DNA of 64,000 nucleotides from Geosiphon pyriformis uo1 (taxonomy: Eukaryota; Fungi; Glomeromycota): positions 130,087 through 194,086 of the forward strand of contig JAAOMT010000187.1 of assembly GCA_016748015.1 (NCBI GenBank). The letters run 5' to 3'. Shown piece after piece: positions 1-64,000 of this stretch. The position numbers and the translations under genes were made by a program. The notes beneath the pieces are model-generated. The model ran no database searches, was not told where the DNA came from, and saw only the letters and a list, made by a program, of their open reading frames with translations. Positions within the stretch are counted from its first letter, which is position 1; each line of letters begins with the position of its first letter.

Positions 1-286
1 ATTCCTGTAAAAGAGTTAACTTTCACAGCAAAGTAACTATACATTTTTAGTGAGCTTCCAGACAAGCAATTCCTGGGAAAGAGTTGACGTTTACTACAAT
101 GTAACTACACAAAGTAACTGGCATGGAATTGGCCATTTCACTTATAAGCCCAGCAGTTCAAATTATAGGAGATAATTTAAAGATAAATTCAGTTATCGGA
201 GGTTCAAACACTTCCCATAATTGTGAATTAACAGCATTACAACAAACATACAAGAGCTAAGAAGAGACCAAAAACCTCCGGTAACA
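1..286 (+). mobile_element. 3' part of a family A Gypsy LTR (cut by the window edge), inserted into ORF2 of LINE copy 1
   Basis: Near-identical to the distal ~290 nt of the LTRs ending at 21899, 31106 and 58599. Ends ...CCTCCGGTAACA; LINE ORF2 sequence (LVKASQ, minus strand) resumes directly at 287. Confidence 0.93.
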
Positions 287-1321
287 CTGGGAAGCTTTAA
301 CCAATTTAGACACCAAGAGCTCCAATCTATAAAACCTGGATGAAGTCTTGGTAAAGACACCATCATATTCCTTAAACCATTTTTTTTTGAAAACCACATA
401 TGCCGAAAAACACAAGGTTTTGTGAATAGCATCCCATATAGCATTCAAATCCAAATGCCTTTTGGCATCCAAGAACTCAACAAAGAACATGGCAGCATTA
501 GCCACCATCTCTTCCTTAAACTTTGATCACAAAGCACCACCAGCATTATTATAATTGTATTTCCAATAATCCTTATTGGCCTGTTTGCGAATAAAATACA
601 AATAGGTATCCAAGAGACCACTCAAACCAACCAATACAGAAACGGCTTGGTGGTCCATATCAAAGAAATTGACCACATCCAGAATATTGTGATTCAAAAT
701 AGCATTGACCAAATTAGGAGACATAAAAAGATAATCAATAGTTTTCATCACACCCTGAGAATTACTCCATGTTGGAACCTTTAAAAATGGATTTCCAACA
801 AGTGAGTTAACCAGGCCCAAGCTTTCACACTTTCTGAAACTGGCACTTTTATGCAAACCATCTTCATTGAAGTCATCTCCCAAGATTAAGAAGGAGGATT
901 TATTCACGGCTCTAGCAATCAAAGTATTCACATCATCGGCCTGAGAGAAGCATACCAAAGCTGATATGCCAGCATATAGACCCAAGATAGAAACTGAGAG
1001 TTTATTCTTAAAAAGTAACCTGACAGAAATAAGACGACCAGAGACTTTAGAGACTTTACACACATGCTTGGCCAGAGCAATGTTCATAATGATAGCCACA
1101 CCTGAACAAATATAACCTAAATCCAAACCAGAAATAAAAACCCTAACACCAGCAAACTTATCAGCAATCTACGGACAAACTCTACCCTTTAACTTTATTT
1201 CTTTAACTATTGAAACCATATTGTTTATGCTCATATGCCAACAAATAATGTCAGCTTGCTTAGAAGGATTATTCATTCCTTTAACATTGCATGTAGCTAT
1301 TTTCCACACAAAACTGTTCAT
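287..1321 (-). pseudogene. LINE-1st-copy ORF2 N-terminus (APE endonuclease)
   Basis: WKIATCNVKG, GVAI, ILGDDFN, TW, TIDY, DH motifs; ATG overlaps the ORF1 stop (ATGA). Confidence 0.88.
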
Positions 1322-3117
1322 TGAAAAGAGGATAAAAGAGACACAATACCAGTCAAACTCAAACCATCCAAATAAGCTGTGAGGCTCATCACTAAAACAG
1401 AAAGTCCTGCAAGAATGGATTCCAATTTCTTCACCCCAAGGGAGACAAACAAATCAGGTTTCGAAGCAGCCTCACCACTAGTGGTTCCACTTAAACCCTC
1501 TTCCATCACTACATCTCCCACATAATCCTGTAATAGGGGGGTCACCGATGGCTGGCATCCAAGGCTAGGCTGGGAAACCACCAGTCCAAGTGAATCCAAC
1601 CTTTGAGCCAACTTACCAATTTGTTCTATAAGACTAGTGAGACTGCTCTCAATATTCTTCAAACAGTCTTCCAATTCATTATCAAAAGTCGGGAAAAATT
1701 TACCATAGGATATGGAACCAGATTGAGCTGAACCACCAAGAGACACTATCAGAAGTGGTTTACCAACCATGGATGCCCAAGTTTTTCCACTGAATGCCAA
1801 AGGATGAGAAACAGGAGCAGATTTTTTCTCATATATTTTTACCAGACAGAACTGATCCTGAGCTGAGAGAGGAGTTTTCTTGCTCTTAGGACTTGAGAAC
1901 ACACCAGCAGTATGACAAGCAAGAGAAGTATGACCAGAATTTTTGCAAATTGAACACAGTGCAGCAGTTAAACGAAACCATCGGAGACCAACACTTTTTA
2001 TAACAGAAGTGTTTGCCATTGCTTGAATTAGGCTACTCTCAGAATTGAAGCACACAGTGGCACAGTGTGTCTGAACATAACTGACAGAATTGCGTTTGAT
2101 AACACAAGTTTTCCCATTGACTGAACCAATAAAGTCCCAAAGATCATGAGCATTAGTGTCTATGGGAAGAGTATAAAGCAAAGCCCTAAACTCATCTTTG
2201 GCATCCCACGTTTGTTTGTCAACATTGGCCTGGGCCACACACACCACATCTTTCCCAATAAGGATGGACCACTCAGCCACCAAGAGATTAGCTTGATTTT
2301 GATTCTCCAATTTGATGATCACTTTTTGCCATAGACCTACCAACTGCATCTTGATTGACTTAATAAACCCAAATTCAGAAATGGCTGCACACACCGCCTC
2401 AATGAAAGTTCCTACAGGAATTTCTTTCAACACGATTGTCTAATTTGTACGATTGTTGATGGGATGCTTAAGATCAGTGTTTATCACAACACCACAATTA
2501 TTTGCCAATTGTGCAGCTGCCATCATTGCCTTTTCAGAAGTGAAAGAAGTCTGGATGATTCCACCAAATTTTGAGAGAGTAGAGGCCCCCCCAAAACCAT
2601 TTACACCTGAAAAAATTTTTCTGACAAAATTGACTTTTTCCTGAGAAGATTTCCCAGTGATGGCCACAAGATCAATATCTAAAGCAAAGAATTTGTGAAC
2701 AGGCACCTGAATGAACAGTTTGACAGGTAGAAGAGGCAGAAGAAGAAAGGAATCATCTAACACGTTATCATCTATATTGACAGTTTCATAATCAATCACA
2801 TCCAGAGGCTTCCCTAACACCTTTTTGGTCTTTACATGTAAACTCTTTGGTATTTGATTAAGATCCCCTTTCATAAAAGCACCACTCTTATTATAGTCAA
2901 CACTGGTTTCTTCAACCAAGCACTCCTCTTCTATGTCAATATTCTCAGACTTAATAGTATTACCCATCTTAGAATTCCATAAATGAGCACCAGAAGCTTT
3001 AGCAGCAACCCCTCTATTATCAACACCTTCTGTCAATACACCACTCTTCCTCTTTTTTTTCGACATAACTGCCTTGAAACCACCCTCAGAACCAGAAACT
3101 TTACTAGTCTTCTTTAT
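1318..3117 (-). pseudogene. LINE-1st-copy ORF1 (two RRM-like segments plus a CCHC knuckle), one internal stop, probable start codon decayed to ATA
   Basis: ORFs 2440-3066 and 1318-2433 are in frame; RRM-like KEIPVGT...EFGFIKSIKMQLVGLWQK; CSICKNSGHTSLAC. Confidence 0.85.
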
Positions 3118-3239
3118 AACAGCAATAATAGAGCCAATAGTGGCCTCGTAATTGAAGAACAGTTTTGATTTATCATATTGAATGATAAAAAACTTCTTTC
3201 GAAAAAACTTTTGACTCTTTTTTGGAAATTTTGGATGAA

Positions 3240-4230
3240 AAAAAGAAAGAAGTTTTTTAGTTTTTTTTTGTGTTTTTTATTAAATATAAATTTTTTATAA
3301 AATTTTAATTTTAATAATAATAATTACTAAAACTTTTTTATATTTAAAAATAACAATAATAAAATTTTAATAATACTTATTAAAAAACTAAAAAAACACA
3401 TTTAACTATTTACTTAAAAATATGTAACCAAAAAAGATAATTAATTTAGTTTTAAATATATCTTAAAAAACAATAACTTTTTTCAATTAAAAAAATTCCA
3501 ATATTATTTTTTATTATTAAATTAATTAATAAACTAATACAATTTTAACAATTTTAAATAACTTAAAATACATAATAAAATATTATTTTAAATTAATAAA
3601 CTTTAACTTAATATCTAAAATTTTATTATATAAAATTATAACAATAAAAACAAAAAGCAAAAACAAAAACAGAAATTACAAAAAATTTAGCAATTTTAAA
3701 AATAATAAAAAAATTTAGCAAGTTTAATTCTAATAATAATATTTAAAAAAAATTAAAAAGCAATTTTTATATAAAAAAATTTAATAAATTAATAAAATTA
3801 TACAAAAACTAAAAACAGTCTTAACAGAAATTAATTTAATTTTTGCTGTTTTATTAAATATTAATAAATAATTTATTAAGTATTATTTTTTTATAATTTA
3901 CTTTTATAATACATATATATATTTAAGTAATTATTATTTGGTTTTAAAAAAAAGTTTTGTATTAATAATAAATTAAAATTATTTATAGTTAAAAAAACAA
4001 TTTGTAAAAATTAAAATTTTAAATTTATTAAAAATAAAATATGTGTTAAAAAAACTATTAAAATATATTATTAAATTATAAATTAATAAATTAACAAATT
4101 AAAACATAATAATAAATATTAGCAAAAATATTAACAAATAACGTTTATTTTTAACATAATATGAATTTTATATATTAATTAAATAATAATAATAATACTT
4201 CTTAAATATATAACCAAAATTTTTAAAATA
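3240..4230. other. Extremely AT-rich, hypermutated repeat relic
   Basis: Almost no G/C, essentially no CpG, no ORFs; abrupt return to normal composition near 4230. Confidence 0.6.
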
Positions 4231-4263
4231 AGTGATGACATTGATCTCTGATAATTTTCTCAC

Positions 4264-4306
4264 CCAATCATTAGGTAAAAATTCATTGCGACGTGGCATC
4301 TAAATA
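4264..4306 (+). promoter_or_regulatory. Putative SEC31 proximal promoter: CCAAT (4264-4268), GACGTGGCA bZIP/UPRE-like site (4290-4298), TAAATA (4301-4306)
   Basis: Motifs lie in the ~110 nt of non-decayed sequence before the ATG. Function is inferred only. Confidence 0.4.
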
Positions 4307-4339
4307 GCACCTTATTCCACTTTCACTCTATTCGAAAAA

Positions 4340-7300
4340 ATGAAGCTTAGAGAACTAAATCGCACAGCAACCTTTGCCTGGAGTCCAGGGCAACATTTAC
4401 CCTTCATAGCTACTGGCACAGTCGCTGGTGCTCTTGATGCCTCCTTTTCCAATACTACTGAACTTGAAATATTTGAACTTGATTTGCGGAAATCAGAGGC
4501 TGAACGGGAATTAAAACCTACCGGTATAGTAACTAGCAATGCGAGGTATTTTGAATTTTCAAATGATTCTTCCCAAATTTCTGGTTTCTTTCTCTGTCAT
4601 TTTCACTGACTGGTTTTCCAGTAAATCTTTCTGATTCTATTTATTCACTTGTCTTCTTTTTTTCCAGGTTTGACCGTCTAGTTTGGGGTAACGCCGTCGA
4701 TAAAACACATGGAATAATTGCTGGTGGAATGGAGAACGGAGAATTAGATTTATGGGATCCAGCGGTGATCCTTGAAGGTAGCGAGTGAGTAGTACGATTT
4801 TTTCTATTATTCTGTAATTCAGTTTGAAAAAAACCATTGATTCGTGTTTTCTCATAAAGTTCCGAAAAAGCACTGTTATTACGAAATAAACAGCATTCTG
4901 GAAATGTTCGAGGTTTACAGTTTAATCCGTTTCAAAGTAATTTACTGGGTTCTGCCGCGACCAATGGCGAGGTGACTTATTAAAATCATTGACAAATTTT
5001 AATTTTTAAACATAGGTTTTCTTTACGAAACTAAATAACATGCTTTTTTTGATTATAGATCTTTATATGGGATTTGGCAAATCCTGACAAACCATATGGT
5101 CCTGGTACCCGTTCTCCAAAGTTAGAGGAAATCACTTGCTTGGCTTGGAATAACCAGGTGCAACATATTCTCGCCACGTCTTCCACAACTGGTTACACAG
5201 TAATATGGGATTTGAAGAATAAGAGAGAGGTGATGCATTTATCATACGCCGGCCCCGCCGCAACAATCGGAGGCGCTTATGGTATACCGCTTAACCATAG
5301 TTCCTTGGGAGGAGGAGGTAGAAGAGGCACCACTTCAGTCGCTTGGAATCCCGATGTGGTGAGTGCCTTGATTTATACTTGTATCGTCTGCACCTCCAAC
5401 CACTCTTACTTCGTAATCAACGTCTTCTGATCTATTCTAGGCTACTCAATTAATTACCGCCTCTGAGGATGACAATAATCCCGTAATTCTTATATGGGAT
5501 CTTAGAAATGCTCATGCCCCCGAAAAAGTAAGTTCTCATAATAAACGCACTTGTTCGCTTTCATCTGATTCAATCCAAATTTAATCTCCAATTTCCTTGC
5601 ACCAGATTTTAACAGGACATCAAAAAGGTGTATTGGCACTTGCCTGGTGCCAAAAAGATGGTGAACTGTTGCTTTCTAGCGGCAAGGACAATAGAACTCT
5701 ATGTTGGAACCCACGTACAAGTGAAATCATTGGAGAAGTAAATGAAACTCTATTTTAGATCCTGTTGTTTTACCAAATATTTTTTATTGACAAAACCCCC
5801 CCCCCCCCCTCACTATTCTTCAATATCTCAGCTTCCTCTCAGCTCGAACTGGACATTTGATGTTCAATGGTGTCCAGGAAATCCAGATTTATTGGCCTCA
5901 GCATCTTTTGATGGAAAGGTAATTCATATATATATATATATATATATATACATCAACATTTTTTTTAATATGTTTTTTTCCAAAGAAAACTAAATTCATC
6001 CTTTAACTACTTTTAACCAAAGATCAGTGTTTATTCACTTCAATCTTCTCACGAGGTGAAACCTCAAAAACCCGAGAATGATGACCCATTTGCACCCATT
6101 TCAACCCCATATCAACCCGTCCTCGCCCTCAAACACCCACCAAGATGGTTGAGGCGCCCTGTAGGGGCCTCATTTGGCTTTGGTGGGAAATTGGTATATT
6201 TCAATAATAGACACACCCCCGGGCAGATTGAGATCAATTATCGGGTCAGGATTTCTATCCCAGTTACAGAACCTGAAATTGTTCGACGTTCGATTGAGTT
6301 GGAGACATCAATTGAATCTAAAACACTAGCAAACCTCTGCGAGAACCGTGGGAAAGAAACAAATAATCACACTGAATCAGAAAATTGGAATGTGCTGCAC
6401 ACACTTTTTGATGAAAATGCCAGGGAACAAATGGTGAAACATCTGGGCTTCTCTAAAACAGATATTGTTACCCAAATAACGGCTGCTATTAAAAATATCA
6501 ACTTGAACACTGTATCAAAAAAAGATATTCATTTAAAGTCCGAAAGCATAACATCCCTTGACGAGGGAGATTCTCTGCTTCACGATGATCCCTCCGAAGT
6601 TAAAACCACTTCGATTCAAGAAACAACGAACGAAAAGGATGGTGTCGATGCTCTTTTCTCAGGACCTTTTTCAGAAAATATCTCAGATGCTTCTAATTTG
6701 TTTAGCTCTGATACAATACAAAGCACCTTCCCTACTGGACCTTCCATTACAACGTTGACCGATGAAATCTCGTTATCAAGTTTTAATTTTGGTGCTTTCA
6801 ACATTTATCCTGCAGATGAATCTGAAATTGATAAGTTGATCACCAGATCGATTGTTTTAGGTGATTTCGAATCTGCGGTTAATCTTTGCTTGCAAGCAGA
6901 TCGATTATCTGATGCACTGGTTTTGGCTGGTTTTGGTGGACCTGAACTCTTACAACGCACTCAAAAGATTTATTTTGACAAATGTGCCTCCACCGTACCT
7001 TACTTACGTCTACTTCAAAGTATAGTCTCTGGTGATTTATCAGACATTGTGAACAATGCAGATTTAACTGAATGGCAAGAAATTGTGGTCGTTCTTTGTA
7101 CATTTGCACGTGGAGAAGAATTTGGAGGCTTATGCAATGCATTAGGAAAACGATTAGAGGAACAATATCTGAAGCTAAAAGCCTCTACGTCTTCGGAGGA
7201 AACGAAGAAAATAGCACTTGGCTATCGGCGGAGTGCTGTACTGTGTTACTTAGCCGCAGGAGATCTTGAGAATGTGGTAAATATTTGGATCGTCGAACAA

Positions 7301-9323
7301 GAAGAGGAAGAACAATACCAACTTACAAAGGTCGATCAAATCAACCAAAATATCAGTTCGTTTTACTCTTATCACGCCCAAACCTTGCAAAATTTGATCG
7401 AAAAGGTCACAGTTTTTCGAAAAGCCATTGATTATGTGGATCCTGCATTGATTCAAAATCAAGAGGGCTCGGAAACTGAATCACAAGGACGACAATTCAA
7501 TTTAGCCCCTCTTTATAACAAATATGCCGAATATGCAGCAATATTGGCGGATCAGGGACGTTTATCCACAGCTCTCAAATATATAACATTAACACCACCT
7601 GATTACCAGAACATAGAAGCTAACGACAAGGATTATTCTTTGCAAATTTTGAGGGAACGATTATTTAATTCTGGGATAGAAAATTTAAGTATAAAGCCAC
7701 CCAAGTTTCCTTTTGAAAAGGTGTTTGTAGGGGCTGACGGTGAGCTCAATAGAACTACAGGCTCAGAAACGATTGCGTATCCTTATCCCCTAATGAAGAC
7801 AAATATACCTCAAAACTACCACCCACAGCAATTAATAGAAACTCCTCAAACAAATTACTATGATCAGCAGTATCTTTATAATCAATCAGCTCAAATTGGT
7901 AATATGCCTCCCTATCAAATCAACCAAACAACTTTACCACAAATACCACCTCCACAACCTTTACAACCTTTACAACCTTTACAACCTTTGCAACCTTTAC
8001 AACCTTTGCAACAAAATCTACCTCCGATTGGTTATAATGCAAACATGGGTTACAATGTTCCTCCAGGTTTCCCAGTTGGTTATCCTCAACCGTTTCAAAA
8101 TGCAAATGCTATCGCGCCAAATCCACCAAACATTCCTGTTGCCCCTTATCAAAATCCTAAGCCATTACCTGAAACAGATGTTTCAGGTGCCTTCAAAACG
8201 CAGGCCCGTAATTGGAACGATGCCCCAATGGTGTCAAATGCCTTGATGGCAAAAAGAACAGCACAAGCTCAAGTTAACAATAAAGTCCAACCACTTACAT
8301 CCCCATTTCCAACTTCCACCTCTCCAGCTCCCAATCTCAATCCATCTATGCCGCCGCCACCACCACCACAATATCATCCTAAACAAACCAAAATTCCTGG
8401 TCAAAATAGTTTTGATCCGCCGATTCGCGGGGGCCCACCTCCAGCAGGTTTATATCAGCAAGGCCCACATATCAATACTCAAAATGCGCCTGCCACTCCT
8501 TATCCCCCTAATCAAGCCGCCCGAATCTCCCCACCACCTCAAACACGTCCAACACAAGCGGCCCAAACTCATTATAGCCCTGGTCAATCAACTCCTACCC
8601 CACCCCCACCTGCTCCTATTCAACAAACATATGGATCTCATACAGCTTACACTAATCCGAATCCTGGTTATGAAGCTTCCCAAATTCCTCAAAATACGAT
8701 ACCACCATCATCAATAGCACAACCTGGGAGAGCACCTACTCCGGCAAAAGCCCCCACACCTGTTAGAAAACATAGCAAGTGTTGTAATAAATTTGCATTA
8801 TGATAAATGAAAGCCTCTAAAATGTCATGTTTTTTAGCTATCGGTGATCGAACTCATATTCCCAGCTTGCATAAGCCTATTTACGATGTTCTTGGTCATG
8901 AACTGCTGAAAGCAAGACAAACTTTTGGGGTTAGTTTTATTTTTTTCATTTTCAATATTCTTAAAAACCGAAACCAAACATATCCAATCTCCTAGGCAAA
9001 TCCAAGTCAAAAGAAAATAGTGGACGACACTGAAAAGCGGCTAAATCTCCTTTTCGAAGAATTAAACAATGAAGAGCTTTCACAACCAGTTATTGATGCA
9101 CTATTGCGCCTAGTGGATGGTAAGACAAGCTATTGTATATTAGACGCAAAACTTTGAAGGATTCAAAGTCCCTAAATTCCCATTCGATTATTTTCTAGCA
9201 TTAAAACGGGGAGACTATACCACTGGCATCAACATTCAGATCGAATTAATGACTACTAAATTTCAAGAGTGCAGTAAGTGGGTAGTAGGTTTGAAAAGAC
9301 TTATGGAAATGTTAAAAACTTAG
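4340..9323 (+). CDS. SEC31: COPII outer-coat protein Sec31. Exons 4340-4545, 4668-4784, 4860-4971, 5059-5358, 5441-5527, 5606-5737, 5832-5918, 6023-8774, 8838-8929, 8996-9119, 9199-9323 (4134 nt, 1377 aa)
   Basis: N-terminus [16 protein letters not shown]...[13 protein letters not shown]; WD40 repeats; [20 protein letters not shown]; alpha-solenoid; Pro/Gln-rich region with WNDAP; C-terminal GDRTHIP...[16 protein letters not shown]...WVVGLKRL. All joins keep frame with GT-AG sites (one GC-AG). Confidence 0.97.
7955..8008 (+). repeat. Coding 9-bp repeat (CAACCTTTR)x6 encoding (QPL)6 in the Sec31 proline-rich region
   Basis: Read directly from the sequence. Confidence 0.9.
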
Positions 9324-9499
9324 AAACTTGTTTGTTTTTGAAAATATTTATATACGTAAAAATTTTTGACAATCCTATTCCGATTTTTGTTTGGTCAATT
9401 AGCTTCAAATCTTGAAATGATAAATCAGAGCAATCATTTTCAAAAAAATTAATTTTGGTATGAAATCTCATGAAAAACCTAGTTAGGAAGTTTGTATTT

Positions 9500-12400
9500 A
9501 AATTCGAAAAATAGAAAGTGAATTAAAAAACTTATTAAATAAAATTAAGGATTTGTAAATTAATAAATCTTTGATTTTTTTTAAATAGATATTTAATTTT
9601 TTATATTTGGTAATAAATTTTATTCAACAAAATAAATTTAATAAATTAATGTCAAAAAACATGTAAATGGTAATATTAAGATTGTTATATTATCAACTTA
9701 TTTAATTTAATTATTAAAACTGTAATATATATTACATAATAAAGTTATAACAAATTTTGGCTTAACAAAAAATTACAAAGTTTATAGTAGTTTAAATTAA
9801 AATAAAGTGTTTTTACTATTGCTTTAGAAAAATTTTTATGATCTATTTATGTGTATAAAAATTAAGAACCAAACTTAATTATATAAGTACTATATAAATT
9901 TAAAATTCATAACTAAGATAAGTTAAATAAAAGCAACAGTTAATTACTTTTTATTTTTTACTACTAGCACTTTTATAGATAATATTATTTGAATAAGCAA
10001 TTTTTAAATAACTTTACAATATATTTTAAATATAATTAATAAGTTTTTTCAAATTAATATTTTTATTAACATTAAAAAAACTGTAATTATTTTTATTAAT
10101 TATTAAGTAAAGTTTTTTAGTTTGTACATTTGCAGAATGTCTATTTTAATTGTTAAAAAAGAAAAAATATACAAATATTTAGATATATTTAGTTAATAAA
10201 TAAAATATTTAATCTTAATTTAAAAAATATATATATTAATATTAAGTTTTTTATAAATATAGTATTAAAAAAAACTATATTTAATAAACAGTTTTTATAT
10301 TTGATTTTAGTTGTTTTATAACTGATTATTATTTATTATATTTAATTTTATTTTATAGTTAAACAAATATGTATTAAATAAAACTTAATTATTAGAAAAA
10401 ATTTAAAATTTAAGACTAATTTGCCAAAAATATTTTTATTAATATTATATATTATTTTTTGTTATATGATTTTAAATCTTTAAACAAATTTAATTAAAAA
10501 GTAAAATAGCAAATTTAATAATATTAATTAATACAACTAAGATTCTTAAATAGCTTTTTATTTATTATACTATAAATTTGTAAATTATATATTAGATTTT
10601 ATAATATTTATTGTTAATTTTGCAAATTTTTTAACTGGTATAACTAATAAGTTGTCTATAATATTTTGGTTAAAAAAAATAATTTTAATGTTAGATGTTT
10701 TAAGTACTTTAACTTATTTTAAATTGATTTAATTTCTAAAAAAATTTAATATTGTTTCTATTAATTAGTTTTTAAACTATTATAATTTCTGTTTTACTTG
10801 AAAAAAATTTTGGTATTGGAAAAAATTAGATCTTAAAATTTTAATTTTTGTTTGTTTTAATATCTTTATTGTGTTTATTTTTAATAATAATTTTATTAAT
10901 ATTACAAATAATTTCTAAATTATTTAATTTTTTATAATTTAATGCTTAAAATGATTAATTTTTTAATTTAAAAATTTTTAAAAATTTTGGTATTAAAATT
11001 AATTGTATAATAGACAAAAATTCAATATTAATAGTAAATAATACTTAATATTTAACTTTTTTAAAATAACTAATTTATTTTGGTGTTTTTTATTTTTTTA
11101 TTAAACAATTTTAGTTTTTTTAGTTATATTTTATATTCTTTTTTGGTGTTTTTTATTAAGCAATTTTTGATGTTACAATCTCAATATTTTTTCTTAATTA
11201 ATTAGTAAACACAAAACAAACAAAATAAATAAATAAATAAATAAAAATTGAAAATTGGTATTTTGTTAATAACTATAATTAAAAATTATTGTTTTATTAT
11301 TGTTTATAATATTGAATTAATACTATTAATATTAATAAGATAAATATGAATTTATAAAATTATATTTAAATAATATAATTTAATAAATTTATTTAAATAA
11401 TTATAAACTATAAAGTTACTTAATAAAATAAAAACTAAACTTGTTTTTAATTTAGCTTATCTGTTTTTTTCGTTTTTAATATTTTTGTTGTATATATATA
11501 AATTTTTACAATTTTTTTGAGTTATTATTAAAATTTCTAATATTTTTGTTAATATTTTTGGAATTTTTAATATTATATGCTTTAATAATTTATACTTTGT
11601 TATTGGTTATTTATTTATGTTTTTTTGTTTTTTTTGTTTTATTTCACAAGTAATAATATATATATTTTTTAATATTAAGCTCTAATATATTTTTTTTTGG
11701 ATAAATTTAAGTACTTTTTTTTATTATAATATTAAAAATTTCAGTTTTTGAAATTTTAAACTGTAAATTAATTATTTTTCTAGTTGGTTTGCTGTTAATA
11801 TTTTTATAGCTAAATATAATAATATTTTATTATATTTATAAAAAATTACATATAATTAATATACTGTTTTTAAGTAGATTATTAAATTGGTTTTTAATAA
11901 TATTCTATTTGTTATACTATTTTTTGTTAAAGATTTTCTTAAATCTATTAATGTACTAAATAGTGATTGGGTTTTACTTAATAAATGCATTAATAAAAAA
12001 AAGATCTGTTAGTATATAATATCTGAATATTTAACTATTATATTAAGTAATAATAATAATAATATATTATCAAAATTTGTTTTTTTTTAATTTTTTTAGT
12101 CTTTTTTTATTAGTTTTTTAAATTAAATAACTGTTAGTAGATTTTTTATAATTTTTTTTACTTTTTTATAATTTTTTTTATATAGTTATTTACTTGTATT
12201 TGTAATTTTTTGTATAAAACTATTTATGTTGTTTTTTTTAAGTATTTTTATAACAAATTTTTTGATTATTAACAGTAATTTTTATGTTTAACTTTTTATT
12301 TTTTAGTACTTAAACAAATATTAAATAATTAAGTAAATATTATTTGTAATTTTTATTTTTGGTGGTTATTTTGTTATATTTGAGTAATATTTATATATAT

Positions 12401-12600
12401 TTTTTAGTTTTATAATATGCTAACTTTAATAATAATAATTGGTTCTAAATCTTGTAAAATATTATTTAATTTAATTAATATTTTTTGTGTTTTTAATTAT
12501 AATATGCTAAGTATTAATAAAACTTTGTTATAATATATTTTTAATTAATTATTATGTACTATTTTAATTAAAATTTTGTTTTCTAATTATAATTTATATG
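9500..12600. other. AT-rich desert of hypermutated TE relics, not assignable
   Basis: No ORF of 60 aa or more, near-total CpG loss, long A/T tracts. Confidence 0.6.
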
Positions 12601-12601
12601 T

Positions 12602-12960
12602 TATTACAGAAAAGTTTTCTTGGTATACTTTAATTGTTAATATTCCGTTTTAATTGTAATCAGTCTCTTATGAGTTCCTCAATTTTTATGTGTTGAATAT
12701 TAATAATAATGTATTGAAGGTTTTTTCTTAATATTGTGATATAAGTTTTCTCTTTAATTTTAGTTGTCTTTGTATGTTGTGTACTTCTTTTCAGAGGCTA
12801 ATCTAAAATCTACTTACTGTTTAGGATCTTCTCTAAGACTATTTTTACAATTGCCTGATATGTTTCTTTAATCTAGAAACACAGAATGTTAATGATCTTT
12901 TCACAATTTTTCTAAATATATAATAAAGTTTTTTCAATTTAATTAGTAATTACATGAATA
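12602..12960 (-). mobile_element. Degraded LTR-like repeat (family C), 3' part
   Basis: Reverse complement aligns with about 51900-52245 (TTTCTAGATTAAAGAAACATAT...GAAAAC...TGTAATA end). Confidence 0.65.
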
Positions 12961-13095
12961 ATCTTGATCAAAAATTATTTTTCAAAGAGTTTAAAGATAG
13001 AATGATAGTTTCATTTGCTAGAAAAAATATGTGAATTCTATTGTTAATTTTGTAATTATGATGTTAATTCCATTTATTATTTTTATTAATTTTTT

Positions 13096-14871
13096 TTGAA
13101 TAAAATTTTAATGTTGGCATCAAGTCTAATGAGTCTAAAAAAAAAAAGAGGTGGTGCTTTGGAGGATAATATAAGTAATAAGAAAATTGTTACTGCTAAA
13201 GTGTCAAGTGGTCGTTTATGGGGTTCTAAAACAGGCAATACTACTGAATCAGATAGTGTGGACATGGAGGAAGAGTTCTTAGTTGAGGAGACCAGTTTTG
13301 ATCATGATAAAAGTGGTATTATTGCTGGTAGAGACTTAGAACAAACTCCTAAGAGCTCGAAAATTCAAACTAAGAAAGCGCTTGGCAAACTGCTGGGGAA
13401 GATTGATTTTTTGGGTGGTAATGATGATGATGACATTCTCTTGGACAAACCTGTAGTTCTCCTCCCCCCTTTGAAAAATTTGATCAATGTTTCTGTTAGA
13501 AAAATTTTTACTCTGGACATTAGTTTGGACAATGTTGTTGGGAAATCCACTCAGGAAAATCTTGTGGTGGTCAGGAAACTATTTTCAAAAATCAATGGTT
13601 TTGGGGAGGTCTCTACCCCCTCAAAATTTGCTGGGATTGTCAGAGTGACGTTTATTTCTGAAGTGAGTTTGATAAAAGTTACCAAGTTGGCCACTGATAC
13701 AAAGATTCTAGTAAATACCAATTTTAAGAAATCATTTGGGTGTTCAGATCAGGCTGTGATGGTGAAAGAAATTCCTGTTGGGATATTGGTTAAGACTGTG
13801 CACACTGCATTTTTCAAATTTGGGATAATTAAATCAGTCAAGATACAACTAGTGGGCCTATGACAGAAAGCATTTATCAAATTTAAAGATCAAAATCAGG
13901 CTGATCTTTTGGCTTCCAGATGGTTTATCCTTATTGGAAAAGATGCTGTTCATGTGGCCAGAGCCAATCTTGATAAACAAACATGAGACTCTAGGAATCT
14001 GCATAAGATACTGCTTTATACTCTTCTTATGAGAACCAATGCTCATGATATTTGGAATTATATTGGCTCTGTAAGTGGGAAGACTTGTGTGATTGATCAT
14101 CATCCAATCACATATGCTCGAGCCAGGTGTGTTATTGTTTGTTTTGGGTCAGCTGAGTCATTGGATGCTGTCATGGGTACTACTCTTATGTTAAGAGGTG
14201 CTTATCTTCATTGGTCTTATCTTGATTCTGTTGCATGTACAAAGTGTAATAAGGTGGGTTACACTTTTCTGAGTTGTGCTTTTGGTAAGAAGATTTCTTC
14301 TGGTAGCTTGTCATGTTGGGTTCTTACAAATGCAGATAAAAACAGACTGGCAGCTATTTACGCCAAATGTTCAGTGCCAGTCTCTCACTCTGTCTTTTTT
14401 GGTGGTGTTTCATGGGCCAAAATTGTTGTTGGGTCTTCCTTTTTCTCTTTCTCTGTTTGAAATGTTTTGTTGAATAATGGCTTTTCTTCGGAGATGAAGC
14501 CTATCCCACATGTGTCTCTGGTGTTGAATAATAGGTTTGCCACTCTTGAGCACAGTTTTGCCAGCCTCGCAGAGCACATGGATGAGCTGGTTAAGAGATT
14601 GGACACACCTGGACCAATGGTTTTCCAGCTTAGCCCTGGATGTCAGCCATTGATGATCCTTTCATTACAGAATTAAGGGGCGGATATAGTGATGAGTGAG
14701 GGTTCGGGTGTGGTCACTGGTGGTAAGACTGTTGTAGGAGTGGTGGTTTTTGATCCTGCAGTTATATTAAAAATGGAGAAAACATTGAACAATTTTTCAA
14801 TCACAGTTATAAGTCTTTTGGCTAAAATGAACAATGCTGGTTCAGTTTCTGCTGTTCATTTTTCTCAATGA
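13096..14871 (+). pseudogene. LINE copy 2 ORF1
   Basis: In-frame fragments with RRM-like segments and CTKCNKVGYTFLSC; several stops. Confidence 0.85.
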
Positions 14872-17800
14872 TGGATTTGGTTTGGAAAATTGTTATGTGC
14901 AATGTTTGAGATATCAATGTTTCTGCTAAGCAGGAAGACATTGTTTGTTGGCATAGGAAATCAGGAAATTTGGTCTCGATTGTTACAGAAACAAAATTAA
15001 GGTCTAGCTATAGGCTGTGGATTAAGGATAGATTTGATGGTGTTTGGGTTTTTACTTCTGGTTTAAACACGAGTTTTCTTGGTGCTGGGGTGGCCATAAT
15101 CATGAACATCTCTCTGGCTCATCATGTGTGTAAAATTTCTGAGGTGCTTAGTTGGCTCTTTTCTATCAAGTTGCTTTTCAAAAATAAGCTGTTAGTGTTA
15201 ATTTTGGGGCTTTATACTGGTGCTTCTCTGGCTGTTTGTTTCACTTAAACAGGTAAAGTTAACTCTTTGATTGCAAAGGCTGTAAATGAGTCCTCTTTTG
15301 TTATCTTGGATGGTAATTTCAATGAAGATGAATTTCACAAATACACTAATTTCAAGAAATGCTCTGATTTTGGTCTGATCAACTCTTTGGGTAAGAGCTT
15401 ATTCATGAAGGTACTGACATGGAGCAATTCTCAAGGTGTCTCAAAAACAATTAATTACATGTTTGTTTCTTCAAGTTTGGCCAATGCAGTTGTGCATCAT
15501 GCTGTTTTGAATGTTAGTGAACATTTTGACACTGATTATCAAGCTGTTTTTGTGTTCATGGGCTTGAGTGGCTTGTTGGATGTGTGATTGAATTTTCTTC
15601 ACAAGCAAGTGAATAAAGATTGTTGGAAGTTTAATTTTAAGGGTGCTGATGATACAATATAGACCAGATTTAAAGATGCTTCAGCAGCTAATGCCACCAT
15701 GTTCTTTGATGATTTTATTGTTTTTGAGCAATTCTCAGATTTGGATGTGATATAGGATACTGTTCACAAGTTTGTTACATTGTCAGCTAATGAAATATTC
15801 AAAAAGAAATGGTTTAAAGACTTTGGTCACATCTTTATCAAAGAATCTTCGAAGTTTTATAGATTAGAACTTTTGGTTTCAAAGATTGTTAGGGCTTTTC
15901 ATAGAGCTGTTGTTGATGGTTTTGTTTCTCTTATAAAGTATTGGTGTTCTCTGGACAGTACTAAGACTTTGGTTATTTAGGATTTAGTGGACTCTGGTGC
16001 AACTTTTGATCATGTTTGTTCAGCTTTCTGTATCATCAGAAAATCTTATAGTGTGCTAAAATGTGTGAAATCTCTGAAAGCCAAGAAAGCGAACATTAGG
16101 TCTGTTATAGATAAAAAAATGGAGAGCTTTAAAACAAATAAGGGTCATACTATCAGAAGTGTATTGAAGTGTCCATTTTACAAGGTGGTGTTTGACCATC
16201 TAGTTGTCAATGATGAGCTGGTTCTAGAGTTTAGTTTGGTTAAGTCTAAGATGAATGCAATTATGAAGAGTTGGACTCAGAAATGTCAAATTGTCTCTGA
16301 TGTTTTTAGTGAGTGGCATTGTCAATATCAGCCTTTGGAATATGTTTTTGATAGAGCTTTTTCTGGTGTAATGTGTTCAATTGGATTTTATGAATTTTTT
16401 GGGGTGGTGTCTAATCTACCTGATGGCAAAGCTGCCAGTCTCTTGGATATCTCAAATGAACTTTGGAAGCATTGTGATAAATCTGTTCTGGACATGCTCT
16501 TGGTACTTTTGAATTCATGTTTGGTTGGTAGATCTGTGCCCAGTTCTTGGAAAGAGGCTTGGGTCTTGATGATTTCTAAGTGGGAAAACATTCTGACAAA
16601 TACTTGTCCTATTGCTTTGATTGAGATGGCTCACAAGATTCTTTTCAAGATTCTCTCTGATAGAATCTCCTCAGCTTGTAGTACTTTTGATGTTCTTTGT
16701 GGGAATAATTTTTTGGTTTTGAAGGGCACAACAATTCAGTCTCTTATTTTTGTGATCAGGTCAGTTATTGAAGATGCTTTGGAGAAAGACTGGAAGCTCT
16801 GACTAGTTCTGCAGGACATGTAGAAGGCATATAATTCAATAGGCTGGGAACATCTTGAGAAAAGTTTAGTCAGGATTAAGATGTGTGACAGATTCATTTG
16901 ATTTTTTGGTAGTATTCATAGAAATTGTATCAACCAAGTTATGATGGACTTTGGTTTAACGAATGGTTATCATATACATGATGGACTAGATCAAGAAGAG
17001 GTTTTTTCCTTCCTTTTGTAACACATATTTTATGATCCTCTGTTGTGTGAAGTCAAACATCAGGAGAGTGTGTGTGGATACAGAATCAATTCTCACTTTA
17101 TTTCCAAAAGTGGTTGTACTGAATCTCAGGCTGGATTTTCTTTTTTTTTGCTGCTGGTGCCTTTATTAACAATATGATTTGGGTTGGCAACAGTCAGAAT
17201 ACTACCCAACACATTCTTGATGTTGTTAGTAAATTTTTCCAGATTAATAACATTTCAATCAATAATAACAAAACTGTAGCCATTCCCATTAATAATAAAG
17301 TCAGCCACCCATCTCTTTTTATTAGTGGTTTGCTCATTTCTGTGGCCCGTAAAGAAAAATCTCATCAGTATCTTGGTATTTTTCTGTCGACTGAGGGTCT
17401 TTCTAAGCCTAGTTTGACTAAAGCACATTTGGACATTTGTTTCTTCACTAATTTGGTCTTGAAAAAAGCTGTTTCAGATAAGCAGTTTTTCATTTTATAA
17501 TTGGTTATAAAATACAGTTTAGCTTTGTTTCTATTAGTGTTTGCAACAAGTGGGATGCTTTAATTTGCAAGGGCTTAAAGCTGAAATCTGGTCTTCTGCT
17601 TGATTTTTCTGGTAATACTATTTACTATCCTTCTTTTTATGATTTAAAGTCTTTTTTACAATGTCAGTCTGAGAGTAAGATTGCTTCACTTATCAGTTTC
17701 ACAAACTCTGGTAGAATTCTGGGTCATTTGTTTAGTCACAGGTTTCATAACTTGCAAGTTCTATGTTGGTGCTCCCTCCATCCATTGAGTTTTCCTGCTT

Positions 17801-19504
17801 GTATTTATGTCAGTGCTTCTAATAATTTTTTGTTAGGTATGGTTTGCATTCTTCATGACTGCAATTTGTCTTTGGGTGGCTCTTTGACCAGCTCTTTTTG
17901 ATTTCGTGATGGGGTGCCTATATCTACTGTTCTGGGCAAGTCTTTGTTTTTCAAGTTTTTGCTTTCTCTCTGGCATTATGACATAGCCTTTATGAACCAG
18001 TTTCATGATCATCATGGTAATGTCTTTAACTGGTGCATCTTTAAGCAATGGAAGAAACTAGATCTTTGTGGGCCAGTTCTTGATTAGTTCAAGCTCTCTG
18101 TAGTATTTCTCATTGGTCTGCCCTTTTCTTTTCCAGCTTTGGGTAGTGTTGACTCTCTGAACATTTGCGGGTCCAGTGATTTTTTGTCTGTTTGCAATCA
18201 TCTTTCTCAGGTTGGCTCTGATAGTTTGTCTGTTTATACAGATAGTTCTTTCAAGAATTTGGACACAATTGGTTGTTGGGCTGGTGCTGCTGTCTTTTTT
18301 GAGGACATTAATTTGGGTTTGAGTATTAGTGTTCATGGTTTGGTATTATCTACTTTGGCAGAGTTACAGACTATTATCTTGGCCCTGGAGTGTATACCCA
18401 GGTCTTGCTCTGTTTGCTTGTTTTTAGATAGTCAAGCTGCTTTGGATGCTTGTAAATTGAAGCTAAATTTGATGCATTCTGATTTTTGCAATTGGTGTTG
18501 GGTCAAGCATCAGCATATTAACAATATTATTTGCAGTAAGAACTTAAAGGTCACTTGGTGCAAGGTCAAGAGCCACTTTAGCATTTTGGGAAATGACTGT
18601 GCTGACAGTCTTGCTGACACTTCTTTTTTCTCTGGGTGGTTTCTTTCTTCTTACATTGGTGAACATTTTTTGGTGGCCAATGGTGGTACAGTCTCTGGTA
18701 ATTCTAGGCACTTTGTTCAGGATGTGTTTCGTGCTGTTTATCATGTACATTGGAAGGTTGGTTCTGGTTCTGGTTTTTTGGTGGGTGGTTTGCTTTTAGA
18801 TGTTAATTGGCTCAGCTTTTCTCAGGTATGACATCTTAATTTGCATATGGCCATGGGTTTTACCAGCAGGTGCATTGCTAATACTTGTACCTACTTTGCA
18901 CCATCAACTTCCTATAGCTGTTCGAAAATGTCTCTATAATAAGTGCTATTTCAGTGTTCTATGCTTGTATTGTGGGGAGGTGGAAATGTCTGATTATGTG
19001 TTTTCTTGCACAATCAATATTTCTGCTTATCACAAGATTTTGGAGTTCTGTGCATCCTCTTGAAAGGAACTTTCTGGTCATTCTCTTCCTCTCTTGAGTG
19101 TTTTGCAGCTGTTGTCATCTTGTGCTTTGGATTTTTTGGTGTTCTCAGCTATTTTTAAGGATTTTGTTTTCAATGGGTGGTTTTCAGAGACTGTTTCTGT
19201 CTTCCATGATTCCAAAGTAGCTAGAATTAAAGTTGCTGAGTTTGTGCACTCTCTTTGTCTCACTTTCAGAGATAATATTTGGGTGGTTTATGCTAAGCAT
19301 TGCGTTTTTATGGAGAAACATAGGCTGATCCCAATAAATGGTTTAGCTCCCATCTCAGTTTCTGTCTTAGCTTTAAAGTTTTCAGCTGGTGTGATTAAAT
19401 TGCTTGGGATTTCTGAAGCTTTTGGTGTCTATTTTGGCTTTCACAAATCTTGTTTGTTTTTTTTAAGTATTAGTACCTTGGTTTCGGTTGATATATCTGC
19501 ATAG
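14868..19504 (+). pseudogene. LINE copy 2 ORF2 (APE-RT-RNase H-CCHC)
   Basis: VTETKL, GNFN; RT LQDM*KAYNSIGW and GLDQEEVFS; RNase H VYTDSS, AELQTI, LDSQ, KVKSHFSILGNDCAD; CLYCGEVEMSDYVFSC. Confidence 0.92.
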
Positions 19505-19679
19505 TGTTGTCCTGACTGGTTCAAGTGGCTGGTCATGTGTAGTAAACACATGATTCATGCTTAGTTTAAATCATTTCTTTGATGTATAGTTCTAAATGGT
19601 GTTTGGACTTTGCTTATTAAGTGTTAATAAAAAAAAAAATTTTTTTAATTATAATAGTTTAATTTTCAATATTATTTCT

Positions 19680-20921
19680 TATTTTTTTTATTTAAAAATT
19701 TTTGTAGTTAAAATAATTTCTAAAAATTAGACTGTTTTGAATACATATCATTTAGAATTGATTCTAATTTTGTCAGATTTTTATAATTGTTGTTAAATTA
19801 AATAAAAACATATTATGAATATTATTAAAGAAAAAAATTTTAAGATTAGTTAATATTAAGTCAAAAATTATTCTGGTATTTTAGACAATAAAAAGACTAA
19901 TATTCTGATTAATATTGTTTTATTTTTAAATATAATACTTTTAACTTATATGTAAAAATAATTTATTAAGACTAATAATAAAATTATTTTTAAGAATACA
20001 AAATATTTTGTTTATAGAACTTTTCAAACAATTTATCATGTTTATTAAAAAGTCTGATTTAATATTAAAATTTTAGATAGTAATTTGCTTAAAAATATAA
20101 ACTAAATTTGATTATTATTGGTTTGGCACTTTAATTTTTATATGATAACTAAATTCATTAACAAAATTAAAGCTGAAATATGCTTTTATTTTATAAAAAC
20201 ATTATATTATAAATTGCCAATAACTGTTTAAAAATATCTATATGAGAAATATTATTATAGTGTTTTATATTTATATTGTGAAAAAATTGAATTTTTAGAC
20301 CACATTTTTTTTGCAAAATAAATATTAAGGCTTGCAAAAAGCTGTTAAATACCCATATAACTATCTAAAAAATATTATCTGGTCTGCACAAATTATTATT
20401 GTGTATATTTTAATTACTCTTTTTGTATTTTTTTAATATTACTGTATATTTTGCTTTATATAAAAAATTTGTTTTTAAAAACTGATTTTAAAAGTTTTTT
20501 TTGGTTTTTAAAAATACTAAAATTGCTAGTTGTAAGATTGTAAACTTTGTATATAGTTTTAAACTGGTTTATAAGAATAATATTTGGTTTGTTTATTTAA
20601 AATATTGAGTTTTTATGAAAAAAAATAATTTAATTTTATATAATAAAATTATACTAATGGTTATTATCAGTCTATTATCTGTATTATTTAATAGTATAAT
20701 TAAGCTATTTGGGATTACTAAGACTTTTAGAGTTAATTTTAATATATGCAAATTGTGTTTGTTTTTTTTTAAATATTAAAGATATAGTTTCTGTATATAT
20801 AAAAACATAATATTGTTTTAATTGGTATAAATAACTGGTTATATATAATAAACATATAATTTATATTTAGTTTAGATTACTTAATTTAATATATTATAAA
20901 TAGTATTTAAATTATACTCAT
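19680..20921 (+). mobile_element. Very old LINE relic (RNase H region to 3' UTR), cut at its 3' tip by the Gypsy LTR
   Basis: 19845-19900 is a transition-saturated WHKVKGHSGILGNERAD segment; 20810-20921 aligns to the LINE 3' UTR up to ...ACTCAT (ACTCGT in copy 3). Confidence 0.8.
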
Positions 20922-21899
20922 TGTTACCAGACGAAATTAAAGATATTATTTAGCATGAAATTATCTTATAATTCCTATCATTAATTAGCATATATTATCA
21001 TTTCAAATGATTACTTATTACATTAGCAAAAATATCCGAAATTATCATTTAATTAATAACCCAAATTGTACACAACACAAATGTAACCTAATTGTGATGA
21101 TCAATTATGCAATACCCCGAACTATGTAATATTCAGAAGTTCGCCGAAATTTGTAGAAATTCGCTGAAATAATTGATAGTTCACCGAAATATCTAATAGT
21201 TTGCCAAAATAACTTGTAGTTTGCCGAAATGTATCTTTAATTCAGCAAAATTGTAGAAAATAGCAAAGTTCAAGTTCATAGAATAGTGTTACAACAAGTT
21301 GTATAAAAGAAGAGCTTCTCTTTTTGAGAAAATATATCTTACTTTAGATTTATCACTTAGAACCATTTCTACACACAAAAGAAATAAATATCAAATAATT
21401 CGAAAAACCAAATTCTTTAAATTATTACACTTGGAGAATCCCCAAAACCCAACTAACATTTTGAAATTGATTAGCTACCAATTTCAATAAACTGTTAGTG
21501 ACTCCAGGCCTGGATAGAAAACGTTTCTCTTGACAAAAATTCTATTTCTTTTACATTTCTTTTATTTTCTTTTATTTTCTTAATCATAATCATTAGGGTA
21601 ACCTACAGACGAGATTCCTGTAGAAGAGTTGACTTTCACAGCAAAGTAACTACACATTTTTAGTAAGCTTCCAGACGAGCAATTCCTGGGAAAGAGTTGA
21701 CGTTTACTACAACGTAACTACATAAAGTAACTGGCAAGGAATTGGCCATTCCACTTATAAGCCCAGCAGTTCAAATTATAGGAGATAATTTGAAAATAAA
21801 TTCAGTTATTGGACATTCAACTACATCCAGAAAACGTGAATTTACAACAGACAGACATTAACAACATTTAAGAAAAGAGACCAAAAACCTCCAATAACA
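20922..21899 (+). repeat. A1 5' LTR (978 bp)
   Basis: TGTTACCAG...CCAATAACA; TATA-like TATAAAA at 21302; AATAAA at 21486; direct repeat of 30171-31106. Confidence 0.96.
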
Positions 21900-21901
21900 T
21901 T

Positions 21902-21917
21902 TGGTGCTCTCCCACGG
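21902..21917 (+). promoter_or_regulatory. Primer binding site TGGTGCTCTCCCACGG (tRNA not assigned)
   Basis: Starts 2 nt after the LTR with TGG; complementary to a tRNA-like 3' end CCGUG-GGAGAGC-A-CCA. Confidence 0.85.
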
Positions 21918-21941
21918 AAATAACACAGCAACAAATTCAAA

Positions 21942-24900
21942 GTGGCGACTGCCTTAGACATCACAACTTTAGAGTACTATCAATCGATTTACACACACTG
22001 CAAACAACGATTTGAAATACACAACGGAATTATAGCTTTCAAGAAAACACTTTTTCAATACATCGAAAATCGAATCAATGACTACCTCTTTGGGAACTAT
22101 AACATTACAACAGTTAAAAAAGATCTTCTTAAGAACATACTACACTATTCCAACACTGAATCAGAAAACATTAGTGCTGAAGCTTGCACTACTTATTTTG
22201 AGGAACTCGATTATAATATCATTCAATTCTGTGAAGAAAAATATCTTGTAAATGCACAATTTGCCTTTGAACTCGAATTTGAACCTGAAACCAGTAGCAA
22301 CAAAAGACAAAAAGATAACTGACCTGTTCATACAACACCCAATACTCCCAAAATATCATTCAAACATTTACAAACACCTGAACAAGGAACCAGCTCAAAA
22401 CTTTCACTTACTATCACACCTTTTCCAGCTTCATTTGCACAAGCCCAAACACCTAATTCACCCTTGAATCGATTTGCAAGACCAGAAGATTTTACATCAC
22501 TCAGAAGTCCCACCAGACAACAAGAACTCCTTCAAACTAGTTTCAATCTCCTTGATTTTCTAGCTAAAAACCAAAGTGAACACTCTGAGACAGCAGCAAA
22601 CGAAGAAAACAACTCTGAAATAACTAAAGAAGAATCAATAAACAGTGACAACAAAGAAAACGAAATGACAACATACATTGCAAAAATCCCTAAATTCAAT
22701 GGAGAAGATATTGAGACCAGTTCCCAAGAATGGCTCGACCAAGTTACCAAAGCAGAAGATGCAAATGGATGGAATGCTGCCAGAATGTTGAGAACAATTC
22801 CTTACTTTCTTAAAAAAACAGCAGAAGAATGGTTTGAAAACCTTGCCGCCCCATTCAATGATTGGAACGCTTTTAAAACAGCCTTCCTTGAACAGTTCAC
22901 TGACAATAATACCTCCATCACTCTTCACAATTGTTTTCGAAATATCAAACAAGAACCCTCTGAATCCATTATGACTTATATTGGAAAATTCAACAAACTT
23001 CTCAGACGGATTTGCCAACTTGAGACAAATGATTATTATTCCGATGCTCAAATCTTGGATCAATTTATTGCTGGTCTAAAAGATAAACTAATTAAAAAAA
23101 TTTGCCCACACACACCAGAAGATTTAAACTCTGCCATACAGCATGCGAAAAGATACGAAATGGCCATGGAAGAGACCAATTGTACAAAACTTGTAAATTT
23201 GGCAATTGAAGAAACCAGCTCAGCAACTGAGGAAAAAATTGACCAACTCACAAAGAAGATCAAAAACTATTTTACCAACCAACAACAACAACAACCCCAA
23301 AGATATCAACCACCCCAAAGACAAAATCAAAATAACTTTGCACCACTTTCCAATAACCAGCCCCAAAATTGCCATTATTGTGGAATCTCTGGCCACTGAA
23401 AAAGAGATTGTAGAAAGCTACAGTAAGACCAACAAAACAGGAGTAATCAACGTTACTCTTCACCACAGCAATCTTATTATCAACCATCACCACCAGCTTA
23501 CTATCCACCAAGACCCCAATACCAAAATAACTATTATCAGCCTGCCCCACAATCAATCCAACAGCAATACCAACAACCACCCACACAACATTATCAAGTA
23601 CCTACTCGAAGACTGATTACACAAAATCAATTCACACCACAAAACCAATACCAAGTAAACAACAATAGAATCAGTTTAAACAACCAATTGGTTCCCCGAA
23701 ATTCCACTCAACCAAGACCCAACCACTACCACACTCAACCCAGTTATTTAACAATGCCAGAAGAACAGAATTTTCACTATACTGCACTCTCGGAAGATAG
23801 AGCTGCAGCACAACAACAACAAAACCCTTCTCATAAACACACCACTATTCCACCAGCCCAAATTGCTGAAAATGCCAATCTCTCTGATATCTTTCCTTTT
23901 GAATTTGAAGCAAATAAATTACCATTCTTGCTTAGCAATACAGTGGCTAATGAGCAAAAAGCCATCACTGCAATATACACAGAAGCTGAAGTAGAAGGAA
24001 AGCCAATTCGCTTGATCCTAGACAGTGGATCCGCTGGAAGCATTATCATCTACCAGTTAATGCAACAGTTGAAAAGAAATGTCGACCGACCAGCTCAAAC
24101 AGTAATCGTCACTGCTAATGGCATAAAAAAGACACCAGTAGAAGAAATTGACAATTTTCCGTTCACTCTTGATGGAATCACCATTCTAGTCAAAGTTCTT
24201 GTAATGGATGCACCCCAGTACCAAGCTCTTGTCAGAAATAATTGGCTTCAAAAAGCCAATGCTAATCTGAATTGGGAAACACAAAAGTTAACAATCTCCT
24301 ACCAAGGACAACACGTCTGGGTACCTGCCATTTGTGGTACATTCAACAAATGCTTTGAAAAAGCCCCGGCTTTTGAATTTGAACCAGAAGAAGAAAAACC
24401 AATAATTGAAACATTCATGGCTCTTGGATCAACGTCCAACTGGGCTGATGAAACAAAACAAGAACATTTTACTCCACACACTAAATCCGAAACCTCTGGA
24501 TGGAATATACCTTACTCAAAACCTAAACTAAAGAAACGACGCCCCTATATTCCCCTTAAATATAGAGACTGCCACAAAAAACTATCGTCAATGAGAGCCT
24601 GCATTTCACCTGAAGAAGAATATGAGAATCATACTTGTTATTACTGTAAGGCTTGCCACAGAGAGCGATAGGGCCATCTAATAAAAAGGAGTGGAAAATG
24701 GGACAACACTCTTTGTTTGACTTGTGGAGATATGCTACCAGAAGAATGCAATTGGATTGATGTAGCAATGAGAGAAGGTGTTTGCAATCAGACCTGCCAA
24801 TATGCTTTATCAATTTCAAAAAAAGTAAAAAGAGGAACACCCTTTAATGCAGCATACAACAGTGCTCTCAACAAACTTTATTACTACCCTTATGATGCTG

Positions 24901-27554
24901 AGATGATTTTTGACTTAGCAATGACATTAATTAATGGAGCTACCAAAGAAGATGTTCGTCAAATGAAGGAAGCGGAATACATTGAATACACTATAGAATT
25001 AGCTGGATTCGATTATGAAAATGAAGTAGAAGTCTACCACCAAATTGCAAGTCACACCTATCCAACCCAAGAAGCTCAAATTCAACGATTAGAGCAAATG
25101 AACATTAGGCTATGTGAAAAATGCATTATGTCTTGCGATGAACAATAGTGTCTTGAATGCTATGCTCTTAGTATCCCCTTGCCCAGCGAAAATGATGAGA
25201 ATGAAATTGAATTTGGAGAACCTGAAGAAACGGAAGAAATTGAAACAACACCCATCTACCTTATCAAAAATCAGCCTGCCTTACAACTTAAATACTTCAA
25301 CAACAATGAACAAGGAATAAAACCCGAAAAAGCACACAAAATTGATGCTGGATATGACCTAAGATATCCAGGCAAGGATACTCTTGTTCTCAAACCCAAA
25401 TCTCTCACAAAAATCAACCTCAAAATTGCACTTGAAATCCTGCTAGGAGCAATGGTTTAAATCGCCTCCCAGTCCTCTCTGGCAAGCAAAGAAATCAATG
25501 TCAGAGGAGGAATAATCGATGCTGGATATACTGAAAACATAACAGTGATGCTTTAAAATGAAACTGACAAACCATTCAAGATTGAACATGCTGAAAAAAT
25601 TGCCCAAGCTATTTATCTACCCCTAATCAACATTTTGGGTTTACAACTAGTTAATCAAAGAGAGCAATTAAGAAAGAGCAATAGAGGAACCCAAGGTTTT
25701 GGTTCAACTGGATGATTCACAGTTCCAGTTAATATAGCTCTTAATACACAGAACAAATCCCACCAGATTCTCAGACTTTCACAACCGATTACCATCTCAC
25801 TCTTTGGAGAACATCTGGAAATCTACACCTGCCCAAAGCCAACAACCACACAACAAATTTTTGAGTCTAATGAGCAAGTCTGCTTGGAACATAATATTTC
25901 GATCCCAAACATTTATATTCCAGAAGAAACAAAGAAAGTCCGAGTTACTTTTTACAACCCCAATAATTACCCCATAATTTTATTAAATAATTTAGAAATT
26001 GGAGTTATTCACAGTAATATATTTCAACAAGAATTACCCCAAACAGTTCCCGATTTCTCTGAAATTATTGGACATTCAATACCAAAAATCAACCCAAACC
26101 CCAGCTCCGAAAACTACCATGTTGTCATGGAAAAACTATCTCAAATTAACATGGGACAACTTGAACCACAACAACAGACTCAGCTCAAAGAGCTAATTAC
26201 AGAATTTGCTGATATCTTTGCCGAAAACAACAATGACTTAGGAAGAATTGATTTGGTTCAACACCAAATCTATACAAGAAATGCCAAACCCAGGCGACAA
26301 CAAGCCTACTGAGTTGCTCCAGAAAGTCACCAATTTATCCGAGAAGAAGTACAACGGATGCTTAACAATAGGCTTATTCAACCATCAATAAGCCCATGGG
26401 CCTCACCCGTGGTCCTAGTTAAAAAGAAAAATGGAAAGATACGATTTTGTGTTGATTACTGACAACTCAACAGTGTCACCATTGGGGATGCCTACTCTCT
26501 TCCCTGAATTGATGACATGTTGGATGCCCTTGGAAAGTCCAAATACTTTTTGACATTAGATTTAGAGAGTGAATACTGGCAAGTTTCTATGGACCCCAAA
26601 GACCACCCCAAAACAGCATTTACCACTCAAGGAGGAAATTACGAGTTTAATGTAATGCCTTTTAGATTATGCAATGCACCAGCAACATTCCAAAGACTCA
26701 TGGATGTTGTTTACAAAGGCCTCCTTTGGAAATCAGTAGTAGTTTATTTTGATGACACTCATGTTTATTTACCATCTTTCGAGCTACATTTAATTCACTT
26801 ACAAGAAGTTTTTCAATGATTATGGAAAGCAGAATTGAAACTGAACATTGAAAAATGCTACTTTGGAAAAACAAGTTTAGCTTTTCTTGGTCACATTGTG
26901 AGCAAAGATGGAATTAAACCAGACCCTGGAAAAATCAGTACTGTCAAGAACTTCAAGACTCCATGAAATACCACAGAATTAAGAAGATTTATTGGATTAG
27001 CATCCTATTACCGAAAATTCATCAAAGGATTCTCAGAAATTGCAAAACCCCTCAACCAGCTCACTACTAAAAATGTCGAATACAAATAAACAGAAGAACA
27101 CCAAAATGCCTTTGAGATACTTAAAGAAAAACTCATAACAGCTCCAATCCTCACCTATCCAGATTTCAACAACCAATTCTGATTAGCAACTGACGCCTCT
27201 TATACTGCCTTTGGTGCCATCCTATCACAGTTAGATGACAATGGAAATGAGCAAGTAATTGCTTATGCTAGTAGAACATTAAAGCCAGCTGAAAAGAACT
27301 ACCCCACAACAGAATTAGAAACCGCAGCAGTAATCTGTTCCCTACATCACTTTAATCTTTACCTCAGACCCAAAGAATTTGATATTATCACTGATAATAT
27401 TGGACTTAAATGACTTCAGAACAAAAACACCCAGCTGAATGCAAAACAAACCCGATGGACAGGATTTTTAGTTAATTACCAATACATTGTACACCACAAA
27501 CCAGGAAAACTTCATACCAATGTTGATTGTCTCTCAAGAATGAGGCAAGATTAG
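21942..27554 (+). pseudogene. A1 polyprotein frame: N-terminal extension, Gag (ATG 22665, CCHC near 23370-23411), protease, Cys-rich insert, dUTPase, RT, RNase H
   Basis: All fragments share one frame. CHYCGISGH*KRDC; LILDSGSAGSII; SPWASPVVLVKKKNGKIRFCVDY; MPFRLCNAPATFQRLM; YFDD; LATDAS; NYPTTELE; HKPGKLHTNVDCLSR. Confidence 0.95.
25290..25712 (+). pseudogene. dut: dUTPase domain within A1 pol
   Basis: All five trimeric dUTPase motifs: AGYDL, IASQSSLA, GIIDAGYT, EKIAQ, RGTQGFGSTG. Confidence 0.95.
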
Positions 27555-27603
27555 AAAACAAAACCAATACCCATTTGAATTAACAGCATCAAAACAACAA
27601 ACA

Positions 27604-28989
27604 ATGAACCCTGAAAACTACAACAATCTCAAACAATATCTGGAGACATTAACAATCCCAACAGATTGGTCCCCAGACAAAAAACATCAGTTACAACAAC
27701 AAGCCAAACAATATTTTCTACACAACAACATTATCTATTATCGAAATTTCAAAAACCCAACCAAACCACTCAGATTAATACAAGAACAGAAAAAGGAGAC
27801 CATTTTATACAACATGCACTCAGATCCTTCATCAGCATACTTCGGAAAAGATAGCACCACCCAAAGAACACTAGAATATTACTTTTGGCCTCGAATGAGA
27901 AAAGACATTCACAAATATGTCAAATCTTGTGATAGTTGTCAAAGAAGAGGAGAAACTTGCCCTACAGAACCTTTAAATCCAATCAAAATTGGACAGCCTT
28001 TTGACAGAGTTGGTATCAATTTAGTCGGACCACTATCTATCACCACTTAAGGAAACCGTTATATTGCAGTAGCTGTAGACTATTTTACTAAATGGCCTAA
28101 AGCCAGAGCCATTCAATGAGCAGATGCGAAATCAGTAGCAAAATTCATCTACAAAGACATCATTTGTAGACACGGATGTCCAATTGAACTTTTATCTGAT
28201 CAAGGAACACACTTTGTGAACAACCTGATACAAGAAATTTGCGAACAATTTAATGTCAAAAGACCTCTGTCTTTGCCCTACCATCTACAAACAAATGGAC
28301 TTGTGGAATGTTTTAACAGAACATTGTGTGAGTCATTAGCCAAAGTCTCAACCAATTTTGAGCAAGAATGGGATCTCTTTATTCCATCAGTGTTACTAGC
28401 ATATAGGACATTAAAACAAGATACCACGAAACACACACTATTTGATTTAACTTATGGAAGGACGGCAACATTACCAATTAGTTTCACAGTGGAAACATAC
28501 CCAGCATAACCGATCGATGAAAACAATTTCTAAGAAACGCTTCAGCAAAGAGTCTACACTCTGCTTAGCACATTGGAAAGAAAATGACAAATAGCAGCCA
28601 CTCATATTGAACACTCCCAAGCTCAACAAAAAGAACGGCATGATAACAAATTGTTTTCAGCCACCAATGAATTTAAAATTGGAAACAAAGTTCTCTTACA
28701 CAGAACTAAAGCTGAAAAACAATGGAATAAAAAATTTGAAAATAAATGGGATGGACCATTTTTTATCCATGAAGTCCTAGACAACGGATCATACAAGCTA
28801 AGACTTGATAACAAAATCCTAGCAAAAGTTGCACATGGAGATTGTTTGAAACACTATCATTTCAGAAACAATCCTGAACCATTAATTCCACAAATTGGTA
28901 CACATTCCCCTTTGGTCAGTCCCGAAGACATTTCCCGAAACTTAGAACCAATAGTTGTCATTGAACAACCTTCCAACCTGAACACTTAA
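27604..28989 (+). pseudogene. A1 integrase ORF (461 codons), in a different frame from RT-RH
   Basis: HHCC-like MHSD...CDSC; GINLVGP; LLSDQGTHF; GLVECFN; KWDGPF (GPY/F). No chromodomain seen. Confidence 0.93.
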
Positions 28990-29168
28990 TTTAATTTTAC
29001 TAGTTATTTTCTTATAATTTAGAAACAATCTCACAAAAACAAAACAAAAATAACATAAAAACCCATACACCAAAAATAATTTTCTTTTATTTCAAATCGC
29101 TTATAATGACTATTCTCAAAACATTCAACAATTATCCCAAAAACTAATGTTAGCTTTAAAAACAATAC

Positions 29169-29188
29169 NNNNNNNNNNNNNNNNNNNN
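29169..29188. other. Assembly gap (20 N) with unmerged overlap: 28812-29168 repeated at 29189-29546
   Basis: The two flanking copies are identical apart from a 1-nt indel near the contig end. Confidence 0.92.
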
Positions 29189-29482
29189 CAAAATCCTAGC
29201 AAAAGTTGCACATGGAGATTGTTTGAAACACTATCATTTCAGAAACAATCCTGAACCATTAATTCCACAAATTGGTACACATTCCCCTTTGGTCAGTCCC
29301 GAAGACATTTCCCGAAACTTAGAACCAATAGTTGTCATTGAACAACCTTCCAACCTGAACACTTAATTTAATTTTACTAGTTATTTTCTTATAATTTAGA
29401 AACAATCTCACAAAAACAAAACAAAAATAACATAAAAACCCATACACCAAAAATAATTTTCTTTTATTTCAAATCGCTTATA

Positions 29483-30202
29483 ATGACTATTCCTCAAAAC
29501 ATTCAACAATTATCCCAAAAACTAATGTTAGCTTTAAAAACAATACCTGAATTATCCATTACTGTTACTAAAAACCACATTAATTATACCCAAACAGAAG
29601 TAGTTACAAATTTAGCCCCAAATTCATGAAAATATCACCCATATAAGAAAAACACAAGAAGTTATACTGGAATTCACCTGCCAGAACTTTTAAAGCTTGC
29701 TTTAAGAGAAAACCTAATGCTCACTCCAATTAGTATTCCACCAAATGCTACAAGTCAACAAAGACTTTAATTGTGTCTCAATGAGGAAAACACTGAATAT
29801 CCTCCAATCTATAGATATTTCCACATTAGAAAAACACTCTACGAACGGAAACTGGAACTTACAACAGCAAACCTCACAAAAGAAACTATTCAAAAACAAC
29901 TCCACAATGAATTCAAGACAACAGCTGGACCAACAAACAGTCGCTACAAGCTCAGAGCTGCTCTTAGACTTTATGACCTATTCCACACCTGTGAAAACAT
30001 ACTGCAAAACCCAATTTTTCAACCTTTGAAAATTCAATATATTGGAAAGCTTACAGAACTGAAATTTCAACAATTTTCAGACCAAATTTCTTCAATAATT
30101 TTGGATTATTATCTGGAAATAACAGACAGTATTTGGACTTTGATGAAGCTCAGTCTTAAAGAGGAGGTTATGTTATCAGACGAAATTAGAGATATTATTT
30201 AG
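29483..30202 (+). pseudogene. A1 ORF3: 239-codon accessory ORF of unknown function, reads through the PPT into the 3' LTR
   Basis: MTIPQNIQQL...YRYFHI...ALRLYDLF...IGKLTE...DEIRDII*; two internal stops; same length in A2; homologue in family B. Confidence 0.85.
30158..30167 (+). promoter_or_regulatory. Polypurine tract
   Basis: AAAGAGGAGG 3 nt before the 3' LTR (GAGGAGGAGG in A2). Confidence 0.85.
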
Positions 30203-31106
30203 CATAAAATTATCTTATAATTCCTATCATTAATTAGCATATATTATCATTTCAAATGATTACTTATTACATTAGCAAAAATGTCCGAAATTATCATTTA
30301 ATTATTAATCCAAATTGTATACAACACAAATGTAACCTAATTGCGATGATCAATCATGCAATACCCCAAACTATGTAACATTCAGAAGTTTGCCAAAATT
30401 TGTAGAAATTCGCTGAAATAACTTATAGTTCACCGAAATTTATCTTTAGTTCAGCAAAATTGTAGGAAATAGCAAAGTTCAAGTTTATAGAATAGTGTTA
30501 CAACAAGTTGTATAAAAAAAGAGCTTCTCTTTTCAAGAAAATGTATCTTATTCTAGATTTATCACTTAGAACTATTTCTATACACAAAAGAAATAAAAAT
30601 CAAATAATTTGAAAAACCAAATTCTTTAATTAGTACACTTGGAAAATTCCCAAAACCCAACTAACGTTTTGAAATTGATTAGCTACCAATTTCAATAAAC
30701 TGTTGGTAACTCTAGGCCTGGATAGAAAACGTTTCTCTTGACAAAAATTCTATTTCTTTTATATTTCTTTTATTTTCTTTTATTTTCCTATCATAATTAT
30801 TAGAGTAATCTATAGACGAGATTTCTGTAGAAGAGTTGACTTTCACAGCAAAATAACTACACATTTTTAGTGAGCTTCCAGATGAGCAATTTCTGGGAAA
30901 GAGTTGACGTTTACTACAACGTAACTACATAAAGTTACTGGCAAGGAATTGGCCATTCCACTTATAAGCCCAGCAGTTCAAATTATAGGAGATAATTTAA
31001 AGATAAATTCAGTTATTGGAGGTTCAACTACATCCAGAAAACGCAAATTTACAACAGACAGGCATCAACAACATTTAAGAAAAGAGACCAAAAACCTCCA
31101 GTAACA
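30171..31106 (+). repeat. A1 3' LTR (936 bp)
   Basis: TGTTATCAG...CCAGTAACA; lacks two of the 20-bp U3 units present in the 5' LTR. Confidence 0.96.
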
Positions 31107-31451
31107 CTGTATATTAGTTAAGCTAAATAATATTATATTAAATTCAAAATTTTTTTTATGTATAATAAATAATATTTTTTATTATTTGAATTTATAATTA
31201 TTTATTAATATTTATTATTTAAGTTTAATATAAAAAACTATTTTTTTTTGCCAAATAAGTTAAATAACTCTTAAATTCATAAAATTAAATAATAAATATT
31301 ATAAATAATATTATATAAAAAAAAAACTCTTTCTTTCATTGATCCCCTGGTCACAATGAGAACTTTGAGTTGTCACTGAAATAGCCTTCTTTTTCCCTTT
31401 CTCTTTCACCTTTCTCCAGTTATTTCTTCAGACATTCCCTCTTTTGTTGCT

Positions 31452-33407
31452 ATGGAACCAGTGGGCTTTGCTGCTGGTGGTTCTGGGTCCATTTCGGCTG
31501 GGTTGAGGACCCAGTCTGGTGTCAAAAATAAGCGCTTGGTTGGTCCTCATTCTCATGGTGCATCCTATAAGAAGCTGAAGAAATCTGTGGTGGTTGACGG
31601 GTTGGTGGAGTCGTCTGCTGGTGTTTTGAATGTTATGGATGAAAGTGGTGATGGATTTAACATTGGGCGATCGTGGGCTAGCAAAGTCAACAGCAAAGTG
31701 GACAGCGTGAATAGTGTCTCGGACTTGGATAATGTGGAAAACGTTGTTACTAAGGAAACTTGCTATGCAGAATCAGATGTTTCGGGTTTGAACGACAACA
31801 TGAATGATGCCATACCAAGGAAGACGCATACTCGCACCTATGTTCTGAACAGTAAGCCACCACCTCTTTTTTTCAATGTTCCAAGTGATGGTGAGGATAC
31901 TTTGTCTCTCCTGAGTCCCAAATTTTATGGATCCAATTGCCTTCCTCTAATCGGGTCATGTGCACCAGAGAAACGGAATTTTAATTTGTCAAAATTGTTT
32001 GCATTAGATATTGAGCTATCTGCCATTCCTGGCAAAACTAATAATGATAAAATGATCAGTTTGAAAAAAAATTTTTATCACATTGATGGGTTTGGGAGAG
32101 CCTCAACTCCCTCAAAATTCCCAGGAATCATCAGATCCTCATTTACATCTGAAATTAGTTTAAATAAGGCTAAGGAATTGGCAATCAGTGAGAAAATTTT
32201 AGTCAATGATAATCTGAGAAAATCAAGTGTCCGTTCAGATTGGGAAGTAATAGTCAAGGAGATCTCAGTGGATCTTTCCAGATTGGCGGTGGAGTCAGTT
32301 TTTTCCAAATTTGGCAAGGTTGTTTCAATCAAAATGCAGCTAATTGGTCTCTGGCAAAAGGCTCTGGTCGAATTTGAGTCATCTGAAGTAGCTAGTCTGG
32401 TTGCTTCCAAATAGTCAGTTCTCATGGGAAAGGATTTGGTGTGTGTGGCTTTGGCAATCAATGATAAACAAACGTGGATATCGAGAAATCAGCATCAGGC
32501 TTTGCTTTATACTCTTCCAGTTGGCACCAATGTCCATAATCTCTCCTGTTTGTTGGAGTCATATGGTGGAAAGACTTGTTACATTGGCTGTAATCCTAAT
32601 TCATATGTTTGTGATAGATGTGCTGTAATTTGTTTTGGTGATGAGGCATCTAAGTTGGCTGCTATTGATACTGTTCCAGTTTTCAAAGGTGTAAGTTTGC
32701 ATTGGGCTGGTCTTTTTTTGGCCAGTTGCACTCATTGTAAACAATTTGGTCATGTTATGGTCAACTGCTCCTTGGGTGAGTATTCTGGTGTTTGAGGGAA
32801 GAGGGTGGTTTCTGAGCAAGATTGGATTCGTCTAGCTGGGATATATAAGAAAAAGTCAGCTTCTATTGCTCATCCGGTCTCATTTGGTGGTAAAACATAG
32901 GCCCAAGTTGCTGGTGGCTCTCCTTTTCATGTGACTTTTTCTGATTTGATTGGTGCTGGTTTGCATTTTGGTTTGGTTTATTCTTCAATGGTGACTGACT
33001 CTCCTACCATTTCTCATTTGAATGACTGGCTGGCAATTTTGGAGCGCTCTTTGGAGCTTTTGACTGACCACGTTTCTGGCATTTTGGTTCGACTGGAATC
33101 CATTGATTTGGTTCCTGTAATGACCCCTTCTCTGAGCCTTCTTTCTGTTGTTTCTGAAACTTTGACTTCTAATGTGAATTCTGATATGATTATGAATACT
33201 GCTTTGGTCTCATCTGGTACTCCTCTATCTGTTATTTATAATGCTGTTGTTGAGTTCAGCTCTAGTAGTTCCAAAGTCCTCACTGCCAAAGTGGGTGGTT
33301 TGGAAACAAAATTGATTGCTTTGGAGGCCTTGGTTAGTTCAGTTTTGGATAAGTTAAATATTCTGTGCTCTGGTTCAGATTTGTCAGTTCCCCTGTCTTC
33401 TCAATGA
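31452..33407 (+). pseudogene. LINE copy 3 ORF1
   Basis: In-frame fragments; RRM-like segments; CTHCKQFGHVMVNC. Confidence 0.88.
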
Positions 33408-36400
33408 CTTACTTAATTTGGAAAATTGCCACATGTAATGTCAAAGGTATGAACAATTCTGCAAAACAGGAAGATATCATTCATTGGCACAAGAATATAA
33501 ACAATTTGATTTTTATTGTTACCGAGACCAAGCTAAAGGGTAAGGTCTGTCCATGGATTGCAACTAGGTTTGATGATGTTCGAGTCTTTACCTTAGATCA
33601 AGATTCTGGTAATCTGGGTTCGGGTGTTGCTATTGTTGTAAACAATTCTCTGGCTCGCCATGTGTATAAGGTTTCTGAGGTGCCTGGTCGGCTTCTCTCG
33701 ATTAAGTTGCTTTTTAAGAACAAACTTTTGGTATCAATTTTGGGGCTTTATGCTGGTGCTTCTCTGGCAGCCCATTTTTCTCAAGCTAGTGAAGTCAATT
33801 TTCTGATAGCTAGGGCTGTGAATGAGTTTTCTTTTGTTGTTTTGGGTGGTGATTTTAACGAAGATGGCTTTCACAAGTGTGCTAGTTTTAAGAAGTGTTT
33901 GGATTTGGGAATGGTTAATTCTCTGGCAGGGAATTCATTGGCAAAAAATCCTACCTGGAAAAATTCAAGGGGTGTTGTAAGAATTATTGATTATGTGTTC
34001 ATTTCATCAAATTTGGTCAATGTGATAGTGAGCCGAGACATTTTGGATGTTAGTGAGTATTTTGATACTGATCATCAAGCGGTTTGTGTGTCTGTGGGTT
34101 TGGGTGGGCTTTTGAATATGCATTTGAACTCTTTTTGTAGGAGGCAAATAGAGATCGATGAAAGTTTAACATTAGGGGTGCTGATGAAAGTAAATGGGAC
34201 AATTTCAGGTGTGTCACTTCGGCCAATGCAGTAATGTTCTCAGATAAGTTTGCCACCTCTGTAAGATTCTCAAATTTGGATGTAATGTGGGATGTCATTC
34301 GCAAGGTCATGGTGCTTTCAGCTGATGGTACTTTCAAAAAAAAATGGTTCAAGAACTTTAATAAAGTTTTCTCCAAGGAATCCTCAAAGTTTCACAAATT
34401 GGAGCTTTTGGTTTCTAAGATCATCAAGGCATCGTGTAAGAGAGATATTGTTGGTTTTGCTTCTTTCATGGATTGTTGAGCTTCTTTGGACAGTGTTAAG
34501 GCTTTAATCGTTCGGAATCTGATGGATTCTGGTATGGACTCTGGTCATGTTCTTTCTGCTCTCTTGAGCGCTCGGAAATCATATCATGCATCTAAGCTTG
34601 TTGAGTCTCAGAATGCCAAGGAGGCTAACATTAGATCAGCCATAGATAAGAGAATAGAAAGCTTTGAGGTCAATAAAGATCATATGATAAGGAGTGTGCT
34701 GGAGTGTCCATTTCGTAAGGTGGTGCTTGACCACTTGGTTGTTGATAGTAAGCTGGTTTTGGAGCCTGATCAGATTATGAGCAAGGTGGACATGATCATG
34801 GAGGATTGGACTAGGAAGCATCAGGTGGTTAATGATATGTCAAGCAAATAGTGTTGCCAATATTAGCCTTTGGAGTATGTTTTTGATGAGGCTTTTTCAG
34901 AGGTGATGTGTTCGATTGGTTTTGACAAGTTGTTTGGGGTGGTTTCCATCCTTCCTGATGGCAAAGCTGTTGGTCTGTCGGATATCTCAAATGAGCTTTG
35001 GAAACATTGTGATAGGTCTGTCTTGGAGATGTTATTGGTGCTTTTGAACGCTTACTTGGCTGGTGAATCAGTGCCTGGTCTATGGAGAGAGGCCTGGATT
35101 TCAATGATTCCCAAGTCTTATGAATGGGAGGATGTTCTGACAAATACACATCCTATTGTTTTGATCGAGACAGCTCGCAAGATTCTTTCCAAGGTTTTTT
35201 CTGATAGGATTTCTGCTGCATGCAGTACTTTCAATGTTTTTTATGAGGACAATTTTTTGGTTTTGAAGGGTATGACTACTCAGTCTCCCATTTTTGTGAT
35301 TGGTTCAGTAATTGAGGATGCTCTGGAAAAGAACCATAAGCTCTGGCTGGTGTTGCAGGATATGAAAAAGACTTATGATTCAGTTGGCTAAGAGCATCTT
35401 GAAAAAAGCCTGGTCAGGATTAAGATGTGCAGCAAGTTTATTCGGTTTTTTGGTAGTATACACAGGAGTCGCACCAATCGAGTAATAATGAATTTCAGTT
35501 TGACTGGTGGTTATTGTGTGTATGATGGCTTAGATCAAGGAGAAGTTTTTTTCCCCCTTCTGTAGTGCATTTTCTATGATTTTTTGTTGTGTGAAGTCAA
35601 ATGTCAGGAGAGTGTGTGTGAGTATAGGCTGAATTCGTACTTTATCTCTAAAAATGGATGTGCTGAGACTCGGGCTGGACTTTTTTCATTTTTTGCCACT
35701 GGTGCTTTTGTCGATGTTACAATTTGGGTTGGTAACAGTCAAGCTGCCACTCAGCACATTCTCGATGTCACCAGTGAATTTTTTTGGGTCAATGATATCT
35801 CTGTTAACAATAACAAAACAGTGGCCATTCCTATCAATAGCAGAGTCAGCAGTCTCTTCCTTTTTATTAGTGGCTTACCCATTTCTGTTGCCAAGAAGGG
35901 GGAACCTCATTGGTATCTGGGTATTTTTTTTTCAACTGAGGGTCTTTCGAAGCCGAGCTTGGCTAAGGCACATTCAGACATTCGCTTTTTCATTAATTTG
36001 GTTCTGAGAAAAGCTATTTCAGATAAACAATTCCTATACTTGATGTTGGCGGTTCTCCAGCCCATAATCAGTTATTGAACACAATTTAGTTTTATACTGG
36101 TTGGTGTTTGTGCCAAGTGGGATGTTCTGGTCCGCAAGAGCTTGAAGCTTAAGTCTGGCCTTCCACTTGATTTTTCCAGTGATACACTGCACCACCCTTC
36201 ATTTTATGGTTTGAAATCTTTCTCGCAGGTACAGTCTAAGTGTAAAGTGGCCTCTCTTGTCAGTTTTGTGAACTCTGATGGGATCTTGGGTCGCTTATTT
36301 TCTCACAGGTCTTACGACTTGCAAGTTCAGTGTTGGCATCCTGTTCATCCGTTAAATTTCCCTGTTTGAGTTAATATCAGTGCTTCCAACAACTTTTTGG

Positions 36401-38091
36401 CAGGCTTGATCCATATTCTTCTTAACTGCAATTTGTCTCTGGGTGAATCTTTTGTTAGTTTTTTTTGGTCTAGCAGTAGTGCACCTATGTCTACTGTTTT
36501 GGGCGAATTTAGGTTTTCCAAGTTTCTTCCTTCTTTCCGTCAGTTTGGCATTGTTTTTGTTAATCAACTTCATGATTGTTATAGTACCATCTTTGACTGG
36601 TATACCTTTAAGTAGTGGAAGAGGCTGGACCCCCATGGCCCCGTTCTGGAATAGTTCAGGCTTGCTACTGCGTTTTTCAATGATGCTTCTCTTCTTTCTG
36701 ATGATCAGTTTGTCTCAGATGGTGTTGTTTATTAAGATATTCTTGGTTCTGCTGATTATGCTTCTGTTTGTGGTCGTCTTTCTCAGGTCATTTCTGGTAG
36801 CTTGTCTGTTTACATGGACAGATCTTTGAAAAGTTTGGGTACTGCTGGCTGTAGAACTGGTGCTGCTGCTTTTTTTGAGGACATTGGTTTGGGTTTGGGA
36901 GTTGGTGTATTGGGCTTGATGTCATCCACCCTTGCAGAATTGCAGGCTATTGCATTGGCCTTGGAGTGTGTCTCTTCATCCTGTTCTGTTTGCATGTTTT
37001 CTGATAGTCAGTCTGCTTTGAATGCTTGTGAGTCAGAAATGGATCTTGTGTGTTCTGACTTTTGTAATCAGTATTGGGTTGAGCATCGGCATATTACTAA
37101 TGTTATTTGTAGTAAAAATTTGAGAGTTAGTTGGCACAAGATCAAAGGTCACTCTGGCATTTCTGGTAATGAGTGTGCTGATGAAATTGCTGGTGTTGTC
37201 TCTTTTTCCAGTTGGCATCTGCATCCTTGCTTGGATGAACATTTTCTGGTGGCTGATGGTGGTGTGGTTTCAGGCAATTCAAGACATTTTGTTCGTAATA
37301 TTTGCCAATTGATTTGTCGCACATGCTGGAAAGTTGGTTCTGGTGCTAGGTTTTTGAAGGATGATATACTTTTTGATGTTGACTGGTTCCGCTCTTCTAT
37401 GGTCTGGCATCCTGACTTGCATATGGCCACTGGCTCCACTAGCAGGCCCTTGGCTAATGCTCGTACCTATTTCATAAAGGCTCTGCATCACTGGTTACCT
37501 GTTGCTGTGAGGAAGCATCTTTATAATAAATGTTACCCTAGTGTGCTGTGTTTATATTGTGGTGATGTGAAGTCTTTGGATTATGTGTTCTTTTGTAAGG
37601 TCAATGATTCTGCTCATAGTCAGATATTGGATTCTCACATGGCTTCTTGGAAGGCTCTTACTGATTTGTCACTCTCCTCGTCGGCTGTAATGCAGCTTTT
37701 GTCATCTTGTGCTTCTGATTTCTCTGTGTTTGTGGCTCTATGCAAGAGTTTTGTGTTTAATGATTGGTTTTGCGAGGCTGTTTCTGTGTTCCGTGATCCC
37801 AAAATTACAGGACTGGAGGTGGTTAAGTTTGTGCACTCTCTTGGTCTTGCCTTTAGGGATGATGTTTGGATGGTTCGTGCTAAGCATCGTGCTTACATAG
37901 AGAAAGCCAAGTTAATTCTGTTGGATGGTTCAACACCTGTTTCAGTCTCTGGTCTGGTTTTGGGGTTTTCTGCTGGTGTTGTCAAGCTGTTTGGCATCAC
38001 TGAGGCTGTGGGCATTCATTTTGGTTTTCATAAACCATGTTTATTTTTTTCTGGTGTAGGCAGTTTAGTTTCAGTTCGTATATCTGAGTAG
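33404..38091 (+). pseudogene. LINE copy 3 ORF2 (APE-RT-RNase H-CCHC)
   Basis: ATCNVKG, TETKL, LGGDFN, IDY, TDH; LQDMKKTYDSVG, GLDQGEVF; AELQAI, FSDSQ, HKIKGHSGISGNECAD; CLYCG...FFC. Confidence 0.94.
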
Positions 38092-38635
38092 TGTTGTTCT
38101 GATTGGCCCGAGTGGCTGGTCACATGTAGACAATGCATGATTCACGCCTAGTATAGATCATTTCCTTGATGTGTAGCTCTAGGTAGTGTTTGGACCTCAC
38201 TCGTAAAATGAAATAAAAAAAAAATATTATTATTAAGCATGTAATTGTTTACATAAAATCAAATTTTTTTATTTTTTTCTGAAATAATATTATCAGTTTT
38301 TATTTTGTGTTAAATAATATTAGTTTTTCAAATTTATTTTTATTTATAAATATATTAATCTATTAATTAAATAATACTTAAAATTGTATTTTTTTTTTCT
38401 AATTATTCTAATTAAAATAGATAATATTTTTTTTGGCCTAAATTTGTAATGTAAAATTCATATATTTACACAATAAAATAAAATTTAAAATATTTGTTAA
38501 TAAGTAATTTTTAATTTTAGACTTAAATATTTAATAATATTATTAATTCAAATTTTTATATAGTTTTTTATTTTATTATAAATTAAAATTCTAATATTTT
38601 TGTGGTTTTTAGTTAATATATTTATTTTAATAATA

Positions 38636-40108
38636 ATAATATTAACAGAAATTTGAGATATTATTTAACATAAAATTATCTTTATAATTTTTATTATTAA
38701 TTAGTATATATTATTATTTCAAATTATTACTTAAAAAACAAATATATATCATATTATTATAAAAAGAAAAAAAAAAATTCAAAATTTTATGTCTTATATA
38801 ATTTTATATAACATGTAATTTTGAATTTTTATTAACCAATTAAAATATAAAAATGTTAAAATCTTATAACTTTAAATAATACATGATTTATTAACTAATT
38901 AAAATATAGAAATATAGTTTAATTTATGATACTTTTAGTATACTGAATTTTTTATGTTTATTATATAACTATATTCAAATATATTACAAAATCTTTAATG
39001 TTAATTTATAGAAGTTTTATAAATATAAAACTTGTTATATTGTGATATAATTAAGAAAACTTGTATATTAGAAAAATTTAATAATAAATAAAATTAAAAA
39101 TACAATATTAAAAATATAATAGATTAGGAAATAAAAAACATGAATAAAAAATATATTAGATTAAAAAATAAAAAACATACTAGATCAGAAGATAAAAAAC
39201 ATATTAAATTAAACACAAATTTTTGGTTATTTTTATATAAATAAAATAATATAATAAGTTGAAATGTTTAAATTAATATATTTTTATAATAATTTTAATT
39301 ATAAGTTTGATTATATTTATTATATAAATTTGATTATATTATATTATATATTTATAGTATATATATTTATAATTATGTATTATAAATATTATATTATTAT
39401 AATATAAAATAATATTATTATAGAATATTTTATTATATATTTTATTAAAAAACAAGAAAAAATGGTTTTATAATAATTAATAATAATATAATATATGTTT
39501 ATCTTCTTATTATATTATCAAATTATTTGAATTATTATTTAATTAATAATTTAATATATAATGATTAGATTATATAATATATTAAATTACATAATATTTA
39601 AATTTTATTAAAATGTTTAATAATTTAATAAAATATTTAATAATCTACTAAAATAATTTATAGTTTGCAAAAATAACTTGTAGTTTGATAAAATATATTT
39701 TTAATTTACTAAAAAATCAAAAAAAAAGTTAAATTATAGAATAGTATTATAACAAGTTGTATAAAAAAACTTTTTTTTTTGAAAAAAAAATTTTTCTTAA
39801 AATTAATTTTCTATTAGATATTTTAACTTAGAAACATATTCTTACAAATTAAATTAATAAAAACTTACTTTGAAAATCTAACTATCTAATTATTACTATT
39901 TTAAAAATTAATTTTTTTATACTAATATTCTGAAATTAATTAATTATTAATTTCAGTAACTATTAGTAACTTTTAGGTTTAAATTTAAAATAACTTTTTT
40001 GACACATTTTAACTTATTTTAATTTATTTTTTTTATTTTTTTATATTATTAAATAGTCTGCAGTTAAAATTTTCTGTAGAAAAATTAACTTTTATAGCAA
40101 AATAAATA
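38636..40108 (+). mobile_element. Heavily decayed family-A-like LTR fragments mixed with other AT-rich relics
   Basis: 38640-38730 matches the LTR start; about 39480-40108 matches the U3 array, ACAAGTTGTATAAAA and the first hairpin module in transition-saturated form. Confidence 0.65.
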
Positions 40109-40109
40109 G

Positions 40110-43100
40110 ATCTGTGGCTCCTCTCTTGGCTTAATTGATTATGGCATAGATGAAAATAATGGACCCCTCCCTTTTTCTCTTAAAATCTCTTTGGAAAAAA
40201 AATGGGTTGACCCAAAAATTGTCAAATCTCAAGTTGAAGTGTCTGTCAGAAAGTTTTTTGCTCTTGATATCAATCTTAGTGCTGTGAAAAGGAAATCAGC
40301 AATGGCAAAGACTCATTTCATCAGAAAAATTTTTTTATCAGTCAATGGTTTTGGAGAGGCCACTACTTTCTCAAAATTTGAAAGGATCATTCAATCAACA
40401 TTTACTTCAAAAAAAGCATAAAAATAGCTGTTTCATTGGCCAGAGAAAAAGAGATCATCGTAAACAGTGATCTTAAGAAACAAGGATTTGTTCAGATTGG
40501 GCTATAGTAATTAAGGAAATTCTTATGAATATGCCAAAGAAAATGATTGTCATCGCACTAGTTGAGTTTGGTAAAATTAAGTTGATCAAAATTCAACTGA
40601 TTGGAATGTGGCAAAAAGCTGTAATGAAGTTTGCTAAATCAGACCAAGCTAATTTGTTGGTCTCTAAGTAGTTATTCCTGATTGGTAAAGATTCTGTGTA
40701 TGTAACTAAAGCAGTAGGAGATTGTGAAACTTGGGCTTTAAGGGATTGATTCAAAGCACTTTTGTTTACTTTACTAGTGGGAACAATGGCACATAATTTT
40801 AAGACTCTTTTGGAAGGGGCTGGTAAAAAAACCTGCATCATAAATAGATCTCTGAAAACTGGTAATAAAATTCACTGTGCTGTGGTTGGTTTTGAATCTG
40901 ATAATAATCTGGAATCTGCCTTTTGCACAGAACCTATTTATAATGAAATAAAACTGTTTTGGGCTAGGATAGATTTGATTTATTGTGTAAAGTGTGGGTG
41001 TTTTGGATATTCAGCTTTTGAATATGATGCTTTGGAAGTACTTGTGCTGCCATTATCTAAGAAGTTATATAAAAAAATTGCTTCAGAAGAAGCTCACTTT
41101 CAGCTTGCTAAGTTGTATAAAAAAAAAGATGTTCCAATCTCTTATCCTGCTGTCTTTGGTGGCAAATCTTGGGCCCAAGTGGTCTCACTAGCTAATTCTT
41201 CTGGTGGTACTCACTTCAAGTCTGGTTCTAGTTCTTCTTCTCTTGACATCTCATATTTGAGTAGTACTCTTCCTTTTACTTCAGATAATAACTCTGGCTT
41301 GAGTGATTGTTTAGTAGTATTAAAATACTCCTTAGAGCTTTTGTTGAATCAGATTTCTGTTTTGTTGAAAAAATTGAGCTTTGTGAAGTTAATACCTTTG
41401 ACTGTATCTCTTTTTGCTTCTCTTTCAGTTGCTTCTGTTTTTTTAGCTCCTGTTCTGGATTTGGATATGGTTTTAGACAATGTGTTGGTGTTATTCACTT
41501 CTTCTGTTGGTTCAGACTTGGTGGCCAATTTCAGCTCTAGTAGTTTTAAGATTCTAACCACCAAAATGGGTAGATTGGAATCCAAAATGGTGGCTTTGAA
41601 GGCTTCTATTAATTCAGTTTTAGGAAGGTTGAATTGTCTGTGTTCTGGTTTGGGTTTGTCAACTCTCTCTTCATTTCAATGATAAGTTTTGTTTGGAAAA
41701 TTGCTATGTGCAATGCCCGAGGTATGAACAATTCTATGAAACAGGAAGACATTGTTTGTTGGCATAAGAATATGAGCAATTTGATTTCGATCATTACTGA
41801 GATTAAGTTGAAGAATAGAGTCTGTCTGTAAATTGCTGACAAGTTTAATGATGTCCGTGTTTTTACTTCTGGTTTGAATTCTGGACACTTGAGTTCCAGT
41901 GTTGCTATAATTATAGATTCTTTTTTGGCAAAACATGTGTGCAAAGTTTCTGAAGTGCCTGGTCAAATCCTATCTATTAGACTTCTTTTCAAAAATAAAC
42001 TCTCTGTGTTGGTCTTAAGACTTTATGCTGATGCTTCATCTAAAGTTCGGTTTTTACAGGCTGGTAAGATCAACTTTCTTATTGCAAAGGCTGTTAATGA
42101 ATCTTCTTTCATCATCTTTGGTAGTAACTTCAATAAAGATGGTTTGCAAAAATGTGCTAGTTTTAAAAAGTGTATCAGTTTGGGGCTGGTCAATTCTTTG
42201 ATGGGAAGTTCATCTGTGGATTGTTCTATATAAAGTAATACAAAAAATGCAAGGAAGACAATTGATTATATTTTAGTTTTATCAAATTTAGTCAGTGCAG
42301 TTGTAAGTTGCAATGTCTTAGATGTTGGCAATCACTTTGACACTAATTATCATGCTATTTCTGTTTTGGTGGGTCTGAGTGGTTTGCTAGACACTTAGTT
42401 GAACTCTCTTTGCAAGCAGACAAATAGAAATTGCTGGAAGTTTGATTTTGATAATGCTAATAATGCAAAGTGAGACAAGTTTAAAGATGCTATAACAGTC
42501 AATGCTGCTGTGTTTTTTGATAATTTTACCATCTTCAAGCATTTCTTGAACTTGGACATGATATGAGATACAATTTGCAAAGTTATATCGCTTTTGGCTG
42601 ATGAGATATTCAGGAGAAAATAGTTTAAGGGCTTTGATGGTGTTTTTATCAAGGAATCTTCTAAGTTTTATAAACTCAAGCTTTTGGTCTCAAAGATTGC
42701 TAAGGCCTCTCATAAAGGGGATAGTAATAGGTTTGCTTTCTTTATGAGATGCTGGGATTCTTTGGACAATGTTAAAGCTTCAATTGTACAGAAATTTGTG
42801 GACTCTAGTACGAGTTTTAATCATGTTTGCTTAGATCTTTTTAGTGTATGAAAAACATATCATGCCTCCAAGCTTGCTGAGTCTTCGTGAGCTAAAGAAT
42901 CAAGAATAAGATTGGCTATTGATAGATGAATGGAGAATTTTGCAGTCAACAAAAGCAACACAATTAGAAGTATGCTAGAACATCCTTTTTGAAAAGTGGT
43001 TTTGAACCATCTGATGGTTAGAGATAAATTAATTCTGGAACCTAATCTGGTTAAGGCCAAGGTTGACATTGTTATGGAAGACTGAACCAGAAAACACAAT

Positions 43101-46100
43101 ATAGTAAAGGATTTTTCTGATAATTGGTCTCGTCAATATCAGCCATTGGAGTACATTTTTGATGATGCTTTTTCAAATGTGATGTGCTTGGTTAGTTTTA
43201 ATGAGCTACTTGAGGTGGTTTTTAATCTGTCTGATGGCAAAGCTGTTGGTTTTTCTGGGGTGTTAAATAAGCTTTGAAAGCATTGCAATGAATTGGTCTT
43301 AGATATGCTTTTAGTGCTTTTAAACTCCTGTTTGTTTTGTGAATCAGTGCCTAATGCTTGGAAAGAAGCTTGGGTCTCAATGATTCCAAAACCATATGAG
43401 TAGGAAGGAGTTTTTATAAACACCTAATCTATTGCCTTGATCGAGACCACTTGCAAAATTCTTTCCAAAATTCTCTTAAACAGGATTTCTTTGGCATGTA
43501 GCTCTTTTGATGTCTTGCACGGAAACAATTTCTCAGTTCTAAAAGATACGATGATGCAATCTCACATTTTTGTCATTGGTTTGGTTATTGAGAATGCCTT
43601 GGAAAAGAACCGTAAACTTTGGCTGGTCTTGTAGGACATGCAAAAGGCTTACAATTCTGTTGGTTGGTTAGAATAAAGATGTGTAACAAGTTTATTAGAT
43701 TTTTTGGTAACATTTACAATAATTGTGTTAACAGAGTGATGACAGATTTTGGTTTAACAAATGAATATCAAGTGCATAATAGTTTGGATTAGGGTGAAGT
43801 GTTTTCACTGTTTCTTTGGTGCATATTTTATGATCTTCTTTTGTGTAAAATCAAGAGACAGGAGAGCATTTGTGGATATAGGCTGAACTTTAATTTTGTT
43901 GCCAAGACCAGTTGTTTGAAATCTCAAGCTGGATTAACATCTTTTCTTGCTGCTGGTGCTTTTGTTGATGACACAATTTGGATTGGTAACAGCCAAGCTA
44001 CAATCCAACACATTCTTAATGTTGCTAGCAAATTTTTTCGGATCAATAACATATTTATTAACAATGACAAAACAGTGGTGATTCCCATTAATTGTAGAGT
44101 TACATGTCCCAATTTGTCTATCAACGGTTTGCCTATATCTATTGCCAAAAAAAGAGAGTCTCATCACTATCTGGGAATTTTTTTGTCTACTGAGAGTTTA
44201 TCAAAGCCTAGTCTGGCTAAGACCAATGCTAATGTTAGATTTTTTGCCAATCTGGTTTTAAGAAAAACCATTTCTGATAAACAGTTCTTGTATCTGGTGT
44301 TGGCAATTCTCCAACCTATTGTCAGCTACAGAACACAATTCAGTTTTGTTTCTATTAGTACATGTGATAAGTGAGACTCTTTGATTCACAGAGGCTTAAA
44401 GCTAAAGTCTGGTCTACCTTTAGATTTTCCCAATAATGCACTTTATTATCCTTTATTATATGGCTTGAAAACTTTCAAGCAAGTCCAAGCTAAGAGCAAG
44501 ATTGCTTCTATTGTGTGCTTTGCAAATTCTCTTAGGATTTTGGGTCAGTTGTTTTTGTACAGGTCTCATGACTTGCAGGTTCTGTCTTGGAGTCCACTTC
44601 ATTTATTGGTGTCCCCAACATATATAAAAGTCAGTGCTTCTAATAATTTTTTGGCAGATGTGGTTTGTATTTTTCTTGGATGTAGTCTGTTTTTGGGTGG
44701 TCATGTGAACAATTCTTTCCATTTTCATGGTGAAACTCCCATGTCTTCTGTTTTTAGCAAGACTGATTATTTTAAGTTTTTTCCATCTCTTTAGAGATAT
44801 GGTATTGTCTTTGTTAACCAACTTTACAGTAAAAATAGAGCTGTTTTTGATTGGAAGACATTTAGGCATTGGAAGAAGCTAAACCCATGTGGTTCTATTC
44901 TTGAATTGTTTAGACTTTCTGTTAACTTTCTCAATGGTGTTGCTTTTTTCTCTGCCTGTTTTTTTTCTACAAGTGCTGCTGAGTCTTTAGATATTTTGGA
45001 ATCTAGTAAGTTTAGATTAATTCATGATCAGTTGCTGAATCTCGGGACTGACTGTTTTTCTGTCTATATGGATGGATCTCTGAGGGGCTTGGGAAGTGTT
45101 AACATAAGAGCTAATACAACAGTTTTTTTTGAGAACATAAGCTTGAGTTTGAGAGTTAGGATATCTGGTTTAATGTCTTCTACTTTGGCTAAGCTGCAGG
45201 CCATTGCATTGGCTGTTGAGTGTGTTTCTTTTAATAGCTCAGTTAGTGTCTTTATAAACAGTTAGACTGCCTTGGATGTGTGCAAATCAGAATTGGGTCT
45301 GATTTATCCAGATTTTTAGAATTGCTGTTGGGTTGAGCATTGGCATATTGTAAACATTATTAGGAAAAAGAATTTGAGTATTAGCTGGCACAAGGTGAAA
45401 GGTCATTCAGGTGTTATGGGCAACAAGTGTGTTGATGTGCTTACTGATGCTGCATCTTTCTCTCCCTGGTGTTTTATTCCTCATGTAAAGAAACATTGTA
45501 TTTTAGCTGAAGGTAATGTCATTTTTGGTAACTCTAGGCATTTTGTTCATGGAGTCTTTCAGTCTATTCTTTGTGCATACTGGGAGGTTGGTTCAGGCTT
45601 TAGGGTTTTAGATAATAATTTGTGCTTAAACATTGATTGGCTTAATTCATTATTGGTGTAGCATTCAGACTTATACATGGCTGCTGGCTTTACCAGTAAA
45701 TCTATGTCTGGCATTCACACATATTTCATGAAAGCTTTACATCATTGACTGCTGGTTGCTGTTTAGAAGTAATTGTATAACAGATACTACTTGAGTGTGC
45801 TGTGTCTATACTGTGATGAAATTAAAGTTTCTGATCATGCTTTTTCTTATGTGGTCAATAATTCTGTTTATAGTCACCTATTAGATGCTTACGTTGCTGT
45901 TTGGGGTGCACTTTCTGGTCTTTCTGTCTCCTCTTCAAGTGTTTTTTTATTACTGTCTTCTTGTATCTCAAATGTCATAGTTTGCACAGCTCTTTGCAAG
46001 AGATTTGTTTTTAAAGAATGGCTTTGAGAAGCTATATCTGTCTTTAGAGGTACAAAGTTAGCTAGTCAGAAGGTTGTTGAATTTGTCCATAACTTGTGTC

Positions 46101-46482
46101 TTGCTTTTAAGAACAAAGTTTGGTTGGTCTGCACTAAACATCAAGCCTGCATGGAGAAGAATGAGATAATACCACAGGACAGTTTGGCTCTGGCTTCAGT
46201 TTCAGAGCTGTCTGCAGTGCTTTTTATAAGTGTTGTTAGATTACTGGGTATTGCTAAGGTGATTGGTATTGGTTTTGGATTTTGCAAGTCTTGTTTGTTT
46301 TTTTTAGGTATTAGGGACTTAGTTTCAATGCATATAAACACTTAGTATGATCCTGATTGGCCTGAGTGGCTGGTTGCATATAGAAAACACATGATTCACG
46401 TCTAGTTTAGATCAGTTTACTTGATGTATTATACTAGATAATATTTGAACCTCATTTGTAAAATTAATAAAAAAAAAAAAAA
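40110..46482 (+). mobile_element. LINE copy 4, 5'-truncated within ORF1
   Basis: ORF1 remnant to 41682, ORF2 41679-46345, 3' UTR, poly(A) at about 46466-46482. Confidence 0.93.
41679..46345 (+). pseudogene. LINE copy 4 ORF2 (APE-RT-RNase H-CCHC)
   Basis: RT catalytic GAFVDDTIW intact; RNase H VYMDGS and WHKVKGHSGVMGNKCVD; CLYCDEIKVSDH. Confidence 0.92.
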
Positions 46483-48058
46483 ACAATAAACATATTTTAA
46501 AGCTTTTACAACAACTTTTTAAAACTATTTAACAAACAATAATATTATTAAAAATAGCTATTAACAAAAAAAATAATAATACAAAATTACAAGCAAAAAT
46601 AAGATAAACAAAAATTTAATTAAAACTGAATATTTACAATCTTATATAGTATTAAACAAATAAAACTTTAATATATAAACAATAAAAAAAGTAAAAAAAG
46701 TCTTAAATAATTTAATTATAAAACCAAATACTAAAAAATAGATATTTAAAACCACTATAACATAAAAAAAAAACTTTTATTAACACATTAATTTTTAAAA
46801 ATTAATAAAAAACTAGATTTATAAACACTATATATAAATAAAACCAATTGAATATTTAATAAAAAAAATTTGTAACAAGTAAAACAATTTATTAAAAGAA
46901 ACAATTTAATATTATACTATAAAATAATTTACTAATTATACTTAATATTTAAATACTGTTTAATAATTATAATTAACAATATTAAACAAATAACTAATTT
47001 TCAGTTGAAAAACTACAAAAAGCAATATTTAACACAATATTAAATATTATACTAAAAAAATAACTTTTAAAAATATATATAAATTTGCAAAAGCTTAATT
47101 TTAAAAAAAATAATGTTATTTAAGTAAAAAAACTGATCAAAAATTTATTAAAAAATGATAATTAACATATAATAACACAAAACAATACAAAATAACTAAC
47201 AATAATATAGAATAATTAGTTATAATATAAAAAAATAAAGCAATAATTAACATAATAAACAATAATTAGTAATAATAAACAATTAAAAGTAATCTTATAA
47301 AATTAAAAAAAATATAAAAACAAATAATTATAATAAACAAAAAAAGACAGAATTAAATTTATTTTAATTTTTAATAATATCTTTAAATTTATTTATTTTT
47401 TTAAATTTTTTCATATCTTTTATTATCTTAATAAAAATATTATTAATTTTTTTAAAATTTTCATAATTTTGAAAACTTGTACTTAATATTTAATTTCTTA
47501 TTAAAAACATTATTTATCTTTATTTTAAGTTAAATACAATTAGCATAAATACTTTTAAAACTTTAATAATTTGGATCAATTACTTTTAATTATAGTAATT
47601 AACAGAATACTAATTTTTTTATTTTTTATTTTTTAAAAAATGGCAACATTAAAAATTGACTGTTTTAGAATTAAACTTTGTAATAATTTGGTAAAAAAAA
47701 TAAATATTAAATATTAAATTTATTTTGTTAACTTACCAAAAAAATAAAAAAACACTATCAAACTTTAATAATTATAATTAACTAATATAGAATAAAATTA
47801 TAACAACATAACTATAATGTTATAATTTAAAAATTTAACAAAAAATTATAAAATAATATAAATTATTCAATTATAATATAATACAGTATTAATTTTAAAA
47901 AAATAATAATTAATATAATAATAAGCACTATTTTATAATAGCAACAAATACTAATTTATAATAATAGTAAATACCAATTAGTAATAATAATAAACACCAG
48001 ATTAAGATATTAAAAAAAGTATTACAATGTGTTTTCTTATAAAACTACAAATATATAT
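46483..48058. other. AT-rich relic, possibly the 3' end of an old LTR element
   Basis: A-rich skew; a PPT/LTR-junction-like AAAGCTTAATTTTAAAAAAATAATGTTA near 47090-47120. Otherwise unreadable. Confidence 0.4.
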
Positions 48059-48068
48059 TGTTATTCAT

Positions 48069-50685
48069 TGTTACTTATAGAATATAAGAATTAAATATTA
48101 GTACATAAATTAACTAATCAAAATAGACATAGTAAAAATGGAATTCCAGAATTCCTTTTAGAGGAATTGCAGAATTCCAGAATTACAAGATTCTCATATG
48201 AAGAATTACAAGATTTCTGGAATTCCAAGATTTCTGGCTAGAAAATTGAAAAATTCAAGGAATCTTGTACAATAAAATTTATGTATATATAGCAGTAGTA
48301 TCAGAAGCTAGAAAATTAGTTAAGCAGACTTAGAGTTAATTAGACTTGCAGGTCATAATTATTAAATACTCTTCCTTCAAAAGATAGAATACTATAACTT
48401 GAAATAAAATTACTTTCATATTAATAAAATTATTTATTATCCTTAAATTTATGTTATTATTCACTACTTAACCTGCTGGCACAATAGCTCTTGATCATGG
48501 CTATTAACAAAATACTTATTTCTTATTTTATTTTCTTTATTTTTTTATTTTATTTTATTTTTTTTTGTTATTCACTAAATTGATTAAGAATTAAGTATTA
48601 AGTATCAGACATTATAGAGACTGGTAAAAGACCTGTGAAACAAGAGTAAAACACTCATAAATTTGAGAATAGCTTACCAAGAGGATTACTGGCCACTATG
48701 CTGAGAAAAAAATTTGATAAAATTGTGATTCTAGAAGGCTACTGATAAAACAATAAATAAATTTCTGTTCATTATACAAAGGACTCAACAAACAACTTTC
48801 AGAAATCACCCATCAAAACACTTAATAATCATCTGTAATATTTAGTGCTCTCTGTGAGGTATAATCTAACAGAGAACCAGCAACAATCATGCCAGAAAGT
48901 GGCAGACCAAAAGAAAACAAGAGAAAATCACTTAGGATTTGCAAAATCCTTATTTTAACATTACCTTTGAAAAACTAGCTAAATTGAAACTTCAATTATT
49001 TAAAACCTGAGTGTTAAAACCCTGAACATTTGAAACTTACCTTTGATAAATTTGTTAAAAACTCATTAAATCAAAACTCTAATTATTCAAAACCTGATTG
49101 TTAAAACCTCAAACATTCGAAACTTATTTTTGATAAACTCATTAAAACTTTGATTATTTAAGACCTAATCATTAAAACCCTGAACATTTGAAACTTACCT
49201 TTGATAAACTCATTAAAACTTATTAAAACTCTGATTATTTAAGAACTGATCATTCAAAAACCCAAACATTCAAAACCCGATAATTCCAATTCTGCTATTA
49301 TACAAAAAAACTTATTATCAATAAAACTCATTAAATCTTTAGCAATTCAAACTCCAGAAATTATTCAAAAACCTGAACATTCAAAGTTTAATAAATTCCA
49401 AACACCACTATTATACAAGAAAACTTACTTCTAATAGCCCAATAAAATCTAATTCTCACAGTACCAATAAATCAGAAAAACTCACCTAATGGTTTTGAGT
49501 CAGAATATTGAAATGTAGTCACAATTTACTCCCATGTATTATATATTCAAAGAAGAGCCAATCAGCAAGAACAAATGGAAATCAGAATTAGAACTTAATC
49601 TCAATTCAAACTATGCTGATAATGACAATGATTCAAACTCTGCTAATAACAATAATGATTTAAACTCCACCAACAACAAATTCAAACTCTGCTATAAACA
49701 CTGAACAATATATCATGCTTTTAGATCTTATAATAGAGCAGGAATTAACTAAATTCAATGATAATAATAAGAGCATTTATGTTTGAACATACACATAATA
49801 CAGATGCAAAATTTGAACTTGGATATTTTGGACAGACCACTATAGTTAAAAACCCCAGTCACGTATAAAAATTAGAAAAAAATAGCAATAAAAATTACAG
49901 CAACAATATTGATACAAAAAAGAAATTTAGAAGATTTCACAGAAGCTCAATATTAAAAGAAAAAATAATATTACTCATAAAATATAAAAATTAAATATTA
50001 GTACATAAATTAGCAATCAAAATAGACATAGTAAAAGTGGAATTTCAGAATTCTTATATGAGGAATTACAGAATTTTTGGCTAGAGAATTAAAGAATTTA
50101 AAGAATCTCATACAATAAAATTTATGTATATATAGCAGTAGTATCAGAAGCTAAAAAATTAGTCAAGAAGATTTAGAGTCAATTAGACTTGCAGGTTATA
50201 ATTATTAAATACTCTTCCTTCAAAAAATAGAATATTATAACTTGAAGTAAAATCACTTCCATATTAATGAAATTATTCATTATCCTTAAATTTATGTTAT
50301 TATTCACTACTTAATCTGCTGGCACAATAGTTCTTAATCATAGTTATTAACAAAACACTTATTTATTTTATTTTATTTATTTATTTATTTTATTTTATTT
50401 TTTTTTGTTGTTGACTAATTGATTAAAAGATTAAGTACTGAGTTATTGATGTCAAGGATAGCCTGGTAAAAGACCCAAAAATAAGAGTATAAAATTTATA
50501 AATTAATAAATAGCTTACTAGAAGGGCATGACTACCAAAATAAACTGGTCACCAAGCTGAAGAAAAAAATTGGAAAACTTATTACTAAGGAATTGCACAC
50601 CATTGAATCTCTGTTTATTATACAAAAAACTTAACAACAACCTTCAAAAATCACCCACCAAGACACTTAATAATCACCTGTAACA
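48069..50685 (+). mobile_element. B1: non-autonomous, internally deleted family B element (LTRs 48069-48840 and 49969-50685), TCAT TSD
   Basis: Paired LTRs; PBS TAGTGCTCTCTGTGAGG (decayed TGG) at 48843; 1.1-kb interior with tandem repeats and a dUTPase 5' remnant; decayed PPT; TCAT at 48065-68 and 50686-89. Confidence 0.88.
48960..49420 (+). repeat. Degenerate 60-85 bp tandem repeats inside B1 (core AAAACCCTGAACATTTGAAACTTACCTTTGATAAA)
   Basis: Four to five recognisable units. Confidence 0.75.
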
Positions 50686-51899
50686 TCATAAAAAAATACA
50701 AAGAAAAAAAAATAGAAAAACAGATAAAAAAATAGACCAATAGGAGAATAATACTTAACATATAAGCATAATGTTAAAAACTATAACATATTGCTCAGCA
50801 ATATGTACAGTACTAGCAAATTAGACATATTGCTTAGTAATATAAACAATGTTAGTAAATTAGGGTACACAGCTCAGCATTATAAACAATGTCAGTAAAT
50901 TAAAACATATTGCTTAAGAAAATATAAGATCTTGTAAAACAAAAAATATGTATATATAGTAAAAGTATTAGAAGCAGAAAAGACAAAATTTATTTTAGAA
51001 TTAATACTTATAATCAATTAACTATTCCATATCCCTCCCTTCAAAAAATAGTTTTCTATAACTTGAAGCAGAATCCAATTACATATTAATAAAAATATCA
51101 ATTATTACTTGAATTTATGTTATTGTTATTTGATTAAAAAATACTAATTATCTCTATTCTATCAACACTTTATGTTAATAGAATTCAATACTTAGTCACA
51201 TTAGAACAATAACTCTTAATTACAACTATTAACAAGATATTAATTTCTATTATTTTTTTTTATTTCTTTGTTTTATTTCTTTGCTGTTTACTAAATTAAT
51301 TAAAAAGATTAAGCACAAAGTAATTTGATATTAAAAATAGCTTAGTAAAAGACCCAGAAATAAGAGTATAGAATTTAAAAATTGAGAATAACTTATCAGA
51401 AAGGCATAACTGCCAGAATAAACTGGCCACTATGCTAAAAAAAATTGATGGAATAATCATTTTGAAAGACTACTGAAACAATTATTAAATCTTTGTCTAT
51501 TATACAAAAGACTTCACCAAAACCTTCAGATTACCAAAATCTTTAGATATTACCAATACTCTCCAAACTATTAAGTACCAAGTTATGAGTTTGTTATTTG
51601 TATTAACACTCCAAATAATTATTTGTAACAATATATATATAGTAGCTTTAATATTAAAAAAAACAACAATTTATTTAACAGTTAATTTTACCAAATTTTA
51701 ATCTTTTATTTTAATTATTTTTTAGCCTTTACTTTTAATAAATATTTTAAGAAACTTTTAAATTAAAAAAAAATCAAAAATAATATTAAAAACTAAATTA
51801 TCATAATTAAAAATATTAAAAAACTCAATAGTATTATTTATTAAATAAAACTATTATTTATTAGTTGAATTTCTTAAAAAAATAATTCTTAATCAAAAT

Positions 51900-52245
51900 T
51901 ATTTATGTTATTACTAATTAATAAAAGCTTTATTGTAAAAATTAGAAAAAATATTAAAGATTATTAATATTCTATATTTCTAGATTAAAGAAACATATTA
52001 GACAATTGCAAAAATAATCTTAAAAAAAACTCTAAACAATTTCAGTTTAGTTTCTAAAAAAAAATACATAAAAACACACACAATAATTAAAAATTAAGAA
52101 ATAACCTAAATTATAATATTAAAAAAAAGTTTTTAGTATAATATTAATATTATTACACAAATAAAATTAAGAAACTCACAAAAAACTAATTGTAATTAAA
52201 ACAAAATATTAATATTTAATCTATTAAGAAAACCAATATGTAATA
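51900..52245 (+). mobile_element. Degraded family C LTR-like repeat
   Basis: Aligns with the reverse complement of 12602-12960. Confidence 0.6.
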
Positions 52246-54720
52246 GTAAATATAATATTTTTGTATCTTATAACAAAAAAACTTAATAAGTAAAATAAAA
52301 GATAAAATTAATCTTTAAAGACTAATATATTAATTTATTTGAAAACTAAATAATATTACAAAATTTTTAAGTTTCTTGTATTCTATAATTAACTCTTTTT
52401 ATTTAATTATAAGTGCTAAATATTATAATACTACTTATCAAATTTACTTGTAATATTATTTATTTTCTAATAGTTGATAATTTGAATAATAATTTGTTAA
52501 TATTTAGATTATTTTAACACCAAAAAAATAGTTATATATATATTATTTACTAAGAATACCAATATTGTTACAAATTAAAATAACAAGTTAATAGATAATA
52601 AAAAAGAACAAGATTATAGAATAATAGAATTAATTAAAAAGAATTTAACTTTAAAAAATAAATTAAATAAGTATAAATTTAATGTATGAGATTATTTTTA
52701 TAAAATATCTTAATTACTAATCTTTTTAAAAAATAATTAGAGAATCTAAAAGTAAAGAAATAGTTTATACTATTAACAAATGATAACACACTGGTATAAT
52801 TCTATGTTTTATATTAACACTCTTAGAATTTAATATTAAATATTAGATATACAGTTAAATTTGAAACAACTTATACTTTTGGTAAATACAAATTGCTATA
52901 AATTATTACAAATTATGAGTTTTCTCAAGTTTAAATATATATAATATATATATAATAAAAATAGATATAATATTATTAAAAATAAATTTATTTGCATATT
53001 TTTATAAGAATCTTTAAATAGTTCATGCAATATTAAAAAAACTTATAAGAATTATTTGTTTTTGTTTATCTTGTATTTTTTTATAAAGTATATATTTAAC
53101 ATAAGTAAACTTACTAATTGTATCAAAAAATTTTTTGCTATTTTTAAGCTTTATAAACTGTTCAAGATTTGTAATAATAGTTAGTGTATTTTTAATACTC
53201 ATTACTTTTTGTATTTTTTGTTTTTTATTAAAGCTATTATGCTTTGTTTTATAATTTGTTATAATATAATTTATAATTTTATTATCATCCAGATGTTCCA
53301 AAATAATTGTATTGTATTTTTAGATAGATTTATTAACTCTTCAATTGATAAATATGTATGATTTGACTATATACAATTGAACTTTTTATAGCAATTTTTA
53401 ATCTTTCTAATACTATTTTTTGATTATAATTAGCTATTATTTCCAAATTTGCAGTTTTATTCTGAAAGTTGTCATTTGTATTGATTGAAAAAATACCAAT
53501 TTTGTGTTAGCAATAAGTGATTATTTTATTTGAACTATTTTTTCATGTCCTATAAATTAAATACATTGCTTAAAGTTAATTAATTATATAAATATTATTA
53601 GCACTATCATTAAAAAAATCTAATATATGATAAAAAAAATAGGAATAGTAATATGCCTTAAAACAATAAATAATTTTAGCATTTATAGACTGAATATGTA
53701 TTATTAAGTTAAATACAAATCGTTTTATATAAATATTTACAATAGATCTTATATTATAATTGTAATTAACAAAATTATCTACTAATAACAATATGTTTTG
53801 GTTTTTTTTATGTAGCTAATAGTTCTAATTAACAAGCTATTGTTGAAAAATATTACCAGTTATTTAAGCATGAGTGTTTGAATAATATTGAAAACCAAGT
53901 TGCTCTCCTGTTTTTTTTTGAAAACAGTGTAAACATTTAGCATAATCAATAATAAGTGGTGACAAATACTCAGTTTCATTAGTATTGATTGTAAAAATAA
54001 ATGTTAGTTGTACTTTTAATTGTTTGATATCATAATATTGTAGCAAAATTTTGATTTAATAATATAACATAAAATAGTACAGTTTTATTTATGTTGAAAA
54101 TATTGTATAATTTTTAATTAGCAAGAAATATTATTATATATACTTACTTATTTTTAATATACTTAACATTAACTGATAATATATCATCATAAAAGTAAAG
54201 TAAATACAATCTAATATAATCTTTAAAACTCTCAAGCCAGTTATTGAATAGTTTTTGGCACTCATTTTTTGGAATATCTAATTAATCATAAAACTTTATA
54301 CCAGCAGCTCAAATTATATTTGTAATAAGTATTATTCTATACAATTTTGCCTCTTAAACAAAAATAATAAGTGCTTTATCAAAATCAAAATTAAATACTA
54401 TACATATATGCTTACTAATTAAGTTACATATTATATTTGCTTATAAACAAAAATTTGGTTTATCTTTAATTCAAGCTAAAACTAAAGACTGTTTTATGTA
54501 TGAAAAACTGTTTTTTTTAAAATGCTTTGCAGTTTTTAATTGGTTATTATTATTTGTATAATATTAATTAAGCACTATAAGCTTATTATAAAGTATAGTA
54601 TTCTTACAACTTTGTAAAATACAAGCTAAAGAGATAGTATGTTTTTTGCTATTAAACATAGTAAAATCAAAAAACAAAAGAAAAGTATAATTAAAAATCT
54701 AATTAGATAAAGTTAATTCA

Positions 54721-55140
54721 AAAATTCGACTTGATTACTTATACAAATAATAATAATTTAAAACTTTAATTTGATTACTTATACAATTAATAATAATTTA
54801 GAGCTTGGAACAATTTAAAACTATGACTTAATTACTCATATAATTAATAATAATTTAGAACTTGGAACAATTTGAAATTCCAATTTGATTACTTATATAA
54901 TCAATAATAATTTAAAACTTGAAACAATTCAAAACTTTGACTTGATTACTTATACAATCAAAAATAATTTTAAACTTAGGACAATTTGAAACTCTAACTT
55001 AATTATTTATACAATCAATAATAATTTAGAACTTAAGACAATTTGAAACTCTGACTTAATTATTTATATAATTAATAATAATTTAAAACTTGGAATAATT
55101 TAAAACTCTGATTTAATTACTTATATAATTAATGATTATT
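54721..55140. repeat. Minisatellite, 57-bp unit, about 7 copies after one 40-bp unit
   Basis: Anchor TTRATTAY recurs at 54731, 54771, 54828, 54885, 54942, 54999, 55056, 55113. Confidence 0.92.
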
Positions 55141-55375
55141 TTGTTAAATAAATAATTTTATATTATTATATAGCATTTTTAGTCATAAAAATATTGGTGT
55201 GTTTTACTGTAATTTTATTAAATTTAACAGAATTTAAACTAAATTTAGCATCTGAAATAACTTATATTGACAATAAAAAGTTATGGATTATTGAGTATTA
55301 CAAATATAGGTTATAAATATAGAAATTTTTTTAACTACCAAATTGGTAGATTTAAAATATTATGGCTTATTATAG

Positions 55376-56760
55376 TATTATAGATAATTATTTGAGGTGT
55401 TAAAACAAATAACAAATTTGTAACTTGGTGTTTAATAGTTGAGAATATTAATAATTTTTAAAGGTTTTAGTTGAGTTTTTTGTATAATAGACAGAAATTT
55501 AATTAATAATTTCTTCTATAAATTTTTTTTCAGCATAGTAGTCAATATATTTTGGTAGTTGTGTCCTTCTGGTAAGCTATCTTTAAGTTTTTTTTACTCT
55601 TGTTTTTAGGTCTTTTATTAAGCTATTTTTAATATTAAATACTAAACACTTAATTTCTTTAATTAATTAGTAAACAACAAAGAAACAAAACAAAAAAAAA
55701 TAAAATAAAATAAAAGAAAATAAGAAAAAAAAATAAGAAATTAATATTTTGTTAATAACCATAATCAAGAGCTATTAGTCTAGTATAGTTAAGTACTAGA
55801 TTCTATTAAATTCTTCTGAAATTATTTTTTCTGTTTTTAATACTTTTGCTATATATACACAATTTATGTTATATAAGATTCTTTAAAATTTTTTAATTTT
55901 TTTGAAAAAAATTCTGGAATTTTTTTTTTTACTATGCTTATTTTTGATTAACTATTTTATCTATTATTATAATTTTTAATTTTTATGAATAATATTATTC
56001 TCTTTTTTTAATATTAAGCTCTGTTAAGATCTCTTAAATCTTTTAACTTTCTTAAATCTATATTAGTACATAAGTAAAGTTCCAATGTAATGGCAGTTTT
56101 TCTAAGATATCTGAAATCAAATTTTGCATCAGTATTTTGTATATATTCTAACATAATACTTTTATTATTATTGTTGAACTATTTAAGTTTCTGCTTCTTT
56201 AAAAGATTTGAAAACACAATATATTGTTTGAAATTGTAATCAGAATTTGAATTGTTATTGTTGTAATTATTGTTATTATGAATGAAGTTGAAACTATTGT
56301 TATTATTATTATTAAAGTCTGAATCATAATTGAATTTCAATTCTGATTTTGAAACACACTTGCTAATTGGTTTTTTTTCTTCAGAAATTAAATAGATCAT
56401 GCATAATAGTAGATTGTAAATAAAATTACAATCATCACAATATTTAAAGTTACTAAGAATTAGACAATGTTTACAGAATCTAGCATTTAATTGTTTTAAA
56501 TGCTGCTTTTGTTTTTTTCAAGTGAGTGCTAAATCTTGATAATAAGATGGTTTTTTCCTTGGCTCTAAAAAATATAGAACATACCAACTATTATTTGTTT
56601 TTTTTGTAAAAATAATAACTTGTGATTCATTTTTTTCTTGTTATCCCAAGAAAGTATTGGTAATAACTTGTTGTAATTATTTTCAGTCTATAAAACTTAA
56701 TAGATTTTTTAGGTAGGTTTTTTTTTAAATTTAATTAGTGGTAATTAAATAGTGGTATTT
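55376..56760 (-). mobile_element. B3: internally deleted family-B-like element end (post-protease linker, CxxC-CxxC, Asn/Asp-rich linker, dUTPase start, PPT, LTR 55994-55376)
   Basis: LNARFCKHCLILSNFKYCDDC; NTDAKFDFRY; AGAGCTTAATATTAAAAAAAGAGAATAA junction; LTR matches the other B-type LTRs. Confidence 0.78.
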
Positions 56761-56779
56761 GTTTTAAAGTGGGAGACTA

Positions 56780-58598
56780 AGCTAAGAATTCTTGGTGTCC
56801 ATTCTGTCTTTTCTGCCTCTAATGCTACTGCTATATATACATATCTAAGATTCCTCAATTTCTTAATTCCTTGTAACAGGAATCCTGGAATTCCTGGAAT
56901 CCTGTGATTCTTGATGAGAAAATTCTGAAATTCTTGGAATCCTGCAATTCCTTTAAGAGGAATCTTGGAATTCTACATTTACTACATCTATATTTGATTG
57001 GCTAATATCTACTGACTAATAATACTATATTTTCTATATTCTATAAGTAACATTATTTCTTCTTTTTTTAATATTGAGCTCTGTCGAAATCTAATTCCTT
57101 TAATTCTCCTTCTTGAATTATTTCTTGAACTTCTTTTTCGAGTATTACTTGTGTTATTTTAGTTTGTAGTTCTTCAAATTGAGCATTGGTCATTTTTCCC
57201 AATTGATTACTCATAACTGTATTTATTGCTGGGTTGAGTAAAATTTCTGGTCAGTCTTGAAATCCCATATATATCTGATAAATGGCTTGAGCTTGTGTAG
57301 TTAGATTGTTCTTTCCCACAAATTGTTCTAGTTGTCTCAGTATTGTTGTGTCGAATAAACATTTTGTTTTGTCAGTGTACAAATTCTGGATATTTATGTG
57401 TTGTTCCAAGTGGAAATAACAATAGTTTTTTGGAAATTGTTGTATCCACCAAGTCCAAGTTTCTCTAGTAAGTTCTTAGTGTAATCCGACTATTTGTTGT
57501 TCTTTTATGGCCAATTTTATCTTGGTCATGATCTTGTTAACAACATTTTCAAGTCTTTTCTGTGCTTTGTTTTGTGGTATCTTTGCCATATTTTTGTAAC
57601 GAATAGTTTGTTGATTGATTGTAATTTCTATCTCCTGGTGTTGGATTAATTGAAAAATTTGTTGGGCTAATAAATGGATATTGTCTGTAATTTCCATTTT
57701 TCTGATCTCTTTTGTCATGTCGACCATGTTCTTATATATTCTTTTGTCAATCAATTGGATATGTTGTTGTCAATGATAATGATTGGTTCCAGATCTTGTG
57801 GAATCTTATCTGGTTGGATTAGTATTCTCTGTACTCCTAATTGTGGAATATTATTGGTGGATGATAATGCTGTATGATGGTATGGTTTCAGTCAATCTTC
57901 ATGTGCTGCTTTGGTCAAGATTTTGTTATTCAATCTTAATTTGTAAGCTTTATTTCCTAGAATTTTTTTTATGTGAAATGGTTCATCCCATTTAGGGTCA
58001 AATTTTCCACTTTATTGTTTTTCTGCTTTGGTACAATGTAATAGTACTTTGTCTTCAATCTTGAATTCAACTGGTTTATCTGGTAGTTGCTTATCATGTC
58101 TTTCTTTTTGTTTCTCTTGTAACTTTTGTATGTTATCAGCTGCTCTTTGTCATTTATTTTTTAATGTTTCCATTAAGTCATATGTTCTTTTTAATAATGT
58201 GTTTTTGAAATTCTTTTTTGTTATTGGTTTGGTTGGGTATGTGGAGATTTCTATTTCTACTGGTAGTATTGCTGTTCTATTATATACTAATTCAAATGGT
58301 ATTGCTTGTGTAGTATCTTGCTTCATTGTCCAATAAGCAAATAGTACTGATAGTATCAACAAATCCCAATCATTCTGGTTTTCTTGACTGAGCTTAGCTA
58401 TTGCTTTACACAATGTTTTATTGAATCTTTTGACTAATCTATTGGTTTGTAGATGGTATGGTGATGATAGTGGTCTCTTAATTCCGAATCTTTGGCTCAA
58501 TTTTGTTAATGTTCTGTTCACAAAATGAGTTCCTTGGTTTGATAATAATTTCTTTGGACATCTGTGTTGACAAATTAAATCTTGATGAACAAATTTAG
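56780..58598 (-). mobile_element. B2: autonomous-type family B Gypsy fragment (integrase C-half, ORF3, PPT, truncated 3' LTR from 57052), interrupted by A2
   Basis: LLSNQGTHF, SPYHLQTNRLVKRFN, KWDEPF; LTR start TGTTACTTATAG identical to 48069. Confidence 0.88.
57068..57697 (-). pseudogene. Family B ORF3, homologue of family A ORF3
   Basis: MEITDNIHLLAQQ...EIEITINQQTIRY...YCYFHL...AQAIYQIY...ILLNP...LGKMTNAQFEE; single frame with three internal stops. Confidence 0.8.
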
Positions 58599-59545
58599 TA
58601 TTACTGGAGGTTTTTGGTCTCTTCTTAGCTCTTGTATGTTGGTTGTAATGCTGTTAATTCATGACTATGGGAAGTGTTTGAACCTCTGATAACTGAATTT
58701 ATCTTCAAATTATTTCCTATAATTTGAACTGCTGGGCTTATAAGTAGAATGGCCAATTCCATGCCAGTTATTTTGTATAGTTATATTGTAGTAAATGTCA
58801 ACTCTTTCCCAGGAATTGCTCATCTGGAAGCTTACTAAAAATGTGTAGTTACTTTGCTGTGAAAGTCAACTCTTCTACAGGAATTTCGTCTGTAGGCTAC
58901 CCTAATGATTGTAATAAGAAAAATAAAAGAAAAATAAAAGAAATGTAAAAGAAATAGAATTTTATCAAGGGAAACGTTTTTCTATCCAGGCCTGGAGTCA
59001 CTAACAGTTTTATTGAAATTGGTAGCTAATCAATTTCAAAACTGTTTTAGTAGGAATTGGTTAATTTTACAAGGGAAAATGATTAAGGATTTGATTTTTC
59101 GAATTATTTGATATTTATTTCGTTTTTTGTGTGTATAAAGAATAATTCTAATTGTTAAATCTGAAGTAAGATATATTTTTTCGAAGAGAGAAGCTCTTTT
59201 TTTATACAACTTGTCATAACACTATTCTATAAACTTGAACTTTGTTTTTTTCTACAATTTTGTTAAACTAAGACTACATTTCGGCAAACTACAAGTTATT
59301 TCTGTAAACTATTAGATATTTCAGTGAACTATCAATTATTTTGGCAAATTTTTACAAATTTTGGCAAACTTTTTGAATGTTACATAGTTTGGGGTATTGC
59401 ATGATTGATTATCACAATTAGGTTATATTTGTGTTATATACAAATTAGGTTATTAATTAAATGATAATTTTGGATATTTTGCTAATGTAATAAGTGATAA
59501 TTTGAAATGCTAATTAATGATAAGAATTATAAGGGTAATTTCATG

Positions 59546-60265
59546 CTAAACAATATCTCTAATTTTGTCTGGTAACATAACCTCCTCCTCAAGACTGAGC
59601 TCCGTCGAAGTCCAAGTACTGTCTGTAATTTCCAGATAGTAATCCAAAATTATTGAAAAAATTTGGTCTGAAAATTGTTGAAATTTCAGTTTTGTGAACT
59701 TTCCAATATATTGAATCTTCAAAGATTGTAAAATTAGGTTTTGTAGAACGTTTTCACAGGTGTAAAATAGGTTATAAAGTCTAAGAGCAGCTCTTAATTT
59801 ATAATGACTGTTTGTAGGTCCAGCTGTTGTCTTGAATTCATTGTGGAGTTGTTTCTGAAGAGCTTCTTTTGTGAGGTTTGCTGCTGTAAGCTCTCATTTT
59901 CGTTTGTGAAGTGTTTTTTCAATGTAGAAATATCTATATATTGGAGTATAGTCATAGTTTTCTTCGTTAAAACACAGTTGAAGTTTTTGTTGAATAGTAG
60001 CATTTGGTGGAATACTAATAGGAGTGAGCATTAAGTTTTCTCTTAAAGCAAGCTTTAAAAGTTCTGGCAGATGAATTCCAGAATAACTTCTTGTGTTCTT
60101 TTTATATGGGTGATATTTTTGTGAATTTGGGGCTGAATTTGTAACTACTTCTGTTTGGGTATAATTAATGTGGTTTTCAGTAACAGTAATGGATAATTCG
60201 GGTATTGTTTTTAAAGCTAACATTAGTTTTTGGGATAATTGTTGAATGTTTTAAGGAATAGTCAT
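59546..60265 (-). pseudogene. A2 ORF3 (239 codons)
   Basis: Same start, length and LTR-overlapping stop as in A1. Confidence 0.85.
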
Positions 60266-60383
60266 TATAAGAGATTTGAAATAAAAGAAAATTATTTTTG
60301 GTGTATGGGTTTTTATGTTATTTTTGTTTTGTTTTTGTGAGATTGTTTCTAAATTATAAGGAGATAACTATAATAAATTTAAG

Positions 60384-61769
60384 TTAAGTGTTCAAGTTGG
60401 GAGGTTGTTCAATAACAACTATTGGTTCTAAATTTTAGAGAATATCTTCAGGATTGATTAAAGGAAAATGTATACCAATTTGTGGATTTAATAGTTCAGG
60501 ATTGTTTCTGGAATTATAGTGTTTCAAACAATCTCCATGTGCAACTTTTGCTAGAATTTTGTTATCAAGTCTTAGCTTATATAATCTGTTGCCTAAAACT
60601 TTATGGATAAAAAATGGTTCATCCCATTTATTTTCAAATTTCCCACTCCATTGTTTTTCAGCTTTAGTTCTGTGTAAGAGAACTTTGTTTCCAATTTTAA
60701 ATCCATTGGTAACTGGAGGCAATTTGTTGTTATGTCATTTTTTTTGTTGAGCTTGGGAGTATTCAATATGAGTGGCTGCTATTTATCGTTTTCCTTCCAA
60801 TGTGCTAAGCAGAGTGTAGGCTCTTCATTGAAGTGTTTCCTGGAAATTGTTTTTATCAATTGGTTGTGCTAAGTATGTTTTCACTGTGAAACTAATTGGT
60901 AACATTGTTGTCCTTCCATAAATTAAATCAAATAGTGTGTGTTTTATAGTATCTTGTTTTAGTGTTCTGTATACTAGTAATACTGATGGAATAAAAATAT
61001 CCCATTCTTGCTCAAAATTGGTTGAAACTTTGGCTAATGATTCACACAATGTTCTGTTGAAACATTCTACAAGTTCATTTGTTTGTGGATGGTAGGGCAA
61101 AAATAATAGTCTCTTGACATTAAATCGTTCACAAATTTCTTGGATTAAATTGTTCACGAAATGTGTTTCTTGATCAGATAAAAGTTCTATTGGGCATCCA
61201 TGTCTACAAATAATGTCTTCATAGATAAAGTTTGCTATTGATTTCGTATCTGCTCATTGAATGGCTCTGGCTTCAGGCCATTTGGTGAGATAGTCTACAG
61301 CTACTGCAATATAATGGTTTCCTTGGTTTGTGATAGAGAGTGGTCCAACTAGATCAATACCAACTCAGTCAAATGGCTGTCCAACTTTGATTGAGTTTAA
61401 AGGTTCTGTAGGATGAGTTCCTTCTCTTCTTTGACAACTATTATAAGATTTAATGTATTTATGAATGTCTTTTCTCATTTAAGGCCAAAAGTAATATTCT
61501 ATTGTTCTCTGAGTGGTGCTGTCTTTTTCTAAATGTGCTGATGAAGGGTCTGAGTGCATGTTATATAAAATGGTTTTTTTTTTATGTTCTTGTATTAATC
61601 TGAGCAGATTGTCTGGGTTTCTGAAGTTTCGATAATAAATAATATTGTTGTGTAAGAAGTATTGTTTGGCTTGTTGTTGTAACTGATGTTTTTCATCTAA
61701 GAACCAATCTGTTGGGATTGTTAATGTCTCCAGATATTGTTTAAGATTGTTGTAGTTTTCAGGGTTCAT
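60384..61769 (-). pseudogene. A2 integrase ORF (461 codons)
   Basis: MNPENYNNLKQYL start; MHSDPSSAHL; GIDLVGP; LLSDQETHF. Confidence 0.92.
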
Positions 61770-61815
61770 TGTTTGTTGTTTTGTTGTTAATTCAAATGGG
61801 TGTTGTTTTTATGTT

Positions 61816-64000
61816 CTAATCTTGCCTCATTCTTGAGAGACAATCAATGTTGGTGTAGAGTTTTCCTGGTTTGTGGTGTACAATATATCAGTAGTTGGCT
61901 AAAAATTTTGTCCATCGGGTTTGTTTTGCATTCAGTTGGGTGTTTTTGTTTTGAAGCCATTTAAGTCCAATATTATCAATGATAATATTGAATTCTTTAG
62001 GCCTGAGATAAAGGTTAAAGTGGTGTAGAGCCCAAATTATGGCTGCTGTTTCTAGTTCTGTGGCAGGGTAGTTTTTCTCGGCTGGTTTTAATGTTCTGCT
62101 AGCATAAGCAATTACTCGTTCATTTCTGTTGTCATCTAATTGTGATAAGATGGCACCAAAGACAGTATAAGAAGCATTTGTAGCTAGTCGAAATTGGTTA
62201 CTGAAGTCTGGGTAGGCGAGAATTGGAGCTGTTGTCAGCTTTTCCTTGAGAATTTCAAAAGCTTTTTGGTGTTTTTCTATCTATTTGTATTTGACGTTTT
62301 TAGTAGTAAGCTGGTTGAGGGGTTTTGCAATTTCTGAGAATCTTTTGATGAATTTTCGGTAATAGGAAGCTAATCCAATAAATCCTCTCAATTCTGTGGT
62401 ATTTTGTGGAGTCTTGAAGTTTTTGACAGTGCTGATTTTTCCAGGATCTGGTTTAATTCCATCTTTGCTAACAATGTGACCAAGAAAGGCCAGACTTGTT
62501 TTTCCGAAGTAGCATTTTTCGATGTTCAGTTTTAATTCTGCTTTCCATAATCATTGAAAAACTTTGCACAGGTGTTTTAAGTATAATTCAAAAGATGGTG
62601 AATAAACATCAGTATCATCGAGATAGACAACTACTGATTTCCAAAGGAGGCCTTTGTAAACAACATCCATGAGTCTTTGGAATGTTGCTGGTACATTGCA
62701 TAATCCGAAAGACATTACGTTAAACTCATAGTTTCCTCCTTGAGTGATGAATGCTGTTTTGAGATGATCTTTGGGATCCATGGCAACTTGCCAGTATTCA
62801 CTTTCTAGATCTAGTGTTGAAAAGTATTTGGATTTTCCAAGGGCATCTAACATGTCATTGATTTGGGGAAGAGGGTAGGCATCTCCAATAATGACACTAT
62901 TGAGTTGTCAATAATCAACACAAAATCGTATCTTTCCATTTTTCTTCTTAACTAGAACCACAAGTGAGGCCCATGGACTCATTAATGATTGGATAAGCCT
63001 ATTGTTAAGCATCTATTGTACTTCTTCTCAAATAAATTGGTGACTTTCTGGAGCAACTCGGTAGGCTTGTTGTCGCCTTGGTTTGGCATCTCTTGTATAG
63101 ATTTGGTGTTGAACCAAATCAGTTCTTCCTAAGTTATTGTTGTTTTCAGCAAAGATATTGGCAAATTCTGCAATTAGCTTTTTAAGCTGGTTTTGTTGTT
63201 GTGGTTCAAGTTGTTCCATGTTGATTCGAGATAGTTTTTCTATAACAACATAGTAGTTTTCAGAGCTGGTGTTTGGGTTGATTTTTGGTAGTAAATATCC
63301 AATAATTTCAGAGAAATCGGGAATTGTTTGGGGTAATTCTTGTTGAAAGATATTATTGTGAATAACTCCAATTTCTAAGTTATTTAATAAAACTATGAGG
63401 AAATTGTTGGAATTGTAAAAAGTAACTCGGATTTTCTTTGTTCCTTCTGGAATATAAATATTTGGGATCGAGATATTATATTCCAAGCAGATTTGTTCAT
63501 TGAATTCAAAAATTTGTTGTGTGGTTGTTGGCTTTTCACAAGTATAAATTTTGGGGTGTTCTTCAAAGGGTGAAATGGTAATTGGTTGTGGAAGTCGTAA
63601 AATTTGGTGAGATTCTTTCTGTTCGTTAAGGGCTATGTTTACTGGAACTGTAAATTGTCCAGTTAAACCAAAACCTTAGGTTCCTCTTTCACTTTTTTCC
63701 AATAGTTCTCTTTGATTGACTAATTGTAAACCCGAAATGTTGGTTAAGGGTAAATAAATGACTTGGGCAATTTTCTCAACATGTTCAATCTTAAATGGCT
63801 TGTTAGTTTTGTTTTGGAATATTACTGTTATGTTACCAGTATATCCAGCATCAATTATTCCTCCTCTGACATTGATTCCTTTGCTTGCTAGAGAGGATCA
63901 GAAGGTGATTTGAACCATTGCTCCTGGCAGGATTTCGAGAGCAATTTTGAGATTGATTTTTGTGAGAAATTTGGGTTTGAGAATGAGAGTATTCTTGTCT
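61816..64000 (-). pseudogene. A2 pol: dUTPase (about 63660-64000), RT (YLDD), RNase H
   Basis: RGGIIDAGYTGNI, EKIAQ, RGT*GFGLTG; VVVYLDD; ends DCLSRMRQD*. Confidence 0.93.

Follow-up and report, generated by a model that had tools for sequence, protein, structure and literature searches.

In LTR retrotransposons and retroviruses, keeping the integrase (IN) as a part of Pol is the normal answer to the problems of dosage and packaging. This norm is consistent with the accessible text of PMC3248453 and PMC7828637, and the standard description of Ty3/Gypsy elements in the former places the integrase inside the Pol polyprotein. The location of a dUTPase between protease (PR) and reverse transcriptase (RT) has already been described in fungal Gypsy elements (PMC2864245). 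PosPlaTy3-5 of Postia, the Phanerochaete elements and Tmt1 of Tuber have such a dUTPase and extra ORFs of unknown function, as does the element described here, and rotifer LTR elements carry a dUTPase plus an ORF3 (accessible parts of PMC2864245, PMC5408684, PMC6431247). Unlike this element, neither group is reported there to have a separate integrase.

We analysed a 64-kb stretch of DNA (the window) that contains a 10.2-kb LTR element, copy A, whose host is a Geosiphon-type fungus. In the G. pyriformis genome, 41% of the sequence consists of LTR elements, according to the accessible text of PMC11952901. The features are:

20922-21899, + strand: 5' LTR (TG...CA), with a TATA-like site near 21301 and no ATG from 21300 to the LTR end
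21602-21725, + strand: duplicated two-hairpin module in the LTR, no Rfam match
21902-21917, + strand: site resembling a primer-binding site (PBS; TGGTG...), similar sites at related loci
21942-22664, + strand: extension at the Gag N-terminus, an open frame that lacks an AUG in phase and matches no Pfam family; GUG at 21942 (A at -3, G at +4) is the candidate start
22665-23940, + strand: Gag from the first in-frame AUG, with Ty3-type capsid, CCHC knuckle (read from the translation) and Gln/Pro-rich tail (Pfam PF03732, PF19259)
23943-24302, + strand: aspartic protease (domain search)
24510-25199, + strand: Cys-rich insert with several CxxC pairs (translation; no family match)
25323-25712, + strand: dUTPase domain (Pfam PF00692, E 7e-20), interrupted by stops in this copy
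26160-27554, + strand: RT and RNase H (RH), ending at TAG 27552-27554
27555-27603, + strand: spacer from the Pol stop to the integrase AUG, 49 nt, A/C-rich, AUG-free
27604-28989, + strand: stand-alone integrase ORF, ATG at 27604, +1 frame, with H2C2 zinc finger, core and GPF/SH3 tail
29169-29546, + strand: 20-N gap and second copy of 28812-29168, likely an assembly artefact
29483-30202, + strand: ORF3, 239 codons, crossing the polypurine tract (PPT) and overlapping the 3' LTR by 32 nt
30158-30167, + strand: PPT, within the ORF3 reading frame
30171-31106, + strand: 3' LTR (TG...CA)
57053-58596, - strand: family B fragment, integrase tail and ORF3 homologue, then its own LTR
58601-64000, - strand: second copy, A2, covering dUTPase to 3' LTR, truncated where the window ends

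Domains, LTRs and coordinates agree with the three-ORF layout claimed in an earlier note on this DNA: a single frame runs in the order extension-Gag-PR-Cys-rich-dUTPase-RT-RH to a stop, followed by separate ORFs for the integrase and ORF3. The element shares with Ty3/Gypsy elements (Metaviridae), yeast Ty3 included, direct TG...CA LTRs, PBS, PPT, a Ty3-type capsid, and Gypsy-type Gag, PR, RT, RH and IN in the order PR-RT-RH-IN. It differs from them by an integrase outside the Pol polyprotein, a non-env ORF3 and an AUG-free Gag extension. The Ty3/Gypsy class itself rests on domain order, not on integrase fusion. The best solved relatives are the Ty3 RT (4ol8, E 6e-93) for RT and Ty3 Gag-Pol (7q5b, E 8e-49) for the integrase. 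We found no env in the element, and no chromodomain in the integrase P0002 or in the precomputed domains of the 120 homologues listed; chromodomain (chromovirus) rows branch elsewhere in our quick tree.

Copy A is dead, with 17, 5 and 2 stops in the long frame, the integrase and ORF3, respectively, and an Asn in place of the first catalytic Asp of the integrase. The LTRs are 89.9% identical over 978 columns, 42 gap columns counted, and the flanks of this decayed copy (CTCAT left, CTGTA right) do not match as a target-site duplication. The frame is nevertheless legible: Gag, PR, dUTPase, RT and RH follow one another in 21900-27554 with the 17 in-frame stops and zero frameshifts, each region having 2-8 stops in its own frame versus 8-39 in the other two. 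Variation among copies was assessed with A2, with named proteins and with the contigs of a single DNA run, and the listed contigs of that run showed no majority indel over 21880-27160. The 358-nt duplication (28812-29168 and 29189-29546) is likely an assembly artefact because it borders the 20-N gap and is missing in A2. No tRNA gene was found in the window.

A2 is collinear with A from dUTPase to LTR, as the earlier note had it, at 87.5% identity, with the same TAG and a 46-nt spacer. Transitions make up 409 of the 468 substitutions between the two, and four internal stops, at mutation-prone codons, are common to both, so that these two copies alone are insufficient to prove the RH stop original. 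Family B was said to share the zinc ribbon, dUTPase start and ORF3. It does have the ORF3 homologue (57697-57092, HMM iE 7.7e-31), but the CxxC-x8-CxxC stretch and dUTPase start (56487-56050) are assigned to a separate fragment because they lie beyond the LTR of family B.

Comparison with relatives shows that the integrase split is inherited and is not a product of decay: intact relatives show the same layout as the decayed copy A. A methionine occupies the column of A's Met1 in 102 of the 120 integrase homologues listed, 97 of which begin there. Of 28 metagenome loci in which IN follows RH, 20 have a stop after RH; the other eight encode a fused RH-IN, and every one is a 33-38% relative. Among 87 long proteins, five scored in the lineage range, of which three are missing the end of RH, the start of IN or both, and one has a 105-aa linker. 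P0248 is a true RT-IN fusion, placed outside the core branch. By the same comparison the trait is broad, reaching proteins of R. irregularis (which carries intact integrase ORFs) and R. clarus as well as soil contigs, and is not the quirk of one family. Viral contigs yielded one fused distant relative, and prokaryote genomes four lineage-like contigs along with distant integrases and IS-type matches.

A core branch unites 15 of the 18 split rows (UFBoot/SH-aLRT 86/89); the remaining three fall in a polytomy, and all 18 are united in 6% of bootstrap trees. The link to the Athila/Tat side is tentative: plant rows and the lineage share a branch with support 99 in the quick tree (61 rows, leaving out 11 long or divergent proteins and three multi-element loci), but the careful tree (33 of these rows) shows only a polytomy there and carries a long-branch warning, and neither tree includes named reference elements. 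The RT-only tree was distorted by long branches and placed three partial split rows elsewhere. By eye, the integrase N-terminus of the lineage has the Y..P..Y/F..Y spacing of Gypsy groups with a YPYY integrase (Athila/Tat relatives, Gypsy-1-I_RO, DGLT-A), a motif taken from the accessible text of PMC2836005.

ORF3 is predicted to be a conserved family of soluble helical proteins and not an env. The highest 19-residue hydropathy of seven ORF3s is 0.59-1.07, which indicates no transmembrane segment, and ORF3 matched no Pfam family, including fusion-protein, GDSL and DEDDy families; the rotifer ORF3s are of env, GDSL or DEDDy type. An initial structural model was poor (pLDDT 44) and a later one confident. 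Foldseek searches of PDB and viral libraries gave no match at E <= 0.001 (VIA best Z 4.4); in the structure atlas the best match (0.88) is unnamed, and DUF1016_N (0.85) is no more than a lead. Neither Pfam nor the structure searches connected ORF3 with TAV. Homology across families is supported (HHalign probability 93%, E 3e-7), and 23 of the 120 Geosiphon ORF3 proteins listed have exactly 239 aa. Many 'hypothetical proteins' of G. pyriformis are copies of ORF3. Neither ORF3 nor the dUTPase occurs throughout the lineage: ORF3 is present at 15 and missing from eight of 23 split-integrase loci, and the dUTPase occurs at one of five related loci spanning PR-RT.

The leader, previously called structured and almost AUG-free, is indeed almost AUG-free: 21300-22664 contains two ATG versus 14.0 in shuffles (0 of 200 shuffles as low). 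Structure is confined to the two-hairpin module and one of 14 windows with z below -2.5; window z-scores do not support a globally stable fold (z = +0.37 at 21590-21760), and nothing in the element matches Rfam. The extension is depleted in ATG in all seven elements (e.g., 0 vs 8.0, 0 vs 5.7 and 2 vs 8.5) and in none of seven RT/IN controls. In all six relatives a pyrimidine (T or C) stands at -3 of the first AUG. The candidate GUG start of A was chosen from its context and loose-end sequence of one other subfamily. An AUG-free extension behind a weak or GUG start points to leaky scanning. This extension and the hairpin described below are new here. We rejected homology of the extension of A with the HxxxH/CxxC extension of its relatives (probability 0.2%), and of its Cys-rich insert with the Cys-rich tails that follow RH (best E 0.39).

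The RH-IN gaps range from -8 to 727 nt and fall in all three frames (10/7/3 modulo 3 at 20 junctions), which excludes a conserved frameshift or readthrough. An A at -3 is found at 22 of 33 integrase starts versus 60 of 190 internal AUGs. Of 30 integrase starts preceded by an ORF, seven overlap its stop (-1, -4 or -8), and at one junction of IN and ORF3 the sequence is ATGA. In the 50 nt upstream of IN there are 11 ATG where 29.7 are expected (34 loci), and in those upstream of ORF3 none where 13.5 are expected (15 loci). The AUG-free stretch ahead of the start has a median length of 121 nt at IN and 111 nt at ORF3, versus 44.5 nt at internal AUGs. One subclade has a covarying hairpin directly 5' of the integrase AUG: 44 nt, 96.6% of 88 cells paired and double changes in seven of nine pairs, the structure being derived from the same sequences that show its covariation. 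Its model has 13 matches among 86 sources, all directly upstream of IN and three outside the training set. It has none in the window, being missing from A and most loci, and the 10 motif loci gave no Rfam match.

Arguing from sequence and from analogy, we give about even odds to the following account: the element is a mutation-killed copy of a Ty3/Gypsy lineage whose Pol ends after RH and whose integrase and ORF3 each have a separate ORF and start codon, likely expressed from one polycistronic RNA by leaky scanning and restart. The observed part is the layout, the inherited split, the conserved integrase methionine, the free length and frame of the spacer, and the AUG depletion. Ribosomes would start at a weak first codon (GUG in A; in relatives, an AUG that has a pyrimidine at -3) or scan past the whole AUG-free extension and start at the following AUG of the same frame, giving long and short Gag-Pol forms. 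With Gag and Pol in one frame, every ribosome would reach the RH stop, and a small fraction would restart at the overlapping or nearby integrase AUG, making integrase at low stoichiometry. ORF3 might come from a second restart or a short RNA. Free integrase would have to bind RNA or Gag to get into particles, like the Pol of foamy viruses. ORF3 would be a dispensable accessory whose most likely targets are RNA or protein, with a role in translation, packaging or silencing, and the dUTPase a sporadic capture. Against restart, A has no recognisable helper element, and restart after long ORFs is poor in eukaryotes lacking a helper element or protein (accessible text of PMC5902531). The spacers of three loci (L014, L018, L022), of 365-727 nt with 7-12 AUGs, are not crossable by a single stop-and-scan.

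These long spacers would suit integrase and ORF3 made from their own subgenomic RNAs, by splicing from the LTR leader or internal promoters, like foamy-virus Pol and env-type ORF3s (PMC7828637, PMC5408684, in their accessible parts), which we regard as possible if the less probable course. An AUG-poor zone of about 100 nt upstream of IN and ORF3 fits a short 5' UTR equally well, the integrase start context is good, and a T-rich tract ending TTTAG, like a fungal 3' splice site, precedes ORF3 in A and A2. Yet before IN there is neither YAG excess (24 of 33 vs 25.9 shuffled) nor a common TATA, the spacers of L003, L023 and L039 have no AG, A2 has lost the one possible acceptor of the spacer in A, and recurrent exact stop/start overlaps would be unneeded. 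Internal ribosome entry at IN, with the subclade's hairpin as entry element, seems unlikely. Its covariation, its constant position at all 13 matches and the lack of an Rfam match speak for it; its absence from A and most loci, and a structure drawn from the same sequences, speak against, and it could equally be a restart tether or packaging signal. Typical IRESs are also much larger than 44 nt.

A standard RT-RH-IN fusion still made by frameshift, readthrough or a stop-removing intron is largely refuted and very improbable. The +1 offset is common to A and A2, and RT is joined to IN in four eukaryotic gene models and one true ORF, but the joined models lose conserved RH or IN residues, gaps reach 727 nt, and in many loci a stop closes the IN frame 0-7 codons ahead of the conserved methionine. 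The variable frames rule out a Ty1/Ty3-type +1 frameshift, and a 42-nt candidate intron would not fix the frame and lacks its AG in A2. The reading of split and ORF3 as decay accidents of an ordinary gag-pol element could appeal to the transition stops of the copy, four of them common to A and A2, but it is refuted by the same layout in intact relatives, and by the exact ORF3 length and cross-family ORF3 homology given above. The element does not collapse to a standard gag-pol, in line with the proposal of a lineage with its own expression strategy. A bolder and rather doubtful extension of the polycistronic account is that an old Glomeromycotina LTR lineage dissolved its polyprotein into an operon-like RNA, with long and short Gag by leaky scanning, RT-RH, IN and ORF3 by serial restart, and Gag-PR split from RT in some members; ORF3 would be a new fold, a TAV-like restart factor or an integrase-packaging adaptor, and the hairpin a new class of fungal restart element.

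Having dropped the Pol-integrase fusion, the whole lineage must solve dosage and packaging otherwise. It provides a natural test case in fungi for ribosomes that restart translation beyond a very long ORF, and the intact integrase ORFs of R. irregularis make the mechanism testable with existing RNA data. The suggestion that the combination is undescribed stands for the full layout, on which we found no publication, but not for the dUTPase placement; among the sources available to us none describes the lineage, and Repbase, GyDB, Dfam or supplements could still hold such a layout. The comparison with complex retroviruses was overstated, as we saw neither env nor any sign of spliced accessory-gene regulation, and the layout is nearer to the polycistronic RNAs of plant pararetroviruses. 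Pararetroviruses (CaMV, RTBV) and stop-restart systems (CHV1, HvV190S, SART1, caliciviruses) likewise line up their ORFs in tandem, overlapping or separated by short gaps, have a first start that is weak or not an AUG ahead of AUG-free ORFs, and carry an accessory ORF at the 3' end (accessible parts of PMC5902531, PMC10275272). CHV1, HvV190S, SART1 and CaMV are the precedents for stop-restart (PMC10275272), and RTBV for leaky scanning across 900 AUG-free nt (PMC5902531). None of these systems has an integrase ORF in an LTR element, and restart is proposed here from the sequence. Foamy viruses (Spumaretrovirinae) also make an enzyme apart from Gag and package it through RNA (PMC7828637, accessible text), but in them all of Pol, along with its integrase, is made separately from a spliced RNA, whereas here the integrase alone is separate and env is lacking. 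Ginger1 has a stand-alone Gypsy-type integrase too, with TIRs and no RT, in contrast to the direct LTRs and upstream RT-RH of our element; the lineage suggests a path by which stand-alone integrase transposons of this kind could arise from Gypsy elements.

Element A, judged on its domains and their order, is a Ty3/Gypsy element; a chromovirus, an env-bearing element and a Ginger transposon were each rejected as its identity. Its main features are:

20922-31106, + strand: element A, bounded by LTRs of 978 and 936 nt
21902, + strand: PBS-like site (primer site)
29483-30202, + strand: third ORF (ORF3), 239 codons, ending within the 3' LTR
30158-30167, + strand: purine tract (PPT), covered by ORF3

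The two LTRs are 89.9% identical (978 columns, 42 of them gaps), and comparison of the flanks revealed no target-site duplication. A single frame (21900-27554) encodes Gag, protease (PR), a Cys-rich insert, dUTPase, RT and RNase H (RH), with 17 stops and zero frameshifts. Stops were much rarer in this frame than in the alternative frames in every region, and no majority indel was seen over 21880-27160 among contigs from one DNA run. The frame closes with TAG (27552-54). After a spacer of 49 nt, an integrase (IN) of 461 codons begins at ATG 27604, in the +1 frame. A 358-nt duplication adjoining a 20-N gap in A is likely an assembly artefact. The second copy, A2 (58601-64000, - strand), has the same layout with a 46-nt spacer, and transitions make up 409 of the 468 substitutions between the copies. 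The earlier note had proposed a three-ORF design for A and collinearity of A2, and both were confirmed: the Gag-to-RH frame, the stop, the separate IN and the ORF3 reaching the LTR are all present. Four internal stops are common to A and A2, so the originality of the RH stop is not provable from these two copies alone.

The separation of IN from Pol is inherited; decay as its source is scarcely credible. An integrase search returned 737 proteins, of which the best 120 were nearly all stand-alone integrases of 390-455 aa from soil contigs, R. irregularis and R. clarus. A's Met1 aligns with a Met in 102 of these 120, and 97 start at that position. Examples of intact IN ORFs in R. irregularis are P0129, P0161, P0169 and P0219. 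Since this search had left out fusions by length, we ran a control search for fused proteins: five of 87 long proteins fell within the score range of the lineage (268-421 bits), the remainder scoring at most 199. Of those five, P0248 is a true fusion. The other four, three of them missing the end of RH and/or the start of IN and one with a linker of 105 aa, were taken as intron-joined gene models, judged from the proteins alone. In metagenome DNA, a stop follows RH in 20 of the 28 loci having RH then IN (the 20 include near-duplicates, e.g., L007/L008 and L003/L039), and all eight fused loci are relatives at 33-38%. In trees built on joined RT-RH and IN, one branch unites 15 of the 18 split rows (UFBoot/SH-aLRT 86/89), the other three lying in a polytomy alongside fused rows; A groups with rows from Cetraspora and R. 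clarus (97/98). A quick tree and the IN N-terminus suggested a possible kinship to the YPYY group, a signal that was weaker in a later tree; this group is described as related to Athila/Tat in the available text of PMC2836005.

How the separate IN is produced can be weighed from the junctions. The RH-IN gaps range from -8 to 727 nt with all three frames represented (20 junctions), so neither readthrough nor a conserved frameshift can account for IN. A hidden RT-RH-IN fusion is very improbable. Gag-Pol is not depleted in AUG (106 against 99.8), hence IN is out of reach for cap-derived scanning. We give an even chance to a restart of ribosomes after the Pol stop. Several features favour it: integrase starts overlap the preceding stop exactly or nearly in seven of 30 cases, as do some IN/ORF3 junctions; ATGA links chain the ORFs of the metagenome locus L015; the short spacers are AUG-free; and neither an acceptor nor a TATA signal is seen. 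However, three spacers are long and AUG-rich, an acceptor-like tract precedes A's ORF3, and long upstream ORFs are known to make restart difficult. Moreover, the AUG-poor zone of about 100 nt suits a short 5' UTR equally well, as would be expected of a subgenomic RNA, which we regard as a less likely source of IN. Internal entry at IN appears improbable. The routes may differ between members of the lineage.

One subclade has a covarying 44-nt hairpin immediately 5' of the integrase AUG (a short outer stem and a purine-rich bulge, then a stem of 6 bp and a loop of 8 nt), with double changes in seven of nine pairs. Its model gave 13 matches across 86 sources, each immediately 5' of an integrase AUG, none in the window; the hairpin had no match in Rfam. 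The loci are:

L004:186-229
L007:1130-1173
L008:4464-4507
L010:295-338
Further loci: L012, L019, L020, L026, L028, L041, L050, L082, L006

Several relatives show additional arrangements. Some also have Gag-PR apart from RT-RH, giving four or more successive ORFs:

L022:505-3360 / 3394-6705
L014:3-872 / 1008-2489
L034:1-3138

In L015, two additional ORFs precede the integrase with ATGA overlaps (3-524, 521-1237, 1234-2436), the second matching a restriction-endonuclease domain (Pfam Mrr_cat_2, E 5e-9). Long acidic Cys/His-rich tails follow RH in one subclade (L008:3497-4441, L022:4945-6705, L012:2-544, L019:1-348, L083); they had no family match, and homology to A's Cys-rich insert was not clear. 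Lineage integrases also occur on short contigs within bacterial genome bins (L082-L085 and protein P0366), one of them the bin of an endobacterium of an AM fungus, and are likely contamination from the host fungus.

The leader of A had been described as structured and nearly AUG-free. The second part held: two ATG occur between the TATA-like site and the first in-frame AUG (21300-22664), against 14.0 in shuffles. Structure was found in part, as a two-hairpin module duplicated in tandem within the LTR (21602-21725), whose second-copy stems are altered yet still pair; the leader has no unusual overall stability. The extension N-terminal to Gag is open over 255 codons with zero in-frame AUG, and a GUG in strong context at 21942 is a candidate start. 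In six relatives the extension opens, 43-78 nt past the PBS, with an AUG whose -3 position is T or C; in the four where it is visible, another in-frame AUG, this one preceded by A at -3, comes 490-1080 nt further on. ATG depletion affects seven of seven extensions and none of seven RT/IN controls. The pattern is that of leaky scanning as reported for RTBV in the accessible part of PMC5902531, and would yield Gag-Pol in a long and a short form. No homology was detectable between A's extension and those of relatives, which share a conserved HxxxH...CxxC...FWxW pattern, likely a zinc-binding domain, with no Pfam match:

L001:3226-
L008:6804-
L010:2501-
L022:505-
L045:3147-

All 120 ORF3 matches listed were from Geosiphon pyriformis (identity up to 91%), 23 of them of exactly 239 aa, which assigns the window to this fungus or to one closely related. 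An ORF3 type of 190-240 aa comprises the Geosiphon families and three further proteins, and one of 120-230 aa lies 3' of IN at metagenome loci; their profiles match each other (probability 93%, E 3.2e-7). Among the 23 lineage loci with 450 nt or more of downstream sequence, an HMM detected ORF3 in 15, of which 13 had been in its training set; among nine fused or distant loci it detected none. IN directly abuts PPT and LTR in L005, L016 and L031, and ORF3 is therefore not required in cis. ORF3 showed no transmembrane stretch and no Pfam match. The predicted structure of the L010 protein is confident and all-helical (pLDDT 94, pTM 0.88), with no clear match in PDB and viral libraries (best Z 4.4). 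In the fused-type element L066, two ORFs lie beyond the integrase stop; we take their starts to be P-loop kinase-like.

The dUTPase occurs in A, A2 and one fragment of the related family B, and elsewhere in one of five related loci spanning PR to RT (L055). Counted earlier as part of a distinctive design, it is present in A and is not what is novel in the lineage: the available texts describe it at the same position in PosPlaTy3-5 and in rotifer and planarian elements (PMC2864245, PMC5408684, PMC6431247). The sharing proposed for family B held for ORF3, of which B has a homologue in the window; the dUTPase start stems from a separate fragment beyond B's LTR. Other sequences in the window are:

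1-286: end of another A-type LTR
38648-40108: degenerate, expanded A-type LTR
48031-51605 and 55401-56500: AT-eroded family-B derivatives with deletions, in the order LTR, Cys-ribbon and dUTPase start, ORF3 tail, LTR
~290-3100 (- strand), 13500-19500, 31380-38200, 41500-46400: diverged copies with endonuclease, RT and RNase H-like pieces, presumably LINE-like from their translations
~4340-9323, + strand: host gene with introns, its start presumably Sec31-like
54695-55207: tandem array, 57-nt period

In the passages of the literature available to us, surveys of AM-fungal transposable elements among them, no LTR element is described whose integrase has a start of its own. The idea of a lineage with its own expression strategy and accessory genes is partly supported: it stands for the inherited split and the recurrent ORF3, and falls for the dUTPase. 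The complex-retrovirus-like label goes too far: A's layout and presumed workings are closer to the polycistronic RNA of plant pararetroviruses than to a complex retrovirus.

What the first reader, a model, noticed from the sequence alone, without database searches (positions are those of the whole stretch)
21603..21719. Two tandem double-hairpin RNA modules in the LTR with compensatory base changes
Seen: module 1 is CTACAG-acgagattc-CTGTAG-aag-AGTT(g)ACTTT-cacagc-AAAGTAACT. Module 2 is TTCCAG-acgagcaattc-CTGGGA-aag-AGTT(g)ACGTT-tactac-AACGTAACT. Between them there are three compensatory swaps (C-G/T-A, A-T/C-G, T-A/G-C) and one U-A/U.G change. The ACGAG..TTC loop, AAG linker, bulged G and 6-nt loop length are kept. 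The wobble favours the sense RNA. The modules recur in all family A LTRs here, downstream of TATA and AATAAA. Inference: an unnamed cis-acting RNA motif (packaging/dimerisation, protein-binding site, translation element, or catalytic).
Basis: partly seen in the sequence, partly recalled or inferred. Interest (0 to 1): 0.8.

Follow-up and report, generated by a model that had tools for sequence, protein, structure and literature searches.

The report
Duplicated twin-hairpin signal in fungal retrotransposon
A jumping gene of the fungus Geosiphon carries in its end repeat two copies of a small two-hairpin unit whose base pairs are all kept while the letters change, likely a docking site by which the element's own capsid protein would pick its RNA for packaging.

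Summary
Observation confirmed. Two 49/51-nt modules, 66 nt apart, lie in the 3' part (likely U5) of the LTR of a Geosiphon pyriformis-type Ty3/gypsy element. All 15 pairs survive 7 stem substitutions (3 double, 1 wobble); neutral simulations give P of 5e-5 to 6e-4. Each module alone folds as proposed. Against: all covariation comes from one duplication; folding z-scores are modest; stem 1 is unstable in context; family-wide variants are decay-type only; links to two other LTR families are not significant; no RNA data. No Rfam match, no known ribozyme core, no IRE consensus, no hit in three contig collections. Best reading (0.45): protein-docking sites, likely for Gag, in a packaging and translation-control leader. 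The scan has no look-alike by sequence; it noted analogous hairpin arrays and an AUG-free leader in other genomes. New variant of a known kind; interest 0.5.

The parts
20922..21899 (+). 5' LTR (TG...CA) of a Ty3/gypsy element; partner LTR at 30171-31106
   Evidence: 935 aligned positions, 52 transitions, 6 transversions; no matching target-site duplication
21302..21307 (+). TATAAA, candidate promoter; start site not mapped
   Evidence: function inferred
21452..21499 (+). Predicted hairpin that overlaps AAUAAA (21486-21491); candidate poly(A) hairpin, which would place the modules in U5
   Evidence: (z -3.3 and -3.7 in 60-nt windows); role inferred
21503..21514 (+). Perfect GC-rich 12-nt palindrome; candidate dimer-initiation site
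   Evidence: duplex -24.7 kcal/mol, matched by 2 of 1000 shuffles (any palindrome of 12 nt or more: 197 of 1000); kept in the 59-kb copy, one U.G in the 3' LTR, decay-compatible in the 40-kb copy
21603..21651 (+). Module 1: 6-bp stem with 9-nt loop, AAG linker, 4+5-bp stem with one 5' bulge and a hexaloop (possible cross-loop pair C21637-G21641)
21669..21719 (+). Module 2: same fold, 11-nt first loop, possible cross-loop pair U21705-A21709
21738..21752 (+). Near-palindromic small hairpin; not better than chance as a dimer site
   Evidence: (39 of 200 shuffles as good)
21770..21794 (+). Predicted 10-bp hairpin with a purine pentaloop
   Evidence: loop variant G>A at 21782 in 26% of laid depth
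21902..21919 (+). tRNA-type primer-binding site (starts TGG); tRNA not identified
   Evidence: sequence
21942..21944 (+). GUG in AAA-GUG-G context, likely start of gag; first in-frame AUG is at 22665
   Evidence: initiation inferred
21942..23417 (+). gag: N-terminal domain, capsid, CCHC knuckle (broken by stops in this copy)
   Evidence: Retrotrans_gag 1.8e-13; zf-CCHC E 0.006, under the curated cut-off
23427..28980 (+). pol region: protease, dUTPase, RT, RNase H, integrase (stops throughout)
   Evidence: dUTPase 1.7e-21; rve 9.8e-11
29483..30202 (+). ORF3, about 239 aa, no known family (end approximate)
30810..30926 (+). Both modules in the 3' LTR
58779..58895 (-). Both modules in the LTR of another subfamily copy
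1..106 (+). Modules in a fourth LTR, module 1 cut by the window start
40056..40108 (+). Decayed module 1 in a diverged LTR (68% identity), followed by unrelated sequence
   Evidence: 64 bits; this copy was in the model

Best explanation
The two modules are a tandem duplication with fully kept base pairing in the end repeat of a fungal Ty3/gypsy element, and likely act in the RNA as repeated docking sites for the element's own Gag protein, which would stall translation of the full-length RNA and route it to dimerisation and packaging. Shown: the duplication, the covariation, the position between the AATAAA signals and the primer-binding site, the palindrome 90 nt upstream, the AUG-free leader and the Met-free gag N-terminus. 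Inferred: that the stems form in vivo; that the hexaloop closes as a pseudotriloop (cross-loop pair 1-5, extruded C6) read by a protein together with the bulge; that the modules are in U5 and so occur once, at the 5' end of the RNA; that ribosomes scan this leader from the cap to a GUG (long Gag) or on to AUG 22665 (capsid form); that the ligand is Gag's CCHC domain and not ORF3 or a host protein.
For: Covariation P 5e-5 to 6e-4; 116 of 120 pair cells kept. The only covarying Watson-Crick pair among unpaired positions is loop 1-5, and the commonest change in module 1 (21637 C>T, 34% of depth, against about 10% at three other non-CpG sites in the modules) would keep it as U.G. Pseudotriloops are protein-recognition sites, and U-A and U-G cross-loop pairs occur in the IRE and HCV IIId (PMC3884659). 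Laid contig depth is 1.5-2.6 million over 21610-21804 against 0.2-0.3 million at 21820-21849, and two subfamily LTRs differ by 1 transversion in 21603-21802 against 22 in 21803-21899: the block is shared across subfamilies. GC-rich palindrome, 2 of 1000 shuffles; Ty3 RNA dimerises through a GC-rich 5' palindrome (PMC11381356); Ty3 packaging depends on UTRs or POL, and Gag binding is proposed to shift RNA from translation to packaging (PMC4974528). Leader: 0 AUG in 632 nt, 5.3 expected, P 0.0025; 3 Met in 14,983 residues of 69 N-terminal domains (related copies, not independent).
Against: All covariation comes from one duplication event. The 40 of 71 variant rows shown for the family give only C>T or G>A inside the modules, several breaking pairs, so living copies add no covariation. 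Folding z only -1.4 to -1.5; stem-1 pair probabilities are 0.02-0.06 for module 2 and 0.04-0.72 for module 1 in whole-leader folds of this copy, and 0.25-0.82 in averaged local folds. The loop pair alone has P 0.07-0.13 (0.18-0.32 for any unpaired pair), and the loop closes on U-A, not the G-C that favours pseudotriloops (PMC3884659). Much of U3 is as conserved between subfamilies as the module block, so shared sequence may reflect recombination. Depth over the modules may be inflated by cross-laying of the two copies. A U5 signal would also be on any spliced RNA. Nothing tested binding; no RNA run was listed.
Confidence: 0.45

Rival explanations
1. Translation-control element for a host factor or for ORF3: the modules tune scanning or help recruit ribosomes for initiation at the GUG, without a role in packaging.
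For: AUG-free leader and GUG-headed gag; IRE-like geometry of hairpin 2 (5-bp upper stem, 5' bulge, hexaloop with 1-5 pair; IRE layout recalled); two copies in series; ORF3 has no known function.
Against: Modules are 220-340 nt upstream of the GUG and about 270 nt or more from the likely cap; AUG avoidance fits cap-dependent scanning better than internal entry; IRE letters are not met.
Confidence: 0.17
2. No RNA function: a short duplication whose inverted repeats were kept matched by template switching during replication or reverse transcription, or by chance.
For: Modest folding scores; context-dependent stem 1; one event only; no covariation among living copies; no significant cross-family match.
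Against: Chance P of 6e-4 or less; changes fall in two separate stems; template switching should erase the G.U wobble and the bulge, and both persist (inference).
Confidence: 0.15
3. Splice or 3'-end control: each module carries donor-like GU sites, one inside the 3' arm of hairpin 2; folding hides them and sets the balance between genomic RNA and a spliced ORF3 message.
For: 5 of the 7 donor-like sites in 20922-21960 fall in 21598-21727; 5 found against 0.54 expected, one unit alone P 0.009; ORF3 lies behind pol and would need its own message; a possible acceptor lies about 85 nt before its AUG.
Against: The donor pattern was written after seeing the sites, and the duplication doubles the count; no spliced read is available; splicing has not been detected for Ty1 and Ty3 (PMC4974528).
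Confidence: 0.13
4. A small self-cleaving or otherwise catalytic RNA of an undescribed class.
For: Compact size, tandem copies, conserved loop and linker letters; ribozymes occur in other retroelements (search listing).
Against: No hammerhead, twister, HDV-like, hairpin loop-B or pistol core on either strand (cores recalled); no Rfam match; no 4-nt complement links either loop to its own module in both copies; cleavage in U5 would cut R from the genomic RNA, which reverse transcription needs (inference).
Confidence: 0.06

Closest known systems
5' cis-acting packaging and dimerisation region of yeast Ty3 and Ty1 RNA (PMC11381356, PMC4974528; passages read)
   Same: Ty3/gypsy element with CCHC Gag; structured 5' leader; GC-rich palindrome near the 5' end; proposed translation-to-packaging switch.
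   Different: No duplicated two-hairpin module appears in the passages read; the Ty3 dimer site is a hexamer at nt 391-396, here a 12-mer lies upstream of the primer site; the leader here is about 600 nt with no AUG.
Pseudotriloop hairpins: HBV epsilon apical loop, HIV-1 TAR, spumaretrovirus 5' hairpin, BMV promoter (PMC3884659; first quarter of the text and passages read)
   Same: Hexaloop with complementary positions 1 and 5 and a 3' pyrimidine, in the 5' leader of a reverse-transcribing element.
   Different: Loop-closing pair is U-A, not G-C; triloop AC(A/U); joined to a second hairpin and duplicated.
Iron-responsive element (consensus recalled; pseudotriloop status in PMC3884659)
   Same: 5-bp upper stem, single 5' bulge, hexaloop with C-G or U-A cross-loop pair.
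   Different: Bulge is G (or A), not C; triloop is not AGU; no Rfam match.
Retroviral core packaging signals with tandem hairpins beside a palindrome (MLV SL-B/C/D, HIV-1 SL1-SL3; recalled, not tested)
   Same: Palindrome next to repeated small hairpins in the leader.
   Different: There downstream of the primer site, here upstream; no tetraloops; no sequence likeness shown.

Membership tests
Ty3/gypsy LTR retrotransposon (the host element) | TG...CA LTRs, primer site, gag then PR-RT-RH-IN order | tested here: met
Any Rfam 15 family | Covariance-model score at the gathering threshold | tested here: not met
   0 in the window; at E up to 10 in 20900-22000 two weak hits, neither on the modules
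Iron-responsive element | CAGUGN or UAGUAN loop and unpaired C five pairs below (recalled) | tested here: not met
   Loops are CACAGC and UACUAC, bulge G
Iron-responsive element | 5-bp upper stem, 5' single bulge, hexaloop with 1-5 pair | tested here: met
   (geometry only)
Pseudotriloop hairpin | Cross-loop pair 1-5 and 3' pyrimidine bulge | tested here: inconclusive
   C-G and U-A with C6, P 0.07-0.3; not observed physically
Pseudotriloop hairpin | G-C loop-closing pair (stabilising; natural cases do not all have it, PMC3884659) | tested here: not met
   Closing pair U-A in both modules
Hammerhead, twister, HDV-like, hairpin, pistol ribozymes | Conserved catalytic core letters (recalled patterns) | tested here: not met
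   no core on either strand of 21560-21800 (only bare GUC triplets on the minus strand)
Self-cleaving ribozyme of any class | Site-specific cleavage | not testable with these tools
   No RNA run listed
Retroelement packaging/dimerisation signal | Position in the 5' leader of the genomic RNA | tested here: inconclusive
   Between TATAAA/AATAAA and the primer site; start and poly(A) sites unmapped
Retroelement packaging/dimerisation signal | GC-rich palindrome able to form an intermolecular duplex | tested here: met
   21503-21514; it lies outside the modules
Retroelement packaging/dimerisation signal | Selective Gag binding and need for encapsidation | not testable with these tools
   No assay possible

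The most novel reading that the evidence does not exclude
The modules are an IRE-like pseudotriloop switch invented by a fungal retrotransposon lineage: bound by Gag or by the orphan ORF3 protein, they set whether ribosomes start at the GUG (long Gag) or scan on to the capsid AUG, and a diverged form of the same unit sits in U5 of the two other LTR families in this window, whose gag genes also seem to begin K-V at the same place.
Probability: 0.15. Interest if true: 0.78.

Novelty: new variant of a known kind. Interest (0 to 1): 0.5.

Why it matters
Packaging signals of Ty3/gypsy elements are not clearly defined even in yeast (PMC4974528 of 2016 and PMC11381356 of 2024, passages). A compact, duplicated, covarying unit gives a small testable target with natural compensatory variants, in a genome 41.2% covered by LTR sequence (PMC11952901, passage). 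The AUG-free leader and the GUG-headed gag would add a fungal case of non-AUG initiation with leaky scanning.

Tried and rejected
No whole genome was held for the window. Rfam: nothing on the modules or on the family-C LTRs. Exact-pattern scans for the module: 0 in viral contigs, 0 in genome contigs (25, 93), 0 in metagenome contigs (28); the patterns were family-specific, so diverged forms would be missed. Protein-anchored locus searches: none for the gag alignments; one search used a wrong reading frame and says nothing; four viral-collection loci with RT at 30-47% identity gave no model hit better than E 0.56. Sequencing runs: no RNA holder listed; 1 of 3 DNA runs covered the stretch and may be the window's own source; the rarer variants of module 1 remain unseen. 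Cross-family homology: predicted Geosiphon proteins led to a second LTR family (12531-13109 minus, 51752-52332 plus) and a third (48-56 kb and 11 kb copies) with hairpins at a like position; of 18 comparisons of family-A modules with them one reached p 0.04 uncorrected, the rest 0.06-0.96; families two and three matched at p 0.009 in 1 of 4 comparisons; MAFFT did not put the family-A modules in the register I had proposed by eye; the model's best hit outside its own family is in that second LTR but at E 1.3. A 37.9-point hit at 42166-42255 lies in another element's coding region and lacks the stems. A third decayed module at the palindrome: not significant (53-375 of 500 shuffles). Second palindrome: not significant. 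Antisense HDV-like reading: loop length and flanking helices do not fit (by inspection). ORF3: Pfam none, atlas leads under 0.9, model pLDDT 46.5, no fold match at E 0.001. Literature: searches listed no paper describing this motif or non-AUG gag starts in these elements; I saw listings only except for four papers, the library lacks most subscription journals, and no supplements were read.

Full report
Setting. The finding lies in a 978-bp TG...CA repeat at 20922-21899 with a partner at 30171-31106. Between them are gag (Retrotrans_gag 1.8e-13), protease, dUTPase (1.7e-21), RT, RNase H and integrase in Ty3/gypsy order, and a 239-aa ORF3. The 120 listed hits for gag (of 426) and the 120 listed for ORF3 (of 199) are all labelled Geosiphon pyriformis, whose genome is 41.2% LTR sequence (PMC11952901, passages). 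The copy is broken by stops; its LTRs differ by 52 transitions and 6 transversions in 935 positions and have no matching target-site duplication.

The observation. The modules are at 21603-21651 and 21669-21719 as quoted. In register they differ at 10 of 49 positions, 7 of them among the 30 paired ones, and all 15 pairs stay canonical: three double changes and one wobble. Each folds alone into the two hairpins. Neutral simulations reach this in 5e-5 to 6e-4 of trials. The unit recurs in three more LTRs of the family and, decayed, in a diverged one; 116 of 120 pair cells are canonical in 8 aligned modules, and sliding the partners drops pairing to 33-51%. These 8 rows hold only two independent types. 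Folding scores are modest (z -1.5 and -1.4). Hairpin 2 is fairly stable in context (pair probabilities 0.4-0.99 in whole-leader folds; 0.33-0.93 in averaged local folds); hairpin 1 ranges from 0.02 to 0.95 with copy and window.

Family-wide variation. One of three DNA runs covered the stretch, with 7,279 contigs laid; it may be the window's own source. Of 71 variant rows 40 were shown; inside the modules they are all C>T or G>A, 23-45% at CpG sites and about 10% at three other sites, except 21637 C>T at 34%. This is the pattern of decay after insertion and adds no covariation. Depth is 1.5-2.6 million over 21610-21804 and 0.2-0.3 million at 21820-21849. Two subfamily LTRs in the window differ by 1 transversion in 21603-21802 and 22 in 21803-21899, but most of U3 is also little changed. 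So the block is shared among subfamilies, by selection or by recombination.

(a) Hexaloop positions 1 and 5 are C-G in module 1 and U-A in module 2, with C at 6: the only covarying Watson-Crick pair among unpaired positions, P 0.07-0.13 for that pair and 0.18-0.32 for any pair. With a 5-bp upper stem and one 5' bulge this is the geometry of the IRE (recalled) and of pseudotriloops, which are protein-recognition sites; U-A and U-G cross-loop pairs occur in natural cases, but a G-C closing pair favours them and ours is U-A (PMC3884659, first quarter and passages). (b) A perfect GC-rich 12-nt palindrome at 21503-21514, matched in duplex energy by 2 of 1000 shuffles, although 197 of 1000 hold some palindrome of 12 nt or more. 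It follows a predicted hairpin that overlaps AAUAAA 21486, which suggests that the modules are in U5. (c) The 632 nt from the TATA box to gag hold no AUG (5.3 expected, P 0.0025; antisense 13 against 11.8); the other three copies hold 2-3 AUGs each, which may have arisen by decay. The gag frame has no Met for 241 codons after a GUG at 21942 in AAA-GUG-G context. Of 112 stored proteins that match this start, 95 read Val, 10 Met and 7 another residue, and 69 N-terminal domains hold 3 Met in 14,983 residues; these are related copies of about two subfamilies. Proteins of two other gag clades, and the window at 48899, show K-V at the same place. (d) Five donor-like GU sites fall in 21598-21727 (pattern chosen afterwards).

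Search for relatives. No Rfam family matches. Exact patterns found nothing in the viral, genome and metagenome collections, and protein-anchored searches gave no locus with the motif. Predicted proteins that read through LTR ends led to two further LTR families in the window with hairpins at a like position behind a U-rich tract. By eye they share a skeleton with the modules, but the copies are heavily decayed and the tests do not support it: 1 of 18 comparisons at p 0.04 uncorrected, another register by MAFFT, best model hit E 1.3. This stays a lead.

Mechanism. The most likely reading (0.45) is a pair of protein-docking sites in the 5' leader of the genomic RNA. An AUG-free leader suggests scanning from the cap; hairpins of about -10 kcal/mol would let it pass, a bound protein might not. 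Gag with its CCHC knuckle (under the cut-off in this copy) is the obvious ligand; for Ty elements Gag binding is proposed to shift RNA from translation to packaging, Ty3 packaging depends on UTRs or POL (PMC4974528, passages), and Ty3 RNA dimerises through a GC-rich 5' palindrome (PMC11381356, passages). Everything past the covariation and the anatomy is inference. Rivals: translation control by a host factor or ORF3 (0.17); no RNA function, with inverted repeats kept matched by template switching (0.15); splice-donor masking for an ORF3 message (0.13); a new ribozyme (0.06; no known core). ORF3 gave no clue.

Comparison and verdict. It works like the structured leader signals of Ty3, Ty1 and retroviruses and has IRE-like geometry, but it fails the IRE letters and every Rfam model. 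Ten searches of the held library listed no description of it; that library is incomplete and no supplements were read. The scan's own notes hold no look-alike by sequence or place, but several analogous hairpin arrays in retrotransposons of other genomes and one AUG-free fungal gypsy leader; these are unchecked notes and not support. Verdict: a real, undescribed motif; new variant of a known kind; interest 0.5.

Noticed in passing
window 21310-22665 (+): No AUG in the 632-nt leader and no Met in the first 241 codons of gag; likely GUG start at 21942 with leaky scanning to AUG 22665. K-V also heads two other gag clades (e.g. window 48899).
   Followed up: partly
window 21737-21897 (+): A frame of about 53 codons runs to the LTR end and stays largely open in both subfamilies and in many predicted proteins; it has AUG only in some copies (21737 A>T, 24% of depth).
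   Followed up: no
window 25323-25712 (+): dUTPase between protease and RT in a fungal Ty3/gypsy element; papers on dUTPase-bearing gypsy elements were listed but not read.
   Followed up: partly
window 24300-25150 (+): A Cys-rich stretch of about 280 aa with no Pfam match between protease and dUTPase.
   Followed up: no
window 29483-30202 (+): ORF3 behind pol, 199 hits, the 120 listed all Geosiphon, no family or fold match; a relative lies at 57119-57544 (-).
   Followed up: partly
window 12531-13109 (-) and 51752-52332 (+): Decayed LTRs of a second family with two possible hairpins about 140 nt before the LTR end.
   Followed up: partly
window 48071-48841, 49971-50686, 51169-51635 (+), 55371-55809, 11115-11292 (-): LTRs of a third family; they hold a near-palindromic 12-mer about 60 nt behind the TATA box and, at 48845-48865, a primer site related to that of family A.
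   Followed up: partly
window 28812-29546: A 358-bp stretch duplicated at 99.7% on both sides of a 20-N gap (29169-29188), probably an assembly join; with the missing target-site duplication the element may be a composite.
   Followed up: no
window 21127-21250: An array of 20-bp repeats in U3, 40 bp shorter in the 3' LTR; possible enhancer.
   Followed up: no
window 13100-19700, 31400-38300, 40700-46500 (+), 300-3300 (-): Four copies at 65-70% identity of a second retroelement with an RNase H domain and no LTR seen.
   Followed up: no
window 54695-55207: Tandem array with a 57-bp period.
   Followed up: no
window 6017-8803 (+): 928-codon host-like frame with a weak TPR_Sec16 match (E 6e-4, under the cut-off).
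   Followed up: no

What the first reader, a model, noticed from the sequence alone, without database searches (positions are those of the whole stretch)
29483..30202. Non-Env accessory ORF3 conserved between two divergent Gypsy families
Seen: 239 codons in both A1 and A2, with no obvious signal peptide or transmembrane segment, reading through the PPT and ending 32 nt into the LTR. Family B has a same-position ORF (57068-57697) with little DNA similarity but aligned motifs: MTIPQNIQQLSQ/MEITDNIHLLAQ, ELSITV..HINY/EIEITI..TIRY, YRYFHI/Y(C)YFHL, ALRLYDLF/AQAIYQIY, ILQNP/ILLNP, IGKLTELKFQQ/LGKMTNAQFEE. Known: LTR-overlapping 3' ORFs are regulatory in complex retroviruses (HIV nef, MMTV sag). Inference: a selected helical protein, perhaps a transactivator, RNA binder or silencing suppressor.
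Basis: partly seen in the sequence, partly recalled or inferred. Interest (0 to 1): 0.8.

Follow-up and report, generated by a model that had tools for sequence, protein, structure and literature searches.

The report
Conserved extra gene in fungal retrotransposons
Several distantly related jumping-gene families in a soil fungus carry the same extra gene of no known protein family just after their integrase; the copy here is broken, but the gene has been kept under selection and likely encodes a soluble nuclear protein that would help switch its own element on.

Summary
Intact 239-aa copies exist among annotated Geosiphon pyriformis proteins. The gene sits in sense after integrase in a dUTPase-bearing Ty3/Gypsy element and shows purifying selection (synonymous share 47% vs 28.5% neutral, P=0.0016). 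A/B homology holds, through two further Geosiphon lineages and two metagenomic relatives; one of these lies at the same position in another Gypsy element. No transmembrane segment and no Pfam, PHROG or NCBIfam family at its cut-off. A confident model of a relative shows a small alpha-beta-beta module, a disordered basic linker with a PY-NLS-like motif, and a helical core. The nef/sag analogy fails: the LTR overlap is 32 nt, is absent in B, and the acidic tail is largely a read-out of the polypurine tract. Best guess (0.38): a nuclear, element-specific activator or anti-silencing factor binding its own LTR repeats; binding, location and expression are untested. New protein family in a known category (extra ORFs of LTR retrotransposons).

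The parts
29483..30202 (+). ORF3 of element A1: 239 codons, broken by in-frame stops at codons 49 and 96
   Evidence: 91% identical to intact natural 239-aa copies
20922..21899 (+). 5' LTR of A1 (TG...CA, 978 nt), with a 20-bp-period repeat at 21166-21230
21900..21918 (+). primer-binding-site-like stretch beginning TGG just after the 5' LTR; primer tRNA not identified
   Evidence: assignment from position and general knowledge
21924..28989 (+). decayed gag-pol: gag, zinc knuckle, aspartic protease, unassigned Cys-rich insert, dUTPase, RT, RNase H, integrase with SH3-like end
   Evidence: Pfam; RT/RNase H by motif and tblastn
29169..29188 (.). assembly gap flanked by a 358-nt duplication (28812-29168 vs 29189-29546)
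29367..29482 (+). 116-nt spacer between the integrase stop and ORF3; candidate branch point and AG acceptor at 29398-29399, kept in A2 (untested)
   Evidence: spacer 5% different between A1 and A2 against 16% for the LTR
30146..30170 (+). conserved pre-PPT DNA motif and polypurine tract; encodes the acidic end of ORF3 in family A
   Evidence: same motif in A1, A2, B and L001, other frame in B
30171..31106 (+). 3' LTR of A1; first 32 nt overlap ORF3
59546..60265 (-). ORF3 of element A2 (239 codons, stops at codons 5 and 124); A2 is inserted in the integrase of B
57068..57697 (-). ORF3 of element B (209 codons, stops at codons 74 and 149); ends 15 nt before the B LTR at 57052
46750..47031 (+). 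heavily decayed ORF3 remnant, closest to lineage D
   Evidence: tblastn E 1.5e-11, 37%
11730..11894 (-). possible decayed ORF3 remnant (B-like) behind an integrase C-terminal remnant at 12601-12425
   Evidence: tblastn E 0.003 for ORF3, 1e-5 for integrase; weak

Best explanation
ORF3 is a conserved, selected accessory gene carried after integrase by a clade of fungal Ty3/Gypsy elements, and its product is likely a soluble nuclear protein that would bind short repeats in its own family's LTR and activate, or relieve the silencing of, that family's transcription. Shown: position, homology across at least six lineages, purifying selection, no membrane segment, and that the window's copies are broken. 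Predicted: a two-part fold (alpha-beta-beta module, disordered basic linker, helical core). Inferred: expression from a spliced or re-initiated subgenomic message; import through a basic PY-type signal in the linker; DNA binding by the helical core; action in trans on methylated copies across the many nuclei of a coenocytic hypha. The existence of the gene is near certain (0.95); a nuclear nucleic-acid-binding regulator of some kind about 0.6; the confidence given is for the DNA-binding activator specifically.
For: Selection: A1 vs A2 dN/dS 0.31 against 0.15 and 0.21 for pol parts; 23 of 49 single-change codons synonymous vs 28.5% in 5000 simulations keeping the change types, P=0.0016; 41 fixed A/A' differences are more conservative than 144 singletons (BLOSUM +0.22 vs -0.58, P=0.0025); 19 of 39 listed common variant places at third positions (P=0.03) and no indel at 15% share or more. 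Spread: both A and B profiles hit lineages C, D, P0260 and P0262 at E<=9e-4 for a 1.8-billion library; P0262 lies intact after integrase and before a PPT/LTR in metagenomic locus L001; 7 of 7 SH3-bearing gene models join an integrase end to a D-type ORF3. Divergence follows the element: integrase A-L001 59%, A-B 51%, and the ORF3 tree groups A with L001 (long branches). Model of P0262: pLDDT 79, pTM 0.66, linker 40-51 disordered. The linker is basic in 12 of 13 sequences (net +3 to +9) and holds R/H/K-X2-5-PY at the aligned place in 4 of 6 lineages, each 1.5-3.7% by chance (motif from PMC2408616 abstract). Each LTR has its own short repeats (A 20-bp period, B 8/40-bp, L001 a 9-mer three times). 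CpG o/e is 0.17-0.36 in element coding parts vs 0.68 in a long host-like ORF, as expected of methylated DNA. Weak DUF1016_N likeness in three looks.
Against: No binding, localisation or expression data. The DUF1016_N likeness is far below significance (12.9 bits vs cut-off 32.8; hhalign prob 4.5%; prob 0.1 with the single YhcG sequence) and was picked after the fact. Feature-search leads at 0.91-0.93 include RNA binders (closterovirus coat, RegA-type repressor), so DNA is not favoured over RNA by them. B and D (P0266) lack the PY motif, and only 41 of 73 located A/A' models keep it. Two intact-looking relatives are acidic overall (P0262 pI 5.4, P0260 pI 5.9). No acidic activation segment is under protein-level constraint: the acidic tail follows the PPT. 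Short U3 repeats are common in LTRs without any ORF3 (own knowledge). The model made from family A alone was poor (pLDDT 42).
Confidence: 0.38

Rival explanations
1. ORF3 is a Rev/CERV-like RNA-binding factor made from a spliced message; it would bind unspliced element RNA and export or stabilise it.
For: Basic disordered linker and PY-NLS-like motif fit shuttling RNA binders (PMC2408616 abstract); candidate splice acceptor kept in A1 and A2 and the spacer is better conserved than the LTR; feature-search leads to RNA-binding families; CERV precedent in the LTR element Cer1 (PMC10309623 abstract).
Against: No arginine-rich motif or known RNA-binding domain; B has a spacer of only a few dozen bases, so the acceptor is not shared as such; splicing unobserved.
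Confidence: 0.22
2. ORF3 is a protein-binding counter-defence or adaptor that blocks a host silencing component (RNAi, DNA methylation) or recruits a host factor, without binding nucleic acid itself.
For: Fast divergence between lineages (20-30% identity where integrase keeps 51-59%) with purifying selection inside them fits an arms race; elements are CpG-depleted and riddled with C-to-T changes; LTR elements cover 41.2% of the G. pyriformis genome (PMC11952901 passage).
Against: No match to a known silencing suppressor family; no sign of positive selection was tested; fast divergence also fits co-evolution with family-specific LTR sites.
Confidence: 0.17
3. ORF3 is a particle or integration cofactor (binds Gag or integrase, or steers integration in place of a chromodomain).
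For: Always found directly behind integrase where position could be seen; the integrase ends in an SH3-like domain and no chromodomain was found; in B the start lies close to the integrase stop.
Against: It is a separate reading frame with its own conserved start in A, B and L001, not an integrase extension; a basic nuclear-signal-like linker would not be needed.
Confidence: 0.14
4. ORF3 is an Env-like or membrane-fusion protein.
For: Env position between pol and the 3' LTR in sense.
Against: No hydrophobic segment in 13 of 13 sequences, 1-3 cysteines; no Env family at cut-off.
Confidence: 0.03
5. ORF3 is a functionless passenger or a by-product of conserved DNA signals.
For: All three window copies are broken; the C-terminal tail does follow a DNA signal.
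Against: Synonymous excess, protein-level homology across lineages with little DNA similarity, intact copy in another organism's element whose pol is broken, foldable model.
Confidence: 0.04

Closest known systems
Sense additional ORFs between pol and 3' LTR (aORF-3S, env-like) of plant and insect LTR retrotransposons (PMC7264820, abstract and section 4 read)
   Same: Position, orientation, presence in many copies of a family
   Different: Those described there are env-like, often with transmembrane segments; this one is soluble, fungal and matches no family
[quoted passage not shown]
   Same: Fungal Gypsy with an unassigned extra ORF; dUTPase between PR and RT as in PosPlaTy3-5
ORF3s of bdelloid rotifer LTR retrotransposons (PMC5408684, abstract and passages read)
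   Same: Non-Env ORF3s after pol in dUTPase-bearing elements, shared between lineages, about 210-230 aa in one case
   Different: Those are GDSL esterases, DEDDy nucleases, coiled-coil or TM proteins; this one has no catalytic motif or Pfam match and seems inherited with the element
VANC anti-silencing proteins of Arabidopsis VANDAL DNA transposons (PMC5735166, abstract read)
   Same: Proposed way of working: element-encoded factor, family-specific short tandem targets, methylated host context
   Different: DNA transposon, plant; no sequence likeness found; binding and demethylation untested here
CERV of C. elegans Cer1 (PMC10309623, abstract read); foamy-virus Tas and HIV Rev/nef, MMTV sag (recalled, no call)
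   Same: Accessory regulator encoded by an LTR element beyond gag-pol
   Different: No sequence likeness found; LTR overlap here is 32 nt and not conserved, unlike nef and sag
DUF1016_N (PF17761, YhcG N-terminal helical domain)
   Same: Similar short pattern: aromatic-x-IG, helix, G-x-N turn, R-x-Y-x-F helix (alignment)
   Different: Scores far below significance; bacterial, fused to a nuclease; lead only

Membership tests
Ty3/Gypsy LTR retrotransposon (host element) | Two LTRs, PBS, PPT, pol order PR-RT-RH-IN | tested here: met
   target-site duplication not intact
Sense additional ORF (aORF-3S) | Separate ORF between pol and 3' LTR, same sense | tested here: met
   A1, A2, B, L001, lineage D by joined gene models; lineage C and P0260 position not seen
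Sense additional ORF (aORF-3S) | Present in all or most copies of the family | tested here: inconclusive
   202 and 112 database proteins; contigs of run X1 cover all 30 of 30 bins of the ORF, but summed depth is no copy number
Sense additional ORF (aORF-3S) | Expressed from a spliced or subgenomic message | not testable with these tools
   only a candidate acceptor by eye
Env / env-like | Transmembrane segment | tested here: not met
   max KD19 0.27-1.29 in 13 of 13 sequences; usual threshold about 1.6 is recalled
Env / env-like | N-terminal signal peptide | tested here: not met
   by hydropathy only (0.87 near the A start); no dedicated predictor
Env / env-like | Sequence match to an Env family | tested here: not met
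   Pfam: none at cut-off (PRRSV_Env E 0.53 in 1 of 9 proteins)
Chromodomain | Chromodomain sequence match or beta-barrel-plus-helix fold | tested here: not met
   no Pfam match; predicted core is all-helical
nef/sag-type LTR-overlapping ORF | Substantial, conserved coding overlap with U3 | tested here: not met
   32 nt in A, none in B, motif read in two frames
DUF1016_N (PF17761) | Pfam gathering score 32.8 | tested here: not met
   12.9 bits, E 0.12 in 1 of 9 proteins
DUF1016_N (PF17761) | Remote homology or shared fold | tested here: inconclusive
   hhalign prob 4.5%, score 20.6 above 60 of 60 shuffles (best 16.5), post hoc; atlas 0.85
Helix-turn-helix DNA-binding domains (ParB/KorB type) | Structural match of the helical core | tested here: inconclusive
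   VIA Z 3.7-3.8, rmsd 2.4-5.3, 54-92 aligned, within background
VANC-like or Tas-like activator | Binds own element's DNA motifs and activates or demethylates it | not testable with these tools
   only family-specific LTR repeats seen
Rev/CERV-like export factor | Binds and exports unspliced element RNA | not testable with these tools
   none

The most novel reading that the evidence does not exclude
A whole clade of fungal Gypsy elements is 'complex' in the retroviral sense: each family encodes its own sequence-specific nuclear activator or anti-silencing protein, with a fold not yet solved, that co-evolves with repeats in its LTR and wakes methylated copies in trans; this would help explain how LTR elements came to fill about 40% of the Geosiphon genome and would be the first VANC/Tas-like system in fungal retrotransposons.
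Probability: 0.3. Interest if true: 0.8.

Novelty: new variant of a known kind. Interest (0 to 1): 0.52.

Why it matters
Fungal LTR retrotransposons are usually drawn as gag-pol only. A third gene kept across at least six diverged lineages means these elements need a function beyond the standard cycle. If it is an element-specific activator, it gives a testable mechanism for how retrotransposons escape methylation in arbuscular-mycorrhizal-type fungi, whose large genomes are shaped by them, and a new family of small sequence-specific DNA-binding proteins. Even if the mechanism differs, it assigns hundreds of 'hypothetical' Geosiphon gene models to one transposon family and supplies intact natural copies for direct tests.

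Tried and rejected
No whole genome is held for the window, so copy number, genome-wide dN/dS and element trees could not be done. Fold searches gave no clear match: Foldseek PDB and viral libraries had 0 rows at E<=0.001; VIA-align over 48,161 chains gave best Z 5.3 (rmsd 3.0, 64 aligned), none at 8 or more, and barely tested residues 1-71; this neither shows a new fold nor excludes a family. Closterovirus coat, a feature-search lead, did not appear among the listed fold rows. Sequence search of solved structures: best E 0.31. PHROGs and NCBIfam: scattered weak hits only (best E 0.0012 and 0.00046 to FtsQ in 3 of 16 members), treated as chance. No relatives in viral contigs (0 of 138 pattern matches) or prokaryote genomes (0 of 193). 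No RNA holder listed. The family-A-only model had pLDDT 42 and was not used. The atlas top hit for the core is an unnamed Mucoromycota cluster (0.93); I recall a large unnamed helical family in mycorrhizal fungi with a similar pattern, but had no sequence from a call to test it. Oligomeric state was not tested. Paper searches listed no description of this ORF family; the Geosiphon genome papers themselves were not listed and no supplements were read, so a mention there or in Repbase cannot be excluded. PMC3248453 passages show no third ORF. Look-ups of earlier findings by sequence, place and Geosiphon words were blank.

Full report
Observation. Window 29483-30202 (+) runs 239 codons from ATG to TAG, but holds in-frame stops at codons 49 and 96. 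The A2 copy (60265-59546, minus) has the same length with stops at codons 5 and 124; the B copy (57697-57068, minus) has 209 codons with stops at 74 and 149. The first stop is private: about 91% of laid depth in run X1 has another base there, and 23 of the 120 proteins listed are intact, full-coverage 239-aa copies. A 20-N gap at 29169-29188 sits between two 99.7% identical 358-nt stretches, probably an assembly overlap, so the first codons occur twice.

Setting. A1 is a full Ty3/Gypsy element: 5' LTR 20922-21899, a PBS-like stretch, gag with zinc knuckle, protease, an unassigned Cys-rich insert, dUTPase (E 9e-22), RT, RNase H, integrase with an SH3-like end, a 116-nt spacer, ORF3, PPT and 3' LTR 30171-31106. 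Its LTRs differ at 58 of 936 aligned sites. A2 is inserted in the integrase of B. All 120 listed relatives of A (of 202 found among 445 candidates) and all 112 relatives of B (among 168 candidates) are named Geosiphon pyriformis hypothetical proteins, so the host is most likely that glomeromycotan fungus, 41.2% of whose genome is LTR sequence (PMC11952901, passages).

Is A related to B? Single sequences give only 23% over 61 residues (pairwise E 0.002), and neither profile finds the other family directly at library scale (best E 0.84). Profile against profile gives probability 84.5, E 6.9e-6, 179 columns, score 43.4 against 14.7 reversed and at most 21.6 in 40 shuffles. The exhaustive search with the A profile returned 36 proteins among 1.84 billion; of the 7 most distant, 5 are two further Geosiphon lineages (C, D) and 2 are unnamed metagenomic proteins. 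Both the A and the B profile hit C, D, P0260 and P0262 at E 9e-4 or better for that library size. Homology is therefore solid, by transitivity. A search with the broad alignment added 50 hits among 7998 scored, 49 of them Geosiphon. P0262 lies in metagenomic locus L001 after RT-RNase H-integrase and before a PPT and LTR-like repeats; it is intact although its pol has two stops. All 7 SH3-bearing gene models join an integrase end to a D-type ORF3. Position was not seen for C or P0260. Integrase identity is 59% for A-L001 and 51% for A-B; the ORF3 tree (14 rows) likewise groups A with the metagenomic pair and B with C and D, with long-branch warnings. This fits inheritance with the element, on few taxa. 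Two more decayed remnants lie in the window (46750-47031, E 1.5e-11; about 11730-11894, E 0.003).

Selection. A1 vs A2 gives dN/dS 0.31 for ORF3, 0.15 for dUTPase-RT-RNase H and 0.21 for integrase; post-insertion mutation pushes all three up. Because transitions inflate dS, I simulated the same 70 changes at random places: 23 of 49 single-change codons are synonymous (47%) against a mean of 28.5%, P=0.0016. The sense frame has the highest share of the six frames, the antisense frame that shares its third positions coming close (24 of 54). Fixed differences between subfamilies A and A' (41) are more conservative than singletons (144) (P=0.0025; 42 sequences chosen). Among the 39 places listed of 44 common variants, 19 are third positions (P=0.03), and no indel reaches 15%. 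The test rests on one DNA pair plus these indirect measures.

Protein. Hydropathy never exceeds 1.29 in 13 of 13 sequences, with 1-3 cysteines: not Env. Pfam, PHROGs, NCBIfam give nothing at cut-off. A model from family A alone was poor (pLDDT 42); the broad 16-row alignment gave a good model of P0262 (pLDDT 79, pTM 0.66): helix 7-21, strands 25-29 and 34-38, disordered 40-51, then a helical core with pLDDT near 90 and a disordered tail. The linker region is basic in 12 of 13 sequences and carries R/H/K-X2-5-PY, the C-terminal motif of PY nuclear signals (PMC2408616 abstract), at the aligned place in A/A', L001, P0260 and C, each with 1.5-3.7% chance; B and D lack it, and 41 of 73 located A/A' models keep PY, most others having Leu or Ser there. 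The core shows a faint likeness to DUF1016_N (Pfam E 0.12; atlas 0.85; hhalign with 12 fetched members prob 4.5%, above 60 of 60 shuffles; nothing with YhcG alone). That is a lead picked after the fact, not a finding. The atlas search with the core listed an unnamed Mucoromycota cluster first (0.93), then closterovirus coat (0.93) and a RegA-type repressor family (0.91).

The LTR overlap. The overlap is 32 nt in A; B stops 15 nt before its LTR. The same DNA motif precedes the PPT in A1, A2, B and L001, but is read as E/K-L-S/N-L in A and L001 and as R-A-Q-Y-stop, one base shifted, in B; D proteins end in the B frame. The tail thus follows a DNA signal, and its acidity comes largely from the GAG-rich tract. 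This may also explain the 'acidic tail' in earlier AI notes on similar genes in other fungi, which I did not check.

Mechanism. Shown: a selected, soluble, separate gene in the env position of at least four lineages, with homologues in two more. Inferred: nuclear location from the basic PY linker; nucleic-acid binding from the helical core's faint likenesses. I favour a family-specific DNA-binding activator or anti-silencing factor (0.38), because each LTR has its own short repeats, the elements are CpG-depleted (0.17-0.36 vs 0.68), and the protein diverges much faster between families than integrase while staying constrained within them, as VANC proteins and their tandem targets do (PMC5735166 abstract). 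Rivals: Rev/CERV-like RNA export (0.22; PMC10309623 abstract; a candidate acceptor at 29398-29399 is kept in A1 and A2), protein-level counter-defence (0.17), particle or integration cofactor (0.14), Env (0.03), passenger (0.04). None of these was tested directly.

Known and new. Extra sense ORFs after pol are a known category in plants and insects (PMC7264820, abstract and section 4), rotifers (PMC5408684, passages) and, as unnamed 'add. ORF', fungi; dUTPase between PR and RT is known in a basidiomycete Gypsy (PMC2864245, passages). This protein family was not found described in my searches, which miss subscription papers and supplements. Earlier AI notes report similar-sounding genes in other fungal genomes, with no sequence look-alike to this one; they are not independent support. 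Verdict: a real, undescribed accessory-protein family in a known category, function open; interest 0.52.

Noticed in passing
window 24291-25235 (+): About 300 codons between protease and dUTPase of A1 with several Cys/His clusters and no Pfam match: a second unassigned, possibly zinc-binding, domain inside pol.
   Followed up: partly
window 25716-26312 (+) and 63028-63675 (-): Between dUTPase and RT a stretch matches Spuma_A9PTase at the Pfam cut-off (E 2.5e-4 and 2.7e-6), in addition to the true protease upstream.
   Followed up: no
window 29169-29188: N gap with a 358-nt near-exact duplication on both sides; likely scaffolding overlap, not a tandem duplication.
   Followed up: partly
window 46750-47031 (+); 11730-12601 (-): Further ORF3 and integrase remnants in DNA decayed to 11-25% GC: very strong loss of C and G in old repeats, with C-to-T changes not limited to CpG, reminiscent of RIP-like mutation.
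   Followed up: partly
window 14862-19688, 33255-38278, 41530-46479, 292-3276: Several 65-70% identical copies of a LINE-like family with endonuclease and RNase H domains.
   Followed up: no
window 6017-8803 (+): The only long intact ORF (928 codons), weak Sec16 match (E 5.8e-4, below cut-off); probably a host gene among the repeats.
   Followed up: no
window 39600-40108 and 38334-39641: Decayed relative (about 67%) of the family A LTR with a longer 20-bp repeat array (5.9 copies at 39596-39714).
   Followed up: no
window 54755-55141; 48980-49221: Tandem arrays of 57 bp (6.8 copies) and 71-87 bp near B-type LTR fragments.
   Followed up: no
L001:2430-2458 and window 29455-29485: The bases just before the ORF3 start are alike in A and L001 (a T-rich CTTTTATTTC stretch) although the rest of the spacer differs: a possible acceptor or initiation signal.
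   Followed up: no
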